NCBI GenBank assembly: GCA_963734995.1
Contig: CAVTJD010000004.1
Coordinates: 23,910-87,909, forward strand
Reading direction: 5' to 3'
Length of the DNA stretch: 64,000 bases
Source of the DNA: an uncultured Chloroflexia bacterium
GTDB taxonomy: Bacteria > Chloroflexota > Limnocylindria > Limnocylindrales > CSP1-4
Part shown: piece after piece, positions 1-64,000 of the stretch
How the letters are laid out: the number at the start of each line of letters is the position of its first letter
Numbering within the stretch: position 1 is the first letter of the stretch
Translations under genes and position numbers: made by a program
The notes under the pieces: generated by a model
What the model saw: only the letters and a program-made list of their open reading frames with translations
Databases searched by the model: none
What the model was told of the DNA's origin: nothing

Positions 1-15
1 CCGCCAGACCACCGC

Positions 16-864
16 GTGAGCGCCGCTCGCTCCAGCTCCGGCACCCCTCGCTGTTTCGGTGTGCCCGGGGCTCGCCGTACGCGTGCCGTGGCGAGCGAGC
101 AGGAGGCGGTCGTCGTCCTGTCTGGTGGCGAGCTCCGATACGTGCTTCGCCGCTCGCCCCGTGCCCGACACCTGCGCGCCGTCGTGCATCCGGACCGGGG
201 CCTGGTCGTCACGCTTCCGGCCGCGTCGCGGCGGGGTCCGGACGCGGGCCGGTCGATGGTGGATTCGTTCCTGGCCGAGCGCGAGCCGTGGATCCGCCGG
301 CACCTCGACCGCCAGGCCGTGACCCGGGCGCGCCTCGCCGGCCGGCCGTCACTCGACGCAGGTCGCCGGATCCTGTTCCTCGGCACGCTGCACCGCGTCC
401 GCGTCACGCCGGCCCCTTCGCGCCTGCGCAGCACTCGGGTCTCGCGCGTCGGCGCCGACGACGGCGACGAGCTGCTCGTTGAGCGGGTAACCAGGGACAG
501 GCGGACGACGGGGGCGATCCTCGAGGCATGGTTTCGGGCGAGGGCGCGAGCGGCGATCGCGAGCGCGTTGGAACGCCACGGTCCAGGTCTCGATGTGGCC
601 CCCGCTCGGGTCGTGATCCGTGACACGAGCAGCCGGTGGGGTAGCTGCTCGCGCACGGGGACCTTGTCGTTCAGCTGGCGACTGATCCTCGCCCCGCCGG
701 AGGCGCTGGAATCGGTCGCCGCCCACGAGCTATGCCACCTGCGGGTGTTCGGGCACGGCCGCGCGTTCCAGGACCTCCTGGCATCGCACGCGCCCGATCA
801 TGCGGTCTGGCGCCGGTGGCTGCGCCACCATGCGCCCGAGCTCCACGCTGCGCTCGACGGGTAG
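16..864 (+). CDS. YgjP-like (DUF45/M48-family) zinc metallohydrolase; possibly 5'-partial at window edge
   Basis: HEXXH motif AAHELCHLRVFGHGRAF near C-terminus typical of the YgjP/SprT-like family; ORF begins 15 nt from window start. Confidence 0.55.
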   Translation: MSAARSSSGTPRCFGVPGARRTRAVASEQEAVVVLSGGELRYVLRRSPRARHLRAVVHPDRGLVVTLPAASRRGPDAGRSMVDSFLAEREPWIRRHLDRQAVTRARLAGRPSLDAGRRILFLGTLHRVRVTPAPSRLRSTRVSRVGADDGDELLVERVTRDRRTTGAILEAWFRARARAAIASALERHGPGLDVAPARVVIRDTSSRWGSCSRTGTLSFSWRLILAPPEALESVAAHELCHLRVFGHGRAFQDLLASHAPDHAVWRRWLRHHAPELHAALDG

Positions 865-918
865 CTGTGGCGGGCGGCCGGGCGATCGGCCTCCCCTGGC
901 GGACGCGGCGTTGCGCAT

Positions 919-2340
919 ATGATCCCACCCGTGGATGCACCGCCCGCGTTCGATCCCGATCCAGCCGGATTTGCCCGGCACTTTCCGCCGGACTTCGCCT
1001 GGGGTTTCGCCGCGTCCGCCTACCAGATCGAGGGAGCGGCAGCCGAGGACGGCCGGGGCCTGTCGATCTGGGACACCTTTGCCCGCCGGCCGGGCGCGAT
1101 CGCCGACGGCGCCACCGGCGACGTCGCCTGCGACCATTACCACCGCTACCCGGAGGACGTCCGGCTGATGGCCGACCTGGGGGCTCGCGCCTATCGCTTC
1201 AGCGTCAGCTGGTCGCGGGTGCTGCCCGTGGGGACGGGCGCCGGCAACGAGCCCGGCCTCGACTTCTACGACCGCCTCGTCGATGCCCTGCTCGGTGCGG
1301 GTGTCCAGCCGCTGGTCAACCTGTTCCACTGGGACCTGCCGCAGGCGCTCCAGGATCGCGGCGGGTTCGCCAATCCGCAGGTCGTGGACTGGTTCGCTGA
1401 CTACTCGTCGCTGCTCGCGTCGAGATTGGGCGACCGCGTCAAGGACTGGATGACGTTCAACGAGCCAGCGGTGTTCGCGTTCCTCGGCCACGCGGATGGC
1501 ATTCATGCACCTGGGTTGCGTGACTGGCCGACGGCGATGCGGGTGGCCGACAACGAGCTGCGCGCCCATGTGGCTGCCACCCAGGCGATCCGCGCCCGGA
1601 TCCGCGACGCGAAGATCGGCGTCGCGATCGACGTCAACCAGGTCTCGCCCGCGACTGGCTCCGAGCGCGACCGGATCGCCGCCGGCAGCTGGAGCTCCGC
1701 CCGCGACGCGTGGTTTCTCGATCCGCTGTTCGGCCGTGGCTACCCGGCGCAGGGACTCGACGCTCACCGCGCAGCGGGCCACCTCGATGGCGTCGACCTC
1801 GCCGACCCGCCGGCCGGTGACCTCGATTACATCGGCCTGAACTACTACCGGCGCGACTCGGTCAGCGCCAGGTCTGATCGGGCCTTCGACTGGGAGATCG
1901 GCCCGGCGGCGGGCTCGGAGCGGACGCAGATGGACTGGCACATCGCGCCCGACGGTCTGCACGATGCCCTGGTCGACCTCAACCGAACGTATGCGCCGCC
2001 CGAGATCGTCGTCACCGAGAACGGTGCGGCCTACCCGGATCGCGTGGACCCGGACGGACGGGTGCGCGACGGGGACCGGATCAGCTACCTGGCGCGCCAC
2101 GTCGCCGCGGCCGCGGACGCCCTTCGCGCCGGCGTGCCGCTGACGGGGTACTTCGTCTGGTCGCTGCTCGACAACTACGAGTGGAGCTTTGGCTACACGC
2201 GCCGGTTCGGCCTGGTCCACGTCGACTACGGCAGCCAGCGCCGCACCCCGAAGGACAGCGCGAGCTGGTATCAGCGACTCGTTGGCCGAGGGCTAGGGCG
2301 CCCGCGCTCGTCCGGTCAGGCGGATGCCGCGAGGCCGTGA
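919..2340 (+). CDS. GH1 family beta-glucosidase
   Basis: N-terminal GH1 signature FAWGFAASAYQIEGA; nucleophile motif VVTENGAAY; NEP acid/base region; 473 aa. Confidence 0.9.
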   Translation: MIPPVDAPPAFDPDPAGFARHFPPDFAWGFAASAYQIEGAAAEDGRGLSIWDTFARRPGAIADGATGDVACDHYHRYPEDVRLMADLGARAYRFSVSWSRVLPVGTGAGNEPGLDFYDRLVDALLGAGVQPLVNLFHWDLPQALQDRGGFANPQVVDWFADYSSLLASRLGDRVKDWMTFNEPAVFAFLGHADGIHAPGLRDWPTAMRVADNELRAHVAATQAIRARIRDAKIGVAIDVNQVSPATGSERDRIAAGSWSSARDAWFLDPLFGRGYPAQGLDAHRAAGHLDGVDLADPPAGDLDYIGLNYYRRDSVSARSDRAFDWEIGPAAGSERTQMDWHIAPDGLHDALVDLNRTYAPPEIVVTENGAAYPDRVDPDGRVRDGDRISYLARHVAAAADALRAGVPLTGYFVWSLLDNYEWSFGYTRRFGLVHVDYGSQRRTPKDSASWYQRLVGRGLGRPRSSGQADAARP

Positions 2341-2623
2341 CCTCGGGGGTGGAGCCCGGCGATCTCGACGGGCAGCCGGCCCGACGAACGGCGCCTCGCC
2401 GACCAGCGCGGCGGCCAGGGCCTCCATCGATGGCGGCAGGATGCTGTAGCTGCAGACGTGGGTTCGGGCCGATGGGTACGCCAGCAGGTCCCACGGCGTA
2501 CGCAGCGCCAGGGTGACGGTCGGCGGGCCGGATGCGAGGGCCGCTGCAGCCAGCTGCGCCTGCCCCGGCTGGAGGTGGGCAGAGAGCGTCCCGACCACGA
2601 CGAGGTCGAACGTCGAGAGCCGC

Positions 2624-3898
2624 TCACCGAGCCCCGCGATCGCCTCCGCGTCCGGTGTCGCCGGCAGCAGGATCTCCTCGACGCCCGGGAGCCGGCGACG
2701 GAGCGCCGATGCGAGCGTCGGGCGCACCGACGACGACGTGTCGGCCGGTGTCAGGTCGGCGGGCAGCGACTGGACGACCGCGATCCGCGCGCTCGCGGCG
2801 GGCTTCAAGCGGCAGCAGCCCCTCGTCGTTGCGAACGAGGGTGATCGAACGCCGGGCGAGCTCCGCGGCAAGCGCCTGATGCTCGTCGCAGCCGACGATG
2901 TCGAGTGGCGGCTGATCGCGCTGGCCCACCCATTGCCGCAGCCCGCGCAGCCGGTGCCTCGCCGCTGCGTCATCGCCGGCATCGAACAGGCCTCGCCGCT
3001 GCGCCTGTGCGAGGCCCTCCTCCAGCCGTTCCAGCGCAGATTCGTCGGCCGTGCCCAGCAGCACGTCCTCGCCGGCACGCAGGGCGGCGATCGCATCGAC
3101 GATCTGCGCCGATCCCTGGGCCAGGGCGCGCATGTCCAGGGCATCGGTGATCGTGACGCCGTCGAACCCGAGCTGCCCGCGCAGCAGGTCGCGCAGCACT
3201 GCGGCGGACAGGCTGGTCGGCAGCTCGTCGCGCTGTCCGGCGAGCGCGAAATGGCCCGTCATGACCATCCGCACCCCCGCCCTCAGCGCCGCTCGGAACG
3301 GGACCAGCTCCCGCTCGGCCAGCTGCGTGCTCGTGCGGCGCACCAGGGGCAGCTCGTGATGCGGATCCGCCGCCGTGTCACCCGCGCCCGGAAAGTGCTT
3401 GGCCGTCGCCGCCACGCCCTCGTCCTGCAGGCCGCGGACGGTCGCCGCCGCGAGCCTCCCGACCATCTCGGGATCGTCGCCGAAGCTGCGGATGCCGAGC
3501 GCCGGATTGGCCGGATCGCTGGCCACGTCGCACACTGGCGCGTAGTCCACGTTGACGCCCAGGGCACGCAGCTCGCGCGCCATCGCGCCGGCGACGCGCT
3601 CGGCCAGGGCCTCGTCATCGGTCGCGCCGAGCGCCATCGCACCGGCGAACTGCGTCGTCCGCTCGCCCAGGCCGATCAGCTGGCCGCCCTCCTGGTCGGC
3701 GGCAATCAGCAGCGGCGGCTCGCCGGCCGGCCGCGCCCGCTGGATCGCCGATGTCAGCTCGCGCAGCTGCGGAGGATCGACGAGGTTGTGAGCGGGGAAC
3801 AGCGTCACCCCGGCCACGCCCTGCTCACGGATCCGCCTCGCCGCCGATTCCGGCAGCTCGGTGCCGACGAAGGCGACCATGAGTCGCGCCAGCGTCAT
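2624..3898 (-). CDS. GH3 family hydrolase (NagZ-like beta-N-acetylhexosaminidase/beta-glucosidase), catalytic domain; C-terminal domain appears to continue in another frame (2293..~2720)
   Basis: GH3 motifs AADQEGG, KHFPGAGDTAADPHHELP; ORF tail after ITLVRNDEGLLPL is low-complexity while overlapping ORF 2293..3144 encodes a GH3-like C-terminal domain (LVVVGTLSAHLQPGQAQL...PTVTLALRTPWDLLAYP). Confidence 0.75.
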   Translation of the reverse strand: MTLARLMVAFVGTELPESAARRIREQGVAGVTLFPAHNLVDPPQLRELTSAIQRARPAGEPPLLIAADQEGGQLIGLGERTTQFAGAMALGATDDEALAERVAGAMARELRALGVNVDYAPVCDVASDPANPALGIRSFGDDPEMVGRLAAATVRGLQDEGVAATAKHFPGAGDTAADPHHELPLVRRTSTQLAERELVPFRAALRAGVRMVMTGHFALAGQRDELPTSLSAAVLRDLLRGQLGFDGVTITDALDMRALAQGSAQIVDAIAALRAGEDVLLGTADESALERLEEGLAQAQRRGLFDAGDDAAARHRLRGLRQWVGQRDQPPLDIVGCDEHQALAAELARRSITLVRNDEGLLPLEARRERADRGRPVAARRPDTGRHVVVGAPDARIGAPSPAPGRRGDPAAGDTGRGGDRGAR

Positions 3899-3972
3899 GT
3901 CTTCACCCGCCTGGCGTCATGCCTCCACGGAGCCTGCCATCAACGTCCGCTCCGAGCCCGGCCCGCCTGGCC

Positions 3973-4875
3973 TCACGCCTTCACGGAGCCTGCCAGGATC
4001 CCCCGCACGAATGCTCGCTGGAGCAGCAGGAACACCGCCAAGGGCATGGCCATGGTGACGAACGCGCCGGCCGTCAGGAGCTGCCACTGGCCACCGCGAC
4101 TGCCGAGCAGGGCGTACAGCGCGGTGGGCATCACCCGCAGGTCCGTGGACACGCCCAGGAATGTCAGCGCCACGAGCAGATCGTTCCAGACCCACAGGAA
4201 CTGGAAGATCGCAAAGGCACCCAGCGCCGGGATCGTCAGCGGCAGCACGAGCCGGATGAACATCTGCAGGTGCGATGCCCCGTCGATGGCGGCCGATTCG
4301 AACAGGTCGCGCGGCAGCTGCGAGATGAAGTTGTAGAGCAGGAAGATTGCCAGCGGCAGACCAAAGCCCGTGTGGGCCAGCCAGATCCCGATGAACGTGC
4401 CGTACAGCGATGCGCCGCTGTAGAGCTTGAGGATCGGGATCAGCGACATCTGGATGGGCACCACGAGCAGCCCCACCACGATCGTGAACAGGATGCCGCG
4501 GCCACGGAACGGGATCCACGCGAACGCGTATGCGGCAAACGCCGCGATCGTGATCGGGATCGCGGTCGCCGGGATGGTGACGATCAGGCTGTTGAGGAAC
4601 GCATCCCCCATGCCACCGCTGGCGATGACCTGCTGATAGTTCGCCAGGGTCCACTGGTCGGCTGCGAACGGGTTGAACAGCGATGTCCACCACCCGGAAT
4701 GGCTGACCAGCTCCGGGTTGCGCACCGATGTCACGAGCAGACCGATGGTGGGCAGCGTCCACAGGAAGCAGATCAGGAGGACGGCCAGTCGAACCGGCAG
4801 GCTGCGCAGGAGCTGCGGCCGCCATGCCGAAACACGCGTTCCTTGCCTTGTCGCGGACTGGGCCGACGCGGTCAT
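3973..4875 (-). CDS. carbohydrate ABC transporter permease (MalG-type)
   Basis: 6 TM-like hydrophobic segments; EAA loop ESAAIDGASHLQMFIRLVLPL. Confidence 0.85.
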   Translation of the reverse strand: MTASAQSATRQGTRVSAWRPQLLRSLPVRLAVLLICFLWTLPTIGLLVTSVRNPELVSHSGWWTSLFNPFAADQWTLANYQQVIASGGMGDAFLNSLIVTIPATAIPITIAAFAAYAFAWIPFRGRGILFTIVVGLLVVPIQMSLIPILKLYSGASLYGTFIGIWLAHTGFGLPLAIFLLYNFISQLPRDLFESAAIDGASHLQMFIRLVLPLTIPALGAFAIFQFLWVWNDLLVALTFLGVSTDLRVMPTALYALLGSRGGQWQLLTAGAFVTMAMPLAVFLLLQRAFVRGILAGSVKA

Positions 4876-6038
4876 GCTTCCCTCTGCTGGCGGCGGAAGT
4901 TGTGCAGGTTCAGGTACATCACGGGCAGCACGGCGACGAACAGCAGCGTGGCCATCGCCGCGGCCCGGCCGTCGTTGAAGAACTGGAACATCTCGTGGAA
5001 CATCCGATTGGCCACCACGTCATCGTGGAAGCGGCCGCCGGTCGTCGCGAAGATGATGTCGAAGATCTTGAGCGTGATGATGGCGATGGTCGTGGTCACC
5101 GTGACGATGGAGCCGCGGATGGATGGCACGATGATCTTGAAGAACAGCTGTCGCTCGCTGGCGCCGTCGAGTCGAGCGGCTTCGATGATCTCGGTCGAGA
5201 CGCCTTTGATCGCCGCCGAGAGGACGACCATCGCGAAGCCCGTCTGAAGCCAGATCATGATCACGATCTCGGCGGGGATGTTGAGCGGGCTGGTCGTGAA
5301 GAACGGGACCGGCTGCCCGCCCAGGCCCACGATGATCGCGTTCAGGAGCCCGATCTGCGGTTGCTGGGCCGGCACCCAGGCGTACATGAACCCCCAGATC
5401 ACGGATGCGCCGATGAGCGAGATCGCCAGCGGCAGGAACACGAGCGTCTTGGCCAGCGCCTCGCGCCTGACCCGGTCGAACAACCCGGCGATGACGAGAC
5501 CGAGGCCCACGCTGCCGCCGGTCGCCACGATCAGCCAGATAAGGTTGTTGCGCAGGATCTCGATGAAGTCGGGCTTGGTCATCGCGTTGTAGTTGTCGAG
5601 CGTGAGCGCACCATGGTTGTCGAAGAAGCTGCGTGCGACGGTCGCCACGCCCGGATACAGCAGGTACACGGTCAGCAGGATCAACGCGGGGCCGACGAAC
5701 ACCCACGGCAGGATCCGGTCGCGCCACTCCGGCCGCAGCCTGCTGACCAGTGACGCCACGCCGACGAACAGCAGCCAGATGCCACCCACCCCGACCGCGA
5801 TGGCGATGATCGCGAGGATGATCTTGGCGATCGCCTGGTCACCCTGGCCGTTGCGCAGCTCGGTCGCGCCGGTGGAGTTGCCCAGCGCGTCGTAGATCCA
5901 CGCCAGCAGGTTCTGCCCACCGTGGGGGTCGAGCAGAATGACGAGCCCGATGATGGACAGTGCCACGCCAACGAGGCCGGCGACGGGCAGAACGTATCGA
6001 CGCAGCCCGGGTTCCGTGGTGCCCTCAGCGACGGTCAT
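4872..6038 (-). CDS. carbohydrate ABC transporter permease (MalF-type)
   Basis: EAA loop EAARLDGASERQLFFKIIVPSIRG; 4-nt overlap with downstream permease. Confidence 0.85.
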   Translation of the reverse strand: MTVAEGTTEPGLRRYVLPVAGLVGVALSIIGLVILLDPHGGQNLLAWIYDALGNSTGATELRNGQGDQAIAKIILAIIAIAVGVGGIWLLFVGVASLVSRLRPEWRDRILPWVFVGPALILLTVYLLYPGVATVARSFFDNHGALTLDNYNAMTKPDFIEILRNNLIWLIVATGGSVGLGLVIAGLFDRVRREALAKTLVFLPLAISLIGASVIWGFMYAWVPAQQPQIGLLNAIIVGLGGQPVPFFTTSPLNIPAEIVIMIWLQTGFAMVVLSAAIKGVSTEIIEAARLDGASERQLFFKIIVPSIRGSIVTVTTTIAIITLKIFDIIFATTGGRFHDDVVANRMFHEMFQFFNDGRAAAMATLLFVAVLPVMYLNLHNFRRQQREA

Positions 6039-6144
6039 CGACCCTCCTCCCTAACCATAGTAACGGGGCGCGCCACCCTTGGTGAGTGGGCGCGCCCCGC
6101 ACATTCCAGGCTGTCACCGGCTGAGCCGGCGCCAGCCTAGGAGG

Positions 6145-7641
6145 TCACTGGCTGGGCCAGCTCTCGTCGATGGCCTTCAGGACGGCATCCGTGTTGGTGC
6201 CGTTGTTGTTCACCCAATCAACGCTCTGGGTCCAGAACGTGCCGGCACCGACGGCACCGGGCATGAGGTCCGAAGCATCGAAGCCGATGCCCGCGGCCTT
6301 GTTGACGATGTCCGACGCGACCTGCAGCTTGTACGAGCCGGCGTACCAGTCGGCCGGCGTCGACGTGTTGGTGGAGATCGCGCTGCCGGCGAGGATCCAG
6401 TTCTGGAGACCCTGCGGCGTGGCCAGGAACTCAGCCACCGCCCGGACCTCCGGTCGGTCGTTGAGCATCATCATCGTGTCGGCGGAGCCTTCAACGTTCT
6501 GCTGGTTGGGATCGATGGTCGGGAACGCGAAGATGCCCACGTCCTGGCCGACGATGTACTTCGACGGCTGCCCCGAATCACGCTGATCCGGGAAGAAGTC
6601 CGGGCCGTACCAGGTCGGGACCTTCTGCATCCAGCAGTTCGGCGCCTGCAGGTCCTGGTTGAACATGGGATCCATGGTGGTCTTCTGGTCGGTGTTGATG
6701 ATCGCCTGGGGACCGCCATAGACGTAGCTGTCGGTGAAGAAGATCTTGCCCACGTAGTCGTCGAAGGCGGCCTTGATGCCCGGATCCTCGAACTTGACCG
6801 TGTGGTTGATCCAGTTGTTGTAGTAGTCGAGGCCCTTCGTCTTGAGGACGACCTCCTCGATCCAGTCGGTGATCTGCCAGCCCGTCGCGTCGCCGGGGCC
6901 GCCGGCGCTGATGCACCACGGGTTGCTGCCGTCCGCCACGATCTGGTCGGACAGCTTGATCAGGTCATCCCATGTCGTCGGCACCTGGTAGCCCTTGGCC
7001 TCGAAGGCCTTGATCGGATACCAGATGGTCGACTTGACGTCGGCCTTGTAGGGGATGCCCCAGATCTTGCCGTCCTGCGACACCAGGCCGATGGTCGCGG
7101 GATGCTCGCTGGTCAGCTTGTTGGCGTCCATGAACGAGGCCAGGTCGATCACCTTGCCCTCGGCCGCATAGGCCAGGACCGGCGTCGGCTGCGCAAGCTG
7201 CGCAAGGTCCGGCGGGGAGCCGCCTTCGATCCGGCTCTTGAGCACCGTCTCGTGGCTCGAGGGAACGCTGTCGACCTGGATGTTGATGCCCGAGGCCTTG
7301 GCGTAGTCAGCCACCGAGGCCTGGAAGTTGGCGAGCTCGCCGCCCGTCCACTGCACCTGGATGTCGACCGTCTTGCCGGCCATCGGCTGGTCGGAACCCA
7401 GCGACTGGTCGAGCTCCGTGTAGCCGGTCGGGACGGTCGGCACGGCGGGCCCGAACGCCGGTGCGCTCGGCGCGGCCGACTCAGGCGCCATCGACTCCGA
7501 CGGCGCGGCCGACTCAGGCGCCATCGACTCCGTCGGGGCCGCCGTGGCGGCCGGTGACGGTGTGGCGCTGTTGCCGCATGCGCCGGCCAGCAACATGACC
7601 GCGAACGCAAATGCGGACGTTGTACGTAGGTGATTGGCCAC
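6145..7641 (-). CDS. extracellular sugar-binding lipoprotein of ABC transporter
   Basis: Lipoprotein signal peptide MANHLRTTSAFAFAVMLLAGAC; family-1 solute-binding protein fold; GTG start with strong SD (GGAGGAGGA) upstream. Confidence 0.85.
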   Translation of the reverse strand: MANHLRTTSAFAFAVMLLAGACGNSATPSPAATAAPTESMAPESAAPSESMAPESAAPSAPAFGPAVPTVPTGYTELDQSLGSDQPMAGKTVDIQVQWTGGELANFQASVADYAKASGINIQVDSVPSSHETVLKSRIEGGSPPDLAQLAQPTPVLAYAAEGKVIDLASFMDANKLTSEHPATIGLVSQDGKIWGIPYKADVKSTIWYPIKAFEAKGYQVPTTWDDLIKLSDQIVADGSNPWCISAGGPGDATGWQITDWIEEVVLKTKGLDYYNNWINHTVKFEDPGIKAAFDDYVGKIFFTDSYVYGGPQAIINTDQKTTMDPMFNQDLQAPNCWMQKVPTWYGPDFFPDQRDSGQPSKYIVGQDVGIFAFPTIDPNQQNVEGSADTMMMLNDRPEVRAVAEFLATPQGLQNWILAGSAISTNTSTPADWYAGSYKLQVASDIVNKAAGIGFDASDLMPGAVGAGTFWTQSVDWVNNNGTNTDAVLKAIDESWPSQ

Positions 7642-7736
7642 GAATTCCTCCTCCGAACTGCGATGATTCTGGGTGACGTGCGGTCGTCCAGGATCAGGCT
7701 GATTATCCGCACGCCACCAAATAACGACGTTGTGGG

Positions 7737-8738
7737 TTATCGCTCGGCCACCCCCTCTCGTTCAAGCAGGCCGATGTTACGGCGAGCGATCGCGGCCGCC
7801 CCGCGCGCACCGGGCGCCTCGGTCGGCGGCAGCAGCTCGACCGACGTATCGCCCAGGGCGGCCGTCACCAGGGGCGAGGCCGCACGTTCGCGGACGATGC
7901 GCGATCGGATGGGTTCGAGCAGGGCAGGCCCGGCGGCCGCGACGCCGCCGCCGATCACGACCCGCCGTACACCGAGGGTCAGAGCGAGCGATCGGATGGC
8001 TCGGGTCAGGTGGTCGGCCACTCGGCCGACGATCTCCGCCGCGACCTCGTCACCGGCAGCGCTGGCACGGAACACGTCGGCAGCGCTCGATTGCGGCGCC
8101 AGGACGGACGTGCGACCGGCCGCGATCGCCTCGTCGGCCTGGCGACCGATCGCCGGACCGGCGGCGATGGTCTCGAGGCAACCGCGCAGACCGCACGCAC
8201 AGACGACCCCACCCGGATCGGCGACGACGTGGCCCACCTCACCCGCGAGGCGGTTGTCGCCGCGGAGGATCGCTCCGTCGAGAACCACGCCGGCCGAGAT
8301 GCCGGTCCCGATCGCAAGGAAGGCCACGCTTGCCGGCGCCCGGGCCGATCCCCCGGCCGACTGATCGCTCAGCCACAGTGCCGCCGCGCGGGCGTCATGC
8401 TCGACGAAGACCGGCACCCCGAGCTCGGCCTGCAGCATGGGTCCCAGGGGCAGGTGGGTGATGCCCAGGTTCACGGCCAGGCTCACGGAGCCGCCCTCCG
8501 GGTCGACGTGACCGGGGATGGCGACACCCACCGCGGCCACGTTCCGCTCCAGCTGTCGCTTGCCGTCATCGACGAGCCCGGCGATCTGGCCGACGATCGA
8601 TGACCGGTCCGTGGGCGCAACATGCGCATACAGGACCCGGTCCCGGGCGTCCGTGATGACGACCGATGTCTTGGTGCCGCCGACGTCGACGCCGGCGATC
8701 AGCGAATCCGCGAGCCCGGGCTCACGCGCCGCGATCAT
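7737..8738 (-). CDS. ROK family sugar kinase (glucokinase/N-acetylglucosamine kinase-like)
   Basis: VDVGGTKTSVV N-terminal motif; ROK zinc motif CACGLRGCLE; start chosen at MIAAREPGL because upstream in-frame extension is Arg/Gly low-complexity; ATGA overlap with upstream regulator stop. Confidence 0.8.
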   Translation of the reverse strand: MIAAREPGLADSLIAGVDVGGTKTSVVITDARDRVLYAHVAPTDRSSIVGQIAGLVDDGKRQLERNVAAVGVAIPGHVDPEGGSVSLAVNLGITHLPLGPMLQAELGVPVFVEHDARAAALWLSDQSAGGSARAPASVAFLAIGTGISAGVVLDGAILRGDNRLAGEVGHVVADPGGVVCACGLRGCLETIAAGPAIGRQADEAIAAGRTSVLAPQSSAADVFRASAAGDEVAAEIVGRVADHLTRAIRSLALTLGVRRVVIGGGVAAAGPALLEPIRSRIVRERAASPLVTAALGDTSVELLPPTEAPGARGAAAIARRNIGLLEREGVAER

Positions 8739-9913
8739 CGAACGAGCCCCAGACCCAGCTGCTGCTCCATGAGCAGCGCCGACGCACCCAGCACGACGAC
8801 GTTGTCGTGCGCGCGACCGAACTCGATCTGCGTGTCTCGTGCGAGCAGTCCCAGGACGCTCGAGCGTGCCGACTGCCTGACCTCCCCCAGCCAGTCGTCG
8901 CCAAACGCCGCCACGGGCCCGACCAGCAGCACGTGCCGGACGTTGAGGACGCCGATCAGCCAGCCGACCGCGACGCCGAGCGTGCGTGCGGCCTCGAGAA
9001 CGATCTGCCGGATGCCCGTGGTGCCGGCCAGGAAGGCGGCCACGAGGCCGTCCTCGTCGGCGATCGAGGGCTCGATGGCGTTGGCGGCGTCGACCAGCGC
9101 GCGCATGCCGGTCACGGTCTCGAGGCAGCCCTCCCGCCCGCAGCGACAGGGCGTCCCGGTGCCGCCCACCGAGACGTGCCCGAACTCGCCGGCGCCATGC
9201 CCGTCGCCCTGGAACAGCTGGCCGTTGAGAATGATGCCGGCGCCCACGCCGCGACCCACCTTGATCACGATCAGGTTTGTGGGCCGAGGGCGCCGGAAGA
9301 AGGTCAGCTCGGCGAGGGCGGCAGCGTGACTGTCGTTGGCGACCACGACCGGCACGCCGTAACGCTGCTCGAGAAGCGGCCCGAGGCGGAGCTCGGCCCA
9401 GTCGAGGTTGACCGACCAACGGACCGTCCCCGTGCTCGTGTCGATCACGCCGGGCACGCCGACGCCGACGCCGAGCAGGGGAGACGAGTCGTCGGCACGC
9501 AGAGCGTCGACCAGCTGATAGACGAGCTCGAGGGTGGCCTCGCCACCCCGTCCCTCGAGGGGCAGGCTGATCGAGCGGAGGATCTCGCCCCGCAGGTTGA
9601 CGACGCCGGCCCGAAACTGCGCTTCGCCCAGGTCGAGCCCGATCAGATGACGGCCGTCGGGATCGACCCGCAGCATGATGGGTGACTTGCCGCCGCTCGA
9701 TCGACCTCGTCCGAGCTCTTCGATCAGGCCGTCGTCGATGAGCGCACCGACGAGGTCGCCTACGGAGGTACGCGTCAGGCCGGTGAGCCGGGCAAGATCG
9801 GCGCGCGAGAGCGGGCTGCGATCATGGAGCGCGCGCAGCACCAGCCGCTGATTGAACGTTCGCGTCTGCTGGTGCGTTGCCTTCTCGGGCAGCACGGGCG
9901 CGCTGGCGCTCAT
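8735..9913 (-). CDS. ROK family transcriptional regulator (NagC/Mlc/XylR-type)
   Basis: N-terminal HTH (LSRADLARLTGLTRTSVGDLVGAL) plus ROK domain with CRCGREGCLE; start ambiguous (ATG at 9913 preferred over TTG at 9991). Confidence 0.8.
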   Translation of the reverse strand: MSASAPVLPEKATHQQTRTFNQRLVLRALHDRSPLSRADLARLTGLTRTSVGDLVGALIDDGLIEELGRGRSSGGKSPIMLRVDPDGRHLIGLDLGEAQFRAGVVNLRGEILRSISLPLEGRGGEATLELVYQLVDALRADDSSPLLGVGVGVPGVIDTSTGTVRWSVNLDWAELRLGPLLEQRYGVPVVVANDSHAAALAELTFFRRPRPTNLIVIKVGRGVGAGIILNGQLFQGDGHGAGEFGHVSVGGTGTPCRCGREGCLETVTGMRALVDAANAIEPSIADEDGLVAAFLAGTTGIRQIVLEAARTLGVAVGWLIGVLNVRHVLLVGPVAAFGDDWLGEVRQSARSSVLGLLARDTQIEFGRAHDNVVVLGASALLMEQQLGLGLVR

Positions 9914-10269
9914 CCGTTCGGGCACTCCTCCGGTCACAACGACCCTTCCCCTTGCCGAACGGGCTTTGGCAAGAGACTTGACAAAGTCCAATGCTGCATC
10001 GGTCGTCGGCCGCTGTCAAGTCGGTGGACAAAGGGTGCGCCACCGCCCGGAGGCGCCTGCAGGGCCGCTGCCAGGTGCGGCGAGGCGCGGTCGCTCATGC
10101 CGCGGGTCAACGCCCTGGACGGTTTTCGGGCGATCAGCCGCTTGTCTGACCCGCAGGGGACCATTGGCAGTCTTCGATTGCCCGGCACCGAGGGCACAAT
10201 CCGGCTCGTACGCGCGTCATATGGGTGCCTCGACGGCAGGGCCGTCACAACCATCGTGTCTGGGGTCCC

Positions 10270-10956
10270 ATGTCGCATCGTTTCGCCATCGCCCTCGTCT
10301 CCGTCCTCGCCGCCGGGATGGTCGCGGCCTGCGCCGGCGCGCCCCCGGCGCCCTCGAGCGGAGCGCCCGCCCCAACCCCCGGCCTGACGCCGCCAGCCCC
10401 GGCTACGCCTGACGTCAGCGAAGCCACCAGCGCGGAGCCGACCGCGACACGTTCTCCCGATGGCCCCGACGCCGGCAACGTCGAGGAACGGCCCCTCGGC
10501 CCCGAGCTGTCGGTCGAATCGGTGAACGCGACGACCATCCGCGCCACGATCGAGGATCGAGATGCGAAGGCGTGGCGGATCGTTGTCTCGGGGAGCGGGG
10601 TGCTCGCCAACGATCGGCTCGAGGTCGTGGTCGAGACCGGGGACGTGGCACCGCTGATCACCGCCACCGAGGTTCGCGACGGGAAGGTCGTGAGCGTCAT
10701 CGACCTGTCCGAGTTCGGGGATCCGACGGCCGCCGCCGGTGGGTGCCACGCGACGCTCGGCGTCTGCATCGACTCCGACGGCTTCAGCTTGCCGAGCGAC
10801 GGAGACGGCACTCTCGTCGTCGAGCTGCACCGGCTGGACGGCGCATCGCTGCTGTCCGTCGCCGGCGGGACGGCGAGCTGGCCAGGCGAGCCGTTCATCC
10901 TGGGGCCCTGGACCGACACCGACGCCTTCCCCTGGGATCCCGGCGTCTCCTTCTAG
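10270..10956 (+). CDS. hypothetical secreted lipoprotein
   Basis: Signal peptide with lipobox MSHRFAIALVSVLAAGMVAACAG; no recognisable catalytic motifs. Confidence 0.5.
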   Translation: MSHRFAIALVSVLAAGMVAACAGAPPAPSSGAPAPTPGLTPPAPATPDVSEATSAEPTATRSPDGPDAGNVEERPLGPELSVESVNATTIRATIEDRDAKAWRIVVSGSGVLANDRLEVVVETGDVAPLITATEVRDGKVVSVIDLSEFGDPTAAAGGCHATLGVCIDSDGFSLPSDGDGTLVVELHRLDGASLLSVAGGTASWPGEPFILGPWTDTDAFPWDPGVSF

Positions 10957-11064
10957 GGGTCTTCGAGCGCCAGGGGTCTTCGAGCGCCGTCCTGGCATTG
11001 GTCGCCGCGGAGTCCCGGACAGTCGGATCGGTGGCCCGCCCGATCCGTGCCCCAGGCGCCCACC

Positions 11065-11751
11065 TCAGCCGGGTGCCGAACCGCTGAGATCGACCGTGGC
11101 GAGCCTGTCCGCCAGGCCATCGAGGAGCAGCTCCAGCCCCGGCTCGAACTCGGCGGCGAAGCTGTAGCCGGGCTGCATCACGACCTCGGCGGTCAGCCGG
11201 GCGAGGTACGGATAGGTGTCAGCGGCGGCGGACAGGATCTGCTCCGCGAGCTCGGCCGCGCCTGCCCCATCGTCGAACGGCAGGCTTGCCTCCTGGATCG
11301 CGAACCCGTATACGAACGCGTCCAGAAAGGCGATCGCGTGCTGGACCAGCGTGGGCGGAAACCCACCCGCATAGAGCACGCCCAGCGTCGCGTCATGGTG
11401 GCGGAGCGTCATCGGGCCGGCGTTGACTCGGCTTTCCAGCAGCGCCACGGCCCATGGGTGTCGTCGCAGCACCTCGCGCTGCGACGCACATCGACGCCGC
11501 ATCTCGCCTCGCCACTCGCCACCCACGACGGGTAGCGACATCTGGGCAAACACCGCGTCGACGATGCCGTCGAGGATCGCCTCCTTCCCGGGCACATGGT
11601 GGTACACGGACATCGGCTTGACGCCCAGCTCGGTCGCGAGCGACCGGATGGTCAGCGCGCCGATGCCATCGCGGTCGGCGATCGCGATCGAGCCCGCGAT
11701 CACCCGCTCAGGCGTCAGCGGGTTGCGCCCGTGTGCTGTGGTGGCAGCCAT
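11065..11751 (-). CDS. TetR/AcrR family transcriptional regulator
   Basis: TetR HTH IRSLATELGVKPMSVYHHVPGKEAIL; ATG at 11751 preceded by GGAGGAGGAG SD; divergent from oxidoreductase. Confidence 0.85.
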   Translation of the reverse strand: MAATTAHGRNPLTPERVIAGSIAIADRDGIGALTIRSLATELGVKPMSVYHHVPGKEAILDGIVDAVFAQMSLPVVGGEWRGEMRRRCASQREVLRRHPWAVALLESRVNAGPMTLRHHDATLGVLYAGGFPPTLVQHAIAFLDAFVYGFAIQEASLPFDDGAGAAELAEQILSAAADTYPYLARLTAEVVMQPGYSFAAEFEPGLELLLDGLADRLATVDLSGSAPG

Positions 11752-11825
11752 CGGCGTGATCTCCTCCTCCCCGAGCTGGGCGACGGTCCGTCGACCCCTT
11801 GACATCGGTCGCTCGCCATCGTACC

Positions 11826-11850
11826 GTACTTAGTACGTCGTACTTAGTAC
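11826..11850. promoter_or_regulatory. tandem palindromic operator GTACTTAGTAC-GTC-GTACTTAGTAC (candidate TetR binding sites) overlapping promoter of oxidoreductase gene
   Basis: Two identical 11-bp perfect palindromes 14 bp centre-to-centre, flanked by CGTACC/GGTACA, 8 bp after a TTGACA -35-like hexamer at about 11799. Confidence 0.55.
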
Positions 11851-11901
11851 GGTACACGCGGACAAGGATCCGGGGCGACGAAGAGATCGGGAGACACGGA
11901 C

Positions 11902-12924
11902 ATGACGACCCAGGCGGTGATCCAGCCCAGAGTGGCGACCTCGACCGGCACGATGCGGGCGATGTCACAGACGCGATACGGCTCGGCGGACGTCCTTCGC
12001 GAGACGGAGGTGGACGTGCCGGTTGCAGGTCCGGGCCAGGTGCTGGTGAAGGTGCGAGCTGCGGGCGTGGACCGTGGTACCTGGCATGTGATGACCGGCC
12101 GCCCGTACATCATGCGGCTGATGGGGTTCGGGCTTCGCGGACCGAAAGACCGGATCCCGGGGATCGATCTCGCCGGGACCGTGGTCTCGGTCGGCGACGA
12201 GGTGACGCGCTTCAGCCCCGGCGATGAGGTGTTCGGGTTCGGTCGCGGCTCCGCTGCCGAGCTCGCGGTCGCGCCTGAGGCGGAGCTGGCGCACAGGCCG
12301 GCGGCGCTGCGGCCCGAGGATGCCGCGGTGCTTCCCGTTTCGGCCGTGACCGCGCTGCAGGCTCTGCGCGATGCCGGCAGCTTGCGGCCCGGCCAGCGGG
12401 TGTTGGTGCTCGGTGCGTCCGGGGGCGTCGGCGGCTATGCCGTGCAGCTCGCCAAGGCGATGGGGGCCGACGTCACCGGCGTGGCCAGCGGTCCCAAGCT
12501 CGATCTCGTGCGCTCGCTCGGCGCCGACCACGCCCTCGATTACACGCATGAGGATCCGGTCGACGGGAGCGTCCGCTACGACCTGATCGTCGACACCGGC
12601 GGCCGGCGCCCGCTGCGTCACCTGCGCCGCGCGCTCACGACGCACGGGACGCTGGTGATCGTCGGTGGTGAGGGCGGCGACCGGCTGACGGGCGGCTTCG
12701 GCCGTCAGATCCGTGCCCTGATCTGGTCGGCGTTCATCCCGCAACGGCTCAAGGTGCTGATGAGCCGGCAGCATGCCGCTGATCTCGAGACCCTCGCCGA
12801 ACATGTCGGCGCCGGCACGCTTCGGCCGAGGATCGACCGGACGTACTCGCTGGGCGAGCTGCCCGCCGCGATCCGCCGTCTCGAGTCGGGTGAGGTTCGG
12901 GGCAAGGTCGCGATCGTGATCTGA
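11902..12924 (+). CDS. zinc-binding MDR superfamily NADPH:quinone oxidoreductase
   Basis: LVKVRAAGVDRGTWHVMTG and Rossmann motif VLVLGASGGVGGYAVQLAK. Confidence 0.85.
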   Translation: MTTQAVIQPRVATSTGTMRAMSQTRYGSADVLRETEVDVPVAGPGQVLVKVRAAGVDRGTWHVMTGRPYIMRLMGFGLRGPKDRIPGIDLAGTVVSVGDEVTRFSPGDEVFGFGRGSAAELAVAPEAELAHRPAALRPEDAAVLPVSAVTALQALRDAGSLRPGQRVLVLGASGGVGGYAVQLAKAMGADVTGVASGPKLDLVRSLGADHALDYTHEDPVDGSVRYDLIVDTGGRRPLRHLRRALTTHGTLVIVGGEGGDRLTGGFGRQIRALIWSAFIPQRLKVLMSRQHAADLETLAEHVGAGTLRPRIDRTYSLGELPAAIRRLESGEVRGKVAIVI

Positions 12925-12946
12925 CCACTCTCGCTCGGAAATCACG

Positions 12947-12972
12947 ACGCCCGTCGCGTACGCGACGGGCGT
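12947..12972. terminator. 26-nt perfect palindrome (bidirectional intrinsic terminator candidate) between oxidoreductase and tRNA-Tyr
   Basis: ACGCCCGTCGCGTACGCGACGGGCGT is its own reverse complement; followed by TTTCG. Confidence 0.5.
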
Positions 12973-12989
12973 TTCGAGCTCGCATTGTT

Positions 12990-13074
12990 TGGTGGGCCGG
13001 GGCAGAATCGAACTGCCACAGCCGAAGGCGAGGGTTTTACAGACCCTTGGGCTCACCACCTGCCCAACCGACCC
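12990..13074 (-). tRNA. tRNA-Tyr (anticodon GTA), long variable arm
   Basis: Reverse complement folds as GGGTCGG acceptor / D arm / anticodon loop CTGTAAA / long variable arm / GGCAG-TTCGATT-CTGCC T arm / CCA end. Confidence 0.85.
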
Positions 13075-13163
13075 ACGAGTGCGGCAGGGATGGTACCGCA
13101 CGTTGTATCGGGGCCGCGCGTCATCGCGGCGACCTCGATGTCGAGATGATCCCGGTGTCGGGA

Positions 13164-13239
<76 letters not shown>

Positions 13240-13366
13240 ACGGGAGCCGCACCCGGCATGCCGGGCTGACCGGGCCGGAAGTGTAGCACGCAGCCGGCCG
13301 GTGGACCGTCCCCCGAGCTCGGCCGACGGCCTCAATTCCGGCCTCCCGGACCAGCTGCCGGTCTCC

Positions 13367-13395
13367 CTTGACGAATAGAACATATGTTCTATTAT
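13367..13395 (+). promoter_or_regulatory. sigma-70-like promoter (TTGACG-17-TATTAT) with embedded LexA (Cheo-type) box TAGAACATATGTTCTA
   Basis: Perfect 16-bp palindrome AGAAC-N4-GTTCT matching Gram-positive LexA consensus CGAACRNRYGTTCG, sited between -35 and -10, immediately upstream of imuA'. Confidence 0.75.
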
Positions 13396-13405
13396 GGGAC
13401 GTCCG

Positions 13406-14635
13406 ATGGCCCGATCATCCGACGTATCCGAAGCGCTCTCGAGGCTCCAGGCACGCTGGGGACCGGCAGCCCTCCGACGGGGCGGAGAGATGGGTCTGGC
13501 GGTCGAAGGCGCCCTCGCTCGAGCACCGATGCCGGCCGAGTCCGCGGCGGACGAGGCGATGGTGCCGGCCACCATGCCGATCACGCCTGTGCGCGTCAGG
13601 CCCGGGCGTCGGACCGAGGAGCCCGATGGCCGGGTCATCTCGACCGGGTTCGCCGCGCTGGATGCCCTGCTCGGGCCGGGCGGGCTTCCGCGTTCGGCCA
13701 CCGTGGCGTTCCGTGGGGGTGCCTCGTCGGGCAAGACCACGGTGGCGTTGCGGGTGGTTGCCGAGGCGCAGGCAACCGGAGCGATCGTCGCCTGGCTGGA
13801 TCTCGCCCGTGCCTTCGATGCGGTGGAGGCGGTCTCCCGTGGCGTCCGCCTGGAGTGGCTCGTCGTGCTCACCCCGGTCGATCTCGAGGAGGGGCTGTCG
13901 CTGGCCGCGGCGTTGCTCGCTGCCCGGACGGTCGACCTGCTGGTCATGGATCTTCCGGATGGACGGGCCACGTCGCTCGCAGGGTCGCGAGTGGGCGATC
14001 GCCCGGCCCGGCTGGCGGCGCTGGCCAGGCGGGCCGGCGCGCTGCTCCTGCTGGTGGAGCCAAGCACCGTGGGTGCCGATCTCGGCGCTGCGCTCCGGGA
14101 GGCGAGCGGGCTGCGACTGGAGCTGACGCAGCTGGGCTGGATCCGGCTCGGCCGGGACGTGGTCGGACGGCGTAGCGCGGTGACGGTGGCCAGAGACAGG
14201 CACGGTCCACCGGGCCGTCGTGCCGAGCTCGAGATCCTGTACGCGGAGGGCGGCGACCGGGATGCGTGCCTGATGCGAGACGAGCTGCTCGATGGCCGGC
14301 CATCGGGCGTCCCGCCGGGGATCGCCGCCATCTCCCCACCGTTCTCCGACCTGAAAGGCCCCCCTCCATCGGCCGATACCCATGCGTCTGCTCCACCTGG
14401 TCTGGCCGCACCTCCCGCTCCGTCTCGCCCGATCCCGTCTCGAGTCCCAGGACGCCAACGGCACCTCCACCTCGTGGCCACCCGGCCCGGTCGTCCTCGG
14501 TGGGCAACCCTGGACGGAGGGGATGGTGGTCGACGCAGATCCGCTCGCCAGGGCGCTCGGTGTGCGTCGCGGGATCCCTCTCGGGGACGCCCACCGGCTC
14601 GCGCCCGAGGCGACCTTCCTCAACCTCGCGCCTGA
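13406..14635 (+). CDS. imuA: ImuA' (RecA-fold/SulA-like mutasome component)
   Basis: RecA-like P-loop region FRGGASSGKTTVALRVVAEAQATGAIVAWLDLARAFD; LexA-box promoter; followed by imuB. Start set at the second ATG (13406), which gives a near-leaderless transcript; the first ATG (13394) overlaps the -10 hexamer. Confidence 0.7.
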   Translation: MARSSDVSEALSRLQARWGPAALRRGGEMGLAVEGALARAPMPAESAADEAMVPATMPITPVRVRPGRRTEEPDGRVISTGFAALDALLGPGGLPRSATVAFRGGASSGKTTVALRVVAEAQATGAIVAWLDLARAFDAVEAVSRGVRLEWLVVLTPVDLEEGLSLAAALLAARTVDLLVMDLPDGRATSLAGSRVGDRPARLAALARRAGALLLLVEPSTVGADLGAALREASGLRLELTQLGWIRLGRDVVGRRSAVTVARDRHGPPGRRAELEILYAEGGDRDACLMRDELLDGRPSGVPPGIAAISPPFSDLKGPPPSADTHASAPPGLAAPPAPSRPIPSRVPGRQRHLHLVATRPGRPRWATLDGGDGGRRRSARQGARCASRDPSRGRPPARARGDLPQPRA

Positions 14636-15674
14636 CGCGGATCGGGACGCCGTCGAAGCCGCCTGCGAGCGGCTGGTTGCGTTCAGCCCGGGGATCGTCG
14701 GGACGAGTGATGTCAGCGACCCGAGCTACGGGCGGATCGGGGTTCAGATCGATGGGCTGACCCGCCTGTGGGGAGTCGAGGAGACGCTCGTTGCCAGGAT
14801 GGCCGAGGCGCTGGCACCGATCCTGCCCGGCCCACCCCGGGCGGGGATCGCCGGGACCGGCTTCGCCGCGAGCGTGGCCGCTGCCCATGCGCGCGAGGGG
14901 GACCGGCCGATCCTCGTACCACCCGGTGATGACGGTCGCTACCTCGCTCCGTTCCCGGCCCGTCTCCTGACCCGGGATCCAGACGTTCGGGCCAGGCTCG
15001 CCAGGTTCGGGCTGCGGACGATCGGCTCGGTGGCGGCCCTGCCTCGGTCCGCCCTGGTCGCGCGTTTCGGCGACGAAGGTGCCCGGCTGCATGCGCGTGC
15101 CACGGGCGAGGAGACCGAGCGGTTCCGGCCCCGTCGTGCCGCCGAGCGGATGGCGCTCGCCCTGCCCCTCGAGCCACCGGTAGCAGGCCTCGAGGCGGTG
15201 CGGTTCGTGCTTCGCCGGCTCGCGGCGACGCTTTCGGATCAGCTGCGAGCTCGAGGTCGGGCGGCGGCAATGGCCCGACTCGTCGTCACCTGTGACCTCG
15301 CTTTCGCGCGTGCCGGGACGCCGGCCGAGGTTCGCGTCGAGCATCGTCTCCCGGAGGCGACGGCGGATGCCGAGGCCATCGAGCGTCTGCTGTTTGCCAG
15401 GCTGGAGCGGACACCACCGCCGGCGCCGGTCACACGCCTGGAGCTGGAGCTCGGCATGGTCGAGCCGGCATCAGGGCAACAGCTGTCGCTGTTCACGCCA
15501 CAGGCGGCACGAGGCGCCCGGCTGGGCTGGCAGCTCGCCCGCCTGGCGATCGTATTCGGGGCTGACCGGGTGCATCGGGTGGAGCTGGCCGATCCCGAGG
15601 CCATCGTCACCGAGGCTCGTTGGCGCTGGGTGCCGGTCTCGGGTGCGGTGGCCGGGGAGGAAGACCAGGCATGA
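14382..15674 (+). CDS. imuB: ImuB (catalytically inactive Y-family polymerase-like mutasome scaffold)
   Basis: N-terminus MRLLHLVWPHLPL and VVDADPLARALGVRRGIPLGDAHRLAPEATFL match DinB/ImuB family; lacks obvious catalytic acidic triad context; downstream of imuA'. Confidence 0.75.
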   Translation: MRLLHLVWPHLPLRLARSRLESQDANGTSTSWPPGPVVLGGQPWTEGMVVDADPLARALGVRRGIPLGDAHRLAPEATFLNLAPDADRDAVEAACERLVAFSPGIVGTSDVSDPSYGRIGVQIDGLTRLWGVEETLVARMAEALAPILPGPPRAGIAGTGFAASVAAAHAREGDRPILVPPGDDGRYLAPFPARLLTRDPDVRARLARFGLRTIGSVAALPRSALVARFGDEGARLHARATGEETERFRPRRAAERMALALPLEPPVAGLEAVRFVLRRLAATLSDQLRARGRAAAMARLVVTCDLAFARAGTPAEVRVEHRLPEATADAEAIERLLFARLERTPPPAPVTRLELELGMVEPASGQQLSLFTPQAARGARLGWQLARLAIVFGADRVHRVELADPEAIVTEARWRWVPVSGAVAGEEDQA

Positions 15675-15919
15675 CGCGGTTCCTGCGTGAGCATCCGGCG
15701 ATCGAACCCGAGCTGGATGACCGTGGCCGGCTGATCGCGATCCGCTGGAATGGCCGCCGTGAGCCGGTCGAGGTGTGCAACCGCTGGCGGGTCGATGAGT
15801 CCTGGTGGCGGCAGCCGATCGCGCGCGACTACTTCAAGGTCGTGGGCCAGAGCTGGCTCGCGCTCGTGTATCTGGATCGGGTGGCCGGGACATGGCACCT
15901 GGAGCGGTTCTACGACTGA
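15671..15919 (+). CDS. small Trp-rich hypothetical protein translationally coupled to imuB
   Basis: ATGA overlap with imuB stop; 82 aa, 6 Trp (IRWNGRR, NRWRVDESWWRQ, GTWHLERFYD); no known motif recognised. Confidence 0.5.
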   Translation: MTRFLREHPAIEPELDDRGRLIAIRWNGRREPVEVCNRWRVDESWWRQPIARDYFKVVGQSWLALVYLDRVAGTWHLERFYD

Positions 15920-16074
15920 GCGGCGGCCGCGCACGGATCCGCTTGTCGGGCGAACCTCGCGGGGATCCGGCATGTCCAGCCGCGATCGATGGCGGCGACC
16001 GGTCGGATGTCTGGCGGCACCTGGCGCAGGCGACGCTCAGCCTTGGCTGAGCCGGAGCGAACCTCGATCACCCG

Positions 16075-16182
16075 TCAACGCGTGACAGGTTGGCCGAGCG
16101 CGATCGACGTGACGAGCAGGACCAGGAACAGGCCCACCAACAGGAACAGTGCGTCCAGGTCACGAGGCCGAGTCGTCTGCAT
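16075..16182 (-). CDS. small single-TM hydrophobic peptide (35 aa)
   Basis: MQTTRPRDLDALFLLVGLFLVLLVTSIALGQPVTR; paralogous to peptide at 16355..16453. Confidence 0.35.
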   Translation of the reverse strand: MQTTRPRDLDALFLLVGLFLVLLVTSIALGQPVTR

Positions 16183-16354
16183 CGCCGGTGCGTCCCCCAT
16201 CTCCATGACCGGTCCCGGCCGGTCGCCGGCAGCATAGACGTCCAAGCCGGATCCTGTGTTGCGCTCGCGTCAACATCCCGTTGCGTGGCCGCAGCGCCGT
16301 CACACCCGATGTCATCGGGGCAGGTTTCGCGGCGAAGCCGGCGCGAGGCGGACG

Positions 16355-16453
16355 TCAGCCCGGAAGAGCGGCCACCACGAGCAGGACGAGGAGCACGAGC
16401 AGGGCGGCGACCAGCAGGCCAGCCCCGATCACGTCGCGCCGCGTCAATTCCAT
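16355..16453 (-). CDS. small single-TM hydrophobic peptide (32 aa)
   Basis: MELTRRDVIGAGLLVAALLVLLVLLVVAALPG; shares M-x-(T)-TR-(P)RD-[LV] N-terminus and Leu/Val TM core with 16075..16182. Confidence 0.35.
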   Translation of the reverse strand: MELTRRDVIGAGLLVAALLVLLVLLVVAALPG

Positions 16454-16474
16454 CGTCTGAGATCTCCTTGGTCG

Positions 16475-17068
16475 CTAGCCGCCGGCTCCGGCGCAACCGG
16501 CACCGTACAGCACCGTGATCATCGTCGATTCGCCCATCGGGCGGAAGGTCAGCTGGATCCGGCATTCGGGAACATCGCTTTGCGTATCCAGCACCCGGCT
16601 GCCGTCCTCGAGCGGATCCGAGAGGTCGACCGAGCTGTATCCCGCCGCCTCGAGTGCATCCCGGTACCAGGCCGCGACATCATCCACCGATTGCGAGGTC
16701 AGCAACGCATCGCTGACCGGTTCGGCCGGCGGCTCGGCGGGCTCTGCGCCCGGAAGCCGTGGGAAGCTGTCGGGGACCGCATCGAGGATTGCGCCCCAGT
16801 CCGTCTGCGTGACGGGGATACGTGTGGCGGGTGGTCCAGGTGCCGTCGATACGCCCCCGGGCACGGCCGTCGGCTCGGGAGCCAAGCTGCGGGCGTCGGA
16901 CGGGGTCACCGATGGGCCTGCCGCGGTGGTCGGGATCGGCCGCGCCGTGGTGGCATCGGAGCCACAGGCGCCAACCGTGATCGCGAGTGCTGCCGCGAGC
17001 ACCACGACCGAGAGGGACCGGGGAGATCGCCAGCAGATCGATCGCAGAACTCGTGTCACGCTCGCCAT
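16475..17068 (-). CDS. hypothetical secreted lipoprotein (Pro/Thr/Ala-rich)
   Basis: Signal peptide + lipobox MASVTRVLRS...VVVLAAALAITVGACGS; C-terminal globular segment DWGAILDAVPDSF...YRDALEAAGY. Confidence 0.5.
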   Translation of the reverse strand: MASVTRVLRSICWRSPRSLSVVVLAAALAITVGACGSDATTARPIPTTAAGPSVTPSDARSLAPEPTAVPGGVSTAPGPPATRIPVTQTDWGAILDAVPDSFPRLPGAEPAEPPAEPVSDALLTSQSVDDVAAWYRDALEAAGYSSVDLSDPLEDGSRVLDTQSDVPECRIQLTFRPMGESTMITVLYGAGCAGAGG

Positions 17069-17215
17069 CGTAACCGGCGCCGGATGGAGCACGGTGAACG
17101 GCTCTCGTGTCCCCGGCCTGCCCAGGGTCCGGGAAAGGTCGACGGGCGCCATCGCAACGCCGTCGCCATCAGGTCCGCCCCGGCGACGTCCACGTCGGCC
17201 GGAACGGTGGTGTCG

Positions 17216-17353
17216 TCACACAGCGGCTTCGACCATCGCCGGCAGCAGGACCAGGACCAGGCCCATGACGAGCGCGATGGCGACCACCCGCAGCAGGAGA
17301 TCGACGAGGATGCGGCGCGAGGGTCGTCGGACCGGGTCGGCAATCACGCGCAT
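17216..17353 (-). CDS. small single-TM hydrophobic peptide (45 aa)
   Basis: MRVIADPVRRPSRRILVDLLLRVVAIALVMGLVLVLLPAMVEAAV; third member of the small-peptide set; divergent from dnaE2. Confidence 0.3.
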   Translation of the reverse strand: MRVIADPVRRPSRRILVDLLLRVVAIALVMGLVLVLLPAMVEAAV

Positions 17354-17424
17354 TCAGACGCATGGGCGACGGGTTTGGTTGCGTGCCGCGGCGGCGATTT
17401 CGACCAGTGGCCGGCGTTCCGAAT

Positions 17425-17438
17425 CGAACGGATGTTCT
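17425..17438 (+). promoter_or_regulatory. LexA (Cheo-type) box CGAACGGATGTTCT upstream of dnaE2
   Basis: Matches CGAACRNRYGTTYC exactly; lies between TTCCGA (-35-like) and TACACT (-10-like); same half-sites as imuA' box. Confidence 0.7.
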
Positions 17439-17470
17439 ACACTCGGTGTCACCGTTCGGAGAGACCGATC

Positions 17471-20400
17471 GTGGCCGGACCCGCCTACGCCGAGCTGCAC
17501 TGCCACAGCCACTTCTCGTTCCTGGATGGAGCGTCGTCGCCGGCTGATCTCGTGGCTCGGGCAGCGGAGCTGGGTCTGAGCGGGCTGGCGATCACCGATC
17601 ACCAGGGCCTGTACGGAGCGGTGCGGTTCTCGATGGCGGCCGACGCCGCGGGCATCCGACCTGTGATCGGGATCGAGATCGAGCTCCAGGATCCGGTCGT
17701 GCCGGATGCTGCCGGCATCGTGATCCCGGCGCGCCGAGCGTGGCGACCCGGACGGCGGGTCTCCGTGGAGGCCGCCGGATCGCGGGCCATCGACGGGCGC
17801 CCGGATCGGCCCCGTCCCGAGCGTGCGCGACTTCCCGGTCATCGTGCGGTGGTCAAGGAGGACCAGCGCGGGGTGGGCGAGACAGGGCGTGACCCGCATC
17901 TGGTGCTGCTGGCCCGTGACGCAACCGGCTGGCGGAGCCTGTGCCGCCTCGTGTCGCGGGCGAACCTGGCCGGCACGAAGGGCGTCCCTCGGTTCACCCA
18001 GGCGCTGCTTGCCGAGCACACGGAGGGGCTGATCGCGCTGTCGGGCTGCCGGCACGGGGAGCTGGCGCGCCGGCTCCGAGCCGGCGACCGATCCGGGGCC
18101 AGGGCCGCCGCCGAGCGGTACGCGCGACTGTTCGCTGATGGATCGGGTGCGGGTGGCGACACGGCTGCCCGGTGCGGCTTCTTCGTGGAGCTCTCGCACC
18201 ACCTGCTCCCGGACGACGACTGGCTGGTGTCGGAGGCGGCCCGTCTCGCCGACGAGCTGGGCCTGCCGGTCGTGGTGACCAACGACGCCCACTACGCGCT
18301 GCCGGCGGACCGTGAGCTCCAGGACGTGCTGACCGCCATCCGTCACGGGCGAGCGGTGGAGCAGCTGCGAGACCTCCGCCGACCCGACGGTGAGTCGTAC
18401 CTCAAGTCCGGCGCCGAGCTGCTGGCGATGCCGCCCGGGGAGCCCGCAACGGCAGCCGTGGATTCGGTCGCTGCCCGGGCCTGGCGCGAAGGCGTCGCCG
18501 CCTCGGTCGAGATCGCAGCCGCCTGCCGGGTGGATCTCGTGTTCGAGCGCTACCGGTTCCCCGGGTTCGAGGTGCCGGCCGGCGAGACGCCGTTCAGCCA
18601 TCTGTCCGAGCTGTGCTGGGAAGGGGCTCGCCGTCGCTATCACCCGCTGACGCCGGCCGTGGTGCGGCAGCTCGCTCACGAGCTGGACGTGATCGAGAAG
18701 ACCGGCCTTGCCGAGTTCTTTCTGATCTGCTGGGACCTGATGCGGTTCGCGAGGTCGCGCGGGATCCCGGCCCAGGGACGCGGCAGCGCTGCGGACTCGA
18801 TCGTGGCCTACGTGCTGGGGATCACGCGGGTCGACCCCATCCGGCACGAGCTGCTGTTCGAGCGGTTCATCAACGAGGGCCGGACCGCATACCCGGACGT
18901 GGACATCGACTTCAGCTCCGCGCGGCGGGAGGAGGTGATCCAGTACGTCTACCAGCGCTACGGCACCGAGCACACGGGGATGGTCTGCAACCTCGTCACG
19001 TACCGGGCACGGTCGGCGGTGCGCGAGGTGGGCTACGCGCTCGGGTTCCCGCGACCGCTGGTCGACCGCGTCGCCAAGGCGCTCGAGACGTACGACTCGG
19101 TGATGGTCCGCCGGGACCTCGAGGCCGAAGGCGGCTTCGCCCAGTTCTTCGCACGACCGGGCGAGGCACCGGGCGATGGCGTGGCAGGCGGGGAGCGGCG
19201 ACTGGCCGCCGAGACGACCGTGACCGGTGCGGCATCGCTGGCCGGTGCCCGTGGTCTGACCGATGCGATGGGCCAGCTCAACCACGAGCGTGGCGGGCAC
19301 TACCGGGGCGGTGAACGCCAGGAGGCTCCGCCCGTCGCCGGTACTCGGTCTGCCGACCGTACTCCGCCCGCCGCCGGAACACGGCCCGCTGATCGTGCCG
19401 GGCATCGGGCCCGCGCCTGGGCACCGAGCGAGGATGAGGGCGGCCCCGGCGATTCCCCGGTGAGCGAACGCTGGATCCGCGAGGGGCCACCAACGCGGAC
19501 GCTCGAACGACGGCGGGACGCCCGCGCCGCCATGGACCGCGAGGTCGCCCACCGGCTGGATCCCGAGAGCGGCGTGTTGCTGCCAGCTGACCGCCGGTTC
19601 GATGCGCGTCCGGCGGGGTACAGCAGCGTGGCGCGCGTGGAGCCGCTCCCCGCACCGGACCGCAGCCGTCATCGAGGCTCGGTGGCCCATCTTTCGGACT
19701 GGGAACGCTGGCTCGAGCTGTGCGCCCGGATCGACGGCTTCCCGCGCCATCTCTCCATCCACTCCGGCGGGATGCTCGTCACCGCCGCCCCGCTCATCGA
19801 CATCGTTCCCATCGAGCGCGCGACGATGAAGGACCGTGTCGTCGTTCAGTACGACAAGCGCGACGTCGAGACGATGAAGCTGATCAAGCTCGACCTGCTC
19901 GGTCTGGGCATGCTGGCCGCCATCGACGAGACGCTCCGGCTCATCGAGCACGACTGCGCGACGTGTGTCGATCTCGACCGGATCCCCGAGGAGATCCCCG
20001 AGGTGTTCGAGATGCTCCAGGCCGCCGACACGGTCGGCGTGTTCCAGGTCGAAAGCCGGGCCCAGATGCAGACGTTGCCCAAGTCGAGGCCCCGCAACCT
20101 CGACGACCTCGTGGTGGAGGTGGCGATCATCAGGCCCGGGCCGATCCAGGGCAACGCCGTCCATCCCTACCTGCGGCGCAAGCAGGGCCTCGAGCCCGTG
20201 AGCTATCTCCATCCCAGCCTCGAGCCGATCCTCCACGACAGCCTGGGCGTGATCCTGTACCAGGAGCAGGTGATGAAGATCGCGATCGACGTCGCGGGCT
20301 TCACGCCGGCGGGCTCTGACGCGTTCCGGCGCGCGATGGGCACCTGGCGCTCCACGCACGAGATGGAGAAGCTTCACGCCCAGTTCGTCGAGGGCTGCGT

Positions 20401-21679
20401 CCGCGTCCAGGACATGGCGCGCGACGATGCCGAGGAGCTGTTTCGCCAGTGCGCGGCGTTCGCCAGCTTCGGCTTCGCGAAGAGTCACGCCGCCGCGTTC
20501 GCCCGGACGGCGTACGAGTCGAGCTTCCTCAAGCTGTTCTATCCGGCCCAGTTCGTGATCGGGCTGATCAACGCTCAGCCGATGGGCTTCTACCCGGTCG
20601 AGGTGCTGGTCAACGACGCGAAGCGTCACGGCGTGGCCGTGCTTCCGGTGGACATCAGCCGGAGCTCCTGGCGAACCACCACCGAGTGGGTCGGGCGACC
20701 GGGCTGGGCGCTGGCCGGGGCAGCAGGCGATGCGGGGTTGCGCGACGGTGACGAGGGCGAGCCGCTGCCCGAGGGGTGTGGGATCGAGGACCGGCCGGCG
20801 CCGGTGCGCTCGAGCGCGTGCGTGCTCCCCAGGACCGCCGCCCGGGAGCGCTGGGCGGCGGAGGGCGTGACCGGCTGGGGCGTCAGGCTGGGTCTGCACC
20901 TGGTCAAGGGGATCGGCGAGGAGCGACAGGCGAGGCTCGATACGGAGCTGGCGCGCGGGCCGTACACGTCGCTGGCCGATGTGGTGGAGCGAACGGGCCT
21001 GCCGGAGGAGGTCGTCGAGCGATTGGTCCGGGCGGGGGCGCTGGATTCGCTGGGGCGGCCGAGAAGGGAGCTGCTGTGGCAGCTGCGTGAGGTCGCGGGG
21101 GCGACGAAGGGACGCCTGGACGGGCGGACCGTGCGTGGGGCCGGGGCCGCCGCTCGCCGTGCGGCGGGGCGCCCGATGGACCTGCGCCTGCCGGCCACCG
21201 AGGCCCCGCCACTCCCCGGGGTCACGGAGTCGGAACGGCTGGGCGATGCCTACGCGGTGATGGGGCTCGATGCACGCCGGCAGGCCGTTGGCCTGTTCCG
21301 CGGCGCGCTCGATCGGCTGGGAGCGGTGACCAACGCGGCACTGTCGGATCGGCAACCCGGGTCGGTTCGGATCGGCGGGCTGGTCGTGACGAGGCAGCAT
21401 CCGATGACGGCGCGGGGCACGGTGTTTCTGGCGCTCGAGGACGAGACCGGGATGGTCAACGTCACCCTGTGGCCGGACGCCTGGCAGCGGCTCCGATCAG
21501 TGGTTCGGCGTCACGCTCTGTTGCTGGTTGACGGGGATCTTCAGCGGGAGGCGAACGTGATCAATGTCGTGGCGCGCTCGGTGACCCCGTTGATCGAGGC
21601 GGCCGGGACAGCCGGCGGACCCACCTCGCCCGTCGGCGTGAAGGCGATCGGACAGGCCGGGTTGCGGCGGCTCGGCTAG
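17471..21679 (+). CDS. dnaE2: error-prone DNA polymerase DnaE2 (ImuC) with large low-complexity insertions
   Basis: PHP domain YAELHCHSHFSFLDGAS...ITDHQGLYG; polymerase core FPRHLSIHSGGMLVT, QVESRAQM; GTG start preceded by GGAGAG; the upstream ATG at 17432 lies inside the LexA box. Confidence 0.8.
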   Translation: MAGPAYAELHCHSHFSFLDGASSPADLVARAAELGLSGLAITDHQGLYGAVRFSMAADAAGIRPVIGIEIELQDPVVPDAAGIVIPARRAWRPGRRVSVEAAGSRAIDGRPDRPRPERARLPGHRAVVKEDQRGVGETGRDPHLVLLARDATGWRSLCRLVSRANLAGTKGVPRFTQALLAEHTEGLIALSGCRHGELARRLRAGDRSGARAAAERYARLFADGSGAGGDTAARCGFFVELSHHLLPDDDWLVSEAARLADELGLPVVVTNDAHYALPADRELQDVLTAIRHGRAVEQLRDLRRPDGESYLKSGAELLAMPPGEPATAAVDSVAARAWREGVAASVEIAAACRVDLVFERYRFPGFEVPAGETPFSHLSELCWEGARRRYHPLTPAVVRQLAHELDVIEKTGLAEFFLICWDLMRFARSRGIPAQGRGSAADSIVAYVLGITRVDPIRHELLFERFINEGRTAYPDVDIDFSSARREEVIQYVYQRYGTEHTGMVCNLVTYRARSAVREVGYALGFPRPLVDRVAKALETYDSVMVRRDLEAEGGFAQFFARPGEAPGDGVAGGERRLAAETTVTGAASLAGARGLTDAMGQLNHERGGHYRGGERQEAPPVAGTRSADRTPPAAGTRPADRAGHRARAWAPSEDEGGPGDSPVSERWIREGPPTRTLERRRDARAAMDREVAHRLDPESGVLLPADRRFDARPAGYSSVARVEPLPAPDRSRHRGSVAHLSDWERWLELCARIDGFPRHLSIHSGGMLVTAAPLIDIVPIERATMKDRVVVQYDKRDVETMKLIKLDLLGLGMLAAIDETLRLIEHDCATCVDLDRIPEEIPEVFEMLQAADTVGVFQVESRAQMQTLPKSRPRNLDDLVVEVAIIRPGPIQGNAVHPYLRRKQGLEPVSYLHPSLEPILHDSLGVILYQEQVMKIAIDVAGFTPAGSDAFRRAMGTWRSTHEMEKLHAQFVEGCVRVQDMARDDAEELFRQCAAFASFGFAKSHAAAFARTAYESSFLKLFYPAQFVIGLINAQPMGFYPVEVLVNDAKRHGVAVLPVDISRSSWRTTTEWVGRPGWALAGAAGDAGLRDGDEGEPLPEGCGIEDRPAPVRSSACVLPRTAARERWAAEGVTGWGVRLGLHLVKGIGEERQARLDTELARGPYTSLADVVERTGLPEEVVERLVRAGALDSLGRPRRELLWQLREVAGATKGRLDGRTVRGAGAAARRAAGRPMDLRLPATEAPPLPGVTESERLGDAYAVMGLDARRQAVGLFRGALDRLGAVTNAALSDRQPGSVRIGGLVVTRQHPMTARGTVFLALEDETGMVNVTLWPDAWQRLRSVVRRHALLLVDGDLQREANVINVVARSVTPLIEAAGTAGGPTSPVGVKAIGQAGLRRLG

Positions 21680-22542
21680 GCGCGCGAGTTGGTCTTCATG
21701 TTGCCCCGACCGCGCTGCGCCTTCGGCGGGTGTTGCGAGCGGTTCGGGTTGGCCAGGTTGAGGAAGCGCCGGTACCAGGCGGCCAGCGACGCGAACAGCG
21801 CCGAGCCGAACGGTGCTGCAAGCAGGCCCTGCAACGCCAGGAACGGCGGCGACGATTGGCTGCCGACCGCATCCGCGTAGGCGGGGCTCAGCACGATGAC
21901 CGCGAAGCAGATCGCCGCCACCAGGCCGACCAGCGCGCCGATGAGCCAGCTCGCCTTGGGTGCCGCGAACCCCGCGAGGAACGCCGCACCCACCGGCGCA
22001 GGCATCGGGAACACGAACATCTGGAACGCGAAGTAGACCAGGGTGATCATGAGGCCGTTGGTCGCCGTTGGGGTTCCTGACAGGGTCGACGTGCCGGCGG
22101 GGACGAAGATGAAGAACAGCACGGTACAGGCGATCGCCAGTGACGCCGGCACCCAGAAGGACCAGTGCCGAACCAGCGTCGGGAGCGACTGGAAGTCGCT
22201 TCGCCAGTCGACCGGGCGCGACGCGGCCCGCATCGAGGCCACGATGCCCGGCCGCTGCGGCCGCGACGACGCGTTCTTCGACGCCTGACTGTTCCTCGAA
22301 TGCCGTGAACCTGCGTCCTCGGCCTCGACGGTCGAGTCGTCGTCCGCGGCAAGCGTGGCCTGCTCGGCGCGATGGCGGCGACGGGCCTCGGTGCGATCGG
22401 TGCGCTTCGCGCGGGCCAACGGATCCTCCAGTCGACAGCCGGTCGGGCAGCCTGCCGTCAATCGATGAGGGCAACGCGCCAGAGCGGCAATGTGCGGCGC
22501 CCGACGCGGCCTCCACCGAGTGCGGGTTCGCCGGTGCATCGT
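21676..22542 (-). CDS. hypothetical membrane protein with N-terminal Cys-rich segment
   Basis: RCPHRLTAGCPTGC near N-terminus, then about 5 hydrophobic helices (FWVPASLAIACTVLFFIFV...LVGLVAAICFAVIVL); start ambiguous. Confidence 0.4.
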   Translation of the reverse strand, partial: TMHRRTRTRWRPRRAPHIAALARCPHRLTAGCPTGCRLEDPLARAKRTDRTEARRRHRAEQATLAADDDSTVEAEDAGSRHSRNSQASKNASSRPQRPGIVASMRAASRPVDWRSDFQSLPTLVRHWSFWVPASLAIACTVLFFIFVPAGTSTLSGTPTATNGLMITLVYFAFQMFVFPMPAPVGAAFLAGFAAPKASWLIGALVGLVAAICFAVIVLSPAYADAVGSQSSPPFLALQGLLAAPFGSALFASLAAWYRRFLNLANPNRSQHPPKAQRGRGNMKTNSRA

Positions 22543-22640
22543 ACCGGGTCTTGGTCGGAAGGGTTGAGTCGGGGGTAAGGCGCCCGTCCTAGCATCGCCT
22601 CGGTCACCCGCCGCCGACGACTCCCGCCGGGAGGTCACCG

Positions 22641-25600
22641 ATGAGCCATGCCCGGATCGCGGCGGCGGCCGCGATGTCACTCGTCCTGCTCATGGCGTCG
22701 AGCGCGGTGGCGACGCCCGACACGCCGCTCACGACGGTCGAGCCCGCCTCCGTGGTCGACTGGCCGGTATCGACTGGGCTCCTGGTGGCCGAGGTCGTCA
22801 CGGGGGGCGCATCCGCATCTGACGAATATGTGGAGCTGACCAACGCGTCGACGGAGCCACTCGACCTGCTGGGGCTGGAGGTGGTGTACGTCACCGCGAC
22901 CGGCTCGACGGTCACGCGCAAGGCGGTCTGGGACAGCTCGCTCATGGTGGGACCGGGAAGACACCTGCTGTTGGCGAACGCGTCGGGCATGTTCGCCGCG
23001 GCCGCCGACGCGACGTACTCGGGCGGGTTTGCCGCCACCGGTGGGGCGATCGTGCTCCGATCCGTGGGCGGAGCCCCGATCGACGCCGTCGGCTGGGGAA
23101 CCGCCGCGAACGCGTTCGTCGAAGGGGCCGCCGCTCCCGCTCCCGACCCGGGAAGCTCCATCGAGCGCCGACCGGGCGGCACGGCGGGCAACACGATCGA
23201 CAGCAACGACAATGCGGCTGACTTCATCGCCAATCCCGAGCCGGAGGGTCGCAACCTGGCGGCCGACCCGCAGCCGCAACCCACGCCGACGCCGACACCG
23301 TCCCCGGCGCCTTCGGCAACCCTGACCCCATCGCCATCGCCGTCGCTCACGCCCGCGCCGACCGCCACGCCCGCGCCGTCGCTCACGCCCACGCCGACCG
23401 CGACCGCCACGCCGGCGCCAACCGAGTCGGTGTCCCCGTCCCCCAGCGCAACACCGTCGCCGACACCGCATCCCTCACCAACTCCGGCACCCACGGCGTC
23501 GCCGTCGCTCACGCCTGAGCCGTCGAGTGTTCCGTCGCCCAGCCCGGCTCCCACGCCCACCCCGGCGTCGGTCACCGCCATCTCTGTTGCGCGCGGTCTC
23601 GCCGACGGGTCGGACGCGACCATCCAGGGTGTCCTGACCACGTCGCTCGGAGCCCTCGAATCGGGCCGCGCCGGCTTCGTCCAGGACGCGACCGGCGGGA
23701 TCGCCCTCTACCTCGACGCGCCGTTCTCGAGCCCGATCGAGGAGGGAGCCATCGTCACGGCCTCCGGAACGGTCGGCAGCCGCTACGGCCAGCGCACGCT
23801 CCGCGTGACGACGACGTCGGTCGTCGTCGTCGGGACGGCCGAGCTTCCGGCTGCGGTCATGGTCGCGACGGGGTCCGCGACCGAACCTCTGGAAGGCCTG
23901 CGGCTCGAGGTGCGCGGAACAGTGACCGATGCGCCCTCGTCTCTCAGCGACGGCGTCGGGCTCAACGTCGATGACGGATCGGGCACGCTCAGGGTCGTCG
24001 TGGCCCCTGACGCGCTCGGCGGGCTCAGCCCGGCGCCGGGCATGATCGTTCGGGCGCAGGGTCCGCTCGGTCAGCGTGACAGCACCGGCTCCGGAACCGC
24101 CGGCTATCGGCTCTATGCGACTCTGCCCGGCGAGCTCGAGCTGAGCGCGCCCGAGCCCACACCCACATCGCCCCCATCGCCCTCGCCGTCGCCCGCGGCG
24201 AGCCCGAGCCCAAGCCCCACGCCGACCCCGAGCCCGACCCCCGCGCCAACGCCCGCGCCAACGCCCTCGATCACCCCCACGCCGGCCACGATCCACGCCG
24301 CGCGGACCGAGCCCGTCGGCACCCGGGTGACCGTCCGGGGCGTGGTGATCGCACAGAACGGTCGCCTGGGAACGCCACCCCTGTTCGCGATCGCGGACGC
24401 CACCGGGGGCATCGTTGTCCGGCTGCCTGATGGCGTGCCCGCTGCTGCCCGAGGGACGCTGGTCGAGGTCCGCGGCCCGATCGCCGACCCGTACGGCCAG
24501 ACCGAGCTCCGGCCCGGCGACGACGGCATCACCGTGCTCGGATCGGCCGACCTCCCGTCGCCGCTGGTGCTCGAGGCAGGCGGCGCCGGCGAGGACACCG
24601 AGGGACGTCTCGCGACGATCCACGGTGCCATCGCCACCTCGGCGACCCGCGCCACGAGCGGCGATCTCACGTTCACGATCACCGGTGACGACGGGGTCAC
24701 GCTCACGATCCGCGCGGACGCGTCTGCCGGCCTCGACAAGGCGACGTTCCGGAAAGGGCTCGATGGCACCTTCACGGGCGTGATCGGCCAGCGAGCGTCG
24801 CGCAAGGGAAGGCTCGACGGCTATCGGCTGTGGCTCCGCGACGCTCACGACGTCGAGCTGGCGTCGGCACCCGCGCCGTCCGACACGTCTCCGTCACCGT
24901 CGCCATCGTCGACGGATTCGGCGGCTGTCTCCACCGTCGCGGCCGCGCGGATCCGGGAGGGTCACAGGGTCACGGTCGAGGGTGTCCTGACGGTCGACCG
25001 AACGCTGCTCGACGCGACCGGCCGGCGGACGATCGTCGAGGACGCCAGCGGAGCGATCGAGGTCTACCTGTCCACGTCCGACGATTCGATCCACGCCGGC
25101 GAGGAGGTGCGGGTGACGGGGGTCGTCGGGCGGGCCTATGGCGCACCGCGCCTGAAGGCCGATGAGATCCGGGTGCTCGGCGCGCGTCAGCCGGCTGCGC
25201 ACGTGCTTCGCGGCCGGCCGAGCGCCGCGAACGAGTGGGACCTGGTCCGCGTCAGCGGAACGATCACCGATGTTCATCGCGACGGAGATCGATGGCTGGC
25301 CGAGCTCGACATCGGGGGCGGGAAGCTGCTCGTCCAGGGCCTCCCGGGAAGCTCGATCCCGTCGACGGCCGTGATCGAGGGCCGTCCGGCAACGATCACC
25401 GGGATCGTGAAACGACCCTATCCGACGGCAACCGACCGCCGCTTCTCCATTGTTCCGCGCGGACCGTCGGACATCGCTCTTGGACCAGCCGGACCGGGCA
25501 CCGGGGCCGCCGCGGGTGGCTCGTCAGTCGCCGGCGCGCCACAGGCGGTCCTCGCGATGGGCGGCGACCTGGCGCAGGCCGGTGCTCCCGACGTCGATCT

Positions 25601-26231
25601 GCGTGACCTGGCCAGCTACCTCGGCAAGCACGTTCGGGTCGGTGGGTTGGTCACCCGGAGCGCCACCGACGGGTTCGACCTCGATGATGGCACGGCGACC
25701 CGACGGGTCGTGCTGACGGGTTCGGCGATGGAGCTCGCCGGCTCCCTCGTGCCCGGCGATGCCCTCAACGCGACCGGCGTGCCGGAGTCGAGGCAGGGAA
25801 TCGTGCTGGTGGTCGGGGACGCATCGTCCATCGAGCTGGCCGGGGACTTGGGTGGCGGCTCGGCGATCGACGAGGGAGGGTCTCCAGGCGCGACGGCGGA
25901 CATGGTCACTGCCGGTGGCGCATCGGGCACGGCCGTCAGCACGGCGGCGGTCGGCAACGTTGCGTCCACGCCGATGGCGGCCATGGTCGGTGGCGCGCTG
26001 CTGCTGATCGTCATGACGTCGCTGGGCATGACGGCGGCATACCGACGCCGCGCGGAGCGACGCCTCCGCGCCCGGATCTCGGACCGTCTGGCGACAGTGG
26101 TGCGCGGCACGGCAGGGACCGACCAGGTCGCCGCTCCGGCGCCCACGGCGGTGGCATCGGCCGACGAAACCGCGCCGGCCGGCCACGGAGGGGTCGGTCT
26201 GCAGGCGCAGATCAATCGTGAATTTGCTTGA
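22641..26231 (+). CDS. large surface-anchored protein: signal peptide, Lamin-tail domain, Pro/Thr linkers, four OB-fold (tRNA_anti-like) repeats, C-terminal TM anchor
   Basis: Signal peptide [24 protein letters not shown]; LTD-like block [16 protein letters not shown]...AVGWG; four modules with OB pattern ([28 protein letters not shown]; [20 protein letters not shown]; etc.); TM helix [22 protein letters not shown] followed by RRRAERRLR. Confidence 0.7.
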
Positions 26232-26306
26232 CGGTGCTCGAATCAGGCCCCTATCCTCGGGCGCATTGTCACGCCGAACGAGCGTGACGCACGAGGAACC
26301 GACCTC

Positions 26307-27152
26307 TTGCCGAGTGTGGACGTCCGCGTCGCGATCCCCGCCGGCGACCGGCAGTACCACATCGGGCTCGGGCCCGGCGAGCTGGCTGACTACATCCTGC
26401 TCCCCGGTGACCAGGACCGGGTCGACCATGTCGCCGCGCGCTTCGACTCCGTCGAGCTTCGCCATCGCCATCGTGAGTTTGCGACCGCCACGGGAACCTA
26501 CCGGGGGGTCCGCGTCTCATGTGTGTCGACCGGGATCGGTTCCGACAACGTCGAGATCGTGATCAGCGAGATCCTCGCGATCACGGACCATCCAACCTTC
26601 ATCCGGATCGGCTCGTCCGGCGCGCTCCAGGCCGACATGCGGCTTGGGGACCTGGTCATCTCGACCGGCGCAGTCCGGCTGGAGACGACGACCAACTGGT
26701 TCGTGCACGACGGCTATCCGGCCGTCGCACACTATGAGGCCGTGCTGGCACTCGAGGAGGCGGCGGCCAGGCTGGGCCATCGGCATCACGTGGGGATCAC
26801 GGCGACGGCACCTGGGTTCTTTGGTGCGCAGGGCCGCCCGATCCCCCAGTTGCCGATCCGCTACCCTGACCTTGCCGAGGAGATGTCCCGCCAGGGCATC
26901 CTCAACTTCGAGATGGAGGCTTCGGCGGTGCTCGTGCTGGCTGGGCTCGGCGGTTGTCGTGCCGGCGTCGTGTGTGCCGTCTATGCCAATCGCAGCACCG
27001 GCGAGTTCGTCGTCGGCGATGCGCAGCAAGAGGCGGAAGCTGCCGTCGTGGATACGGGGCTCGAAAGCCTGCTGATCCTCGCGGAGCTTGACCGCCAGAA
27101 GTCAGTGGCCGGAGCGGTGCGATGGCGCCCGTCGCTCTGGGCCCAACCATGA
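26307..27152 (+). CDS. PNP/UDP family nucleoside phosphorylase
   Basis: YILLPGDQDRV, STGIGSDNVEIVISE, EMEASAV motifs of purine/uridine phosphorylase family-1; TTG/GTG start. Confidence 0.75.
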   Translation: MPSVDVRVAIPAGDRQYHIGLGPGELADYILLPGDQDRVDHVAARFDSVELRHRHREFATATGTYRGVRVSCVSTGIGSDNVEIVISEILAITDHPTFIRIGSSGALQADMRLGDLVISTGAVRLETTTNWFVHDGYPAVAHYEAVLALEEAAARLGHRHHVGITATAPGFFGAQGRPIPQLPIRYPDLAEEMSRQGILNFEMEASAVLVLAGLGGCRAGVVCAVYANRSTGEFVVGDAQQEAEAAVVDTGLESLLILAELDRQKSVAGAVRWRPSLWAQP

Positions 27153-27228
27153 GCGCCAGACCCAGCGTCCCCGCGGGTGCGAGAGGCGTCCTCTCGTGAC
27201 GCGGCCAGCGTGAGGAGGAGCGGATCCA

Positions 27229-27369
27229 ATGGCTGAGGCCTACTGCGTCAAGGACAAGATGAAGGTCGAAGTCCAGAACCCGCAGCAGATCACCATGAAG
27301 AACGGCAAGCCGGCGCTGCAGGGCACGTGCCCCAAGTGCGGCGGCAAGGTGTTCAAGATCGGCGGCTGA
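27229..27369 (+). CDS. small zinc-ribbon protein (DUF5679-like), 46 aa
   Basis: MAEAYCVKDKMKVEVQNPQQITMKNGKPALQGTCPKCGGKVFKIGG; CxxK...CPKCGGK; strong SD GAGGAGGAG 9 nt upstream; hairpin terminator downstream. Confidence 0.7.
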   Translation: MAEAYCVKDKMKVEVQNPQQITMKNGKPALQGTCPKCGGKVFKIGG

Positions 27370-27394
27370 CCGTCGGGAAATCGCCGAACACGCA

Positions 27395-27421
27395 GGGCCC
27401 TCCGGCATAGCCGAAGGGCCC
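27395..27421 (+). terminator. intrinsic terminator-like hairpin after small zinc-ribbon gene
   Basis: GGGCCCTCCGGC-ATA-GCCGAAGGGCCC (11/12 bp stem) followed by TTCGGTCGTCT. Confidence 0.5.
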
Positions 27422-27851
27422 TTCGGTCGTCTATGGGAGGGAGCCAAGGGCACGCGAAACGGGGCCGACCGTCGCGGGAGCGGATCCGGAGCTTTGCTAC
27501 CATTTCTGCGAACCCTCGATCCTCCCGTCTGCGAGGTCACGCTCTGTCCGCATCTCCGGCCGCCGCTCCTGACCTCGCCCGCGATCAAGCCGCGGAGCCA
27601 CCGGCCACGCCGCTCCACAGACGTTTCCTGACGACGCGCGCCCCGGCCGCCGGGCCCGCGCGCACATCTGGCCTCGGGGTCGCCGCTGCCGCCGCCCGTT
27701 CATCGGTCGCAGCCGCGCTCCCGATGCCGCCCCGACAGCCTCCCTCGGGTTGCCGGCTCGGGTCGGTCGTGAGGTCAACAACAACCGTTCCGTCGAGCGC
27801 GTCTGCCCAGGCGCTCGACGGCCCGCGTCCCCAGTCGAAGGAGGTCAACCG

Positions 27852-31426
<3,575 letters not shown>

Positions 31427-31466
31427 CCCTGCACGACCCGATACGCGTCCCGAAGCCGGGCAGCCT

Positions 31467-32033
31467 GTGAGCCGGATCGTCGATCGCGGCGCGATCACCG
31501 CGAGCTGGGTGGGCGTGGGCATGGCGGTCACGGTCGGGATCAGCTTCCTGCTGGTCATCCCGATCGAGTTCCTGATCGTGCCCTTCGCCCTGCTGGGTGG
31601 CCTGCTGATCGGCTACTACGCGAACGCCCGGTCAGAGCGGGCAGGCGGCCCCTGGTCGCGCATCCTGGCCAACGCCCTGCTGGCGGGTCTCGTGACCGGC
31701 ATCACGTTCGCGGTCCTGCTCCTGGGCATCAAGGCGCTGTTCTTCGCTGCGGACAACGGCTACCGGGATGCGGCCTCCGGTGGGCCGCTGACCTGTCAGA
31801 CAGGCGCCGACTGCGTGTATCGCCGGTACCTCGACATCGGACGTGGGCCGGCATTCGAGCAGGCCGGCATCACCGATGTCGCCTCGTTCACGAGCTTCTA
31901 CTGGCAGGAGCAGCTGAGCAACGCCGGCCTGCTGGTCGTGCTCTCGACCGGTGGGGCGGTTGTTGGCGGTCTCATGTTCGGCGTCGCCAACCGTCGCCCC
32001 GATCCGCGATCTACGTTCGCTTCGGGCGCCTGA
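31467..32033 (+). CDS. hypothetical membrane protein
   Basis: Three to four hydrophobic helices; no motif recognised. Confidence 0.45.
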   Translation: MSRIVDRGAITASWVGVGMAVTVGISFLLVIPIEFLIVPFALLGGLLIGYYANARSERAGGPWSRILANALLAGLVTGITFAVLLLGIKALFFAADNGYRDAASGGPLTCQTGADCVYRRYLDIGRGPAFEQAGITDVASFTSFYWQEQLSNAGLLVVLSTGGAVVGGLMFGVANRRPDPRSTFASGA

Positions 32034-32057
32034 GCCGGAGCACTCGCGGAATCGAAA

Positions 32058-32082
32058 GCGCCCCGGTCGTCGACCGGGGCGC
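32058..32082. terminator. bidirectional hairpin terminator between convergent membrane-protein gene and rpsT
   Basis: GCGCCCCGG-TCGTCGA-CCGGGGCGC 9-bp GC stem. Confidence 0.5.
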
Positions 32083-32109
32083 GCTGACGTCCAGGAACCA
32101 GGCGGCGAG

Positions 32110-32892
32110 CTAGTCGGCCTTCTCGGTCTTCTTGGCACGGGGCTTCGCCGCCGGCTTGTCGGCCGCGGCCTTGGCCGTGCCCTTGGCCGCGGTGGTCTTG
32201 GCCGTGCCCTTGGCTGCGGCGGTCTTGGCCGTGCCCTTGGCGGCAGTCGCCTTGGCCGTGCCCTTGGCGGCAGTCGCCTTGGGAGCCGTGGCCTTGGCGG
32301 CCTTGGCCGTGCCCTTGGCAGCGGTGGCCGACTTGGGCGCGCTGGTCCTGGCGCTCGAAGCCTTGGACGCGGTCCGCGGCGTCTTCGTCGCCGGGGCGAC
32401 CGCCTCATCCGTCGCGGCGGTCGGTGCGGATTCGGCACGCGTCGTCTTGGACAACGCGGCGCGAGCCTTGCCGGCGGCGGTCTGTGCGCCCTTGGCCTTG
32501 GCGGCCTTGCCGGCCGCGATGCGCGCTTTGGCGGCCTTCACCGCGGCGGCCTTGCCCGTGGTCTTGGCCACGTGGCTCGACGCAACGACGTGAGAGCCAC
32601 CGAGCGCCGCGTTGACCTTGCGGGTGAGCCGCGACTTCCGCCGCGCGGCGGCGTTGGGATGGATCGCTCCGGCCTTGGCGGCACGATCGAGGGCCGAGAT
32701 GGCCTCGTTGAGCGAGGCCGCGACATCGGCGCCTTCGGGCTGCGTGGTCGCGACCGATACGGCCTTGGCAACGAGCGTCTTCGCCGCCGACCGCCGGGGC
32801 TGCAGGATCGCGTGCCGGCGCTCAGCTCGGCGGACGCGCTTCAGCCCGGACGGGGTGCGAGCGCCCTGCCATTTCCTGGGCGTTCTGGCCAA
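32110..32892 (-). CDS. rpsT: 30S ribosomal protein S20 fused to about 160-aa Ala/Lys/Thr-rich histone-H1-like C-terminal tail
   Basis: S20 core RVRRAERRHAILQPRRSAAKTLVAKAV...EAISALDRAAKAGAIHPNAAARRKSRLTRKVNAAL; tail of AAKGTAK repeats. Confidence 0.7.
   Translation of the reverse strand: MARTPRKWQGARTPSGLKRVRRAERRHAILQPRRSAAKTLVAKAVSVATTQPEGADVAASLNEAISALDRAAKAGAIHPNAAARRKSRLTRKVNAALGGSHVVASSHVAKTTGKAAAVKAAKARIAAGKAAKAKGAQTAAGKARAALSKTTRAESAPTAATDEAVAPATKTPRTASKASSARTSAPKSATAAKGTAKAAKATAPKATAAKGTAKATAAKGTAKTAAAKGTAKTTAAKGTAKAAADKPAAKPRAKKTEKAD
32150..32340. repeat. tandem 27-bp DNA repeats (about 6 copies) encoding AAKGTAKxx units of rpsT tail
   Basis: gcggtggtcttggccgtgcccttggcc and variants reiterated on plus strand. 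Confidence 0.6.
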
Positions 32893-33044
32893 GGTGCTTG
32901 GTCTCCGTTCCGTGTGTGCGGGTGGTGGGCAGCCTGACGGGCGGACGGGCCCGTGGCGCGACCGCGAATGGTAGCAGGTGCCCTGGGAACGGACCAGCGG
33001 GGGCGCAAATCGATGGCTTGCTCCTTGCCTGCCATACTCGCCGC

Positions 33045-33575
33045 ATGCCCGATCAGCCGTCAGTCGCCCACTGGTTCCCTGACTGGCAGCAATATGCGGC
33101 CCGGATCACCCTCGCGATCTGCGACCTGGATCCAGTGGCGCTCGCCCTGCGCGCATCCCCCGAGCAGCTGCCGATCTGGGCTCTCGTGGCGCACACGGCC
33201 GGGGCTCGCCTGTACTGGCTGTGCGGCGTGTGTGGTGAGGAGAACAGCGCACCGGAGCCGATGCGTGGCATGGCGTCCGGGTTCGGCTGGGAGGATCAGC
33301 CGGACCATCCACGGACCGCCGCCGAGCTCGTGGACCTGCTCGACGCCTCGTGGGCGATCGTCGAGCGAACCCTCGCGCGCTGGACGCCGGCGATGATGGC
33401 CGACCAGATCGAACGACGATCGATGAGTGGTGCCGTGGAGCATCACACGCGGATCTCGATCCTCAACCGCATGTTCAGCCATGACGCGTACCACGCCGGC
33501 GAGACCTCGCAGCTGCTCGGCGGTGCCCACCGTACCCAGATCGATCTGTGGGCCCAGGAGCCCGCCCGGGGCTGA
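33045..33575 (+). CDS. DinB_2 (DinB/YfiT-like, DUF664) family metal-dependent protein
   Basis: Four-helix bundle family motif HDAYHAGETSQLL near C-terminus; upstream in-frame extension is low-complexity so ATG at 33045 chosen. Confidence 0.55.
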   Translation: MPDQPSVAHWFPDWQQYAARITLAICDLDPVALALRASPEQLPIWALVAHTAGARLYWLCGVCGEENSAPEPMRGMASGFGWEDQPDHPRTAAELVDLLDASWAIVERTLARWTPAMMADQIERRSMSGAVEHHTRISILNRMFSHDAYHAGETSQLLGGAHRTQIDLWAQEPARG

Positions 33576-33654
33576 AGGCCGCGGCGCCGGGGAGGCAGCC
33601 CTCAAGCCGGCGGGGTCGGTGGCCCGGCCCGGGATCGGTCCGCCAGTTCTATAT

Positions 33655-35313
33655 CTAGCCGGCGCGGCGGCGATCGGAACGGTAGCGGCGGATGAGGGCG
33701 TTGGTCGAGCTGTCGTGCGCGTCCTCGGCCGGAGCCTCGGTGCCGGCCAGCTCGCCCGCGATCCGCGTCGCGAGCACCTTGCCCAGCTCGACCCCCCACT
33801 GGTCGAACGAGTCGATCCCCCAGATCGTTCCCTGGACGAACACCTTGTGCTCGTAGAGCGCGACGAGCGAGCCGAGCGCGCGCGGAGTGAGCCGATCGAG
33901 GAGCAGCACTGACGTCGGCCGGTTGCCCTCGAACACCCGGGCGGCGACCTGGTGCGCCGGCACCCCGGCCGCTACGACCTCCTCGCGCGTCTTGCCGAAC
34001 GCGAATGCCTCCGCCTGCGCGAACAGGTTGGCCATCAGCAGGTCGTGGTGGTCACCGATCTCGGTCGTCGGGTTGACGAAGCCGATCAGATCCGCGGGCA
34101 CGATCCGGGTGCCCTGGTGGAGGAGCTGGTAGTAGGCGTGCTGGCCGTTGGTCCCGGCGGTACCCCATTCGATCGCGCCCGTGCCGTACGTCACCCGTTC
34201 GCCATCGAGACGCACCGACTTTCCGTTCGACTCCATGTCCAGCTGCTGCAGGTAGGCCGGGAACCGGGACAGCTCCTGGCTGTAGGGCAGGACGGCGTGG
34301 GTGTCGAACCCGAGGAAGTTGCCGTTCCAGATGCCGATCAGGCCCATCAGCACCGGCAGGTTCCGTTCGGGCGGCGCCATCAGGAAGTGCTCGTCCATCG
34401 CGCGGAAGCCGCTCAGCATCGCGCGGAAGTCGTCGGGCCCGATCGCGATCATCAGCGACAGGCCGATCGCCGAGTCCATCGAATAGCGCCCGCCGACCCA
34501 GTCCCAGAACCCGAACATGTTGGCGGTGTCGATGCCGAACTCCGCCACCTTCTCGGCGTTCGTGGACACGGCCACGAAATGGTGCGCAACGGCAGCCGGG
34601 TCGGCCAGCGTGGCGAGCAGCCAGTCACGTGCGGTGCGGGCGTTGGTCAGCGTCTCCAGCGTCGTGAACGTCTTGGAGCTCACGATGAACAGCGTCTCGG
34701 CGGGATCGAGGCCGCGGGTGGCTTCCCGGATGTCGGTGCCGTCCACGTTGGACACGAACCGGTATGTCCGCGACCGGTCCGAGTAGTGCTCCAGCGCCTC
34801 GGTCGCCATGGCCGGACCGAGATCGGAGCCGCCGATACCGATGTTGATCACGTTCCGGATCGGCTTGCCCGTGTGTCCCGTCCAATCGCCGCTGCGGACC
34901 CGGAGCGCGAACGCGGCCATGCGGTCAAGGACCGCATGGACATCCCCCACGACGTCGTGCCCGTCGACCATGAGGCTCGCCCCGGCCGCGGCGCGGAGCG
35001 CCGTGTGTAGCACCGCCCGGTCCTCGGTGACGTTGATGCGCTCGCCCGCGAACATCGCCGCGCGCCGTTCCTCGACGCCGGCAGCCAGGGCCAGGGCGAG
35101 CAGCTTGGTCACCGTCTCGTCGGTGATCCGCTGCTTCGAGTAGTCGAGATAGACACCGGCACCGTCGGCTGCCAGGCGTTCCGCGCGGCCCGGATCCTGT
35201 GCGAACAGATCGCGAAGGTGGCTGTGGCGGATGGCGTCGGCGTGGTCCGCAAGGGCCCGCCACTCTGGTGTCCGGTCGATCGATGATTCGGGGGTTGATC
35301 CGTGTCCAGTCAT
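33655..35313 (-). CDS. pgi: glucose-6-phosphate isomerase
   Basis: PGI family: N-terminus [27 protein letters not shown]; active-site region [15 protein letters not shown]; C-terminal QWGVELGK; start at 35313 (in-frame upstream extension is repeat-derived). Confidence 0.9.
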
Positions 35314-35346
35314 GACGCTCGCAGCGTATACCCGGGGCTCGCCGGC

Positions 35347-35400
35347 GGTGGCGGCCTCGTCAGCGGTGGCGGCCTCGTCAGCGGTGGCGGCCTCGTCAAC
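35347..35400. repeat. 3 x 18-bp perfect tandem repeat (GGTGGCGGCCTCGTCAGC) in can-pgi intergenic region
   Basis: Directly visible triplicated 18-mer; generates the spurious DEAATA x3 N-terminal extension of the pgi ORF. Confidence 0.8.
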
Positions 35401-36043
35401 GGTCCGCCGCGGCGACCCACCCATCGGCAGCCCGCAGATAGAGCTCGCCGGAGCCGATGTCGAACCAGGCGCCGCGGATGAACAGGTTCGCGTCCAGCTC
35501 ACGTGAGCGGATCCAGGGGAACGTCCGCAGGTTGTCCATGGAGCGCTCGACCGAGCGCAGCTCGAGCCGGTGCTGGCGGTCCGCCGGGCGAATGGCGTCG
35601 TCCGCGCTGACCTCGCGGGCGAGGTCGCGCAGGGTCGCGACCCAGGTACCGACAAAGTCGCTGGGGGTCAGCGGATCCGGCTCCTCGAGGGCAGCCGCGA
35701 CGCCGCCGCAGCGGCCGTGGCCCATGACGACGATCTCGTGCACGTCCAGCGCCATGATCGCGTACTCGAGCGCTGCGCTGACGCCGTGGCGATGGGGATC
35801 GGGCTCGTAGGCAGGGACGAGCGCGGCGACGTTGCGTACGACGAACAGCTCGCCCGGCCCGGCGTCGAACACGGTCTCGGGGGCGGTCCGGGAGTCGGAG
35901 CAGGCGATCACAACGGTCGACGGTCGCTGACCCTGCTCCGCAAGCTGCCGGTAGCGTGCCTGCTCGGCAGCGAAGCGGGTCGCACGGAACCGTTGATAGC
36001 CGTCGACGAGCGGCTGGGGGAGATCGTGCTCGGGAGTGGTCAT
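35396..36043 (-). CDS. beta-class carbonic anhydrase
   Basis: Beta-CA zinc ligand motifs CSDSR and HGRCGGV. Confidence 0.85.
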
Positions 36044-36117
36044 GGCGCTCGATGGTAGCCGCCCTCCGGCGACGCCCGCCCTCACCCCACAGGCGGGTGC
36101 CGCTACACTCCCGCCTC

Positions 36118-37929
36118 GTGACCATCCCCCAGGACCGGCTGCGCAACTTCTCGATCATCGCGCACATCGACCATGGCAAGTCGACGCTCGCGGACCGCCT
36201 GCTGGAGCTGACCCACACGATCGAGGGCCGGCAGATGATGAGCCAGGTCCTCAATTCGATGGACCTCGAGCGCGAGAAGGGGATCACGATCAAGGCCCGT
36301 GCGGTACGCCTCGTGTACACCGCGAACGACGGGCTCGAGTACGGGCTGGACCTGATCGACACCCCCGGGCACGTCGATTTCAGCTACGAGGTGAGCCGCA
36401 GCCTCCAGGCGTGCGAGGGCGCCATCCTCGTCGTGGATGCCGCGCAGGGCATCGAGGCGCAGACGCTGGCCAACGTCCATCTCGCCCTGCGCGAGGGCCT
36501 CACGATCATTCCCGTGATCAACAAGATCGACCTGCCGTCCGCGCAGCCCGATGTGGTGATCGAGGAGCTCGAGAGCGTGCTCGCGATCCCGCGCGAGGAG
36601 GTCATCCTGGCCTCGGCCAAGGAGGGCACGGGCGTGCCGGAGATCCTGGAGGCGATCGTGACCCGGATCCCGCCCCCACGTGGCGACCCGGCGGCGCCGT
36701 TGCGGGCGCTGGTGTTCGACAGCCACTACGACCCGTACAAGGGTGTCGTGTGCTACGTGCGGCTTGCCGAGGGCACGCTCCACGACCATGACACGATCCG
36801 GCTGATGGCCAGCGGCGCGGAGACCGAGCTGCTGGAGCTGGGGGTGTTCCGGCCACAGCTGATGCCGGTCGGCCGGCTGGTCGCGGGCGAGGTGGGCTAC
36901 ATCGCCACCGGGCTCAAGAACGTGCGTGAGGCGCAGGTGGGCGACACGGTGACCGCGGTCGCTCGGCCGGCGACGAGCCCGCTGCCCGGCTACCAGGAGG
37001 CGAAGAGCCTGGTGTTCGCCGGCCTGTACCCGCTCAGCGGCCCCGACTACCCGCTGCTGCGCGATGCGCTCGAGAAGCTCCACCTCAACGACGCCTCGTT
37101 CACGTTCACGCCCGAGAGCTCGGTCGCGCTCGGATTCGGGTTCCGCTGCGGCTTCCTCGGGCTGCTCCACATGGAGATCGTCCAGGAGCGCCTGGAGCGC
37201 GAGTTCGACCTCGACCTGATCGCCAGCGCACCGTCGGTCGAGTACCGCGTCACGCTGACCAATGGGCGAGGCACGCTCACCGTCGACAACCCGGCTCGCT
37301 TTCCCGATGTGGGCGAGATCGAGTCGATCGAGGAGCCCTGGGTCAAGCTGGGCGTGGTGTCGCCCGATCGCTACATCGGCTCGCTGATGGAGCTGTCCAC
37401 CGGCCATCGCGGCACGTTCGAGAACCTCGAGTACCTCGATCCGCAGCGCGTGCACATGCATTTCGAGCTGCCGCTGGCGGAGCTGATCGTCGATTACTAC
37501 GACCAGCTCAAGAGCCGGACGCAGGGCTATGCCTCGATGGACTACGAGGAGGCGGGCTACCGGCCGGCGGACCTGGTCAAGCTCGACGTGCTGGTCGCCG
37601 GCGAGCCGGTCGACGCGCTGAGCCTGATCGTCCACCGGGACCGCGCCCAGACGACGGGCCGCCAGCTGACCGAGAAGCTGCGCCAGCTGATCCCGCGCCA
37701 GATGTTCGAGGTCCCCCTGCAGGCGGCCATCGGCAGCCACGTCGTCGCTCGCGAGACCATCCGCGCGATGCGAAAGAACGTGCTCGCGAAGTGCTACGGT
37801 GGCGACATCACCCGCAAGCGCAAGCTGCTCGAGAAGCAGAAGGAGGGCAAGCAGCGGATGAAGCGCGTCGGCTCGGTGGAGATCCCGCAGGAGGCGTTCC
37901 TTGCCATCCTGCGGGTGGGCGAGGGCTGA
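36118..37929 (+). CDS. lepA: elongation factor 4 (LepA)
   Basis: [22 protein letters not shown] GTPase G1; LepA-specific C-terminal domain; GTG start. Confidence 0.9.
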
Positions 37930-37985
37930 TGCCCTCACGCGCGGCCCGCCCCACGACCGGCCACCCCGAGCCCTGACGGTCCGCG

Positions 37986-38786
37986 ATGCCCCACGTCGAC
38001 CTGTCCGACCTGCCCGGGATCAGCGACATCCCTGACCCGCTGCGGATCCTGATCGTGCTCGGCCTCGCCGGGTTGCTGGTGATCCTGCGCCTCGACGCGG
38101 AGCGGTTCAGCGCGGCCGAGTACGACGACGTCGACCGATGGGGCAACCAGCCATCGCTGCTGCGCAGGCTTGCCTGGTACACGCTCGGCATCGGCGGGAT
38201 CCTGGTCGTGCTGACCATCCACCCGCGGCCCGCGACGGATCTGTTCCTGGGGCTGGGCGACCGGCTGGGCGCGGTGATCCTGGGCCTGGCGTATGGCGCG
38301 CTCGGGACGACGATCGCGCTCGCGATCGCGTTCCTCCGCTACCACCACCTGCGCCTGCCGTCGCCGCTCGCCTATCCGGGGGCGGTGATCAACGCGATCG
38401 CCACTGCGTTCATCGACGAGGCGGTGTTCCGCGGCGTCGTGTTCGGGTTCCTGCTGCTCACCGGTGTCGACCCCAACGTCGCGAACCTCACCCAGACCCT
38501 GCTGTACGGGCTGGCGACCCGGCTCGGTGCACCGGGCCGGCCGTGGTACATGCTGGCGACGGTGCTGGCGATCGGGTTCGCTAGCGGCTGGGTGACCGGC
38601 GTGACGGGCGGCATCGGGGCGGCGTTCCTGGGTCACGCGATCACTCGCGTGGCGATCTTCCTGACCACCGGTCATGCGGGCCTGCCGAAGGCGCGCGGCA
38701 CCGAGGTGGAGGAGGTCGAGCGGCGGCGGCGCACGCCCGAGGGCTGGCGGGTCCTCGGCCCGCGCGAGGCAACGCGGGACCACTGA
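37986..38786 (+). CDS. CPBP family intramembrane metalloprotease (CAAX protease/Abi family)
   Basis: Motifs EAVFRGVVFGFLL and FLGHAITRVAIF in polytopic membrane protein. Confidence 0.75.
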   Translation: MPHVDLSDLPGISDIPDPLRILIVLGLAGLLVILRLDAERFSAAEYDDVDRWGNQPSLLRRLAWYTLGIGGILVVLTIHPRPATDLFLGLGDRLGAVILGLAYGALGTTIALAIAFLRYHHLRLPSPLAYPGAVINAIATAFIDEAVFRGVVFGFLLLTGVDPNVANLTQTLLYGLATRLGAPGRPWYMLATVLAIGFASGWVTGVTGGIGAAFLGHAITRVAIFLTTGHAGLPKARGTEVEEVERRRRTPEGWRVLGPREATRDH

Positions 38787-38842
38787 CCACGGCCGGATCG
38801 CAGCCCGCCATCGGATCGCCACCCACGGCCGGATCGGGGCCA

Positions 38843-40115
38843 ATGAGCGAGCCGGACCCGAACGTCCGCCCGGGTCAGGCATCGCCACCCGTCGCGCTCT
38901 ACGTCCACGTCCCGTTCTGCGTGTCGCTGTGCCCGTATTGCGATTTCGTCGTGTACGCGGGTGCGGCCGCGCGTGGGCCGCGATCCCGCGTCGATCCGTT
39001 TCTGGCCGCGCTGCGTGCGGAGATCGAGCTCCGTGCCGATGCGCTCGACGGGCGCTTTCCAGCCGGCCGTCCACCCCTCGAGAGCGTGTACCTCGGCGGG
39101 GGCACGCCGACCCTGCTGCCGGCGACCGCCGTAGCGGGCCTCTTGGACCGGATCAGGGCGCGGTTCGGGATCGCCACCGGCGCCGAGGTCACGATCGAGG
39201 CCAACCCAGGCCGGGACGAGCGGGGTGACGCGCGGGCACTCGTCGCGGCCGGGGTGACCCGGGTCTCGCTGGGCGCGCAGTCGTTCGATGCGACGGAGCT
39301 GCGACGCCTGGGACGGCGGCACGCGGCGAGCGACGTGGCGACGGCGGTGGCCGACGCGCGTGCCGCCGGGATCGGGTCGATCTCGCTGGACGTGCTGTAC
39401 GACGTGCCCGGCCAGACGCTCGACGGCTGGTCGGCGACGCTCGACGCGGCCCTGGCGCTGGTTCCGGATCATGTGTCCGCATATGCGCTGACGCTCGATG
39501 ACCCGGACGCCGAGGGATTGACCGGTCTGCTGGGCGATCATCTGCCGACGCGCGCCGGAGTTCGCCGCTGGCGCGCGCAGGCGGCGCGCGAGCAGGACGA
39601 CGACCGGGCGGCCGATCAGTACGCGCTCGCGGTCGAGCGCCTCGGTGCGGCGGGCTACCGGGGCTACGAGATCTCCAACTGGGCGCGTCCCGGGCACGAG
39701 AGCCGGCACAACCTCGCGTACTGGCAGTCGCCGGGCATACGAGGCGGTGGGGCCTGGGGCGCACGCGTTCGACGGCACGACGCGGCGCTGGAATGCGGCA
39801 CGGCTCGACGGCTACGTGCGGTCGCTGGCGCCGGCGGACGGATCGGCCGCGCAACTGCCACCCGGCGGCTCGGAGGCGATCGATCCCGCGACATCGGCTG
39901 TCGAGGCGGCGATCCTGGCGCTTCGCCTGGACACGGGGCTGCTTCGCGCCGAGGCCGAATCCGGACCCTTCGGGCCACACCTCGCCTGGGCTCGGCAGGA
40001 GGGCCTGGTCGAGGAGATCACCGCCGGTGACGGGCCGGGAGGATCCGAGTCGCGGATCCGGCTGACGACGCGCGGCCGGCTCGTGTCCAACGAGCTGTTC
40101 GCAAGGCTCGTATAG
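38843..40115 (+). pseudogene. hemW: radical SAM heme chaperone HemW (HemN-like), interrupted by +1 frameshift near 39737
   Basis: CxxxCxxC VHVPFCVSLCPYCDF; frame 1 reads ...SRHNLAYWQSPG then degenerates, frame 3 (ORF 39645..40115) carries YEAVGPGAHAFDG...RWNAARLDGYVRSL...RLTTRGRLVSNELFARLV (HemW C-terminal domain); single extra base. Confidence 0.65.
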
Positions 40116-40259
40116 CGGGGTCGTGGGGCGGCCGGCGGGGTCGTCGAGCGGCAGCCCGGCCGGCAACGACGGCGACGGCTCCATCGGCTGCAGCGTCATC
40201 GCGCGCGGGTCGAGAATGGAGCTCGACATGGATGCTTCCGAAGTGGGCCTGCGAACGAC

Positions 40260-41312
40260 ATGAGCCGGGATCGCGCCGAACTGCTCGACGCGCTCGAGCG
40301 CCAGCCGCGGGTCGCCCTCGCCGCGCTGCCGACGCCGCTCGAGGAAGCGCCGCGCCTTCGCGACGCCCTCGGTGGTCCATCGCGCTGCCCGCGCATCCTC
40401 TGGAAGCGCGACGACTTGACGGGCCTCGCCGGCGGCGGCAACAAGGCGCGCAAGCTCGAGTACCTCGTCGCCGATGCGCTGCGCGCCGATGCCACGGTGC
40501 TGGTCACGACTGGCGGGTCCGGGTCGAACCACGCGCGCATGACCGCAGCCGCCGCACGCAGGGTGGGGCTCGGCGCAAGCCTGGTCCTGACCGCGACGGA
40601 GCCCGAGCCGGAGGTTCAGGGCAACCTGCTCCTCGACCGGCTGCTGGGCGCCGAGATCGCGTTCGTCCCGGCCGGCGACCCGGCGCTCGCCGTGGGTCCC
40701 GGCGAAGCAGCCAGGGTCGCAGAGGTCATCGCCGGGCTCGAGGCGCGGGGTGAGCGTCCGTATCTGATCCCGCTCGGCGGGTCGAGTCCCGTGGGCGCCC
40801 TCGGCTACATCTCGGCGACGCTGGAGCTCCTGGATCAGATCGACGCAGCCGGCGAGCGGCCCACCCGCCTGTACGTGGCCGCCGGCTCGCGTGGCACGGT
40901 GGCGGGGCTCGTCGCGGGGGCGCTGCTCGCCCACGCTCCGTATCGGGTGTACGGCGTGGCGGTGAGCGGAGGCGACCCGCAGAAGACGGCCCGCGCATCC
41001 GAGATCGCGCGCGAGGCGGCTGAGCGGATCGGCGTTCCGCTCGGCATCGACCCCCAGGACTTCGAGACCGACCACGCGCAGATCGGCCCCGGCTACGGTC
41101 TCGCGACCCCGGCCTGCCTGGAGGCGATCCGGCTCGCAGCACGGACCGAGGGCATCCTGATGGACCCGGTCTACACCGGGAAGGCGATGGCCGGCCTCAT
41201 CGCCGACATCAGGATGGGCAGGATTGCGCCGACCGAGACGGTCGTGTTCCTGCACACCGGCGGTCTGCCCGGGATCTTCGCGCATGCCGCGGATCTCGCC
41301 GAGATGGAGTGA
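40260..41312 (+). CDS. PLP-dependent D-cysteine desulfhydrase/ACC deaminase family protein
   Basis: LPTPLEEAPRL, GGGNKARKLEYLVADAL (PLP lysine motif), fold-type II. Confidence 0.8.
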   Translation: MSRDRAELLDALERQPRVALAALPTPLEEAPRLRDALGGPSRCPRILWKRDDLTGLAGGGNKARKLEYLVADALRADATVLVTTGGSGSNHARMTAAAARRVGLGASLVLTATEPEPEVQGNLLLDRLLGAEIAFVPAGDPALAVGPGEAARVAEVIAGLEARGERPYLIPLGGSSPVGALGYISATLELLDQIDAAGERPTRLYVAAGSRGTVAGLVAGALLAHAPYRVYGVAVSGGDPQKTARASEIAREAAERIGVPLGIDPQDFETDHAQIGPGYGLATPACLEAIRLAARTEGILMDPVYTGKAMAGLIADIRMGRIAPTETVVFLHTGGLPGIFAHAADLAEME

Positions 41313-41367
41313 TCCGTTCGGGCCCGCGCGAGTGAACGGTGGCGGCGACGATCGCCCCATGGTCGCG

Positions 41368-41397
41368 TTGACACCCTGAACGGGCGCCGGGTAGACT
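41368..41397 (+). promoter_or_regulatory. sigma-70-like promoter of hrcA operon (TTGACA-18-TAGACT)
   Basis: Canonical hexamers immediately upstream of CIRCE. Confidence 0.6.
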
Positions 41398-41410
41398 GTG
41401 CGTACCACCG

Positions 41411-41437
41411 TTAGCACTCTCATGGTGCGAGTGCTAA
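41411..41437 (+). promoter_or_regulatory. CIRCE element (HrcA operator) TTAGCACTC-N9-GAGTGCTAA
   Basis: Perfect match to CIRCE consensus, 20 nt upstream of hrcA start. Confidence 0.9.
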
Positions 41438-41456
41438 CCAACACAGGAGAGGCTAG

Positions 41457-42521
41457 ATGGCGCGTCGCGTGCGTCGCTCCAGCGGCCCCCTGGACCTCCG
41501 CTCCCAGGCGATCCTCCGGGCCGTCATCGAGGAATACATCACGACCGCCACACCGGTCGGCAGCCAGGCGCTCGTCGACCGGTATCGGCTGGGTGTGTCC
41601 AGCGCGACCGTGCGCGCCATCCTGGCGGAGCTCGAGGCCGCCGGCCTCCTGACGCATCCGCACACGTCGGCCGGTCGCGTGCCCACCGAGCATGGCTATC
41701 GCTACTACGTGGAGGCCATCACCGAGAGCGCCCCGCTCGAGCCGGTGGAGCAGCTGATGATCCGCCACCAGTTCGGCCAGGTCGAGTACGCGAGCGAGCA
41801 ATGGTTCCGGCTGGCGGCGACCACGCTGGCGTCCCTGACCCGGTCGGCGGGACTGGCCACCTCGGCCAAGCCGCGCTCCGCGCACCTGCGCCACCTGGAC
41901 CTGGTCTCCATCAGCGAGCGCAACGCGAGCCTCATCCTCGTGCTGCGCGAGGGCGCCCTCAAGCAGGTGCTGTTCGCGCTTGACGAGCCGGCCGAGCAGC
42001 ACGAGCTGACGAATGTCGCGAACTACCTCAACGAGATTCTGGACGGGCTCACCGCACGCGACGCGCAGCGAGTGCTCGACGAGCTGGATCCGGCGGTCCC
42101 GGGCCTGGCCCTGCCACGCCAGGTCGGGGCGCGGATCGTGCACGCGCTCAGCGAGTTCGACGCGGCCGCGATCGAGGAGCTGTTCTCGGATGGCCTGCTC
42201 AACGTGATGGCGGCGCCGGAGTTCGCCGAGAGCGAGAAGCTGCGTCGCGTGTTCGCGGCGCTCGAGAACCGTGCCTACCTCGCGCAGCTCATCGCCGGTG
42301 TCTCGGGCTCGAACCGGGTCCGGGTGTTCATCGGGCACGAGAACCCGGCCGAGGAGATGGCTGACGTGTCGCTCGTGCTCGCCCCGTACGGCAACCCGGG
42401 GCGTGCTGTCGGCGTGGTCGGGGTGCTCGGTCCGACCCGCATGGCCTACCCGCAGGCGATCGGTACCGTGCGCTTCGTGTCCGGTCTCATGAACGAGCTC
42501 GTCGACCACCTCTACGCCTGA
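41457..42521 (+). CDS. hrcA: heat-inducible transcription repressor HrcA
   Basis: N-terminal winged HTH RSQAILRAVIEEYITTATPVGSQAL; HrcA C-terminal domain. Confidence 0.9.
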   Translation: MARRVRRSSGPLDLRSQAILRAVIEEYITTATPVGSQALVDRYRLGVSSATVRAILAELEAAGLLTHPHTSAGRVPTEHGYRYYVEAITESAPLEPVEQLMIRHQFGQVEYASEQWFRLAATTLASLTRSAGLATSAKPRSAHLRHLDLVSISERNASLILVLREGALKQVLFALDEPAEQHELTNVANYLNEILDGLTARDAQRVLDELDPAVPGLALPRQVGARIVHALSEFDAAAIEELFSDGLLNVMAAPEFAESEKLRRVFAALENRAYLAQLIAGVSGSNRVRVFIGHENPAEEMADVSLVLAPYGNPGRAVGVVGVLGPTRMAYPQAIGTVRFVSGLMNELVDHLYA

Positions 42522-43138
42522 TGGCGCCAGCGACAACGATGACCAATCGACCCCCCAGCCACCGGAGACCCATGACCCGCAAGACCCGTGCCGAGGAGCG
42601 AATCGAGGCCATCGACACCTCCCCGGCCAAGCTCACCGAACAGATCGAGGCGCTGCGCGCAGAGCTTGACGAGCAGGCGGCCAAGGCCGACGAGTACCTG
42701 CTTGCTCTCCAGCGCGAGCGCGCCGAGTTCACCAACTTCCGGCGCCGAACGGCCGAGGAGCGCGAGCGTCTGCTCGGGCTGGCCGGCGAGGACCTGATCC
42801 GCAAGGTGCTCGCCCTGGCCGACGACTTCGACCTTGCCATCGAGAGCCGCCCACCTGAGCTTGGCGAGGATGCCTGGGCCGAGGGTGTCGCCGCGATCGA
42901 CCGCAAGCTGCGCACCCTGCTCGAGAGCGAGGGTGTGACGGCCGTCGAGGCGTCGCCCGGTACGCCGTTCGATCCGCGTGAGCACGAGGCCGTGGCGAGC
43001 GTGCCGGGCACGGGCCGCGCCGATGGCGAGATCGTGGACGAGATCCGGCGTGGCTACCGGCTCCGGGACCGGGTCATCCGGCCGGCGCTGGTGGCGGTCG
43101 CGGCCGCCGGCGATGGCCGGGACGGCCCAGTCAACTGA
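42521..43138 (+). CDS. grpE: nucleotide exchange factor GrpE
   Basis: Coiled-coil [33 protein letters not shown] and C-terminal beta-domain; 1-nt overlap with hrcA stop. Confidence 0.9.
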
Positions 43139-43209
43139 CCCAACGCACCAACCATCCAACCCCCAAGCGCGTTCCACAACGACACCAACGACCAGGAGAG
43201 GCTCCCCGA

Positions 43210-45153
<1,944 letters not shown>

Positions 45154-45178
45154 CCTCCAGGTTTCACGCGCATCTCAC

Positions 45179-45205
45179 GGCCCGCCGGCAACCTGCCGGC
45201 GGGCC
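45179..45205 (+). terminator. hairpin terminator after dnaK
   Basis: GGCCCGCCGGCA-ACC-TGCCGGCGGGCC 12-bp stem; followed by duplicated CCGGCGGGCCGTTCCTC. Confidence 0.5.
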
Positions 45206-45321
45206 GTTCCTCATACCGGCGGGCCGTTCCTCCTCCAAGCGATTGCATCCCGGTGACCGCCGCGGGCCGGGTCCCGATCCTCGCCGGCGTCCAGGCAGGG
45301 ACTGGCCGCTAAACGTGCGCG

Positions 45322-45350
45322 TTGACAGTATCACGTTGTTCGGGCTACGA
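45322..45350 (+). promoter_or_regulatory. promoter-like TTGACA-17-TACGAT upstream of tetR
   Basis: Hexamers with 17-bp spacer; flanked by AACGTG/CACGTT inverted repeat. Confidence 0.45.
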
Positions 45351-45362
45351 TCCGAGGTAACC

Positions 45363-45386
45363 GACCGACCGACCGGTCGGTCGGTC
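45363..45386. promoter_or_regulatory. 24-bp perfect palindrome (GACC)3(GGTC)3, candidate TetR auto-operator
   Basis: GACCGACCGACCGGTCGGTCGGTC between promoter and tetR start. Confidence 0.55.
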
Positions 45387-45407
45387 CACACCCGAACGAA
45401 GGTTTCG

Positions 45408-46070
45408 ATGACCAAGCCAGACCCGGCCGAGCAGAGCAGGAACCGCCGCGAACGGATCCTCGATGCCGCGTTCCACGCGTTCGCGACACGTGGCTACCGG
45501 GACACGGCCGTGGACGACATCGCCGGTGCTGCCGAGACGTCCAAGGGCGGCATCTACTTCCACTTCCCGAACAAGGAATCGATCTTTCGCGAGCTGATGG
45601 ACACGACCGCGGACAAGCTGGTCGGGCGGGTCGAGCGCGCGGTGGCCCTCGAGGACGAGCCCGTCGCGCGCGCCGATGCCGCGCTGCACGCGGTGCTGAC
45701 GACGTTTGCCGGCCACCGGACGATGGCGCGGCTGCTGTTCCTGGACACGATGGGCGCGGGCCGCGTGTTCCAGGCCGAGACCAATGCGCTCCACGAGCGG
45801 TTCACGCGCCTCATCCAGGGCTACCTCGATGAGGCCGTTGCGTCGGGGGCGATCCCACCGATCGACACGCGCATCGCGAGCATCGCCTGGTTCGGCGCCC
45901 TGAACGAGGTCGTCGCGCGCTGGCTGCTCGCGGACCACCCCGAGCGCCTGGAGGACGCGTACCCGGCGCTGCGTGCCGTGCTGCTCCGGAGCGTCGGCGT
46001 CGGCGAGGGGCGGATCGGGGAGCTGCCGCCGCTGGATCCCGCGCGCGACTTCCCGGAGGCCGTCCGGTGA
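45408..46070 (+). CDS. TetR/AcrR family transcriptional regulator
   Basis: HTH YRDTAVDDIAGAAETSKGGIYFHFPNKESIF. Confidence 0.85.
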   Translation: MTKPDPAEQSRNRRERILDAAFHAFATRGYRDTAVDDIAGAAETSKGGIYFHFPNKESIFRELMDTTADKLVGRVERAVALEDEPVARADAALHAVLTTFAGHRTMARLLFLDTMGAGRVFQAETNALHERFTRLIQGYLDEAVASGAIPPIDTRIASIAWFGALNEVVARWLLADHPERLEDAYPALRAVLLRSVGVGEGRIGELPPLDPARDFPEAVR

Positions 46071-46143
46071 CGCACGAGCCGCAGACCCGGCCGGCCGCGC
46101 CGCGAGGCCCGCGGGTGACGGCACGGGACGTGGGCCGCGCCGC

Positions 46144-47583
46144 GTGACCGTCCGAGACCCGGCCGAGGCTGGTCTGGCAGAGCGTCTGGGCGACCTGCTC
46201 GATGCGCCGGCGTCGGCCGCATCCGAAGGGCTGGTCGCAACGACGCAGCCTGTCGACGCCCTCGATCCGATCACGCTGTTCGCGGTTGCTGCCGAGAACG
46301 GCCTCGACGTATCGCTGTGGCTGCAGCCGGCCGCGGGGCTCGCGCTGGTGGGGGTCGGGCGAGCCTGGGGAATCGAGCCCGACGGTCCGGATCGGTTCGC
46401 CGTGGCCGAGCGCGCCTGGCGCGACCTGGTGCGCGATGCGCGGGTCGACCGGTCCGAACCGGAACCGGTCGCCGGACCGCTGCTGCTGGGTGGCCTCGGG
46501 TTCTCGGGTCGCACGCCCGCGGCGGCCGGCCCCTGGGGCTCGTTCGGCGCCGCATCCCTGGTCCTGCCGGACCTGGGCTATGCGTCCGCCGGCGGCCGAT
46601 CCTGGCTGACGGCGTCGCTGGTCGGATCGGCCGCGCACCCTCGCGAGGCTCGCCGGCTGGAACGAACCTGGGACGGGCTGCGCGCCCGTGCGCGCGAGCT
46701 GGCTCCAAGCCCGAACGGGATCGTTGCTCGCCCGGTCTTCGCCCCACTCTCGATCATCGGGGAGCAGCCGGACCAGGCGGCCTGGCACCGGCTGGTCGGG
46801 ATGCTGGCAGGCGCGGTCGGACGCGGACGCCTGGACAAGGTGGTCCTCGCGCGGCAGGTCGATCTTCGATCGCCGGTCGAGCTCGATGTCGCGAACGCGC
46901 TGCGCCGGCTGGCGGCCAGCGCCCCCGAGAGCACGATCTACGCGTTCCGTCGCGGTGAAGCGACCTTCCTGGGCGCCACCCCCGAGCGGCTGGTGCGGAC
47001 CGAGGGACGGCGGTTCCGAACGATGGCGGTGGCCGGCACGATCGGTCGCGGTGTCGATGCTGCGGCGGACGCGGCACTGGCGGCCGAGCTGCTCGCATCC
47101 GACAAGAACCGCGAGGAGCATGCCATCGTGGCCGGCTGGATCCGGGATCTTCTGGCACCGCTTGCCGAGACCCTCGAGGTTGCGCCCGAACCGGTGATCA
47201 TGCCGCTGCGCTTCGTGCAGCACCTCGCGACCGAGATCACGGGCACGCTGCCGGACGCCCACGGGCTGCTCGATCTGGGCGGCCGCCTCCATCCGACCCC
47301 CGCCGTCGGCGGCCAGCCACGCGACCTGGCTCTCGAGCTGCTGGACGAGCACGAGGGGTTCGACCGCGGCTGGTACGCGGGCCCGGTGGGCTGGCTCGGC
47401 GTCGACGGTGACGGCGAGCTGTGCGTTGCGTTGCGGTGCGGGATCGTGGAGCGGACGCGAGCCACGCTGTTCGCCGGCTGCGGGATCGTGGCCGACTCGG
47501 ACCCCGATGCCGAATGGGAGGAGTCCCGGATCAAGCTGCGGGCCGTGGTGGCCGCGCTGGGGCGCCTGGAGGATGAAGGGTGA
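46144..47583 (+). CDS. menF: isochorismate synthase (menaquinone-specific)
   Basis: Chorismate-binding fold: motifs RTMAVAGT, AGCGIVADSDPDAEWEE; GTG start chosen after tetR stop (ORF extends upstream in-frame into tetR). Confidence 0.75.
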   Translation: MTVRDPAEAGLAERLGDLLDAPASAASEGLVATTQPVDALDPITLFAVAAENGLDVSLWLQPAAGLALVGVGRAWGIEPDGPDRFAVAERAWRDLVRDARVDRSEPEPVAGPLLLGGLGFSGRTPAAAGPWGSFGAASLVLPDLGYASAGGRSWLTASLVGSAAHPREARRLERTWDGLRARARELAPSPNGIVARPVFAPLSIIGEQPDQAAWHRLVGMLAGAVGRGRLDKVVLARQVDLRSPVELDVANALRRLAASAPESTIYAFRRGEATFLGATPERLVRTEGRRFRTMAVAGTIGRGVDAAADAALAAELLASDKNREEHAIVAGWIRDLLAPLAETLEVAPEPVIMPLRFVQHLATEITGTLPDAHGLLDLGGRLHPTPAVGGQPRDLALELLDEHEGFDRGWYAGPVGWLGVDGDGELCVALRCGIVERTRATLFAGCGIVADSDPDAEWEESRIKLRAVVAALGRLEDEG

Positions 47584-49343
47584 GCGACGCGTCGCTCCTC
47601 CGCGCGTTCGTGGGCGAGCTGGTCGCGGCCGGGGTGCGTGACGCGATCGTGTGCCCGGGGTCGCGGTCGACGCCCCTCGCGCTGGCGCTGCGTGGCGCCG
47701 ACGACATCCGCGTCCGCGTCCTCCTCGACGAGCGGTCGGCCGGGTTCCTTGCCCTGGGCATGGCGCGGACCGCGCGACGCCCGGTGGTGTTGCTGGCGAC
47801 GTCGGGCACCGCCAATGTCGAGCTCGCGCCGGCCGTCGTCGAGGCGTCGCTCTCGCGCGTGCCGCTGGTGGTGCTCACCTCCGACCGACCCCCGGAGCTT
47901 CGCGACCGTGGCGCCCCCCAGACGATCGACCAGGCGCGCCTGTACGGGTCGGCTGCCAAGTGGTACGCGGAGCTGCCGCTGGCCGATGGCGAGCCCGTCA
48001 CCCTGGCGCACGTCCGATCCGTGGTGGGCCGCGCGGTGGCTACCGCGGTCGCCGGTCCGGCGGGGCCCGTCCAGGTCAACGTCCCGTTCCGCGAGCCGCT
48101 GCTGCCTGACGGGCCGGTGGTCCTCGCGACGGGCGATGCGCCGGCGGAGCCGTTCACCGCGAACATGGTCGGCCGGCGGGTGCTCGATGAGGGGTCCATC
48201 GACCGGCTCGCGTCGAGGATCGAGGGACGGCCGAGGCGCGGCCTGATCGTCGCAGGCCCGGACGACGATCCGCGGCTGGCCGTGGCCCTCCCCCGGCTCG
48301 CCGAGGCGACCGGCTTCCCGATCCTCGCCGACCCGCTGTCGGGGCTGCGGGCCGGTTCCCATGATCGGGCGATGGTGATCGCGCGCGGGGACCAGCTGTG
48401 CCGCCCGGGACCCTGGATCGAGGCGCACATTCCGGAGCTCGTGATCCGCACGGGCGCCATGCCCACCTCCAAGCCGATCGTGGAGCTGCTGGCCAGGGCA
48501 CGACCGGAGCTGATCGTCCTCGACGGCGATGCGGGCTGGCGCGAGTCGGCCGTCATCCCGGCGACGTTCGTCCATGCGGACCCGGCAACGACGGCCGAGG
48601 CGTTGGCCCGGCGGCTCGGCCCGGGGCGGGCAGGCACGGTGTGGAGCTCGGATTGGCGGCGCGCGGACGATGCAGCCGACGAGGCGATGACCTCCTGGCT
48701 CGCGAGGCTGGACGAGCCCTTCGAGGGGGCGCCGTTTCCCGCGCTCGCCGAGGCGCTTCCGGATGGCGCCGTGCTGTGGGCCGGTAACTCGATGCCGGTG
48801 CGCGACCTCGACGGCTGGCTGCCCTCGACCGATCGATCGATCACGATCCGTGCCAATCGCGGCGCGATGGGGATCGACGGGGTGGTCTCGACCGCCCTTG
48901 GCTCGGCGGCCGTCGCTCCGGGGCCGGTGGCTCTCGTCGTGGGCGACCTGTCGTTCCTCCACGATCTGAACGCGCTGGTCGCCGCCCGGCTGCATGACCT
49001 GTCCGCGACGATCGTGCTCGTCGACAACGACGGCGGCGGGATCTTCTCGTTCCTGCCCCAGGCGCAGCCGTCCGCCGCCACACCCGGGACGGGGCTTCCC
49101 GAGCACTACGAGGAGCTGTTCGGGACGCCGCACGGGATCGACGTCGGTCCGATCGTGGCGGCGCTCGGCGGCGAGCACCGGGTCGTCGGTCACCGCGAGC
49201 TCGGGGCGGAGATCCGGCACAGCCTCGGGCGCCCGGGTGTCCGCGTGCTCGAGCTGCGGACCGATCGGGCGCGCAACGTCGAGCTCCATCGCGAGGTCGA
49301 GGCGCTGGTTCATGTCGCCATCGGCCACGGGGCCGTCGCGTGA
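47580..49343 (+). CDS. menD: SEPHCHC synthase (2-succinyl-5-enolpyruvyl-6-hydroxy-3-cyclohexene-1-carboxylate synthase)
   Basis: ThDP enzyme; N-terminus [28 protein letters not shown] typical of MenD; 4-nt overlap with menF. Confidence 0.85.
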
Positions 49344-50164
49344 CCCGGATCGCCGTCAACGGCGCGCGCTACGAGGTCCGGATCGCGGGTCACGGGCCGG
49401 CGATCCTGCTGCTCCACGGGTTCACCGGCCGAGGCGCCGACTGGGGCCCGTTCCTGCCCGCCCTGCGCACCGGCCGGACCACGGTCGCGGTCGATCTGCT
49501 CGGACACGGCAGGTCCGACGCGCCGGCCGCTCCGGCCCGCCACGAGCTGGCGGCCCAGGCCGCGGATCTGGCCGCCATCCTGATCGATCGGCAGCTGGCG
49601 CCCGCGATCGTGCTCGGCTACTCGTTCGGCGCCCGTGTCGCCCTCAGGCTCGCCGCCGATCGCCCGGACGTCGTTGGGGCGCTCGCGCTCGAGAGCCCGT
49701 CGGCCGGTATCGAGGACCCGGCGGCCCGCGCCCGTCGCCGTGCCGAGGACGAACGTCTGGCCGAAGCGATCGAGCGGGACGGCATCGCGGCCTTCGTCGA
49801 TCGCTGGTGGGCGACGGCGGCCGTGTTCGCCTCCGAGCAGGCGCTTCCGGTTTCGACGAGGAGCCATCTTCGAGCGCAGCGCCTGCGCAACCGGCCCGCT
49901 GGTCTCGCGGCGTCACTCCGGGGCGCAGGCCAGGGCGCCATGGAGCCGCTGCATGCACGCCTGCCCGCGATCCGGGTGCCTGCACTCGTCCTTGCCGGCT
50001 CGCTCGATCCCACCGGTGCCGCCCGCGCCCGCGAGGTCGCCGGGTGCCTGCCCGCAGGGCGGATCACCATCATCGACGGGGCCGGCCACGCCCCGCACCG
50101 CGAGACGCCGGCCGCGTTCCGGCGAGCCATCCTCGACTTCCTCCAGGAGGTGCCAGCTCCATGA
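49340..50164 (+). CDS. menH: SHCHC synthase (alpha/beta hydrolase)
   Basis: alpha/beta hydrolase [23 protein letters not shown] nucleophile elbow; position between menD and menB. Confidence 0.8.
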
Positions 50165-50991
50165 CCGACGCCGTCGCCTGGACGCCCGTCGCCGAGTACC
50201 ACGACATCCGCTACGAGCACTCCGGAACCGGGATCGCGAAGGTCACGATCAACCGGCCGGAGGTGCGCAACGCGTTCCGACCCCAGACCGTGCAGGAGCT
50301 GATCGACGCCTTCGCTCGCATTCGCGACGACGCCGGCATCGGCTGCGTCCTGCTCACGGGCGAAGGTGACAGGGCGTTCTGCTCGGGCGGCGACCAGCGC
50401 TACAAGCGCCAGTCGGGTGGCTACGTCGGCGATGACGGCATCGCCCGGCTCAACGTGCTCGACCTGCAACGCCAGATCCGCTCCCTACCGATCCCGGTGA
50501 TCGCGCTCGTCAACGGCTACGCGATCGGCGGTGGCCACGTGCTCCACGTGGTGTGCGACATGTCGATCGCGTCCGACAACGCGATCTTCGGCCAGGTCGG
50601 TCCGAAGGTCGGGAGCTTCGATGCCGGGTTCGGCGTGGGGCTGCTCGCGCGGCTGGTGGGCGACAAGAAGGCCAAGGAGATCTGGTTCCTGTGCCGTCAG
50701 TACTCGGCCCAGGAGGCGCTCGACATGCACCTGGTCAACAAGGTCGTCCCGCTGGCGGACCTGGAAGCCGAGGGCGTGGCCTGGGCGAACGAGATCCTGG
50801 AGATGAGCCCGACGGCGATCCGGTTCCTCAAGTCGGCGTTCCTGGTCGCCACCGACGGGCTGGCCGGGCTCCAGGAGTTCGCGGGCAACGCAACCGGCCT
50901 GTTCTACACGACCGACGAGGCGCACGAGGGTTCCCGGGCCTTCCTCGAGAAGCGGCCCACCGAGTACTCGAAGTATCCGAGGCGGCCTTGA
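50161..50991 (+). CDS. menB: 1,4-dihydroxy-2-naphthoyl-CoA synthase
   Basis: Crotonase fold; [28 protein letters not shown]; ATGA overlap with menH. Confidence 0.9.
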
Positions 50992-51938
50992 GCCAGCCTG
51001 CCGCACCGGCGGCGGCTCCGTCCGCGGCCCGGCCGTCACCCGTCCGGATCTGGCTGCTGGCCGCCCGCCCGGCGACGCTGCCGGCCGCGCTTGCGGGGGT
51101 GGTGGTCGGGATCGGTGCGGCCCTGGGTGTCGGTGGCCAGCTGCGGATCGATACCGCGCTCGGCTGCGTGGCCGTCGCACTGCTGCTCCAGGTGGTCGCC
51201 AACTTCGCGAACGACCTGTCCGACTTCCGGCGCGGCGCGGATACGCCGGATCGCTCGGGGCCCGTGCGGGTCGCCGCCGCCGGTCTGGTGACCGAGCGCC
51301 AGCTCGAGGTCGCGATCGCGATCACGATCGGGGTCGCGGGCGTGATCGGGCTGTGGCTCGCGTACGTCGGCGGGCCGGTGCTGATCCTGCTGGGGGTGCT
51401 CGCGGTGGTGGCCGCGCTCGCCTACACCGGTGGTCCGCTCCCGTACGGCTATCGGGGCCTGGGCGAGGTGTTCGTCTTCGTGTTCTTCGGGCTGGTCGCC
51501 GTGATCGGCACGGCCTATCTCCAGGTGCTCCGCCTGGAGCCCGTGTTCGTCGCGGCGGCGATCCCGGCCGGAGCGCTGATCACCGCGATCCTGGTGATCA
51601 ACAACCTGCGGGACATCCCCACCGATCGGGCCGCGGGCAAGCGCACGCTGGCGGTGATGCTGGGCGTCGAGGGCACGCGGATCGAGTACGCGGTGCTGCT
51701 CGTGGTGGCATTCCTGGTGCCGATCGGGCTGGTCGTGGAAGGATGGTCGGCGTGGGCGCTGACGCCGCTGCTGTCGCTGCCGCTGACATGGCCGCTGCTC
51801 CGGACCGTCTGGCGCTTCCGGGAGCCTCGGGAGCTCAACCCGGTGCTCAAGGGCACGGCCAGGCTCTCCCTGTTGTTCGCGATCCTGTTCGCGATCGGGC
51901 TGGCCCTGGGCGCGCCGGGCCTGGGCTCGGCGATATGA
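50988..51938 (+). CDS. menA: 1,4-dihydroxy-2-naphthoate polyprenyltransferase (UbiA family)
   Basis: UbiA motifs [15 protein letters not shown] and multiple TM helices; start codon uncertain (TTG overlapping menB stop; no in-frame ATG). Confidence 0.75.
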
Positions 51939-51948
51939 GCGCACGCTC

Positions 51949-53088
51949 GTGAGCGAGATCGTCTCGATCCGCGCCGACCGGGTAGCGCTGCCGTTCCGCC
52001 GCCCGTTTCCCACCTCGACCGGCATGTGGGTCGAGCGCGAGACGTGGCTGCTCAGGGTCACCGACCGGGACGGGCGAACCGGGTACGGCGAGGCCGTGCT
52101 CGAACCCGACGATGGCGAGACGGCGGCGACGGTGCTGCGGCTGCTGATCCGGGACGTGGCGGAGCATGCCGCGACCGGACGCCTTCCCCGGCCGGACGAG
52201 CTCGAGGGTCATGGGCGCCCGGGCCGGTCGCTGCGCGCGGCGCTCGATGGTGCGGCGCTCGACCTGCGGACCTCGCCGGCGGCGTCGCTCACCGCGGATG
52301 GGGCGGGGGTGGGTGTCAACGCGACGCTCCCGGCGCTGGGACCGGCGGCATCGGCCGAGGCGGCGCGACAGGCCGTGGCGGCGGGCTTCCGAACGCTCAA
52401 GATCAAGGTGGGCGCCGAGCGCGAGACGGTGACGCTCACCGACCGGGTGGGTGCGGTCCGGTCCGCGGTCGGGCCCGACGTCCGGATCCGCCTGGACGCG
52501 AACGGCGCCTGGGATCCCGAGACGGCGAGCGAACGCCTGGCGGGTGTGGCGCGGTTCGAGCCCGAGTACGTGGAGCAGCCGCTGGCCGGCGACGATCCGG
52601 CGCTCCTCGCGGCGCTGCGGCGTCGCGCCCGGGTGCCGATCGCAGCGGACGAATCGGTGGCCTCGCTGCGCGCGGCGAGGGACCTCCTCGAGGCGGATGC
52701 CGTTGATGTGCTGGTGGTCAAACCGTCGCGCGTGGGCGGCCCGGTCGTGGTCGCGGAGATCGCCGCGATGGCCGCTGACCGTGGCGTGCCGGTGGTCGTG
52801 AGCACGCTGTTCGAGACGGGCATCGGGATCGCCGCCGCGCTGGCGCAGGCGGCCGCCCTGCCCGACGTGGCTGGCGGCGAGCCCGATGCCGACGATGGGA
52901 GGGAACGTGACCATGGGCTGGCGACCGCGGGGCTGCTCGAGCACGACCTGCTGCTCGATGGCCTGCCGGTCGAGGACGGGCGGATGCGGCTGCCCGACCC
53001 GGTGCCTGGCGGTGGGCTGGGGATCCGGCTCGACGAGCGGGCCGTGGAACGCTACCGGACGGAGTCGATCGAGGCGGTTGGCCGGTGA
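51949..53088 (+). CDS. menC: o-succinylbenzoate synthase (enolase superfamily)
   Basis: MR/MLE family: KIKVG, IRLDANGAWD, EYVEQP; GTG start. Confidence 0.8.
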   Translation: MSEIVSIRADRVALPFRRPFPTSTGMWVERETWLLRVTDRDGRTGYGEAVLEPDDGETAATVLRLLIRDVAEHAATGRLPRPDELEGHGRPGRSLRAALDGAALDLRTSPAASLTADGAGVGVNATLPALGPAASAEAARQAVAAGFRTLKIKVGAERETVTLTDRVGAVRSAVGPDVRIRLDANGAWDPETASERLAGVARFEPEYVEQPLAGDDPALLAALRRRARVPIAADESVASLRAARDLLEADAVDVLVVKPSRVGGPVVVAEIAAMAADRGVPVVVSTLFETGIGIAAALAQAAALPDVAGGEPDADDGRERDHGLATAGLLEHDLLLDGLPVEDGRMRLPDPVPGGGLGIRLDERAVERYRTESIEAVGR

Positions 53089-55334
53089 GCGGCGGCGTGC
53101 TGAGTGGCGGCGTGGTGAGCGGCGGTGCGTTGAGCGCTGACGCGGTGTCCGAGCAGCTGCGTGCGCACGCGCGGGCCGCTCGCGATTCGCCCGCGCTGCT
53201 CGAGGGCGAGGTGGCCGTCAGCTGGGCGGACCTCGACCGTCGATGCGAGCGCGTGGCATCGGAGCTGTCGTTGGCGGGCGTGCGTCGGGGCGACGTCGTG
53301 GCGATCACGGTGCAGCCGTCGGGTGACACGATCGCCGCCATCCTGGGTGCCCTGCGCGCCGGTGCCGCGGTCGCGCCCGTCTCGGGACGCTTGACCGAGG
53401 CGGAACGGGCGGCGGTCATCGACGTCCTGGATCCCGTCCTCGAGCTCGGGCCGGCGGCGGCCGTGCGGCGCGGGCGGAGGCTCGCCGGCCCTGCCGTCGT
53501 GGTGATGACATCGGGCACGACCGGGCGGCCCAAGGGCGTGGTGCTCTCGCCCGCGGCGATGATGGCCAGCGCCGACGCATGGATCGCGGCGCTGCCGCCG
53601 GCCACCGGCTGGGTGCTGGCGCTCGGGCTGGGGCATGTCGCCGGCCTGGGCGTCGTGTGGCGGGCGATCAGGGCGCGGGTGCCAATCCGGATCGTTCCCG
53701 CCATCGAGTCCGAGGCGATCCTCGCGGCGGTGACCGCGGAGCCTCCGATGAGCCACCTGTCGCTGGTGCCGGCACAGCTCGCCCGGCTGCTCGACGGCTC
53801 GGACGATGCCGCGCCGCCCGCGACGCTGCGAGCCGTGCCGCTGGGCGGTGGGCTCATCGCCCCGGCGCTCGTCGCGCGCGCGCTCGCCGCCGGCTGGCCG
53901 GTGGTGCCGACCTATGGGCTGAGCGAGGCCGGGTCGGGCGTCACGGCGCTTTCGACCAATGAGGCGCGGGAGGACCCCGGGAGCGCGGGCCGGCCGCTCC
54001 CCGGGGTCAGCGTCTCGATCGACGACCCGGACACGGACAGGGTTGGCGAGATCCTCGTGGCGAGCCCAGCCGCGTTCGACGGCTACCTCGACGAGGAGTC
54101 CCGTCCACGCGGCGCGCCGATCCGGACGGGAGACCTGGGCCGGCTCGATGATGCCGGGCGGCTGTTCGTCGTCGACCGGCGGACCGACCGGATCGTGCGC
54201 GGCGGAGAGAACATCGCCCCGGCCGAGGTCGAGGCGGTCCTGGAGCGGCACCCGGCGATCGCCGATGCCGCGGTCATCGGGCGACCCGACGCGACGCAGG
54301 GCCAGGTGCCGGTGGCCGTGGTGGCCGTCCGTCCGGGCGCCGCACATCCCGGGTCGGCCGCGCTGGCCGCCCATGCTCGGGCCTCGCTGGCCGGGTTCAA
54401 GGTCCCGGTGTCGTTCATCCGCGTGGCAGCGCTGCCGCGCACGAGCGGCGGCAAGCTTCGGCGAGGCGAGGTCCGCGCCATGCTCGACCGACCGCTCGTC
54501 GGCAGCCTCGTGCGCCCGGACGGGACGCGGATCGGATGGCGCTCGACGGGCACCGGGCCCGAGCCCCTGATCCTGCTCCACGGCACGCTGTCAACCGCGC
54601 GCCAGCTCGACCGGCTGGCCGCCGAGCTCGCGCGCCCGGGTCGGCTGACCGTCCACGCCGTCGATCGCCGGGCGAGCGGTGCGAGCCGGGTCACCGACCC
54701 GGCGCCGCTCGACGTTGCGGTCCACGTCGACGACCTGCTCGCTGTCCTCGTCCATCTGGGCATCGACGCCGCGTCGCTGGTCGGTCTCAGCTTCGGCGCG
54801 GTGCTGGCGCTCGAGGCGGCGGCCCGGCACCCGGAGCGCGTGGCCGGTGTCGTGGCATGGGAGCCGCCATACGTGCCGCTCGCCGACGAGCCGACCCGCG
54901 AGCGCCTCGCTCGCGTGGCCGCGGCGACGCGAGCGGCGCATCAGCGAGCGGGCGCGCCTGCGGCGGCGGAGACGTTCCTGCGGGGCGTGGCCGGTGACGC
55001 CGCCTGGGAGCGCCTCCCGGACCGTGCCCGCGCGTTCCTCGCCGGCGAGGGGGACGTGGCACTGGCCGACGCCGGGCTGCTCGGGCTGGATCCCGATGGG
55101 CTTGCCGGGATCGCCGCCCCGGTCATCCTCGTCACCGGCTCGGCGAGCGAGCCGTTCTATGCTCCGATCGCGCGCGCGCTGGCGACGCGCATCCCCGGTG
55201 CGCGCCTGGCGGAGCTCGACGGGCTGGGCCACGCGGCACCGATCACCGAGCCCGGCCGTGTGGCCGCCACCTTCAGGGCGTGCCTGGAGGGCGTACCTGG
55301 AGCACCGGCCGTGACCCTGGAGCATCAGCCGTGA
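53085..55334 (+). CDS. menE: o-succinylbenzoate-CoA ligase fused to C-terminal alpha/beta-hydrolase domain
   Basis: AMP-binding motif MTSGTTGRPKGVVLS, GGENIAPAEVE...SGGKLRRGE through residue about 470; then alpha/beta hydrolase with GLSFGAVLA nucleophile elbow and GLGHAAPI His. Confidence 0.8.
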   Translation: MSGGVLSGGVVSGGALSADAVSEQLRAHARAARDSPALLEGEVAVSWADLDRRCERVASELSLAGVRRGDVVAITVQPSGDTIAAILGALRAGAAVAPVSGRLTEAERAAVIDVLDPVLELGPAAAVRRGRRLAGPAVVVMTSGTTGRPKGVVLSPAAMMASADAWIAALPPATGWVLALGLGHVAGLGVVWRAIRARVPIRIVPAIESEAILAAVTAEPPMSHLSLVPAQLARLLDGSDDAAPPATLRAVPLGGGLIAPALVARALAAGWPVVPTYGLSEAGSGVTALSTNEAREDPGSAGRPLPGVSVSIDDPDTDRVGEILVASPAAFDGYLDEESRPRGAPIRTGDLGRLDDAGRLFVVDRRTDRIVRGGENIAPAEVEAVLERHPAIADAAVIGRPDATQGQVPVAVVAVRPGAAHPGSAALAAHARASLAGFKVPVSFIRVAALPRTSGGKLRRGEVRAMLDRPLVGSLVRPDGTRIGWRSTGTGPEPLILLHGTLSTARQLDRLAAELARPGRLTVHAVDRRASGASRVTDPAPLDVAVHVDDLLAVLVHLGIDAASLVGLSFGAVLALEAAARHPERVAGVVAWEPPYVPLADEPTRERLARVAAATRAAHQRAGAPAAAETFLRGVAGDAAWERLPDRARAFLAGEGDVALADAGLLGLDPDGLAGIAAPVILVTGSASEPFYAPIARALATRIPGARLAELDGLGHAAPITEPGRVAATFRACLEGVPGAPAVTLEHQP

Positions 55335-56080
55335 CCACCGACCCTCACGACAACGCACCCTCGGGAGCCTCGACCGGCGCCGGCAACGCGGCGGCCAGCG
55401 GCGAGGTTCGCGCGATGTTCGACCGCATCGCGCGCGTCTACGACCCGATGAACCTGGCGATCAGCGCGTTCCAGGAGCCACGCTGGCGACGCCATCTGGT
55501 GCGGGGCGCACGGGTGCGAGCGGGTGGCTCGGCGCTGGACGTCGCCACGGGCACGGGCAAGGTCGCCGCCGACCTGCGCCGGCGGGCCGGCGCCAACGGG
55601 CGCGTGCTGGGGGTGGACCTGTCACCGGGCATGGTCTCGATCGCCCGGCGCCGGTTTGGCGGTACGCCGGGTCTCGAGTTCGTCGTCGGCGACGCGCTGG
55701 CGCTGCCGACCGAGGATGGGGCGTACGACGCGGCCACGATCGCGTTCGGGATGCGCAACCTGCCCGACTACCGGCGCGGCTTCGAGGAGATGGCGCGCTC
55801 GGTTCGGCCGGGCGGTCGTGTGCTGTGTCTCGAGATCGCGCGGCCACGCAGCCGGCTTGCCCGGTTCATGCGCTGGTGGTTCGACCGGATCGTGCCGCTG
55901 ATCGGCCGGCTGGCCGGCCAGGGAAGCGCGTATGCGTACCTTGTACGCAGCGTCCAGGCCTACCCGGCGCCCGAGCGAATCGCCGAGATCATGTCCGAGG
56001 CCGGTCTGGTCGACGTCCGCTGGCGCGGGCTCACGGGTGGCATCGTCACCCTCCACGAGGGCACCGTTCCGGAGCGCTGA
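55331..56080 (+). CDS. menG: demethylmenaquinone methyltransferase (UbiE/MenG)
   Basis: SAM-MTase motif LDVATGTGKVA, GMRNLPDY; GTGA overlap with menE. Confidence 0.85.
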   Translation: MTTDPHDNAPSGASTGAGNAAASGEVRAMFDRIARVYDPMNLAISAFQEPRWRRHLVRGARVRAGGSALDVATGTGKVAADLRRRAGANGRVLGVDLSPGMVSIARRRFGGTPGLEFVVGDALALPTEDGAYDAATIAFGMRNLPDYRRGFEEMARSVRPGGRVLCLEIARPRSRLARFMRWWFDRIVPLIGRLAGQGSAYAYLVRSVQAYPAPERIAEIMSEAGLVDVRWRGLTGGIVTLHEGTVPER

Positions 56081-56098
56081 CGCGGCTATCATCCGCCG

Positions 56099-57370
56099 GT
56101 GCGCCCACCGCTCGGTCGAGTCGTCGACACGATCGCCCCACCTCGCCTTGGCCGCAGCTTCCGCTGGCTGTTCGCCGCAACCCTGGTCAACAACGTCGGC
56201 GACGGCGTCGTCCTTGCCGCGGGACCGCTGCTCGTCGCCTCGCTGACCCGGGACCCGTTCCTGGTGTCGCTGGCGTTGTTCATGGACTACCTGCCCGTCC
56301 TCCTGTTCGCCCTGGTCGGCGGGGTCGCGGCGGACCGATTCGATCGTCGGCGGATGGTCATCGTGGCCGACGTCGCGCGCGCCCTCGTGCTCGTGGCCCT
56401 GGTCGTTGCGATCGTGACGGGCGTCGTCGGGATCGCGCTGGTGCTGCTCACCCTGTTCCTGCTGGGCATGGCCGAGACGTTCGCGGACTCGGCGAGCAGC
56501 ACGCTGCTGCCGGGCATCGTGGCACGCGGCGACCTGGGCATGGCGAACGCACGGATGCAGGGCGCCTTCGTGCTCGCGAACCAGCTCCTGTTCCCACCGG
56601 TGGGCGCCTTCCTGTTCGTGGTGGGACCGGCCGTTCCGTTCGCGGCCAACGCGATCAGCTTCGCGCTGGGCGCGGTGCTGATCAGCCGGGTGGCGGCGGG
56701 TCGTCGCGCCGAGCGAACGGCCGCAGCGAGCTCGGTCCGAACCGACCTCGTCGAGGGGATCCGCTGGCTGCTGCACCACCCACCGATGCGGACGCTCATG
56801 CTGACGATCTTCGCGTTCAACGTGACCTTCGGCGCCGCCTGGTCGGTGCTCGTGCTGTACGCGGCAGACCGGCTGGGCATGAGCGAGGTCGGGTTCGGTC
56901 TGCTGACGACCGCGGTCGCGGTGGGCGGGCTGGTCGGGACCAGCGCCTATGGCTTGCTCGAGCGGCGGTTCTCGCTGGCCGACATCATGCGAGTCGGGCT
57001 GCTGATCGAGACGTTCACGCATCTTTCGCTCGCGCTCACGACGTCGCCGGCCTGGGCGCTCGCGACCCTCGTGGTGTTCGGAGCGCATGCGTTTGTCTGG
57101 GGCACGACGGCGACCGTCGTCCGCCAGCGCGCCGTCCCGGACGCCGTGCTGGGCCGGGTCGGCGGGGTCTACCGGGTGGGTCACACCGGCGGCATGGTCA
57201 TCGGGACGCCGATCGGCGGGCTGCTCGCGACCGCGTACGGGATCACGGCACCGTTCTGGTTCGGGTTCATCGGCTCGGCGGTCCTGGTCGCGATCTTGTG
57301 GCGCGAGTTCGCCCACATCGTCAATGCCGCGGACGAGCCGGCCGAGTTCCCATCGCCTTCGGCTTCATGA
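56099..57370 (+). CDS. MFS transporter
   Basis: 12 predicted TM helices, MFS loop motifs. Confidence 0.75.
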   Translation: MRPPLGRVVDTIAPPRLGRSFRWLFAATLVNNVGDGVVLAAGPLLVASLTRDPFLVSLALFMDYLPVLLFALVGGVAADRFDRRRMVIVADVARALVLVALVVAIVTGVVGIALVLLTLFLLGMAETFADSASSTLLPGIVARGDLGMANARMQGAFVLANQLLFPPVGAFLFVVGPAVPFAANAISFALGAVLISRVAAGRRAERTAAASSVRTDLVEGIRWLLHHPPMRTLMLTIFAFNVTFGAAWSVLVLYAADRLGMSEVGFGLLTTAVAVGGLVGTSAYGLLERRFSLADIMRVGLLIETFTHLSLALTTSPAWALATLVVFGAHAFVWGTTATVVRQRAVPDAVLGRVGGVYRVGHTGGMVIGTPIGGLLATAYGITAPFWFGFIGSAVLVAILWREFAHIVNAADEPAEFPSPSAS

Positions 57371-57414
57371 CGGCTTCTGACCGGGGTGCTGGGGTACCAT
57401 CGCAAACCCTGCCC

Positions 57415-58356
57415 ATGACCGATCCTGTGCCCCGCCCATCGCTGATCCATGCCCGAGGCCTGACCAAGCGGTTCGGCTCGTTCACCGCTGTCGACGCCAT
57501 CGACTTCGACGTCGCCGAGGGCGAGTCGTTCGGGTTCCTGGGTCCCAACGGTGCCGGCAAGACGAGCACGATGCGCATGATCGGATGCGTCTCTCCCGTG
57601 ACCGACGGGACGCTGCGCGTCCTGGATCTCGACCCTGCGGCGGACGGCGCACGCATTCGCGGCCGGCTGGGCGTCGTCCCGCAGCAGGACACGCTCGACA
57701 CCGAGCTCTCGGTGCGCGACAACCTGATCATCTACGGCCGCTACTTCGGGCTGCGGCGGGACGAGGCGGCACGTCGCGCGGCGGAGCTGCTCGATTTCGC
57801 CCAGCTGACCGAGCGCGCCAACGACAAGGTGGAGCCGCTGTCGGGCGGCATGAAGCGGCGGCTGACGATCGCGCGTGCGCTCATCAACGAGCCGTCGATC
57901 CTGCTCCTCGACGAGCCCACGACCGGCCTCGACCCGCAGGCGCGGCATCTGCTGTGGGAGCGGCTGTACCGGCTCAAGCAGCAGGGCGTCACGCTCGTGC
58001 TCACGACCCACTACATGGACGAGGCGGAGCAGCTGTGCGACCGGCTGGTCGTCATGGACAAGGCCCGGATCGCCGCCGAGGGCAGCCCCCGCGAGCTCAT
58101 CGAGCGCTACTCGACGCGCGAGGTGGCCGAGCTGCGGTTCCCGGTCGGCATCCAGGAGACGCTCGACGGGCAGCTGGACGATCTGGGCGAGCGTGTCGAG
58201 CAGCTGCCGGATCGCGTGCTCGTCTACTCCGACGACGGCGAGGCCGCCGTGGCCGCCGTCCATGCGCGTGGTCTCCGTCCCGAGACGGTCCTCGTCCGGC
58301 GCAGCTCGCTCGAGGACGTGTTCCTGCGCCTCACCGGGCGCAGCCTGATCGAGTGA
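57415..58356 (+). CDS. ABC transporter ATP-binding protein (ABC-2/DrrA-like exporter)
   Basis: Walker A GPNGAGKTST, signature LSGGMKRRL, Walker B ILLLDEPTTGLD. Confidence 0.9.
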   Translation: MTDPVPRPSLIHARGLTKRFGSFTAVDAIDFDVAEGESFGFLGPNGAGKTSTMRMIGCVSPVTDGTLRVLDLDPAADGARIRGRLGVVPQQDTLDTELSVRDNLIIYGRYFGLRRDEAARRAAELLDFAQLTERANDKVEPLSGGMKRRLTIARALINEPSILLLDEPTTGLDPQARHLLWERLYRLKQQGVTLVLTTHYMDEAEQLCDRLVVMDKARIAAEGSPRELIERYSTREVAELRFPVGIQETLDGQLDDLGERVEQLPDRVLVYSDDGEAAVAAVHARGLRPETVLVRRSSLEDVFLRLTGRSLIE

Positions 58357-58384
58357 TGACCAACGATCCTGCGGGGGCCGCCTG

Positions 58385-59239
58385 ATGGCGATTGCCGGCG
58401 CGCTTCGCGGTCGCGCGCCGAGGCATCAACCGACCGGCGACGCCGTGCCGCCGCGGCGCGCGCTGGACGGTGCGCGTGCCGCGTACGCGCACCAGGTGCT
58501 CCTCTACCGGCGGACCTGGCGCGGCTCCATCTTCGGCAACTTCGCGCAGCCCGCGCTGTTCCTGCTGGCGATGGGCGTGGGTCTGGGCACGTACGTGGAC
58601 CGGGCGAACAGCGCCTCGATGGGCGGCGTGTCCTACCTGGAGTTCCTGGCCCCCGCGCTGCTCGCCTCGTCGGTCATGCAGGGCTCGGTGTTCGAGGCCA
58701 CGTTCCCGGTGCTGGGCGGCTTCCACTGGATCCGCCGCTACCACGCGATGTACGCGACGCCGCTGTCCCCGTACGCGATCGCCTTTGGCCAGCTTGCCTG
58801 GATCGCCACCCGAGCGACGCTGGTCGGCGCGATCTTCGCCCTCGTCGTGATCCTGTTCCGCGCGGCCCCGACGGCGGGCATCCTGCTGGCGGTCCCGGTC
58901 GGCACCCTGACCGCCCTTGCGTTCGCCGCCCCGATCGCCGCGTTCATGACCACCCAGCGCGACACGGCGGCGTTCAGCAACATCTGGCGCTTCGGGATCA
59001 CGCCCCTGTTCCTGTTCAGCGGCACGTTTTTCCCGATCGAGCAGCTGCCCGAGCAGGTTCGCTGGGTCGCCTGGCTGCTGCCGTTGTGGCACGGCGTCGA
59101 CGTGTGTCGCGCCCTGTCGCTGGGAACGTTCACCCAGCAGCTGCCGCTGATGATCGCCCACCTGGTCATCCTGGGCACGGCCGCCGTGCTGGGCACGATC
59201 GCGATGTTCGTGATGTTCCGACGGCAGCTGGAGCGATGA
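58385..59239 (+). CDS. ABC-2 family transporter permease
   Basis: 6 TM helices, ABC-2 membrane domain. Confidence 0.8.
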   Translation: MAIAGALRGRAPRHQPTGDAVPPRRALDGARAAYAHQVLLYRRTWRGSIFGNFAQPALFLLAMGVGLGTYVDRANSASMGGVSYLEFLAPALLASSVMQGSVFEATFPVLGGFHWIRRYHAMYATPLSPYAIAFGQLAWIATRATLVGAIFALVVILFRAAPTAGILLAVPVGTLTALAFAAPIAAFMTTQRDTAAFSNIWRFGITPLFLFSGTFFPIEQLPEQVRWVAWLLPLWHGVDVCRALSLGTFTQQLPLMIAHLVILGTAAVLGTIAMFVMFRRQLER

Positions 59240-60045
59240 CCGCGCTGGCCTCGCTCCCGCGCATCCTCCCGATCGGGCTCGGCAGCCGCCGTGCGGCGTT
59301 GCTCATCGAGCGCAACGTGTACGTCTACCGACGCGGCTGGATGGTCCTGTTCTCGGGCTTCTTCGAGCCGCTGTTCTACCTGCTCTCGATCGGTCTGGGC
59401 ATCGGCGGCATCGTGGGCGACATCCCGGGCCCGAACGGCACCTCGATCCCGTATTCGCTGTTCGTGGCACCCGCCCTGCTGGCCACGGCGTCGATGAACG
59501 GTGCGATCGCCGAGTCCACGTTCAACGTGTTCTTCAAGCTCAACTACCAGAAGACGTACGACGCGGTGCTGGCCACGCCGCTCGGTGCGGGTGACGTGGC
59601 ACTGGGCGAGATCGGGTGGGCGGTGATCCGCTCGACGCTGTACGCGATCGGGTTCGTGGTCGTGATCGCCGTGCTGGGCCTCGTCCGGTCGCCGTGGGTG
59701 GTGCTCGCCGTGCCCGCCGCGACGCTGCTCTCGTTCGCGTTCTCGTCGATCGGCATGGCGGCCACGACGTTCATGCGGTCATGGCAGGACTTCGACCTGA
59801 TCCAGCTGGTCGTGCTGCCGCTGTTCCTGTTCAGCGGCACGTTCTATCCGATCAGCGCCTACCCGGAGCCGTTCCGGCTGATCGTCGAGCTGACGCCGCT
59901 GTACCAGGGCGTGGACCTGATCCGGTCGCTGGTGATCGGGACGGTCGGTGCCGGCCAGCTGCTGAACATCGCCTACCTGTCGGCCATGGGCCTGATCGGG
60001 CTCGCGATCGTCGCGCGTCGCCTGGACCACCTGCTCCTCAAGTAG
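59236..60045 (+). CDS. ABC-2 family transporter permease (second subunit)
   Basis: Paralogous to preceding permease (FLFSGTF(F/Y)PI shared); ATGA overlap. Confidence 0.8.
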   Translation: MTALASLPRILPIGLGSRRAALLIERNVYVYRRGWMVLFSGFFEPLFYLLSIGLGIGGIVGDIPGPNGTSIPYSLFVAPALLATASMNGAIAESTFNVFFKLNYQKTYDAVLATPLGAGDVALGEIGWAVIRSTLYAIGFVVVIAVLGLVRSPWVVLAVPAATLLSFAFSSIGMAATTFMRSWQDFDLIQLVVLPLFLFSGTFYPISAYPEPFRLIVELTPLYQGVDLIRSLVIGTVGAGQLLNIAYLSAMGLIGLAIVARRLDHLLLK

Positions 60046-60199
60046 CCGGCCCGGCCGCTCGCGAAGGTGCCGTCAACCGCCGCCGGTGCGGGGTGCCTGT
60101 GGCGAGGCGGCGACATCGCGGCAAGACGCAGCGGTCGCCTCCGTGCCGGCCCGCCCCGTCGCCCCCCGCCTCACCCCTCCGCACCTGCTGCTCGTGCGG

Positions 60200-60620
60200 A
60201 TCGACTCGATCACATACCCGCTGCGTGGGTGCAGCGGACACACTTCCCCAGGGTTTGCGCCGTCAACACCCGCAGACGGCGAGGAATTGGCCCCGAACCC
60301 ATGCGCATACCCGCGGGGTGGGTACTGGCGCATCTGTGCCGACACCGACCTGCCCGAAGACCCACCGTGCGGGTAGGTGCATTGATGCCAGCCCCGAATC
60401 GGGGCGCACGATGCACCCGGTGGGCATCTGCGCAAGTGCGGCGCCGGTGGCGCCCGACGAGACCCGTGGGGTGGGTGGATGACCAGGTCGTCGGGGTTGG
60501 CCGCCGCGGTTGGCCGCCGCGGCCGGCGTTGCACGGGCTGCCCCCGGCGCGTGCCCGAGCCGCCCGTGCAGGTGCCCGGGTGACGGCGCCCCGTGAGGGT
60601 GCCCGAGGCCCGTGGCCCCG
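60200..60620. repeat. noncoding repeat-rich region: 4-5 copies of imperfect palindromic motif ACCCGC-N4-TGGGT plus three direct repeats of GGTGCCCGRG and duplicated GGTTGGCCGCCGCG
   Basis: Motif copies at about 60217, 60309, 60361 (reverse), 60415, 60463; GTGCCCGAG copies at about 60551, 60571, 60597. Confidence 0.5.
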
Positions 60621-60649
60621 TGGCGGCTTGGCCGGATCCCCGATGTGAC

Positions 60650-60680
60650 CTGCCCCCCGCCTGGGCCAGGCGGGGGGCAG
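60650..60680. terminator. 12-bp perfect GC hairpin (bidirectional terminator candidate) between convergent ABC-2 operon and GH3 gene
   Basis: CTGCCCCCCGCC-TGGGCCA-GGCGGGGGGCAG. Confidence 0.55.
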
Positions 60681-60701
60681 CTCGTGCGATTGCGTGCGCT
60701 G

Positions 60702-63700
60702 TCAGCTTCCGGGTGGCCGAGAGTGGGCTGACGACACGGTGACCGGTGTCTCGGTTCGATCCTCGCCCTGGGAGGCGATGATCAGGTAGGCGCCGGGGGC
60801 GGTGGCCTCCGGCACGGTGACCACGGCAGAGCCGGTGCCATCGGGCTCGATCAGGACCTGATCGAGGAACATGGGCGCGTCGGCCTTGCTCTTCTTGGAC
60901 CCGAGCGCCAGGTCGACCGTCGACCCGGCCGGGAACCCGGCAACCGTCACCGGGAGGGACCCGCCGGCCCGAACGACCTCCACGACGCCCGTCGAGACGG
61001 ACGCGAGCGTCGGATCGGTCACGGTCACGGTGGCGGTGCGAGAGACCTTGGTGCCGGCGATGTCGGCGACGACCGTGACCCGCGCGTAGCCGGCGCTGGT
61101 CGCGGTGAACATGCCGTCGGGGGTGACCGTGGCGCCCGCCGTGTTCGGCTCGCTGAGCGCGAGCTTGAACTCGTAGGTCGCCTCGGCGGCCGGTACCACG
61201 GCTGCGGACAGCTGGATGCCGTCGTCGGCCTGGCTGAGGCTGACGGCGGTGTCGCCGAACGCCACCATGTCGGCGAACCTGGTGGCTTCGTCGGCGACGT
61301 AGGCGCCGGCGTAGACGACGACCGGGAAGGTGTCGGACTTGGACTGGCCGTCGGCGGTCACGGTGGCGGTGATCGTCGCGACACCGGTGCCCACCGGGCT
61401 GACCGTGCCGGTCGAGGTCACGGTGGCGACGGCGGGATCGCTGGACGTGTAGGTCACGTCGACGGTCGACAGGTCGAAGAAGGAGTCGTCCGTCCTGGTG
61501 GCCGACAGGTTGGCGTGGATCGTATCCATCGGCGCGGCCGTGTTGAGCGCCACGCCGTCGGGGATGACGCGAACGACGTTGAGCCCGACGGTCGGCGGAC
61601 CGGTCACCGCGAAGTGGCCCGTCAGGCCGGGCTCGCTCGAGGTGCCGATGGAGTAGGTCCAGGCTCCGCGGTCCCAGGTCTTGGCATGGGTCTGGTCATC
61701 CCAGAACCACAGGTCCGCGACCTTGACCGGGATCTCCACGGTTCGGGTCTCGCCCGCCCCGATGGCGACCTTGTCGAAGCCCTTGAGCTGGCGCAGCGGC
61801 CGGTTGACGCCGTCGGCGCCGGGCGCGGTCACGTACAGCTCGACGACCTCCTGGCCGGCGACGGACGAGGTGTTCGTCACGTCGACCGCGAAGGTGATCG
61901 TGTCGTCGCCGGCGACCCCGGCGTGGCCGACGATCCGGTCGTTGGAGTACTGGAACGTCGAGTACGACAGCCCGTACCCGAACGGATAGGCAACGTCGCC
62001 GGTGAAGTACTCGTACGTGCGGCCGTACGTGTCGGCGGTCGGCGCGAGGCGATAGTCGTTGATGTGGGCGAGCTGCGACTGGTCCGCATACCAGGTGAAG
62101 GTCAGCTTGCCGCTCGGGTTGGCCTGGCCGAACAGGATCCGGGCGAAGGCCTCACCCTGCTGCTGGCCGTTGTAGTTCGACCATACGATCGACGGGACCT
62201 TGTAGGTCTGGACGCCGTTGCCGTCGTCGTAGGTCCAGGGCAGGCGGAAGGACTCGATGTTCATCTGGCCCACCGCCTGGATCCAGACGACCGTGCGCGG
62301 GTTGAGCTCGGCGGCGAGCTTGGCCAGCTGGTCCTGGTAGCGCGGCAGGTCCAGCGAGTAGCGGTCCATCTCCTCGGCCGACTCGTTGTTGCGGGTGCCG
62401 ACGTAGACGACGACGGCGTCCGCATTCCTGACCTGCTCCTGCTGCTCAGGCGTCAGGCCCACGGAGTAGGCCGGCGGCTGGTATACGAAGTACAGGCTGA
62501 CCGGCGAACCGGTGGTGCCGGTGTAGGGAACGTAGGTGGCCGAGGACGAGGCTCCGTTGGCCGGCACCGTGGCCACGACCGGCCCGGTCTCCGAGCCCTC
62601 GTGCACCACGAACGAGCCACCCGCGTAGATGCTGTTGTTGTTCGTCGGGTTCGTCGTGCCGTTGCCCTGCTGGCGGACCGCCACCTGGGTGGTGCCGTCC
62701 GGCAGCGTCGTGCTCACGGAGAACACGCCGCCCCAGTCAGCGTTGGGCATCATGGGGGTGGGGTTGCTCGACACCGGGTCGTACTGGATGCCACGCCAGC
62801 CGAGCCAATCCCACGTGTCGTTGCGCACCCGCGGCGGCGGGTCCGACGTGAACGTGACGGCATTGACGTCGTCGAGGAAGGTCACGCCCAGCACGCCCGG
62901 CTTCTGGCCGTAGCGCGGCGTGATGCCGTCGATCTGGGTGACCGACGCACCCGGTGCGTAGGCCTGGATGGCAGCGTTGAGCGCCACCTGCGGCGTCCGC
63001 GGTGCCGGGCTGGGGTTGCCGGAGTAGCCGCCCAGGTTGTACTCACGGCCCAGGTAGCCGAGCAGGACGATGTTGTCGGCATCCTCGGGCTGCAGCGGCA
63101 GCGCCGGGGTCGAGCCGCCGATGGGCGCCTCGTTCTTCAGCAGCACCGGGGCCTCGTTGGACATCTGGTCCGCCGTCGCCACGTGTGCGGCGCTGTGCAG
63201 CTGGTTTGCCGTCGTGTACTCGTTGGAGCGCCACTGAACGTCCGCGGCGGGGTCGAACTCGCCCAGCCGCATGCGCTCGGCGAACACCCGCACCAGCACC
63301 ACGTCGAGGTCGTCCTCGGTCACGAGGCCCTGGTCCCGCGCGTCCGGCAGCGTGTCGCGGTAGCTCCAGCTGCTGCAGTCGAGATCGGCTCCCGCCTTGA
63401 TGCCGTAGGCAGATGCCTCGGTCTTGTTTACGGGATGATCCCAACCGTCGGGCGTCCAGACGTGCCGGTCCCAGATGTCCCGGATCGCGTCGCAGTCGGT
63501 GGTGATGAAGCCGTCGAAGCCCCAGGTGCGCCGGGCGAGATCCTGCACGTACTCCGTGCTGGCCGACACCGGCACGCCGTTGACCTCGTTGTACGCGGTC
63601 ATCGTCGAATGGGCGCCGGCACCGTTCTCGCCGAGCAGCTCGCCGAACGCCGGGGTGTAGTACTCGCGCAGCTCGCGCTCGGTCAGCACAGAGTCGCCGT

Positions 63701-64000
63701 TGCGCCGGTAGTTCTCGGCGTTGTTGGCGAAGAAATGCTTGGGCGTCGAGACGACCTTGGTGTACAGCGGGTCGCCATTCTGCATACCGCCGACGAACTG
63801 GCTGCCGATCTCGCCCACGAGGTACGGATCTTCCCCGTACGACTCGTCGGCGCGGCCCCAGCGGGGGTCACGGGCGATGTTGATCGTCGGTGACCAGTAG
63901 GTCAGGTCGCGGTTGCTGGAGATGTTGTAGGCCCGGGCCTCATCGGAGATCGCGGATGCCATCTCGTTGACCAGGTCCCGGTTCCAGGTGGCGGCGATGC
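60702..64000 (-). CDS. large multidomain GH3 family beta-glucosidase/xylosidase with C-terminal Ig-like/beta-sandwich domains; 5' end likely beyond window
   Basis: GH3 motifs RDPRWGRADESYGEDPYL, KHFFANNAE; more than 600 aa of additional beta-rich domains; catalytic N-terminal barrel appears truncated at window edge. Confidence 0.8.
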   Translation of the reverse strand, partial: IAATWNRDLVNEMASAISDEARAYNISSNRDLTYWSPTINIARDPRWGRADESYGEDPYLVGEIGSQFVGGMQNGDPLYTKVVSTPKHFFANNAENYRRNGDSVLTERELREYYTPAFGELLGENGAGAHSTMTAYNEVNGVPVSASTEYVQDLARRTWGFDGFITTDCDAIRDIWDRHVWTPDGWDHPVNKTEASAYGIKAGADLDCSSWSYRDTLPDARDQGLVTEDDLDVVLVRVFAERMRLGEFDPAADVQWRSNEYTTANQLHSAAHVATADQMSNEAPVLLKNEAPIGGSTPALPLQPEDADNIVLLGYLGREYNLGGYSGNPSPAPRTPQVALNAAIQAYAPGASVTQIDGITPRYGQKPGVLGVTFLDDVNAVTFTSDPPPRVRNDTWDWLGWRGIQYDPVSSNPTPMMPNADWGGVFSVSTTLPDGTTQVAVRQQGNGTTNPTNNNSIYAGGSFVVHEGSETGPVVATVPANGASSSATYVPYTGTTGSPVSLYFVYQPPAYSVGLTPEQQEQVRNADAVVVYVGTRNNESAEEMDRYSLDLPRYQDQLAKLAAELNPRTVVWIQAVGQMNIESFRLPWTYDDGNGVQTYKVPSIVWSNYNGQQQGEAFARILFGQANPSGKLTFTWYADQSQLAHINDYRLAPTADTYGRTYEYFTGDVAYPFGYGLSYSTFQYSNDRIVGHAGVAGDDTITFAVDVTNTSSVAGQEVVELYVTAPGADGVNRPLRQLKGFDKVAIGAGETRTVEIPVKVADLWFWDDQTHAKTWDRGAWTYSIGTSSEPGLTGHFAVTGPPTVGLNVVRVIPDGVALNTAAPMDTIHANLSATRTDDSFFDLSTVDVTYTSSDPAVATVTSTGTVSPVGTGVATITATVTADGQSKSDTFPVVVYAGAYVADEATRFADMVAFGDTAVSLSQADDGIQLSAAVVPAAEATYEFKLALSEPNTAGATVTPDGMFTATSAGYARVTVVADIAGTKVSRTATVTVTDPTLASVSTGVVEVVRAGGSLPVTVAGFPAGSTVDLALGSKKSKADAPMFLDQVLIEPDGTGSAVVTVPEATAPGAYLIIASQGEDRTETPVTVSSAHSRPPGS

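Follow-up and report, generated by a model that had tools for sequence, protein, structure and literature searches.

The 64-kb window considered here, meaning the whole stretch of DNA that was analyzed, derives from an uncultured Chloroflexota lineage and raises the question of whether its polymerase genes form a DNA damage-inducible error-prone polymerase locus, and how such a locus came to be divided between two promoters. From its sequence the locus is predicted to be of this kind. The host genome very probably belongs to Candidatus Limnocylindria (Chloroflexota), with an SOS mutasome locus served by two predicted LexA-repressible promoters, and the explanation developed below as a whole, including its mechanism and the history of the split, is held with high confidence. 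A preliminary description recognized a three-gene cassette, imuA′-imuB and dnaE2. The layout is instead one of four genes: an imuA-like gene, imuB, a separate and translationally coupled 82-aa gene for the ImuB C-terminal domain (imuB-C), and then dnaE2 with a LexA box of its own. The 82-aa ORF at 15671–15919 and a 254-nt overlap between the imuA-like gene and imuB had been overlooked. For comparison, orthologous loci were drawn from 446 species-level genomes (Candidatus Limnocylindria MAGs).

Exactly two perfect GAAC-N4-GTTC sites, at 13378–13389 and 17426–17437, were found in the window, and they lie 12–45 nt upstream of the RecA-like gene and of dnaE2, respectively. Within the window, the search for further sites that had been proposed for this genome revealed none beyond these two. 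Against a chance expectation of ∼0.49 sites per window, with at least two sites in 6 of 100 shuffles, the site count by itself is weak, and the case rests on position and conservation. Among related loci that include the respective gene start, a perfect box occupies the corresponding position before the imuA-like gene in 67 of 67 and before dnaE2 in 70 of 70; by comparison, only ∼6 stray boxes were present in ∼1.1 Mb of flanks. This conservation bears out the proposal that the two units each stand behind a Cheo-type LexA box.

LexA-type operator 1 (TAGAACATATGTTCTA, 13376–13391), with the Gram-positive "Cheo" core GAAC-N4-GTTC, lies inside the spacer of the promoter predicted for the imuA-imuB-imuB-C unit (plus strand, 13368–13395; −35 TTGACG, 16-nt spacer, −10 TATTAT) and abuts the −10 hexamer. 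This pair of hexamers is the only strong sigma-70-like match in 13200–17600 (10 of 12 positions), and the same layout is seen in the consensus over the 67 related loci, cTTGAC-N4/5-GAAC-N4-GTTC-TAT.AT. Operator 2 (TCGAACGGATGTTCTA, plus strand, 17424–17439) is fused to a −10-like TACACT at 17438–17443, the whole element spanning 17424–17443, with a C-rich leader and then a GGAGA ribosome-binding site downstream; its −35 (GTTCCG/TTCCGA) is weak. At both sites, therefore, the palindrome overlaps the promoter of an SOS-type gene, and the suggested placement between −35 and −10 hexamers holds for box 1 and only in part for box 2. Searches of the 64-kb window and of ∼1.7 Mb of fetched loci revealed no lexA gene, nor was a recA gene found in either, so that putative LexA binding at both boxes is read from the motif.

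The palindromes might instead be operators of a non-LexA repressor, for example a TetR-like or Xre-like regulator of error-prone polymerases such as EppR of Acinetobacter, which would place the locus outside the LexA regulon. The failure to find lexA in the window and loci is in keeping with such a regulator, as is a TetR-family gene directly upstream of box 1 in one related locus (L002), and the available portion of one source describes, for Acinetobacter, an additional repressor other than LexA that acts on genes for error-prone polymerases (PMC12242105). However, the core is exactly that of the LexA box of Gram-positive bacteria, and the box also precedes imuA-like genes in outgroups of very different G+C content. 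Reportedly, work by Fernandez de Henestrosa and colleagues in 2002 assigned the same GAAC-N4-GTTC sequence as the LexA box of Dehalococcoides, itself a member of the Chloroflexota. In addition, the upstream neighbors differ between loci, and no alternative regulator gene is therefore linked to the box. Control by another repressor is thus considered improbable, and LexA is retained as the predicted regulator.

The first gene (plus strand, 13406–14635) encodes a degenerate RecA paralogue of 409 aa when read from ATG 13406. This codon lies 10 nt after the −10 hexamer, implying a leader that is very short or absent; an alternative in-frame ATG upstream, at 13394, falls inside the −10 itself. The RecA core ends near residue 290 and gives way to a P/R-rich tail, and it is the tail of the ORF that overlaps imuB. 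The protein scored 94.9 bits against Pfam RecA and 102 bits against TIGR02012 (RecA, cut-off 325). Its earlier assignment to the ImuA′ family was not upheld: only 28.5 bits were obtained with the NCBIfam ImuA model (ImuA_translesion, cut-off 150), and the ImuA′ model NF058630 (Rv3395c) gave no match. The alignment covers RecA residues 30–277, with the L1 and L2 loops deleted, and the RecA C-terminal domain is absent. In 121 members of the family the P-loop survives (K in 83, R in 37), while E96 is Ala in 120 and Q194 is replaced by Pro; the protomer-interface arginines are retained. Assignment as a RecA recombinase was rejected on the basis of the TIGR02012 score and these losses. Lacking the catalytic Glu as well as Q194, and with neither DNA-binding loop nor C-terminal domain left, the protein would act as an adaptor and not as a recombinase. 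By fold and operon position it fits an ImuA analogue, and its predicted role is assigned on these two grounds.

The second ORF (plus strand, 14382–15674, 430 aa) had been taken for imuB, an identification that the present analysis supports. Its product matches Pfam IMS and IMS_C and is predicted to be a catalytically dead Y-family polymerase. When aligned to E. coli Pol IV, Gly and Arg are found at the positions of D103 and E104, and the N terminus (MRLLHLVWPHLPL), which lies outside the alignment, has no acidic residue at the place expected for D8. Two motifs, QLSLF for clamp binding and the RecA-N-terminal-like LGWQLARLAIVFGADRV, are conserved in 41 aligned ImuB orthologues, and relatives carry the JGI annotation "protein ImuB." The Y-family fold, the loss of the catalytic carboxylates and the β-clamp motif together identify ImuB. 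The ImuB-C domain is absent from this polypeptide because imuB stops at 15674 and the domain is encoded in trans by the ORF at 15671–15919 (plus strand), the ATG of which overlaps the imuB TGA (ATGA).

The 82-aa protein has 447 close homologues, the best 120 of which are 77–88% identical and mostly 82 aa long. A profile search retrieved 531 relatives, mostly standalone proteins of 80–86 aa; some matches are the C termini of IMS+IMS_C proteins, and distant members match Pfam DUF6504. Through this search and the transitive link to DUF6504 and Y-family C termini, the protein is classed by sequence as ImuB-C. Its AF2 model is all-beta (pLDDT 91). The ATGA overlap is retained in nearly all loci, and imuB and imuB-C are fused in frame in only three (L014, L018 and L019).

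The dnaE2 (imuC) gene (plus strand, 17471–21679, GTG start) encodes an error-prone C-family polymerase of 1402 aa. The earlier identification was confirmed with the curated error-prone polymerase model NF004225 of NCBIfam, which the product matched at 1063 bits (cut-off 939). The set of Pfam domains is complete (PHP, DNA_pol3_alpha, finger, HHH_6 and OB), and the catalytic motifs PDVDIDF and KLDLLG are present, so that the DnaE2/ImuC component of an imuABC cassette is in place. Lineage-specific inserts were observed in the PHP and palm domains, and the length of the protein varies between 1321 and 1579 aa across the clade.

Public names of relatives ("RecA/RadA recombinase" and "DNA polymerase IV") would fit a general repair cluster in which the RecA-like protein is a working second recombinase and the Y-family protein an active DinB-like polymerase. 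The retained P-loop points the same way, as do the best NCBIfam matches of the Y-family protein, which are Pol IV models. Those matches, however, reach at most 65 bits against cut-offs of 256–389, and the RecA score is likewise far under its curated cut-off. Together with the altered E96 and Q194, the deleted loops and C-terminal domain, the Gly/Arg pair and missing acidic residue of the Y-family protein, and the tight linkage of both genes to those for ImuB-C and DnaE2, this makes a general repair cluster very unlikely. Equally unlikely is an artefact of assembly, in which frameshifts would have produced both the imuB/imuB-C split and the long imuA-imuB overlap and would conceal a full-length imuB of canonical form next to a shorter imuA. 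Many related MAGs are indeed long-read assemblies with obvious frameshifts, 15 dnaE2 ORFs among them are truncated, and the three imuB fusions and one ImuA-ImuB fusion among database proteins could be read in this way. Nevertheless, the ATGA junction and the ATG/GTG start of the 82-aa gene recur in ∼60 independent loci that span short- and long-read assemblies and extend to distant outgroups such as L086. The hundreds of standalone 80–86-aa proteins also oppose an artefact, and in nearly all loci the imuA stop lies 113–317 nt into imuB in an unchanged relative frame. The four-gene mutasome is consequently the preferred reading.

The dnaE2 gene starts 1.8 kb after the imuB stop and 1551 bp after the imuB-C stop (15919), in agreement with the ∼1.5-kb spacer of minus-strand genes noted previously. 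Three micro-peptides of the single-pass membrane type and a lipoprotein-like gene are present, all on the minus strand, and all four families recur in related loci, with the two better-scored micro-peptide motifs detected in 31/69 and 25/69. The first micro-peptide, mp1 (MQTTRPRDLDALFLLVGLFLVLLVTSIALGQPVTR, 16075–16182, 35 aa), belongs to a family with the motif RPRD..AL and a hydrophobic helix, seen in the spacers of 31 of the 69 related loci, and its upstream DNA is conserved (TATGCT, a hairpin and GGGGAAGGGGA). The family of mp2 (MELTRRDVIGAGLLVAALLVLLVLLVVAALPG, 16355–16453, 32 aa) recurs even in the minimal ∼500-bp spacers of L043 and L057, and that of mp3 (17216–17353, 45 aa, divergent from dnaE2), with the pattern ..RR....LLLR..AIAL...LLPA..EAA., is found in many related spacers. 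The lipoprotein-like gene (16475–17152) has a likely start at ATG 17068, giving 16475–17068, and a lipobox, ITVGAC. In most loci, tblastn located relatives (35–73% identity) in the corresponding position, and no Pfam or NCBIfam family was found for it. Small SOS-induced membrane peptides are said to include SidA of Caulobacter and TisB/DinQ of E. coli. The spacer peptides resemble these in size (32–45 aa), in having one hydrophobic helix and in lying near an SOS operator, but bear no sequence relation to them. The distance from the LexA box to the micro-peptide start codons is variable (58–300 nt), and no conserved micro-peptide promoter overlapping the box was found in related loci.

The synteny comparison advocated earlier was performed, and contiguous four-gene loci were found in outgroups and split loci in Limnocylindria. 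In the outgroup loci L086, L096, L114, L116, L122, L139 and others, the four genes are contiguous behind a single box. Within the clade itself, the genes of basal locus L159 are likewise contiguous behind a single box, with a gap of 12 nt, and in L164, the second basal locus, nothing but a LexA box and promoter occupies a gap of 137 nt. Along the ImuB tree the spacer increases stepwise, from 12 to 137, ∼500, 1300–1600 and up to 4300 nt. The contiguous loci and the stepwise growth support the ancestral operon split by insertion that had been postulated; a recent insertion is not supported, as the split is old and clade-wide and the "inserted" genes are conserved. The tree is a simple neighbor-joining tree without support values, and L159 and L164 could therefore have lost a spacer that they once possessed. 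On the preferred history, an ancestor would have had the four genes in one operon behind one LexA box; in Limnocylindria a gap would have opened between imuB-C and dnaE2, gained its own LexA-box promoter and later taken up the minus-strand genes that encode the small membrane peptides and the lipoprotein.

In the proposed mechanism, promoter 1 would drive the imuA-like gene, imuB and imuB-C, and promoter 2 would drive dnaE2. Since both palindromes sit within promoter spacers in contact with the −10, a LexA dimer bound there would obstruct RNA polymerase, and both units would be released together once LexA was cleaved, with RecA stimulation, following DNA damage. By analogy with the published ImuA-ImuB-DnaE2 model, ImuB would dock on the β clamp through QLSLF, with its RecA-N-terminal-like motif binding either the RecA-like ImuA or RecA itself. 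DnaE2, recruited by the ImuB-C module, would perform error-prone bypass synthesis, with ImuB-C probably produced as a separate 82-aa subunit by translational coupling at the ATGA. LexA control of imuABC, including split configurations with their own SOS boxes, is described in the available part of PMC3901139. What the clamp motif, the RecA-NT-like motif and ImuB-C do is set out in PMC6511836, which also reports that ImuB-C can occur as a standalone protein.

One of the closest parallels is M. tuberculosis, in which imuA′-imuB (Rv3395c-Rv3394c) and dnaE2 (Rv3370c) form two units, each with a GAAC-N4-GTTC SOS box, and in which DnaE2 is the catalytic polymerase, accompanied by an ImuB that bears a clamp motif on a dead Y-family fold and by an accessory protein of the RecA fold that is inactive (PMC6511836 and the available portions of PMC3901139 and PMC10421592). 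By contrast, the two units in the window lie no more than 1.55 kb from each other, ImuB-C has a gene to itself, and the accessory protein, at 95 bits with Pfam RecA, is far nearer to RecA and does not match the Rv3395c model. The DnaE2 of this locus is also ∼300–350 aa longer than the matched curated profiles (∼1050 positions). Gene order, LexA control and the inferred division of labor are shared with the (lexA2-)imuA-imuB-dnaE2/imuC operon of Proteobacteria (Pseudomonas, Caulobacter and Sinorhizobium), which the outgroup and basal relatives resemble further in being one uninterrupted operon. The LexA box type differs, however, and the proteobacterial operon has a full-length ImuB, no internal second promoter and an ImuA that passes the model on which the protein of this locus falls short.

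With the standalone ImuB-C variants of Timinskas and Venclovas (2019), such as that of Kyrpidia tusciae, the locus shares DnaE2, an ImuB-C encoded on its own, and a RecA-NT-like motif on an inactive Y-family polymerase. In that study imuA was found neither in operons with standalone ImuB-C nor in the corresponding genomes, with RecA the presumed substitute, whereas every Limnocylindria operon, along with those of many outgroup loci and metagenomic relatives, begins with a RecA-derived ImuA-like gene. The locus thus belongs to a known class of system, and its layout of four genes in two units is slightly unusual. Split imuABC cassettes with separate LexA control are already known from M. tuberculosis, and what is modestly new is that a standalone ImuB-C occurs together with an ImuA-like protein.

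Exactly two GAAC-N4-GTTC sites are present in the 64-kb window, at 13378 upstream of the imuA-like gene (box 1) and at 17426 upstream of dnaE2 (box 2). The expected number is 0.49, and a count of 2 was reached in 6 of 100 shuffles; the count alone is not significant, but the positions of the sites are. Box 1, a 16-bp palindrome (TAGAACATATGTTCTA, core from 13378), fills the spacer of a TTGACG-16-TATTAT promoter at 13368-13395, which is the sole strong sigma-70-like promoter of the cassette region (∼70% G+C). Box 2 (TCGAACGGATGTTCTA, core from 17426) continues straight into a -10-like TACACT, 45 nt before the dnaE2 start. Both boxes had been described as lying between -35 and -10 hexamers; this is fully true for box 1 only, because the -35 of the dnaE2 promoter is weak. 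A perfect box was observed upstream of the imuA-like gene in 67 of 67 related loci and upstream of dnaE2 in 70 of 70, with the box/promoter consensus cTTGAC-N4/5-GAAC-N4-GTTC-TAT.AT. lexA is absent from the 64-kb window and the fetched loci, and recA was not found nearby in either.

In the consensus of related loci, the imuA ATG is only 10 nt downstream of the -10 element, so the leader would be very short or absent; the dnaE2 start region usually carries a C-rich leader and a GGAGA site. The stretch from the -10 to the imuA ATG (13396-13408) is strongly conserved as tGGACGTCCGATG, contains the palindrome GGACGTCC and occupies the same position in 67 loci. A similar start context, GTCCGATG, precedes dnaE2 in three loci (L001, L029 and L049). 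The conserved stretch may be a mark of leaderless starts or a second regulatory site. Two genuine minus-strand tRNA genes, tRNA-Tyr(GTA) at 12990-13074 and tRNA-Ala(CGC) at 13164-13239, immediately precede the imuA promoter. Two further ARAGORN predictions on the minus strand, an 85-nt tRNA-Glu overlapping box 2 and the dnaE2 start (17409-17493) and an 87-nt tRNA-Gly (10418-10504), are probably false positives, since neither reaches the Rfam tRNA threshold.

The first gene of the cassette (13406-14635, plus strand) encodes a RecA-like protein (Pfam RecA, 94.9 bits) that the preliminary description had called ImuA'. This assignment was not upheld: the protein scored 28.5 bits against the ImuA model (cut-off 150), gave no match to the ImuA' model and reached 102 bits against the RecA model (cut-off 325). 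Alignment to solved RecA structures covered residues 30-277; the protein lacks both DNA-binding loops, which are deleted, and the RecA C-terminal domain. Among 121 family members the P-loop is retained, with Lys in 83 and Arg in 37, E96 is replaced by Ala in 120, Q194 by Pro and K248/K250 by Arg. Given that the curated models failed and that catalytic and DNA-binding features are lost, the gene is predicted to encode an inactivated paralogue of RecA at the place where ImuA would be. A recombinase was rejected on the failed RecA model, the replaced E96 and Q194 and the loss of the loops and C-terminal domain, and an actinobacterial ImuA' on the zero match to its model. Relatives of the protein are named RecA or RadA in public records.

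The second gene, imuB (14382-15674, plus strand), encodes a Y-family protein with IMS and IMS_C domains. Alignment to Escherichia coli Pol IV places Gly and Arg at the positions of catalytic D103 and E104, respectively, and the N terminus, MRLLHLVWPHLPL, has no Asp at the expected place of D8. A clamp-binding QLSLF is followed directly by LGWQLARLAIVFGADRV, a RecA-N-terminal-like motif of the sort known from Y-family tails (PMC6511836); both are kept in 41 ImuB orthologues.

The imuA-like open reading frame overruns the imuB start by 254 nt in the window (14382-14635) and by 113-317 nt, in one relative frame, in ∼60 loci (L002-L082), where it has no stop ahead of imuB. Selection on the ImuA tail was considered and rejected. 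Third-position entropy of imuB is 0.93 within the overlap and 1.10 outside, and positions 1 and 2 are also lower, so that the wobble position shows no disproportionate drop. Given that imuB wobble is not extra-constrained and that the tail is a variable P/R/A-rich peptide, the overlap is read as a tolerated run-on through a frame that, in a gene of 72% G+C, contains few stops, and not as a second coding layer. The overrun leads gene callers to truncate imuB, and the ImuB of the window is on record as a 383-aa protein (P0390).

A fourth gene, missed in the preliminary description, follows imuB. This 82-aa open reading frame (15671-15919, plus strand), whose ATG overlaps the imuB TGA, has 447 close homologues, the best 120 of which are 77-88% identical, mostly exactly 82 aa long, and unnamed. 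Searching its family profile against 1.84 billion representatives gave 531 relatives, mostly free-standing and 80-86 aa in length; some matches are the C termini of 500-540-aa IMS+IMS_C proteins, one is the C terminus of a RecA-domain protein, and distant members match Pfam DUF6504. From these relationships the product is identified as the C-terminal domain of ImuB (ImuB-C); free-standing examples of this domain are known (PMC6511836). An AF2 model gave a confident all-beta fold (pLDDT 91), for which no solved structure matched (best E 1.4) and no PDB sequence match was found; a single-sequence model of a chimeric ImuB tail plus ImuB-C, built with strand complementation in view, reached only pLDDT 42. 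For the distant ImuB-C proteins P0140, P0148, P0154 and P0168, the contigs are so short that they reveal little about gene context.

Nearly all loci retain the ATGA at which imuB and imuB-C overlap. In-frame fusion of the two was observed in L014, L018 and L019 only (515-551 aa), and an in-frame ImuA-ImuB fusion in a single 704-aa database protein (P0424); these fusions are either natural or assembly-derived. Programmed frameshifting was rejected for both pairs, as fusions are confined to rare variants of the locus, and a slippery site is absent at both the imuA/imuB and imuB/imuB-C junctions. A different joining of the mutasome modules was noted in P0247 (L087:8001-9116), a 371-aa protein with a RecA-like N-terminal domain and an ImuB-C-like C terminus, which adjoins a beta-clamp gene and phage or plasmid-like genes and has a GAAC-N4-GTTC box 114 nt upstream.

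The second unit consists of dnaE2 (17471-21679, plus strand), which starts with GTG and encodes 1402 aa. With 1063 bits, the product exceeds the cut-off of 939 set for the curated error-prone polymerase model, and its PHP, palm, finger, HhH and OB domains are all present. It is ∼300-350 aa longer than the matched curated profiles (∼1050 positions), with extra stretches at residues about 75-135, 551-750 and 1080-1125; lengths in the clade are 1321-1579 aa (median 1446 aa). The palm-domain insert is of low complexity and varies across the clade around a conserved island at residues 651-675, and further inserts lie in the PHP and HhH regions. Downstream, a 1196-aa open reading frame (22641-26231, plus strand) with a lamin-tail domain and an OB-fold (tRNA_anti-codon) match appears unrelated.

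In a scan of one genome per species, ImuB-C of the type in the window was found in 446 genomes, all of them Chloroflexota MAGs named Limnocylindria or Limnocylindrales. The order box, imuA-like gene, imuB, imuB-C, minus-strand genes, box, dnaE2 was constant in 80 fetched loci where the contig reaches. L001 and L002 have other upstream neighbors, so the chromosomal position of the cassette is not fixed. The imuB-C stop and dnaE2 start are 1551 bp apart in the window, 491-3645 bp apart in 53 scored relatives and 12-4311 nt apart across the ImuB tree set.

A metagenome scan with distant ImuB-C queries gave many lower-G+C outgroup loci in which a RecA-like gene, imuB, imuB-C and dnaE2 directly follow one another, separated by 0-13 nt; in several, a single GAAC-N4-GTTC box precedes the first gene. 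Two loci within the clade of the window itself (L159 and L164; ImuB-C 77% identical) are also compact: in L159, which has one box, the genes are contiguous but for 12 nt, and L164 has a 137-nt gap holding only a LexA box fused to TATACT. A neighbor-joining ImuB tree, with the contiguous outgroups as root, places L159 and L164 at its base, followed by loci with 500-nt spacers and then by those of 0.6-3 kb; the subclade of the window has spacers of 1.3-1.6 kb and another has 2-4.3 kb. Because this tree carries no support values, L159 and L164 may instead have become compact through secondary loss of the spacer. Splitting of an ancestral operon by insertion, as originally proposed, is supported by the contiguous outgroups, the basal loci and the tree. 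This series supports an old split, in which a second LexA promoter would have arisen as soon as a gap existed.

The minus-strand genes of the spacer (16075-17353), comprising the micro-peptide genes mp1, mp2 and mp3 and a lipoprotein-like gene, belong to families recurring across the clade, and none has a Pfam or NCBIfam family. The peptides form three families of 32-55 aa with a single membrane pass, and an mp2-like gene is present even in minimal ∼500-bp spacers; to judge from such recurrence, the spacer is apparently not junk. No conserved operator or promoter tying these genes to box 2 was found. A third LexA box serving the micro-peptides was considered, since a perfect palindrome fitting GAAC-N4-GTTC (CGAACGTCCGTTCG) occurs directly past the mp2 stop codon, preceding the promoter-like region of mp1 by ∼100 nt. 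It is present in 4 loci only (L007:8591, L018:6291, L027:2314 and L039:8605) and has decayed in the window to CAACATCCCGTTG (16271-16283), and was rejected as a conserved operator. Upstream of mp1, a conserved TATGCT, a GACCGG..CCGGTC hairpin and a GGGGAAGGGGA site were noted.

In the proposed mechanism, LexA on each palindrome would occlude the -10 and spacer, as the site positions suggest, and DNA damage would derepress both units, following the published model. ImuB would bind the clamp through QLSLF and, through the adjoining motif, the imuA-like protein or RecA. ImuB-C, made as a separate subunit by translational coupling at the ATGA, would recruit DnaE2, which would perform mutagenic bypass.

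Split imuABC cassettes with an SOS box for each unit have already been described, Mycobacterium tuberculosis being the textbook case (PMC3901139, section 6), so the present cassette represents a familiar type of system in a lineage new to it. According to Timinskas and Venclovas, imuA is missing from systems whose ImuB-C stands alone (PMC6511836), whereas the operon here is headed by an imuA-like gene. The variant features are this coexistence of standalone ImuB-C with an imuA-like protein, a RecA-proximal ImuA, a long DnaE2 and a conserved micro-peptide spacer; no mention of DUF6504 or of the ImuB-C and imuA-like combination was found in the literature. Overall, the preliminary observation is confirmed and its interpretation largely right, though not complete.

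As a system the cassette is of an ordinary type; its architecture is new to a modest degree, and the general picture of SOS mutagenesis is left unchanged. A joint reading, in which a four-subunit mutasome operates in many uncultured lineages and the spacer genes act in the damage response, is improbable. If the former were true, a RecA-derived ImuA and a free-standing ImuB-C adaptor would coexist in Limnocylindria and lower-G+C metagenomic relatives, an intermediate on the route by which canonical ImuA-ImuB is proposed to have evolved from RecA, a Y-family polymerase and ImuB-C; if the latter, the spacer could encode, for example, SidA-like division inhibitors or TisB-like membrane toxins divergent from dnaE2. 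Growth of the spacer from 12 nt through 137 nt and ∼500 nt to kilobases would represent operon break-up with co-regulation kept by a second operator copy. The fission/fusion series, with separate genes in most loci and a joined one in L014, L018 and L019, could be used to map the DnaE2-binding part of ImuB. In addition, widespread misannotation in Limnocylindria is corrected, where the imuA-like protein is labelled RecA, ImuB is shortened by gene callers and ImuB-C is "hypothetical". In summary, ImuB-C can apparently be a separate subunit even alongside an imuA-like protein, and LexA-controlled ImuA-ImuB-DnaE2 mutagenesis would extend to the large uncultured soil and freshwater class Candidatus Limnocylindria.

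Follow-up and report, generated by a model that had tools for sequence, protein, structure and literature searches.

A probable stand-alone ImuB C-terminal domain gene beside a truncated imuB in an SOS mutagenesis cassette of Chloroflexota (Ca. Limnocylindria-like)

Genes and LexA boxes of the cassette

The window (the whole 64-kb stretch of DNA analysed here, 64,000 nucleotides) carries imuA-like, imuB, a short ORF designated here imuB-C, and dnaE2 (Table 1). The operon opens with imuA-like, whose 3′ end overlaps the downstream imuB by 254 nt. The imuA-like product aligns to RecA residues ~36-268, retaining the Walker A motif (GGASSGKT) but missing the RecA C-terminal domain, and scores 102 bits with the TIGR02012 recA model (cut-off 325) and 28.5 bits with NF033429 (ImuA_translesion; cut-off 150). 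When the imuB product is aligned to E. coli DinB and to canonical ImuBs, substitutions fall at the DinB D8, D103 and E104 positions, and a β-clamp motif (QLSLF) and a RecA-NT-like stretch are found near the C-terminus; the combination of a dead Y-family polymerase with a clamp motif is that of canonical ImuB. However, canonical ImuBs run ~100 aa further in the alignment, and the local protein stops just past the clamp-binding and RecA-NT-like motifs, at the point where canonical ImuB enters the ImuB-C domain. Close homologues of this ImuB, for which JGI uses the name ‘protein ImuB’, are likewise ~430 aa, and a DUF6504/ImuB-C domain was found in 0 of the 120 closest.

The dnaE2 product matches NCBIfam NF004225 (‘error-prone DNA polymerase’) with 1062.9 bits (cut-off 939). 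dnaE2, also syntenic in related loci, lies outside the imuB-C operon, 1.5 kb downstream and past minus-strand ORFs, with a LexA box of its own. GAAC-N4-GTTC occurs twice in the window, against 0.49 occurrences expected. A LexA box is present ~28 nt 5′ of the imuA-like start in 59/59 related loci, and at or just 5′ of the dnaE2 start in 68/68. With both units (imuA-like/imuB/imuB-C and dnaE2) carrying conserved LexA boxes, the cassette appears, at the sequence level, to be under SOS/LexA control.

Table 1 Coordinates of cassette genes and associated signals in the window.
Feature	Position	Strand	Description
Promoter-like element	13368..13395	+	TTGACG-16 nt-TATTAT; sole sigma-70-like match in 13250-17500
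LexA (SOS) box	13378-13389	+	GAACATATGTTC; inside promoter spacer
imuA-like	13406..14635	+	RecA-core paralogue; Pfam RecA, E 7.5e-27; syntenic in related loci
imuB core	14382..15674	+	Catalytically inactive Y-family polymerase, 430 aa; Pfam IMS and IMS_C
Shine-Dalgarno-like GGAGG	15656..15660	+	Within imuB 3′ end, 10 nt 5′ of imuB-C ATG
imuB-C	15671..15919	+	Probable stand-alone ImuB C-terminal domain protein, 82 aa, 10.1 kDa; divergent DUF6504 member
Second LexA box	17426..17437	+	GAACGGATGTTC; overlaps dnaE2 start codon at 17432
dnaE2	17432..21679	+	Error-prone C-family DNA polymerase, catalytic partner of the cassette; PHP domain at N-terminus

Coding status and conservation of imuB-C

The ATG of imuB-C (15671-15673) overlaps the TGA of the 430-aa imuB ORF (15672-15674) to give a shared ATGA, and the ORF ends in TGA (15917-15919). 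Its product contains 13 Arg and 6 Trp residues and has a pI of ~8. Coordinates, overlap and unusual composition are all as given in the initial annotation, which had also named codon usage and a ribosome-binding site as checks. An ORF of this length could arise by chance in DNA of 70.7% G+C, where a 9-kb stretch contains 64 ORFs of ≥50 aa. Both checks bear the ORF out, with G+C contents of 0.69/0.46/0.86 at codon positions 1/2/3 and the upstream GGAGG (Table 1). A Shine-Dalgarno-like core precedes the gene in 53 of 80 orthologous loci, and a start codon is present in all 80 (ATG 53, GTG 27). The 4-nt A/GTGA overlap with imuB is seen in 70/79 loci, and in the remaining nine the two genes are 13-107 nt apart or otherwise spaced. 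Two other ORFs in this region were rejected: a TTG-extended version of 99 aa (15620..15919), as homologues are 82 aa and begin M/V-T-R, and an antisense ORF of 244 aa (15239..15973), the G+C pattern of which is unlike that of coding sequence.

Close protein homologues of imuB-C number 447, mostly of exactly 82 aa. In 80 loci fetched from 446 species genomes of Chloroflexota (Ca. Limnocylindria), identity to imuB-C is 78-89%; these loci were collected with an alignment of close homologues, and all 80 therefore come from one lineage. The order imuA-like, imuB, imuB-C, dnaE2 is maintained across them. Conservation directly downstream of imuB, expected in the initial annotation, is thus found, although in Chloroflexota rather than in the Actinobacteria assumed there, and the conserved neighbourhood and LexA boxes bear out its suggestion that the ORF belongs functionally with ImuB and DnaE2. 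By median identity, ImuB-C is the most conserved product of the cassette (82%, vs 75% for ImuB, 75% for DnaE2 and 61% for ImuA-like). Beyond this lineage, a 39%-identical homologue (P0184) is encoded in a contiguous RecA-like/IMS/ImuB-C/DnaE operon, again with a 4-nt overlap, and the contiguous form of the cassette was found in other lineages (L087, L092).

Differences between imuB-C and 79 orthologues are distributed 820/446/2480 over codon positions 1/2/3. They correspond to 1145 non-synonymous and 1864 synonymous codon changes, while the two other frames give synonymous/non-synonymous counts of 291/2758 and 103/2903; internal stops are absent from all 79. This pattern points to strong purifying selection on imuB-C. 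Taken together, the 82-codon ORF is, on sequence grounds, a real gene, predicted to be translationally coupled to imuB.

Indels do occur in metagenome-assembled genomes (MAGs), and one locus with imuB and imuB-C in a single frame (L012), as well as a 704-aa RecA+IMS product (P0304), look like such errors. The local split might by the same token be a sequencing frameshift, or the relic of a pseudogenised imuB with a tail left open by chance. This reading is effectively refuted: the identical split with its 4-nt overlap recurs in those 70/79 loci from independent species-level genomes and, in a different lineage, in the 39%-identical homologue, purifying selection on the tail is strong, and 120/120 of the closest ImuB homologues are without the domain. 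L012 itself was set aside as a natural fusion; it is a probable frameshift in a long-read MAG, since its linker reads as out-of-frame sequence.

A −1 ribosomal frameshift near the ATGA, joining imuB and imuB-C into full-length canonical ImuB instead of or besides free ImuB-C, is very unlikely. The frame relationship is appropriate (imuB-C lies in frame −1 with respect to imuB), the overlap is conserved, fused forms exist in other lineages and the L012 ORFs read as a single frame. However, the junction (GAC CAG GCA TGA) is without a slippery heptamer, the first imuB-C codon is always a start codon, the varied spacings in nine loci would not be tolerated by a fixed recoding site, and the L012 linker resembles frame-shifted sequence. 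Fusion of ImuB-C to the Y-family module, as in canonical ImuB, is not what is found here: imuB has its own stop (15672-15674) and imuB-C a separate start in 80/80 loci.

Relationship of imuB-C to the ImuB-C domain (DUF6504)

A Pfam scan of the 82-aa protein gave no match even at E≤1, so that the gathering score of DUF6504 (PF20114) is not reached, and nothing in NCBIfam matched; DUF6504 membership of this protein is consequently transitive and by profile comparison only. The connecting evidence comes from a profile of its close homologues, which finds 508 representatives at 50% clustering, most of them 82-86 aa. With HMMER, this profile matches the extreme C-terminus of two IMS+IMS_C proteins (P0229, 501 aa; P0262, 538 aa) and the C-terminus of a RecA-like protein (P0245). 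DUF6504 is matched by 37/61 family members (E≤0.01); P0148, for example, has an E value of 1.1e-18 with the ORF profile and 30.6 bits with DUF6504 (cut-off 24.2). DUF6504 also matches the C-termini of P0229 and P0262, below threshold, and residues 428-498 of 503 of Agrobacterium ImuB, weakly (17.7 bits, below the 24.2 cut-off). In profile comparisons with hhalign, the family aligns to residues 410-502 of 503 of Agrobacterium ImuB (probability 92%, E 5.9e-7) and to residues 448-499 of 499 of Ca. Manganitrophus ImuB (probability 97%, E 2.6e-10); the alignment to Burkholderia ImuB is weak (probability 9%). Canonical cassettes used for comparison were reached via DnaE2, and tblastn of the ORF itself against plasmids found nothing; a Microbacterium plasmid imuB (L082) was left out as fragmented.

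Among 61 diverse family members, W39, R40, W45, W46, R52, W75 and R79 are invariant or ≥90% conserved, with W75 invariant and R40, R52 and R79 at ≥90%. These conserved Trp and basic residues, with no catalytic-type motif, are as described for the ImuB-C superfamily, and the Trp/Arg richness of imuB-C appears to be largely a family signature. The superfamily pattern extends to a β domain of ~80 residues and an SOS/translesion polymerase neighbourhood (80 loci). The AF2 model of the 82-aa protein has eight strands and no helix (all-β; mean pLDDT 89). The family profile matched no PDB sequence at E≤10 and a Foldseek search of the model against the PDB returned nothing significant (best E 0.9); an all-β model with no PDB neighbour agrees with the published description of ImuB-C as a ‘beta-barrel, novel fold’ (PMC12926913).

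The ORF thus very probably encodes a stand-alone ImuB-C domain, with ImuB split in two in this Chloroflexota (Ca. Limnocylindria-like) genome. The initial annotation had instead suggested a previously unrecognised mutasome accessory factor. A factor unrelated to any described family might seem to be indicated by the lack of direct Pfam or NCBIfam matches and of PDB sequence or fold matches, and by the label ‘hypothetical protein’ on all named public copies of the gene. Nevertheless, HMMER and hhalign relate the ORF both to members of DUF6504 and to the C-terminal ends of ImuBs of the canonical and fused kinds, and absence of a PDB match is a published property of ImuB-C itself (PMC12926913); an unrelated factor is refuted by these homology results. 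The ImuB-C domain was named by Aravind et al. in 2013 (PMC3765255), and the stand-alone form is already known, having been analysed as a separate subunit by Timinskas and Venclovas in 2019 (PMC6511836), by Blanchard and de Groot in 2021 (PMC8072749) and in a 2026 NAR survey (PMC12926913). The 82-aa product is present in public gene calls, while no exact match to the proteins of the window was found in the contig index; the Limnocylindria subfamily is ‘hypothetical protein’ in public annotation because the DUF6504 model does not detect it (E≤1).

Predicted role and comparison with known mutasomes

Published work on fused ImuB suggests how the split version may operate. The 4-nt stop/start overlap would allow termination-reinitiation coupling, with roughly equimolar output of both ImuB halves expected after SOS induction. 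The RecA-NT motif of the ImuB core would be held by the ImuA-like protein, and DnaE2 would thereby be tethered to clamp-bound ImuB for error-prone lesion bypass. imuB-C is likely, by analogy, to be an adaptor tethering DnaE2 and ImuA to clamp-bound ImuB. An adaptor is the present view of the ImuB-C domain: AlphaFold models set it on the PHP domain of DnaE2, contributing to ImuA binding (PMC12926913), and in mycobacteria both DnaE2 and ImuA′ bind the C-terminal part of ImuB (work cited in PMC6511836).

Aravind et al. (2013) put forward a different role, in which ImuB-C mainly binds DNA, senses damage in it and directs polymerases to lesions, rather than serving as a protein-protein adaptor for DnaE2 and ImuA. 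The conserved R40, R52, R79, W39, W45, W46 and W75 and a pI of ~8 are compatible with nucleic-acid contacts, and stand-alone ImuB-C genes are also found beside Ku/ligase, photolyase and DinB genes without DnaE2 (PMC3765255). We nevertheless consider a mainly DNA-sensing role rather improbable, given the DnaE2 and ImuA′ binding of the mycobacterial region, the modelled position of ImuB-C on the PHP domain, and the natural RecA-like::ImuB-C fusion (P0245), which points to a protein partner. DNA-sensor and adaptor roles of ImuB-C are not mutually exclusive.

A gene annotated as ‘hypothetical protein’ in hundreds of Chloroflexota genomes can now be called imuB-C, and the surrounding genes interpreted as a complete cassette for SOS mutagenesis. 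A natural split ImuB accompanied by an ImuA-like protein offers a handle for telling apart what the ImuB core does (binding of clamp and ImuA) and what ImuB-C does (binding of DnaE2 and ImuA) in the mutasome, which is of interest as a driver of drug-resistance mutations in mycobacteria. It also adds a data point to the question of whether a Y-family polymerase and a free ImuB-C were fused to give rise to ImuB. Current understanding is not overturned by the split ImuB.

Among other mutasomes, UmuD′ of Pol V and YolD/YqjX of YqjW-type systems are, like imuB-C, small β-rich accessory subunits beside a RecA-binding Y-family polymerase, with an analogous regulatory or adaptor role. However, these have SH3-like cores while ImuB-C is reported to form a distinct barrel (PMC12926913), no sequence or fold relationship is seen and imuB-C has no sign of autoproteolysis.

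The Deinococcus-type cassettes (imuY-imuB-C-dnaE2 / DnaE2X) are similar in that an inactive Y-family polymerase carrying clamp and RecA-NT motifs is directly followed by a separate ~80-aa ImuB-C gene, and in having LexA control and a DnaE2 partner, and ‘split ImuB’ is already a term in the literature. They differ from the cassette described here, where the polymerase gene follows a RecA paralogue (ImuA-like) encoded in the cassette, dnaE2 is not directly downstream but forms a separate LexA-box unit 1.5 kb away, past opposite-strand genes, and lexA is outside the operon. In published surveys, stand-alone ImuB-C appears only in systems or genomes without imuA, with RecA assumed to substitute, so that the occurrence of an ImuA-like RecA paralogue beside a split ImuB is mildly new. 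Ca. Limnocylindria, represented by MAGs only, gave no mention in a text search of two surveys of stand-alone ImuB-C, both based on complete genomes. More tentatively, and with some doubt on our part, the Limnocylindria-type cassette (an ImuA-like RecA paralogue with Walker A, an ImuB truncated at its C-terminus, ImuB-C as a free protein, and DnaE2 under separate LexA control) could represent an uncatalogued mutasome architecture, intermediate in evolution between ‘iPolY + ImuB-C + RecA + DnaE2X’ systems and fused ImuABC, in which ImuB-C would act as a dissociable adaptor that needs ImuA in order to attach to ImuB. A contiguous-operon version of this cassette is present in at least one other lineage (L092).

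Canonical ImuA-ImuB-DnaE2 (ImuABC) systems, such as ImuA′-ImuB/DnaE2 of M. tuberculosis and the plasmid cassettes of Agrobacterium and Burkholderia, are built from four functional modules that have counterparts here: ImuA, probably represented by the ImuA-like RecA paralogue; the dead Y-family core carrying the clamp and RecA-NT motifs; ImuB-C; and DnaE2, the error-prone partner. The imuA/imuB overlap and, at the sequence level, SOS regulation are shared, as is the separation of imuAB and dnaE2 into two units, seen in mycobacteria. The local ImuA-like protein differs from canonical ImuA in keeping Walker A and scoring nearer to the RecA than to the ImuA HMM, features reminiscent of the ‘ImuA3’ type that has been described in Myxococcus.

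A small gene overlapping the end of imuB

The ORF following imuB (imuB-C) starts with an ATG that shares bases with the imuB TGA (15672-15674) and encodes a protein containing 6 Trp and 13 Arg; position, length (82 codons), overlap and composition are exactly as described in the initial annotation. As the window has a G+C content of 70.7%, with 64 open frames of ≥50 aa within 9 kb, and open frames of this size are thus common, the ORF by itself proves nothing. It is nevertheless a gene. G+C at codon positions 1/2/3 (0.69/0.46/0.86) is coding-like, GGAGG lies 10 nt upstream of the ATG, and 447 close homologues, almost all exactly 82 aa, were found in the protein collection. Comparison with 79 orthologous loci gave 820/446/2480 differences at codon positions 1/2/3 and 1864 synonymous vs 1145 non-synonymous codon changes, against 291/2758 and 103/2903 in the two other frames. 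The initial annotation would have discarded the ORF had conservation and codon-usage or ribosome-binding-site support been lacking; it stands because conservation, the codon-position pattern and GGAGG are all present.

The closest genomic matches are all Chloroflexota metagenome-assembled genomes (MAGs), mostly labelled Candidatus Limnocylindria or Limnocylindrales, rather than Actinobacteria as had been assumed, with close relatives present in 446 species-representative genomes. Gene order in the 80 loci retrieved (imuA-like, imuB, small ORF, [minus-strand genes], dnaE2) is retained as far as each contig extends, and imuB-C has the highest median identity in the cassette (82%, vs 75% for both ImuB and DnaE2 and 61% for ImuA-like). 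A 4-nt A/GTGA overlap joins imuB and imuB-C in 70/79 loci, and an SD-like core before imuB-C is frequent. Joining of the two frames into a fusion product by -1 frameshifting is unlikely, since the junction has no slippery site, a start codon for imuB-C is present in every locus (80/80; ATG 53, GTG 27) and the spacing differs in nine loci. The 120 closest ImuB homologues are ~430 aa and none contains DUF6504 (the Pfam family of the ImuB C-terminal domain, ImuB-C), so the split is the normal state in this lineage; recurrence among loci and selection on imuB-C exclude an assembly artefact or pseudogene. In one locus (L012, 6594-8249) imuB and imuB-C form a single 551-aa frame, likely an indel artefact of a long-read MAG, as the linker reads out of frame. 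P0304 (704 aa), a close ImuB homologue combining RecA-like and IMS domains in one product, looks like another such artefact.

Features of the cassette and flanking regions
Feature	Coordinates	Strand	Remarks
tRNA-Tyr(GTA)	12990-13074	-	
tRNA-Ala(CGC)	13164-13239	-	
Promoter-like TTGACG-16 nt-TATTAT	13368-13395	+	sole sigma-70-like match in 13250-17500
imuA-like	13406..14635	+	RecA-core paralogue; Pfam RecA, E 7.5e-27; Walker A GGASSGKT
imuB	14382..15674	+	430 codons; Y-family polymerase domains IMS and IMS_C; TGA at 15672-15674
imuB-C	15671..15919	+	82 codons; ATG at 15671, stop 15917-15919
Small hydrophobic/membrane ORFs	16075-16182 and 16355-16453	-	e.g. MQTTRPRDLDALFLLVGLFLVLLVTSIALGQPVTR
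Lipoprotein-like ORF	16475-17152	-	signal peptide then ...ITVGAC; 59/80 loci, median identity 49%
Second LexA motif	17426-17437		over dnaE2 start codon
dnaE2	17432..21679	+	NF004225 'error-prone DNA polymerase', 1062.9 bits (cut-off 939)

Identity of the product as a stand-alone ImuB-C

A profile built from close homologues and searched against 1.84 billion representative proteins recovered 508 relatives, most of them stand-alone and 82-86 aa long. In P0229 (501 aa) and P0262 (538 aa) the match lies at the extreme C-terminus of IMS + IMS_C proteins, and P0245 (371 aa) has it C-terminal to a RecA-like core. DUF6504 was matched at E≤0.01 by 37 of 61 diverse family members, including the distant P0148 (30.6 bits, cut-off 24.2), while the model misses the Limnocylindria subfamily that includes the window protein. 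When ImuBs from annotated canonical imuA-imuB-dnaE2 cassettes on plasmids were compared with the family by hhalign, it aligned to residues 410-502 of 503 in Agrobacterium ImuB (probability 92%, E 5.9e-7) and 448-499 of 499 in Ca. Manganitrophus ImuB (97%, E 2.6e-10), with only a weak match to Burkholderia ImuB. The imuB-C N-terminus (RFLREHPAIEPE) pairs with RLLARPELIEAI of Agrobacterium ImuB, and the two local ORFs are therefore collinear with canonical ImuB.

Aravind et al. 2013 (PMC3765255) predicted ImuB-C to be all-beta and to conserve a C-terminal Trp as well as basic residues, which W75 and R40/R52/R79 fit. The AlphaFold2 model has eight beta-strands and no helix (mean pLDDT 89); a Foldseek search of this model against the PDB returned nothing significant. 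imuB-C is a new member, so far unannotated, of the known ImuB-C/DUF6504 family. Its exact 82-aa product is already among public gene calls (NCBI/ENA), all named members of the surrounding 90% cluster being "hypothetical protein", and the annotation gap spans hundreds of Chloroflexota genomes.

Alignment with E. coli DinB and with these canonical cassette ImuBs indicated that the catalytic Asp/Asp/Glu positions are substituted in the local ImuB, which carries a QLSLF clamp motif followed by a RecA-NT-like stretch (LGWQLARLAIVFGADRV) and ends ~25 residues later, where canonical/fused ImuBs run on into the imuB-C-homologous region.

Cassette organisation and possible function

A perfect Gram-positive type LexA box (GAACATATGTTC) fills the spacer of the promoter-like element upstream of imuA-like, and the only further copy in the 64-kb window is at the dnaE2 start; the boxes are conserved upstream of imuA-like in 59/59 loci and at dnaE2 in 68/68. 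The -10 element ends 10 nt upstream of the imuA-like ATG, so the operon mRNA would be leaderless or nearly so. The two tRNA genes lie directly upstream of this promoter. The imuA-like product covers RecA residues ~36-268 and scores below cut-off with TIGR02012 (102 vs 325 bits) and ImuA_translesion (28.5 vs 150 bits). Its ORF overlaps imuB out of frame by 254 nt (14382-14635; 113-278 nt in 62/64 related loci, median ~252), compared with annotated overlaps of ~80 nt in canonical Agrobacterium and Burkholderia cassettes, and the ImuA tail encoded here is Pro/Arg-rich. The 1.5-kb gap between imuB-C and dnaE2 holds the minus-strand ORFs, none with a Pfam match, which divide the cassette into two LexA-box units. 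Relative to NF004225 (two matched stretches), DnaE2 has a ~170-aa low-complexity Ala/Arg/Gly/Pro-rich insertion (residues ~570-745; window ~19140-19665), a region that is variable, as tblastn matches in relatives are also interrupted there.

On DNA damage, LexA cleavage would de-repress both dnaE2 and the imuA-like/imuB/imuB-C transcript, and ribosomes ending imuB may reinitiate at the overlapping ATG, giving matched amounts of the two ImuB halves. The ImuA-like protein would bind the ImuB core at its RecA-NT motif, and QLSLF would fix the assembly to the beta clamp; in this way polymerase-dead ImuB would bring DnaE2 to a stalled primer terminus. The free ImuB-C barrel could attach to the core directly, through ImuA, or through a second DnaE2 contact on the ImuB thumb; an ImuA/ImuB-C contact would fit with P0245, the naturally occurring RecA-like::ImuB-C fusion. 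ImuB-C may also be a DNA-lesion sensor (Aravind 2013), which is compatible with an adaptor role.

Relation to described split ImuB systems

The ImuB-C superfamily was described as ImuB-fused and also as stand-alone proteins encoded beside DinB, UmuC, DnaE2 or other repair genes (PMC3765255). Operons combining an inactive Y-family polymerase with stand-alone ImuB-C and DnaE2 were reported by Timinskas and Venclovas 2019 (PMC6511836), who saw in ImuB-C the foremost candidate for binding DnaE2. A 2026 NAR survey (PMC12926913) termed the iPolY + ImuB-C pair 'split ImuB'; in its models ImuB-C is a beta-barrel with a novel fold that sits on the DnaE2 PHP domain and helps bind ImuA. The initial annotation was thus right to tie this real, well-conserved gene to the mutasome, and its adaptor idea agrees with current thinking, in which ImuB-C is a candidate for DnaE2 and ImuA binding; the factor is not, however, "unrecognised", the domain being published in all three papers.

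L089, the locus of P0245 (6001-7116), has a beta-clamp (DnaN) gene (3161-4300) 1.7 kb upstream and many HTH regulators in the surrounding region. The RecA-like core fused to ImuB-C, which has no Y-family polymerase in its vicinity, is possibly another ImuB-C architecture.

In both surveys stand-alone ImuB-C systems lack imuA, with RecA the presumed substitute, whereas the LexA-box-preceded operon here opens with a RecA paralogue, and the combination of ImuA-like protein with split ImuB was not found in the main text of either. In another lineage, P0184 (39% identical to imuB-C; locus L092) belongs to a contiguous operon encoding RecA-like (233 aa), IMS (383 aa), ImuB-C (84 aa) and DnaE proteins, with the same 4-nt overlap at the IMS/ImuB-C junction. 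The window cassette is a modest architectural variant of the described split ImuB systems rather than a new kind of system.

Follow-up and report, generated by a model that had tools for sequence, protein, structure and literature searches.

Pfam searches place four minus-strand genes, encoding the micro-proteins p45, p32, and p35 and a lipoprotein, in the interval between dnaE2 and a group consisting of RecA-like imuA, imuB, and an 82-aa ORF (orf82), with all flanking genes on the plus strand. The window referred to below is the whole 64-kb stretch of DNA that was analysed. The ORFs have the coordinates given by the original prediction, and the micro-protein genes flank the lipoprotein gene as it had described (Table 1).

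Table 1. Genes, promoter motifs, and RNA elements at the locus, with positions counted in the window
Feature	Position	Strand	Description
p35 ORF	16075-16182	minus	35 aa, single-pass membrane protein, sequence MQTTRPRDLDALFLLVGLFLVLLVTSIALGQPVTR
p32 ORF	16355-16453	minus	32 aa, single-pass membrane protein, sequence MELTRRDVIGAGLLVAALLVLLVLLVVAALPG
Lipoprotein ORF	16475-17068 (from GTG: 16475..17059)	minus	Lipobox VGAC, Pro/Thr/Ala-rich linker
p45 ORF	17216-17353 as first placed; 17216..17347 from GTG	minus	Single-pass membrane protein
P1, candidate ECF-sigma-type promoter motif	17356..17382	minus	GCAACC-N16-CGTCT, before p45
Hairpin hp2	17137..17167	minus	p45-lipoprotein spacer; GGCGACGGxCG / loop UUGCGAUGG / CGxCCGUCGACC
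P3, -10-like hexamer TACGAT	17067..17072	minus	Family pattern TA[CG][CG]AT, before lipoprotein start
P2, candidate ECF-sigma-type promoter motif	16236..16262	minus	GCAACA-N16-CGTCT, ~50 nt before p35
p35 leader hairpin	16207..16227	minus	GGC GACCGG / loop / CCGGTC, then GGGGGA Shine-Dalgarno
Element 3' of p35	15990..16004	unstranded (.)	GACCGGTCGCCGCCA on minus strand; complementary to 5' arm of p35 leader hairpin
LexA (Cheo-type) box	17426..17437	unstranded (.)	GAAC-N4-GTTC; belongs to dnaE2, context, outside module

Judged from their sequences, p45, p32, and p35 share a layout in which the N-terminus is short, basic, and cytoplasmic and is followed by a single helix and a few extracytoplasmic residues. 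The TM cores, initially described as "L/V-only", are dominated by L and V without being restricted to them, and the low GC2 of the small ORFs is a trivial consequence of this composition. In a screen of small ORFs (28–70 aa) over the whole window, with thirty Markov-1 random sequences as control, p32 and p35 alone among 240 ORFs had both a charged N-terminus and an 18-residue hydrophobic stretch free of charged residues, and no ORF in the random sequences passed this filter. p45 fails the strict TM filter because of Pro and charged residues near its helix. The expectation that such genes go unannotated applies to p45, but not to p32 and p35 (the latter as a 43-aa form), which are both called in the source assembly.

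The gene order p45–lipoprotein–p32–p35 is kept, on the same strand, in 37 species-level genomes of Chloroflexota (Limnocylindria) and additionally in metagenome contigs; the MAGs concerned stem from the MFD soil series. Profile HMMs find p35 in 37 of 38 loci, and p32 and p45 in 36 each; the two loci where p45 is missed, L018 and L022, are contigs cut upstream. Since p32 and p35 are each lost in a few genomes, both are dispensable; p32 has been lost in L016 and L017 and is absent from the divergent lineage L044–L046. ORF lengths are fixed and in-frame stops absent, variation within the peptide ORFs is maximal at third codon positions, the remaining frames are rich in stops, and the dN/dS minimum of the six frames falls in the proposed frame. 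For the same genomes, dN/dS is 0.39 for both p35 and the lipoprotein domain, 0.47 for p32, and 0.56 for p45, with ranges over the analyses of 0.37–0.39 for p35, 0.47–0.52 for p32, and 0.56–0.62 for p45; values of 0.4–0.6 are no more than moderate, and many substitutions are tolerated in hydrophobic helices. By this measure, all four module genes are under purifying selection. Start and stop positions and exact ORF lengths stay constant while the adjoining spacers vary by up to ~125 nt, and conservation falls to near zero in the p32–P2 spacer (positions 16275–16350 beside P2 are otherwise unconserved) and rises again across the motifs and ORFs. An off-frame translation of the lipoprotein gene still gives 40–58% "identity" in tblastn, so that apparent peptide similarity alone is weak evidence. 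Peptide-level conservation in the orthologous regions, on which the original prediction was staked, is clear for all three peptides, and by comparative criteria p45, p32, and p35 are genuine conserved micro-protein genes.

The peptides had further been described as paralogous, whereas profile–profile comparison separates them into three families. With hhalign, p35 and p32 align over 18 columns that cover only the hydrophobic helix (78% probability), and p45 matches neither (7.6% with p35 and 2.6% with p32). The shared "TR(P)RD" motif is found in the p32 and p35 copies of this genome, but does not hold family-wide, where the p32 consensus is ME[PL]xxRD. Outside the helices, the motifs QTTRPRD, LGSP, and LLPA..EA are conserved in the peptides, and searches of Pfam, NCBIfam, and PDB sequences gave no match for p45, p32, p35, or orf82.

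As for p45, the ATG at 17353 is not conserved, and the conserved start is the GTG at 17347, which lies at a constant distance from the P1 -10 block and has no Shine-Dalgarno sequence. The gene most likely encodes a 43-aa single-pass membrane protein read from this GTG, with the consensus MIAxxxxxPxRRxALELLLRAAAIALAxxLILGLLPAIAEAAx; p45 is absent from a collection of ~15 billion predicted proteins. The P1 region is non-coding, with loci that differ by in-frame stops and by a 1-nt indel that shifts the frame. Its -10 block ends 7–8 nt before the GTG, and the resulting arrangement CGTCT-N7/8-GTG has the signature of leaderless genes, i.e., a -10 element 6–9 nt before the start and no Shine-Dalgarno sequence; the p45 mRNA is probably leaderless. 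In the following spacer, RNAalifold on 24 loci predicts hp2 with 12 pairs showing compensatory changes (pair 60-84, for example, occurs as AU:9, GC:9, and UA:2). A second, 15-bp terminator-like hairpin, hp4, follows hp2 in most loci and is deleted in the window. The module spacers, hp2 included, have no match to known RNA families in Rfam.

The lipoprotein is 194 aa long when read from the GTG at 17059 and 197 aa from the annotated ATG at 17068, and the GTG is probably the start. The P3 hexamer lies 6–9 nt before the start in nearly all of the 31 loci listed, again with no Shine-Dalgarno sequence, and this position (TA[CG][CG]AT-N6-9-ATG/GTG) suggests a leaderless lipoprotein mRNA. An upstream start is excluded in L006, where the hexamer forms an in-frame stop (TAG). 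A 225-aa form ("MAPVDL...") was rejected, as its upstream stretch is an RNA hairpin with compensatory changes, carries non-triplet indels, and contains the stop in L006. The signal peptide comprises a basic n-region, a hydrophobic h-region, and a lipobox [LVI][ASTVI][GAS]C (window copy ...SLSVVVLAAALAITVGAC), with the Cys conserved in at least 90% of 44 aligned homologues. Behind it come a Pro/Thr/Ala-rich linker and, at the C-terminus, a conserved alpha/beta domain of ~110 aa, in which C169 and C192 are invariant in the alignment. There are 209 homologues, and the precomputed Pfam label is PF27226 ("AF_1845"). The AF2 model has a pLDDT >90 in the C-terminal domain, for which Foldseek returns weak matches to small envelope lipoproteins and PsbP/DcrB/LpqN-like folds (best E 5e-3).

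The spacer from the lipoprotein stop to p32 is 21–27 nt in nearly all loci with both ends called (38 nt in L015), and p32 has its own Shine-Dalgarno sequence, AAGGAG or GAGGAG, 7–10 nt before the ATG; by this arrangement, p32 is translationally linked to the lipoprotein gene. A Tat signal (S/T-R-R-x-F-L-K, followed by a mature domain) was considered for p32 and rejected, with scores below cut-off (Pfam TAT_signal 15.1 bits versus 22.7; TIGR01409 13.6 versus 16.7), an RR pair that is not conserved in the family (KTRD, KTSD, and TSRH occur), and an ORF that ends after 32 codons in 28 loci.

p35 has exactly 35 codons in 36 loci and, on these comparisons, is the best conserved of the three peptides. 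At E<=1, 529 database proteins match it, and the exhaustive search yields 116 clusters at 50% identity, nearly all of them 27–91 aa long and matching at the C-terminal end, which makes p35 a stand-alone family; divergent members keep a length of 34–36 aa and the motifs at ~45% identity. Longer forms of 43–62 aa ("MLPATGR..." or "MEMGDAPA...") were rejected, as the extension has no constant frame across loci and shares sequence with the P2 -10 block and the leader hairpin. p35 appears to be a separate transcription unit. The leader hairpin is found in 27 of 37 loci, with a loop of variable length and compensatory changes in the stem (e.g., GACCGAG/CTCGGTC), and leaves the Shine-Dalgarno sequence uncovered. 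The downstream element, present in 28 of 37 loci at 16–93 nt from the p35 stop, shows compensatory GC->AT changes relative to the 5' arm of the leader at two positions; the two complementary motifs span 16219–16227 (leader) and 15994–16002. When 15985–16232 of the minus strand is folded, both the MFE and the centroid structure pair the leader arm with the downstream element, but the z-score is only -0.33. The motif GGCGACCGG was considered as a dispersed repeat and dropped (12 copies versus 5.7 expected).

The strict motif GCAAC-N17-CGTC occurs at two fixed places, P1 and P2, in 32 of 38 loci each, compared with one background match in 620 kb, and these are its only two matches in the window. 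Both have the layout of ECF promoters, with GnAAC at -35, CGTC(T) at -10, a non-conserved spacer fixed at 16–17 nt, and a position just upstream of a gene. Promoters of Streptomyces coelicolor sigE, e.g., that of the cwg operon (CGCAACC-N-CGTCTT), have the same form, and about half of the sigE regulon in this organism consists of envelope proteins (PMC6767563). From the sequence, we infer P1 and P2 as candidate promoters of the envelope-stress ECF-sigma type, and likewise the remaining promoter and the starts in the module. The bipartite GCAAC-N17-CGTCT could in principle be another kind of DNA site. A relaxed third match, at 23916, falls within a 1196-aa ORF and is likely due to chance. ECF sigma factors usually control their own genes through the motif that they recognise. 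A tblastn search of the window with Escherichia coli RpoE detected no ECF sigma gene, and the one weak match is inside a LepA-like gene. Every conserved promoter motif is on the sense strand, and a simple consensus scan, which is a crude and weak test, gave no sigma-70 promoter on either strand of the region.

LexA boxes are located ~34 nt before dnaE2 in every locus with dnaE2 nearby, and all loci have one ~5 nt before imuA. The dnaE2 box of the window is ~75 nt upstream of p45 and precedes the P1 -35 block by ~44 nt, a location from which it would not repress. In 12–16 loci dnaE2 lies 0.8–2 kb from p45, with the box equally far away, and in two of these displaced loci a HAD-hydrolase gene was read between dnaE2 and p45. 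LexA control of p45 was rejected, as the boxes track dnaE2 and imuA rather than p45. The functional link read into a location within an SOS locus is not supported, given that the LexA boxes go with dnaE2 and imuA and that the module has its own putative ECF-type promoters, and we infer that its position inside the mutagenesis cassette reflects long-lived synteny without shared SOS control. The module adjoins orf82–imuB in 37 of 37 loci and in the most divergent lineage found, and the tRNAs that neighbour imuA persist in only 12 of 29; this linkage is tighter than general synteny and may point to a functional connection with mutagenesis, of which the reading favoured below makes no use.

The reading that we favour, with a probability of roughly 0.6, is that the region constitutes an ECF-sigma-controlled four-gene cell-envelope module of Limnocylindria-type Chloroflexota, composed of single-pass micro-proteins and a lipoprotein, and situated antisense between the imuA–imuB–orf82 operon and dnaE2. 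Three promoters would drive its transcription. P1 would give rise to a leaderless p45 mRNA that is terminated by a strong hairpin in most genomes; P3, with a housekeeping-type TAnnAT -10 element, to a leaderless lipoprotein mRNA to which p32 is coupled via its own Shine-Dalgarno sequence; and P2 to a short p35 mRNA with a 5' hairpin, predicted to start near 16229 and to end near 15990. With P1 and P2 read as ECF-sigma promoters, an envelope-stress ECF sigma factor, like sigE of S. coelicolor or sigM/W/X of Bacillus subtilis, would be expected to raise p45 and p35. Rather than forming toxic pores, the micro-proteins may then work in the membrane by binding or modulating the lipoprotein or some larger envelope protein.

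We consider it improbable that the peptides are division inhibitors of the SidA/DidA type, which would bind the late divisome (FtsW/FtsI) and pause division under envelope stress, possibly in step with the damage genes. p45, p32, and p35 do share the SidA/DidA architecture and have conserved juxtamembrane motifs, and an imuB–orf82 linkage beyond general synteny would fit such a role. However, no damage-responsive element precedes the module, three peptides and a lipoprotein exceed the needs of a single inhibitor, and there is no pointer to the divisome in these data.

Less probable still is a type I toxin of the TisB/DinQ kind, i.e., DNA-damage-induced depolarising peptides held in check by antisense RNA; the original prediction had tentatively named type I toxin-like peptides. 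Being hydrophobic, shorter than ~60 aa, and equipped with one transmembrane helix, all three peptides fit in size and hydrophobicity, their genes adjoin SOS genes with the dnaE2 LexA box of the window close to p45, and the p35 leader is structured at its 5' end. On the other hand, the LexA box stays with dnaE2 where this gene is displaced from p45, the putative sense-strand promoters are of ECF type, the weak consensus scan for sigma-70 promoters gives no hint of an antisense antitoxin on either strand, and the p35 hairpin does not mask the Shine-Dalgarno sequence. Type I toxins evolve fast and are patchily distributed. The present genes are instead single-copy, strictly syntenic, and under purifying selection class-wide, with motifs conserved outside the helix, and two of the peptides are tied to the lipoprotein gene; the toxin proposal is thus unsupported.

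That the small ORFs are untranslated, with conservation due to DNA or RNA elements in a spacer whose high GC content readily yields L/V-rich ORFs, is very unlikely: P1, P2, the hairpins, and the distal motif are indeed conserved non-coding parts of the spacers, off-frame tblastn "identity" is easily obtained, and low GC2 follows from L/V content, but against this stand the third-position peak and in-frame dN/dS minimum, the ORF lengths, starts, and stops kept next to variable spacers, the abundance of stops in other frames, correctly spaced Shine-Dalgarno motifs before p32 and p35, the length and motifs held by divergent p35-type members, and a p35 dN/dS equal to that of the bona fide lipoprotein domain.

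An ECF-controlled envelope module might in addition be functionally coupled to the ImuA–ImuB–DnaE2 mutagenesis machinery, although we regard this as improbable. In favour of coupling, all genomes found, down to the most divergent p35 lineage, have the module convergent with orf82–imuB, while its other neighbours differ, and p35 is bracketed by covarying complementary motifs, at the mRNA 5' end and in the gap facing orf82. If coupling exists, ECF-driven p35 transcription and SOS-driven imuA–imuB–orf82 transcription might gate each other via convergent or antisense RNA. Another option is that envelope stress is connected to division arrest or mutagenesis by way of the micro-proteins. A functional imuB linkage would join envelope-stress signalling to induced mutagenesis.

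Small membrane proteins routinely escape detection or are not assigned to any family. Here, comparative evidence supports three micro-protein families as real genes in a soil and freshwater class of Chloroflexota that has no genetics; it comprises several hundred database members in the case of p35 and 37 species-level genomes for the full set. The proposed regulatory anatomy includes two ECF-type promoters, two probable leaderless starts, covarying hairpins, and possibly a mini-mRNA paired from 5' to 3' end. The locus also offers a corrective: a hydrophobic peptide is not an SOS toxin simply because its gene lies in an SOS cassette.

Compared with known systems, the module lipoprotein resembles Flpp3, DcrB, LpqN/Mtc28, and PsbP-like proteins in its lipobox, Pro-rich tether, and small alpha/beta sandwich. 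The best Foldseek match to its domain is Flpp3 (probability 1.0, TM 0.45 on target), but the matches are weak (E >= 5e-3, identity <= 19%) and the domain has a Pfam family of its own. E. coli TisB and DinQ are likewise small hydrophobic single-helix peptides at damage-response loci. Unlike these, the module has no conserved LexA control, no leader that sequesters the Shine-Dalgarno sequence, and no antisense partner detected by the crude promoter scan, and its genes are syntenic, single-copy, under purifying selection across the class, and linked to a lipoprotein. In Caulobacter, SidA is a 29-aa inner-membrane protein and DidA a single-pass protein of 71 aa with short domains on either side; both are induced by damage and act on the divisome (PMC4211646). 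The similarity to the module peptides lies in the architecture of single-pass micro-proteins with short tails and in stress induction, which is putative for the module; sequence homology is not expected, and the regulation differs, with LexA or DriD in Caulobacter and an ECF-like promoter in the module. The promoter consensus of B. subtilis sigM/sigW/sigX resembles the form of P1 and P2. As for the ECF regulons of sigE, sigM, sigW, and sigX in general, the module differs in residing in uncultured Chloroflexota, in having two targets that are micro-proteins of 35–43 aa without family assignment, and in its apparently leaderless p45 and lipoprotein mRNAs. It shares with them the bipartite xGCAAC(C)-N16/17-CGTCT, spaced as in validated S. 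coelicolor sigE targets (PMC6767563), and, as in envelope-stress ECF regulons, the putative targets are membrane proteins and a lipoprotein.

Between imuB and dnaE2, the minus strand of the window (G+C 70.7%) carries four genes exactly where the original prediction placed them: p35, p32 and p45, each encoding a single-TM micro-peptide, and a lipoprotein gene (see table). The best-supported reading from comparative sequence evidence is a putative ECF-sigma-controlled cell-envelope module, made up of a tethered lipoprotein and three micro-proteins that each span the membrane once.

Features of the imuA–dnaE2 region in window coordinates
Feature	Position	Strand	Remarks
LexA box before imuA	13378–13389		Gram-positive type
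imuA	13394–14400	+	RecA-like; Pfam RecA
imuB	14382–15674	+	Pfam IMS/IMS_C
orf82	15671–15919	+	82 aa; 4-nt overlap with imuB stop
p35	16075–16182	-
p32	16355–16453	-
Lipoprotein	16475–17068	-
hp2 (conserved hairpin)	17137–17167	-	loop UUGCGAUGG; one pair AU:9, GC:9, UA:2
p45	17216–17353	-
LexA box before dnaE2	17426–17437		Gram-positive type
dnaE2	from GTG 17471	+	Pfam PHP

Among the 240 small ORFs of the window, p32 and p35 alone combine a basic N-terminus with an uncharged 18-residue hydrophobic run, and the same filter gave 0 matches in 30 random sequences of matched composition. The small ORFs owe their low GC2 to Leu/Val content, so this feature gives no independent support for coding. All 209 lipoprotein homologues belong to Chloroflexota or ‘Candidatus Limnocylindrales’ MAGs or metagenomes. 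Contigs with homologues (63–69% identity) keep the gene order dnaE2(-), p45-like(+), lipoprotein(+), p32(+), p35(+), 82-aa ORF(-), imuB(-), and gene callers already predict products of 43, 32 and 35 aa on them. A scan at one genome per species yielded 37 loci, Chloroflexota without exception, with orf82-imuB-imuA on one flank in 37/37 and dnaE2 on the opposite flank in most. HMM searches of six-frame translations detected p35 in 37/38 loci and p32 and p45 in 36/38 each, invariably on the lipoprotein strand, and both loci without p45 are contigs cut upstream. In 36 loci p35 has exactly 35 codons, and in 28 loci p32 has 32. Nucleotide diversity in the small ORFs peaks at codon position 3, and the proposed frame has the lowest Nei-Gojobori dN/dS of the six and is the only one free of stops. 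For p35, p32 and p45, dN/dS is 0.37, 0.52 and 0.62 over all available loci, and 0.39, 0.47 and 0.56 in the same 17 genomes, where the lipoprotein C-terminal domain has 0.39 and orf82 0.13. In the positional profile, the conserved islands are the ORFs and short upstream motifs, and conservation in the p32–p35 spacer is close to zero. A profile search returned 529 p35-like proteins. When 1.84 billion cluster representatives were searched exhaustively with an HMM, 116 clusters matched, nearly all of them 27–91 aa long and matching at the C-terminus; the remotest members retain MQT...RD...G(S/A)P, are 34–36 aa long, and also adjoin a convergent 82-aa ORF and imuB. Conservation in the orthologous regions therefore does extend to the peptides, and p35, p32 and p45 are conserved coding genes.

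Such peptides were expected to be unannotated, which holds for p45, uncalled in the source assembly and absent from a 15-billion-protein collection in its 45-aa and 43-aa forms, but not for p32 and p35, already hypothetical proteins in that assembly. The conserved start codon of p45 is GTG 17347, which makes the product 43 aa long; only about half of the loci have the ATG two codons further upstream, which falls 1–2 nt past the -10 block. Longer p35 forms from gene finders are artefacts, since the extension switches frame between loci. The lipoprotein start (ATG/GTG) opening an ‘M-R-...’ signal peptide has no Shine-Dalgarno sequence before it, and is preceded at 6–9 nt by a conserved hexamer, TA[CG][CG]AT, which is an in-frame TAG in one related locus (L006). 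This pattern points to GTG 17059 as the window start, three codons downstream of the annotated ATG 17068.

The proposed paralogy of the three peptides is not borne out: p35 and p32 align only in their helices, and p45 matches neither. None of them matches Pfam or NCBIfam, and p32 was rejected as a Tat signal. Conserved residues outside the helices (Q2, R5, R7, D8, G30 and P32 in p35; E2, and P31 in at least 90% of members, in p32; R20, L35 and P36 in p45) point to specific contacts, as opposed to generic insertion into the membrane. In the lipoprotein, a conserved lipobox Cys is followed by a disordered tether of Pro/Thr/Ala and, at the C-terminus, by an alpha/beta domain that is modelled with confidence and contains two invariant Cys. 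For this domain, Foldseek against the PDB gave weak matches at best, to small envelope lipoproteins and PsbP/DcrB/LpqN-like folds. The micro-proteins are accessory, because p32 is lost in two loci (L016, L017) and missing from a divergent lineage, and L030 has a deletion of the p35 coding sequence but keeps its promoter and both flanking motifs. As a rival reading, the micro-proteins may have a role similar to that of SidA/DidA, small membrane division inhibitors (PMC4211646).

In every locus, one LexA box (TAGAAC-N4-GTTCTA) precedes dnaE2 by about 34 nt and another precedes imuA by about 5 nt, and the cassette thus comprises two units under separate LexA control. In 12–16 loci dnaE2 lies 0.8–2 kb from p45 with its LexA box equally distant, and in two further loci it is non-adjacent; since the box stays with dnaE2, it belongs to that gene. 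In the two loci where the gap was read, it holds a HAD-family hydrolase gene (motif FDMDGLLLD) on the dnaE2 strand (L013, 2841–3653 (-); L035, 2864–3679 (-)), which judging by the spacing is probably present in all 12–16 and is absent from the window. A palindrome, CGAACG-N2-CGTTCG, that fits a loose LexA-box pattern is found in the p32–p35 spacer of three loci (L018 752, L022 682, L023 4666), and is absent from the window. The original suggestion of type I toxin-like peptides of an SOS locus lacks the defining regulatory features, and does not fit well with synteny across the class, with purifying selection or with the linkage to a lipoprotein. A non-coding reading, in which the small ORFs are untranslated, is disfavoured by the frame-specific substitution pattern and fixed ORF boundaries.

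The envelope-module reading makes no use of one observation, the constant linkage to orf82-imuB, seen in 37/37 genomes and the most divergent lineage, whereas a tRNA-Ala/Tyr pair or tRNA-Ala alone beside imuA is kept in 12/29 related loci checked; the module and the mutagenesis operon may therefore be functionally linked. In the window, tRNA-Tyr(gta) and tRNA-Ala(cgc) lie directly upstream of imuA (12990–13074 and 13164–13239 (-)). Of all genes in the neighbourhood, orf82 is the most conserved (77–89% identity in all but a few loci), its 90% cluster has 340 members, every one named ‘hypothetical’, and it has no match in Pfam, NCBIfam or PDB sequences. In this clade, the imuA-imuB operon appears to include orf82 as a third, undescribed gene.

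The p45–lipoprotein spacer (17100–17215 (-)) holds several conserved inverted repeats, two of which, hp2 and hp4, have compensatory changes (RNAalifold). In most loci, a 15-bp G+C-rich hairpin, hp4, is followed by a U/C-rich run and looks like a p45 terminator; it is deleted in the window genome. The p35 leader starts with a hairpin, GACCGG/CCGGUC, whose loop varies and which has compensatory variants. In 28/37 loci, a distal element, GACCGGTCGCCGCCA, follows the p35 stop at 16–93 nt; its sequence is complementary to this hairpin's 5′ arm and covaries with it (GC to AT in L038/L040, another position in L033). Folding of the window's putative p35 transcript is predicted to pair the two with each other, with a total energy no better than shuffles. 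These two complementary, covarying motifs, GGCGACCGG ... CCGGTCGCC, bracket p35 at 15990–16004 and 16207–16227, and may represent a 5′–3′ paired mini-mRNA, a protein site, or an element at the 3′ end of the imuAB-orf82 transcript that runs against p35. Rfam has no family match anywhere in the region.

The conserved motif P1 upstream of p45 is bipartite, cGCAACC(a/g)-N-gCGTCT, ending 7–8 nt before the GTG, and is non-coding since in-frame stops and a 1-nt indel distinguish loci. P2, of the same type (CGCAACA-N-GGCGTCT), is located some 50 nt upstream of p35. The strict form GCAAC-N17-CGTC occurs at P1 in 32/38 and at P2 in 32/38 loci, with one other match in 620 kb and no third match in the window. 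A relaxed ECF-like motif at 23916–23942, probably due to chance, is within a 1196-aa ORF (22641–26231 (+)) that probably encodes a large surface protein: its N-terminal segment is signal-like, its long linkers are rich in Pro/Thr/Ser/Ala, and a hydrophobic anchor lies at the C-terminus. We infer that P1 would give a leaderless p45 mRNA, P2 a p35 mRNA whose leader has the 5′ hairpin and a GGGGGA Shine-Dalgarno sequence, and P3, the -10-like TAnnAT hexamer, a leaderless lipoprotein mRNA that includes p32. The latter has AAGGAG 7–10 nt before its ATG, and in nearly all loci a gap of 21–27 nt separates p32 from the lipoprotein stop codon.

Comparison across loci makes a clean case and reveals an informative regulatory layout, and there is no conflict with current understanding. 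Micro-proteins in ECF-type regulons are already known; these three families are new, and their partner lipoprotein family is uncharacterised. As judged from their sequences, P1 and P2 have the form of envelope-stress-type ECF-sigma promoters, and share their bipartite architecture with the validated sigE targets of S. coelicolor, CGCAACCTGG...CGT-CGTCTT (cwg), CGCAACCAAAG...GGTCTA and GGCAACC...CGTCTT (hrdD), in a regulon where envelope proteins account for about half (PMC6767563).

Follow-up and report, generated by a model that had tools for sequence, protein, structure and literature searches.

The men operon and its MenE fusion protein

The 64-kb stretch of DNA that was analysed (hereafter the window) harbours a complete and translationally coupled men operon with the order menF-D-H-B-A-C-(E::X)-G, in which most adjoining genes overlap by 4 nt and X denotes an alpha/beta-hydrolase domain joined to MenE. 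The operon and its flanking features are listed below, with profile scores and family cut-offs in parentheses:

45243..46070, + strand: TetR-family regulator, immediately 5' of menF (Pfam TetR_N, 57.7 bits, and TetR_C_24)
45973..47583, + strand: menF, isochorismate synthase (TIGR00543, 304.9 bits; cut-off 224.75)
47580..49343, + strand: menD, SEPHCHC synthase (TIGR00173, 417.4 bits; cut-off 244.2)
49340..50164, + strand: menH, SHCHC synthase (TIGR03695, 203.9 bits; cut-off 208.55)
50161..50991, + strand: menB, DHNA-CoA synthase (NF005637, 447.8 bits; cut-off 380)
50988..51938, + strand: menA, DHNA polyprenyltransferase (NF004751, 327 bits; cut-off 264)
51949..53088, + strand: menC, o-succinylbenzoate synthase (MR_MLE_C, 176.9 bits)
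53085..54479, + strand: MenE domain (OSB-CoA ligase), residues 1-465 of the fusion (AMP-binding and AMP-binding_C)
53086..53136, + strand: 15-bp tandem repeat, 3.4 copies, at the 5' end of menE (TRF)
54480..55334, + strand: X, alpha/beta-hydrolase domain, residues 466-749 (Abhydrolase_6, PF12697, 67.4 bits)
55275..55336, + strand: nested tandem duplications, 13 bp x 2.2 and 20 bp x 2 (TRF)
55331..56080, + strand: menG/ubiE, demethylmenaquinone methyltransferase (TIGR01934, 198.7 bits; cut-off 158.35)
56099..57370, + strand: MFS transporter, 3' of menG (MFS_1, 123.3 bits)

The TetR gene probably starts later than 45243, and a promoter-like match (45322-45351) lies within its listed reading frame; the gene is equivalently placed in two related loci (L002 and L003). 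In the case of menF the coordinates are those of the listed reading frame, with 46144 as a candidate alternative start, whilst for menA we propose a TTG start that overlaps the menB stop codon by 4 nt. MenB also passes TIGR01929 (396.3 bits; cut-off 342.7), and the top NCBIfam matches of menC are OSB synthase models, every one under its cut-off. Judged by its sequence, the gene at 49340..50164 is the true MenH of the operon: its product contains G-Y-S-F-G-A-R, corresponding to the MenH invariants Tyr85, Ser86 and Arg90, as well as G-S-L-D at the acid position. At the other end of the operon, the GTG start codon of menG shares 4 nt with the stop codon of X (GTGA junction), and the nested duplications span both the 3' end of X and this overlap. 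By tblastn synteny, roughly half of the related loci have an MFS gene after menG, directly adjoining it in many. The operon thus encodes all classical men steps but DHNA-CoA hydrolysis.

The fusion protein is encoded by an open reading frame of 749 aa with a GTG start codon (53085..55334, + strand): residues 1 to ~465 form MenE and residues ~466-749 form X in the same frame, with neither a stop codon nor a change of frame at the junction in the window sequence. Together with the Pfam domains, this bears out the first-pass annotation, which had described a 749-aa MenE with a C-terminal alpha/beta hydrolase. The AMP-binding match (PF00501, 167.9 bits) has its best stretch at residues 136-335 and AMP-binding_C (PF13193, 66.7 bits) covers residues 381-457, whilst the core motifs TSGTTGRPKG, TYGLSE and GGKLRR (Lys457) are present, being invariant or nearly so in 42 fusions. 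The top NCBIfam model for this half is TIGR01923 with 278.9 bits, under the curated equivalog cut-off of 330.15, and hence the assignment as MenE rests on best match and operon context. The 5' repeat of menE encodes SGG(V/A)(L/V) units; residues 1-16 are disordered in the model (pLDDT <50), and the repeat is not kept in relatives, full-length tblastn alignments starting at query residues 3-47.

Fold and active site of the X domain

The folded part of X comprises residues ~470-735. Abhydrolase_1 scores 50.8 bits over residues 494-608 of the full protein; when X was searched alone, Abhydrolase_6 was matched nearly full length (residues 30-263 of 284) and the scores for PF12697 (67.4 bits) and PF00561 (53.9 bits) both exceeded the gathering scores. 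The AF2 model of X (pLDDT 93.3, pTM 0.92) displays the canonical alpha/beta-hydrolase strand order, with the following active site elements:

54783..54797, + strand: nucleophile elbow G567-L-S569-F-G571, after strand beta5 in the model
54861..54872, + strand: E593-P-P-Y596 motif, directly after strand beta6
55230..55232, + strand: predicted catalytic His716, after strand beta8 in the model

None of the 80 X sequences departs from Ser569, His716 or the four EPPY residues, and several Arg, Asp and His residues are likewise invariant, which indicates that X is under selection as a catalyst. The earlier description of an intact nucleophile elbow and His motif is borne out. One correction concerns the acid: the canonical position after strand beta7 is Ser688 in 79 of 80 sequences rather than Asp, and the neighbouring residue 689 is variable (E in 50, D in 17, Q in 12, L in 1). 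The sequence pattern points to Glu593, which follows strand beta6, as the probable acid of the triad.

X reaches no curated family cut-off in NCBIfam, matching generic Pfam families only. The first-pass annotation had considered that the domain might group with haloalkane dehalogenases or epoxide hydrolases; it does so with neither, the nucleophile being Ser and not Asp and the scores falling far below the cut-offs (NF002938, 40.9 vs 241; NF002043, 24.9 vs 265). Similarly rejected were the curated esterase families (best NF051488, 78.7 vs 390), the 3-oxoadipate enol-lactonase PcaD (TIGR02427, 61.6 vs 255.85) and BioH (TIGR01738, 38.2 vs 206.95). Among solved structures, those closest to X in fold are generic esterases and lactonases as well as hydrolases with no assigned function (TM 0.72-0.74), and no specific likeness of X in sequence or fold to any characterised thioesterase was found. 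The closest solved relative by profile search is PDB 3r0v (84 bits, E = 8.5e-23). One outgroup operon (L128) has a distant X-like gene (32% identity to X, hhalign probability 99.3) that shares the S, EPPY and H motifs and overlaps the preceding menE by 4 nt.

Distribution of X and of hotdog thioesterases in men loci

The related loci stem from metagenome-assembled genomes (MAGs) of Candidatus Limnocylindrales; the synteny set comprises 83 loci and the fusion count 81. X lies between menE and menG in all 83, sequence identity in the X-bearing loci reaching down to ~53%, and the order menF-D-H-B-A-C-E-X-G is found in the window and in every related locus long enough to show it; retention of X in the operon equals that of the men genes themselves (tblastn synteny). 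As to the phylogenetic distribution of the fusion, a point raised by the first-pass annotation, MenE and X are fused in frame in 68 of the 81 Limnocylindrales loci, many of them Illumina assemblies, whilst in the other 13 X is a separate gene in the same slot, its start mostly overlapping the menE stop codon or lying just past it. The best 120 matches in a set of 5.8 billion proteins are all fusions (681-833 aa), and two Illumina MAGs (L012 and L067) carry a clean MenE-X-MenG triple fusion. The MenE::X fusion is genuine and no artefact.

The proposal that an otherwise complete men operon contains no hotdog gene holds for the operon and the window. No hotdog gene (PF03061/PF13279) came up when the plausible reading frames of the 64-kb window were scanned with Pfam, and phmmer/jackhmmer searches of all its six-frame reading frames, seeded with a 4HBT protein and E. 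coli MenI, returned nothing. X itself has no 4HBT match in Pfam, and the 83 loci that carry X yielded no hotdog gene of either type. As in E. coli, a hotdog DHNA-CoA thioesterase may be encoded elsewhere in the genome. For comparison we used a MenC-anchored sample of men clusters, chosen independently of X: in 10 loci the 3' end of menE directly adjoins a hotdog gene (PF13279/PF03061), in 3 such a gene comes after menC (13 hotdog loci altogether), and in 4 the gene after menE is X or a distant X-like gene. A hotdog gene and X never occur together in one locus of this sample, although phylogeny confounds this mutual exclusivity, a single clade accounting for nearly all X-bearing loci. Neither X nor a hotdog gene is carried by 19 of 35 other men clusters, implying that the step is often encoded outside the cluster and that absence from the operon alone is weak evidence.

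Proposed role of X and comparison with known systems

We propose, with a probability of roughly 55% on this sequence-based evidence, that the fusion is a bifunctional menaquinone enzyme in which X replaces the hotdog DHNA-CoA thioesterase non-homologously. This substrate and reaction best account for the fusions, the slot of X in the operon, the single step that is missing and the exclusivity with hotdog genes; X of the Limnocylindrales probably serves to remove CoA from DHNA-CoA. The MenE domain would adenylate o-succinylbenzoate to give OSB-CoA, which the operon-encoded MenB would convert to DHNA-CoA by ring closure; X would then hydrolyse the thioester via an acyl-enzyme on Ser569, with His716 as base and Glu593 as acid, freeing DHNA and giving back the CoA spent by the MenE domain. 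MenA would prenylate DHNA, and MenG would subsequently methylate the product. Whether X founds a new family of alpha/beta-hydrolase DHNA-CoA thioesterases, mechanistically distinct through a serine acyl-enzyme and welded to MenE for most of Limnocylindrales history and in some members to MenG too, is a wider claim that we regard as evenly poised.

A different but rather doubtful reading is that X is an active menaquinone-pathway enzyme with a role other than the hydrolysis of DHNA-CoA: it might clear mis-made acyl-CoAs or OSB-CoA as a proofreading or housekeeping thioesterase, take part as a hydrolase or lyase in a quinone modification specific to the lineage, or act as an acyltransferase with DHNA-CoA as donor. 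Slot, fusions and the invariant Ser, His and Glu tie X to the pathway and not to a particular reaction, and the alpha/beta-hydrolase fold also performs lyase, acyltransferase and oxygenase chemistry, MenH itself being a lyase (PMC3630204). However, the operon leaves no further classical step unassigned, a thioesterase attacking the product of its own fused domain (OSB-CoA) would be futile, and the position-equivalent gene elsewhere is a 4HBT-type hotdog thioesterase. It is improbable that X is a hitch-hiking general esterase, captured by menE by chance and held by operon inertia: whilst X reaches only generic Pfam families and the PDB 3r0v family, which comprises its wider EPP-motif relatives, is abundant and unlinked to men genes, a neutral passenger would be expected to decay or vanish in some lineages, and not to keep the same slot in 83 of 83 loci down to ~53% identity, with an invariant active site, a fusion to MenE in 68 of 81 loci and now and then one to MenG as well.

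That X is a duplicated MenH, acting as a second SHCHC synthase, appears highly improbable, even though the two share fold and operon and align over their full length in BLASTP (31% identity, E = 3e-8). On TIGR03695 X scores 43.2 bits over residues 29-149 only, i.e. the N-terminal half, against 203.9 for the upstream MenH and a cut-off of 208.55. MenH has the invariants Tyr85, Ser86, Arg90 and Asp210 (PMC3630204); the X elbow G-L-S-F-G-A-V contains neither the Tyr (the residue before the nucleophile is L/H/V across X sequences) nor an Arg at Ser+4, and Ser replaces Asp at the position of Asp210, the canonical acid. All MenH genes in 80 outgroup loci encode G-Y-S-x-G, the X-family HMM divides every such MenH from X, and both genes are retained in every related locus; the earlier statement that X is distinct from MenH is thus upheld. 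It is scarcely conceivable that misassembly or a frameshift gave rise to the fusion, or that X is a non-catalytic appendage: some long-read MAG loci do have frameshift-garbled junctions (L003, L041, L044 and L069), and the window derives from a 697-kb contig for which the sequencing technology is not given, but the same in-frame junction is shared by 68 of 81 loci, many of which are short-read assemblies, and by each of the 120 best database matches, and the invariant catalytic residues and the domain model (pLDDT 93) speak against an appendage.

To our knowledge, DHNA-CoA hydrolysis was the last classical step of menaquinone/phylloquinone synthesis to gain an enzyme, and all enzymes that we know to have been assigned to it are hotdog-fold proteins. 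In many phyla, the gene for this step is a guess at best. X provides a concrete, clonable candidate in an entire uncultured lineage that is common in soils and fresh waters. If X is a DHNA-CoA thioesterase, this vitamin pathway, itself an antibacterial target, would gain a further example of non-homologous isofunctional enzymes, and a single polypeptide would use up CoA before the MenB ring closure and recover it afterwards. Database names would then need correction: at present the fusions go by 'O-succinylbenzoic acid-CoA ligase' or 'alpha/beta fold hydrolase' alone, and standalone X genes by 'pimeloyl-ACP methyl ester carboxylesterase'. Should thioesterase activity be absent, the strict conservation would instead indicate an unrecognised menaquinone step or control point.

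The reaction proposed for X (EC 3.1.2.28) is catalysed by MenI/YdiI of E. coli, Slr0204 of Synechocystis, plant DHNAT1/2 and MenI of Listeria and S. aureus. These hotdog enzymes have an unrelated fold (PF03061/PF13279, ~140 aa) and are not known to use a serine nucleophile, whereas X is a 270-aa alpha/beta hydrolase with a predicted Ser-His-Glu triad that is usually fused to MenE; no sequence similarity is detectable between the two. In genomic placement they are much alike: the Slr0204-like type adjoins menE or menC in the 13 outgroup loci, resembling the slot of X after menE. A catalytic acid after strand beta6 occurs in the zearalenone lactonase ZHD101, the HLD-II haloalkane dehalogenases and Cif, and E. 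coli YbfF and BioH are alpha/beta-fold enzymes with acyl-CoA thioesterase activity; both a Ser/Asp-His-Glu(beta6) arrangement and thioester hydrolysis are thus feasible in this fold. ZEN lactonase and YbfF are among the structural and sequence matches of X, albeit as resemblances with generic scores (TM ~0.68; 50 bits). PDB 3r0v, an alpha/beta hydrolase from Sphaerobacter thermophilus with no assigned function, has the motifs DRRG, G-x-S-x-G, EPPY and G-x-A-S in common with X at only ~26% identity (Foldseek); unlike X, its family is standalone (~260 aa), abundant in Actinomycetota and Chloroflexota and located away from men genes.

Precedents for the fusion of Men enzymes and for non-orthologous replacement exist: plant PHYLLO is a multi-domain MenF/D/C/H protein. 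MenY-MenI fusions and the predicted MenJ were inferred from fusion and clustering (Ravcheev and Thiele 2016, PMC4746308). Unlike X, none of these links MenE to a hydrolase or places an alpha/beta hydrolase at the MenI step. MenH, a lyase with an alpha/beta-hydrolase fold that was at first wrongly annotated as a naphthoyl-CoA thioesterase (PMC3630204), is like X in fold and operon and unlike it in active site, X being without the Tyr85-Ser86 pair, Arg90 and Asp210 and having its predicted acid after strand beta6. If our reading of X is correct, the men operon would indeed encode a naphthoyl-CoA thioesterase with an alpha/beta-hydrolase fold, an idea discarded in the past, in the shape of a protein other than MenH.

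The menE fusion gene and its operon

The open reading frame at 53085–55334 (+ strand) begins with GTG, specifies a protein of 749 aa and runs from MenE into an alpha/beta-hydrolase domain (X; residues ~466–749, X numbering being the full-length residue minus 465) without a stop codon or a change of frame at the junction. Pfam places AMP-binding (best stretch residues 136–335) and AMP-binding_C (residues 381–457) in the first 460 residues of the fusion and an alpha/beta-hydrolase C-terminal of AMP-binding_C, with the Abhydrolase_6 match covering nearly all of the last 284 residues when this part was scanned alone; the linker from the last MenE motif to the first hydrolase strand comprises ~10 residues. 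The first-pass annotation had described MenE joined to a complete alpha/beta-hydrolase, and this description holds: the reading frame is real, both halves carry Pfam domains and the junction is open. TIGR01923 (menE) is the top NCBIfam model for the N-terminal part, at 278.9 bits against a cut-off of 330, and the MenE assignment therefore rests on this best match together with the intact ANL motifs (TSGTTGRPKG, TYGLSE, GGK457LRR) and the context. The AF2 model of the full-length fusion (pTM 0.64) leaves the packing of the domains undefined.

Both ends of the gene are repetitive. menE opens with 3.4 copies of a 15-bp tandem repeat (53086–53136) that is translated as SGG(V/A)(L/V) repeats. Relatives lack this segment and the model shows it as disordered, so translation may in fact begin further downstream, e.g. 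at the GTG at 53145. At 55275–55336, the C-terminal tail of X (…PGAPAVTLEHQP) is the product of nested tandem duplications, 33 nt in all (13 bp x2.2 plus 20 bp x2), which have also doubled GTGAC, the stop/start junction to menG. Such slippage could be the origin of X-menG read-through fusions.

Features of the men operon and its flanks in the window (coordinates, strand where assigned, feature)
45243–46070: TetR-family regulator, directly upstream of menF
45322–45351: sigma-70-like promoter match, ahead of menF
45973–47583, +: menF
47580–49343, +: menD
49340–50164, +: menH
50161–50991, +: menB, hidden inside a long spurious ORF
50988–51938, +: menA
51949–53088, +: menC
53085–55334, +: menE::X (X at 54480–55334)
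55331–56080, +: menG/ubiE
56099–57370: MFS transporter (EntS/H+ antiporter-like), after menG

The operon junctions are mostly 4-nt start/stop overlaps, with GTGA at both ends of menE::X. Each classical men step except DHNA-CoA hydrolysis is encoded, in agreement with the earlier claim of an otherwise complete operon. That claim had also noted the lack of a hotdog gene in the operon, and this lack extends across the 64-kb window: none was found by Pfam scans of plausible ORFs or by six-frame phmmer/jackhmmer searches seeded with a 4HBT protein and E. coli MenI. In two related loci (L002 and L003) a TetR gene is likewise found at this position ahead of menF, and the regulator may hence control the men operon. 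Downstream of menG, an MFS transporter recurs in about half of the related loci and is in many of them the immediate neighbour.

Elsewhere, the window is made up of housekeeping genes (hrcA-grpE-dnaK, dnaE, gap, pgk, pgi, lepA, glycosidases). Its dnaE ORF (16238–21679) looks unusually long, with a stretched PHP match (216 residues for a 164-position model), an HHH_6 match of 148 for 90, and a widened gap separating the polymerase core from the finger domain; the scan gave no intein domain. A protein of ~1200 aa (22593–26231) carries lamin-tail and OB-fold nucleic-acid-binding domains and no other recognised domains.

Distribution and reality of the fusion

Scanning one genome per GTDB species for X gave 138 relatives, the best 80 of which are all Chloroflexota MAGs with at most 73% identity to the window. 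In these 80 and three metagenome loci, the order menF-D-H-B-A-C-E-X-G is kept wherever the locus is long enough. The phylogenetic distribution of the fusion had been put forward as a check. menE and X form a single stop-free reading frame in 68 of 81 loci, and nearly all branches of the X tree are fused, the unfused sequences forming one coherent clade and a few singles. In the 13 loci counted as separate, X usually lies in another frame, its start coinciding with the menE stop or following it closely. All 120 best matches to the full-length protein are fusions of 681–833 aa, with one exact match; the fused proteins are already present in public databases, where their labels name either the OSB-CoA ligase or the alpha/beta fold hydrolase alone.

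An X-seeded protein search returned standalone proteins of ~284 aa and proteins with AMP-binding_C, all from Chloroflexota/Candidatus Limnocylindrales. The 284-aa length common to many standalone homologues was set aside, as it coincides by chance with the chosen query length; the Met at which the query was cut is not conserved in the fused proteins. In an exhaustive search, the X family proper comprises ~45 clusters at the 50% identity level, many of 745–875 aa, and the next full-length relatives reach at most 141 bits.

Men genes are split or garbled in the long-read contigs of L001, L003, L041, L044 and L069 (MFD and ERZ250395xx MAGs), where, for example, a chorismate-binding gene is broken in two and the C-terminus of X is out of frame. 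Such breaks fit indel errors, and any fusion or fission seen in those records should be read with care. Homopolymer errors are ruled out as the cause of the fusion by the many fused loci in short-read assemblies; an artefact is unlikely and the MenE-X fusion is real. In two short-read MAGs the MenE-X frame also runs stop-free into menG, predicting MenE-X-MenG triple fusions of ~1000 aa:
L012 (JBBSCF010000003.1), ~8627–11551
L067 (JBKJXL010000114.1), ~1163–4204
Three similar cases in long-read MAGs were discarded as probable frameshift errors, and the X-MenG fusion P0119 (L003, a long-read MAG) was dropped, its fragmented or garbled genes resembling frameshift errors.

Fold, active site and family of the hydrolase domain

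The AF2 model of X (pLDDT 93.3, pTM 0.92) has its strands in the canonical alpha/beta-hydrolase order, capped by a lid of four helices. Ser569 (G-L-S-F-G), His716, E593-P-P-Y596, Asp662, Arg528, Arg581, His547 and Asp550 are invariant in 80 X sequences, which bears out the intact nucleophile elbow and histidine first described. After strand beta7, where the acid canonically sits, there is a conserved Ser688 with a variable neighbour (E/D/Q/L), and Glu593, whose EPPY motif directly follows strand beta6, is therefore most likely the catalytic acid. An acid after strand beta6 is used by zearalenone lactonase, HLD-II dehalogenases and Cif.

Against curated families X reached no cut-off, the best score being PcaDC with 78.7 against 390. 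A grouping with MenH duplicates or with dehalogenases, named in the first-pass annotation as the contrary case, was not seen: the MenH model gave 43.2 against a cut-off of 208.55, and the dehalogenase and BioH models scored lower still. Weak matches to PF00975 ('Thioesterase') in 19 of 25 X sequences were not counted as evidence, since the upstream MenH gives a similarly weak match. PDB 3r0v, the best profile match, has the EPPY and G-x-A-S motifs in common with X; it was rejected as a solved orthologue, its family being very large and its genes not adjoining men genes. The closest structures solved so far, at TM 0.72–0.74, belong to generic esterases and lactonases. Rv0554, an alpha/beta hydrolase of the M. 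tuberculosis men cluster, is merely a generic structural match (TM 0.70).

Proposed role and comparison with hotdog-associated clusters

As the first census was seeded with X, a second scan of metagenome contigs was anchored on MenC and men genes were mapped on the resulting loci. True X was found there only in the Limnocylindrales-like loci L087–L089. The outgroup operon L128 (JAABUM010001063.1; menF-D-H-B-A-C-E), whose MenC and MenB are 41% and 68% identical to those of the window, has a distant X-like gene that keeps the S, EPPY and H motifs (GHSYG, IEPPY, GH) and matches the X alignment with an hhalign probability of 99.3 (E = 1.8e-20), so that menE and X are associated outside the core family as well. 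In 13 other, unrelated men loci a PF13279/PF03061 hotdog (4HBT/4HBT_2) gene lies beside menE or menC; at the menE 3' end, the distance is at most ~200 nt in nine of ten loci and at most ~700 nt in L157.

Candidate hydrolysis genes in the MenC-anchored loci
L128, 9735–10526: X-like gene, 264 aa, 32% identity, overlapping the menE stop by 4 nt
L132, L137, L144, L145, L147, L149, L156, L157, L158, L160: hotdog gene beside the menE 3' end (convergent)
L135, L136, L151: hotdog gene after menC

Thirty-five loci contain menE and no less than 700 nt of sequence after it; of these, four have X or the X-like gene, 12 a hotdog gene, 19 neither and none both. In the 83 X-bearing loci, phmmer/jackhmmer detected no hotdog gene within 10 kb. 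Such exclusivity is what non-orthologous displacement at a single locus would be expected to produce, and it is confounded by phylogeny. The 19 loci with neither candidate show that the DHNA-CoA hydrolysis step is often encoded elsewhere.

With architecture, conservation, linkage and exclusivity of X established, the best available interpretation, strengthened here and unproven, is that X acts as a DHNA-CoA thioesterase (probability roughly 55%), a reading in which we infer both substrate and chemistry. The MenE domain would make OSB-CoA and MenB would close the ring to DHNA-CoA, whose thioester would be attacked by Ser569, activated by His716 and Glu593; X would release DHNA and CoA, and MenA and MenG would complete the quinone. 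The fusion would thereby join the consumption of CoA and its release in a single polypeptide chain.

The main competing explanation, in which X is a men-pathway enzyme with another substrate or other chemistry, is in our view less likely. That X is a passenger esterase is unlikely, its place between menE and menG being kept throughout. A MenH paralogue is also unlikely. X and the upstream MenH share 31% identity, and MenH itself was first mis-annotated as a DHNA-CoA thioesterase (PMC3630204); the MenH invariants Tyr85, Arg90 and Asp210 defined in that work are present in the upstream gene and absent from X, and an X-family HMM applied to 80 unrelated men loci set every MenH (G-Y-S-x-G, menH position) apart. 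Together with the low MenH score, this sustains the distinction from MenH made at the outset.

We found no report of an alpha/beta-hydrolase-fold DHNA-CoA thioesterase in the literature and nothing on menaquinone synthesis in Limnocylindria. Ravcheev and Thiele predicted the replacements MenJ and MenY from fusions and clustering, and proposed no alpha/beta-hydrolase for the DHNA-CoA hydrolysis step (PMC4746308). In the papers examined on the enzyme itself, the DHNA-CoA thioesterases of E. coli, Listeria, S. aureus, cyanobacteria and plants are hotdog proteins, and the hotdog gene beside menE or menC in the 13 clusters corresponds to the known arrangement of the Slr0204-like system.
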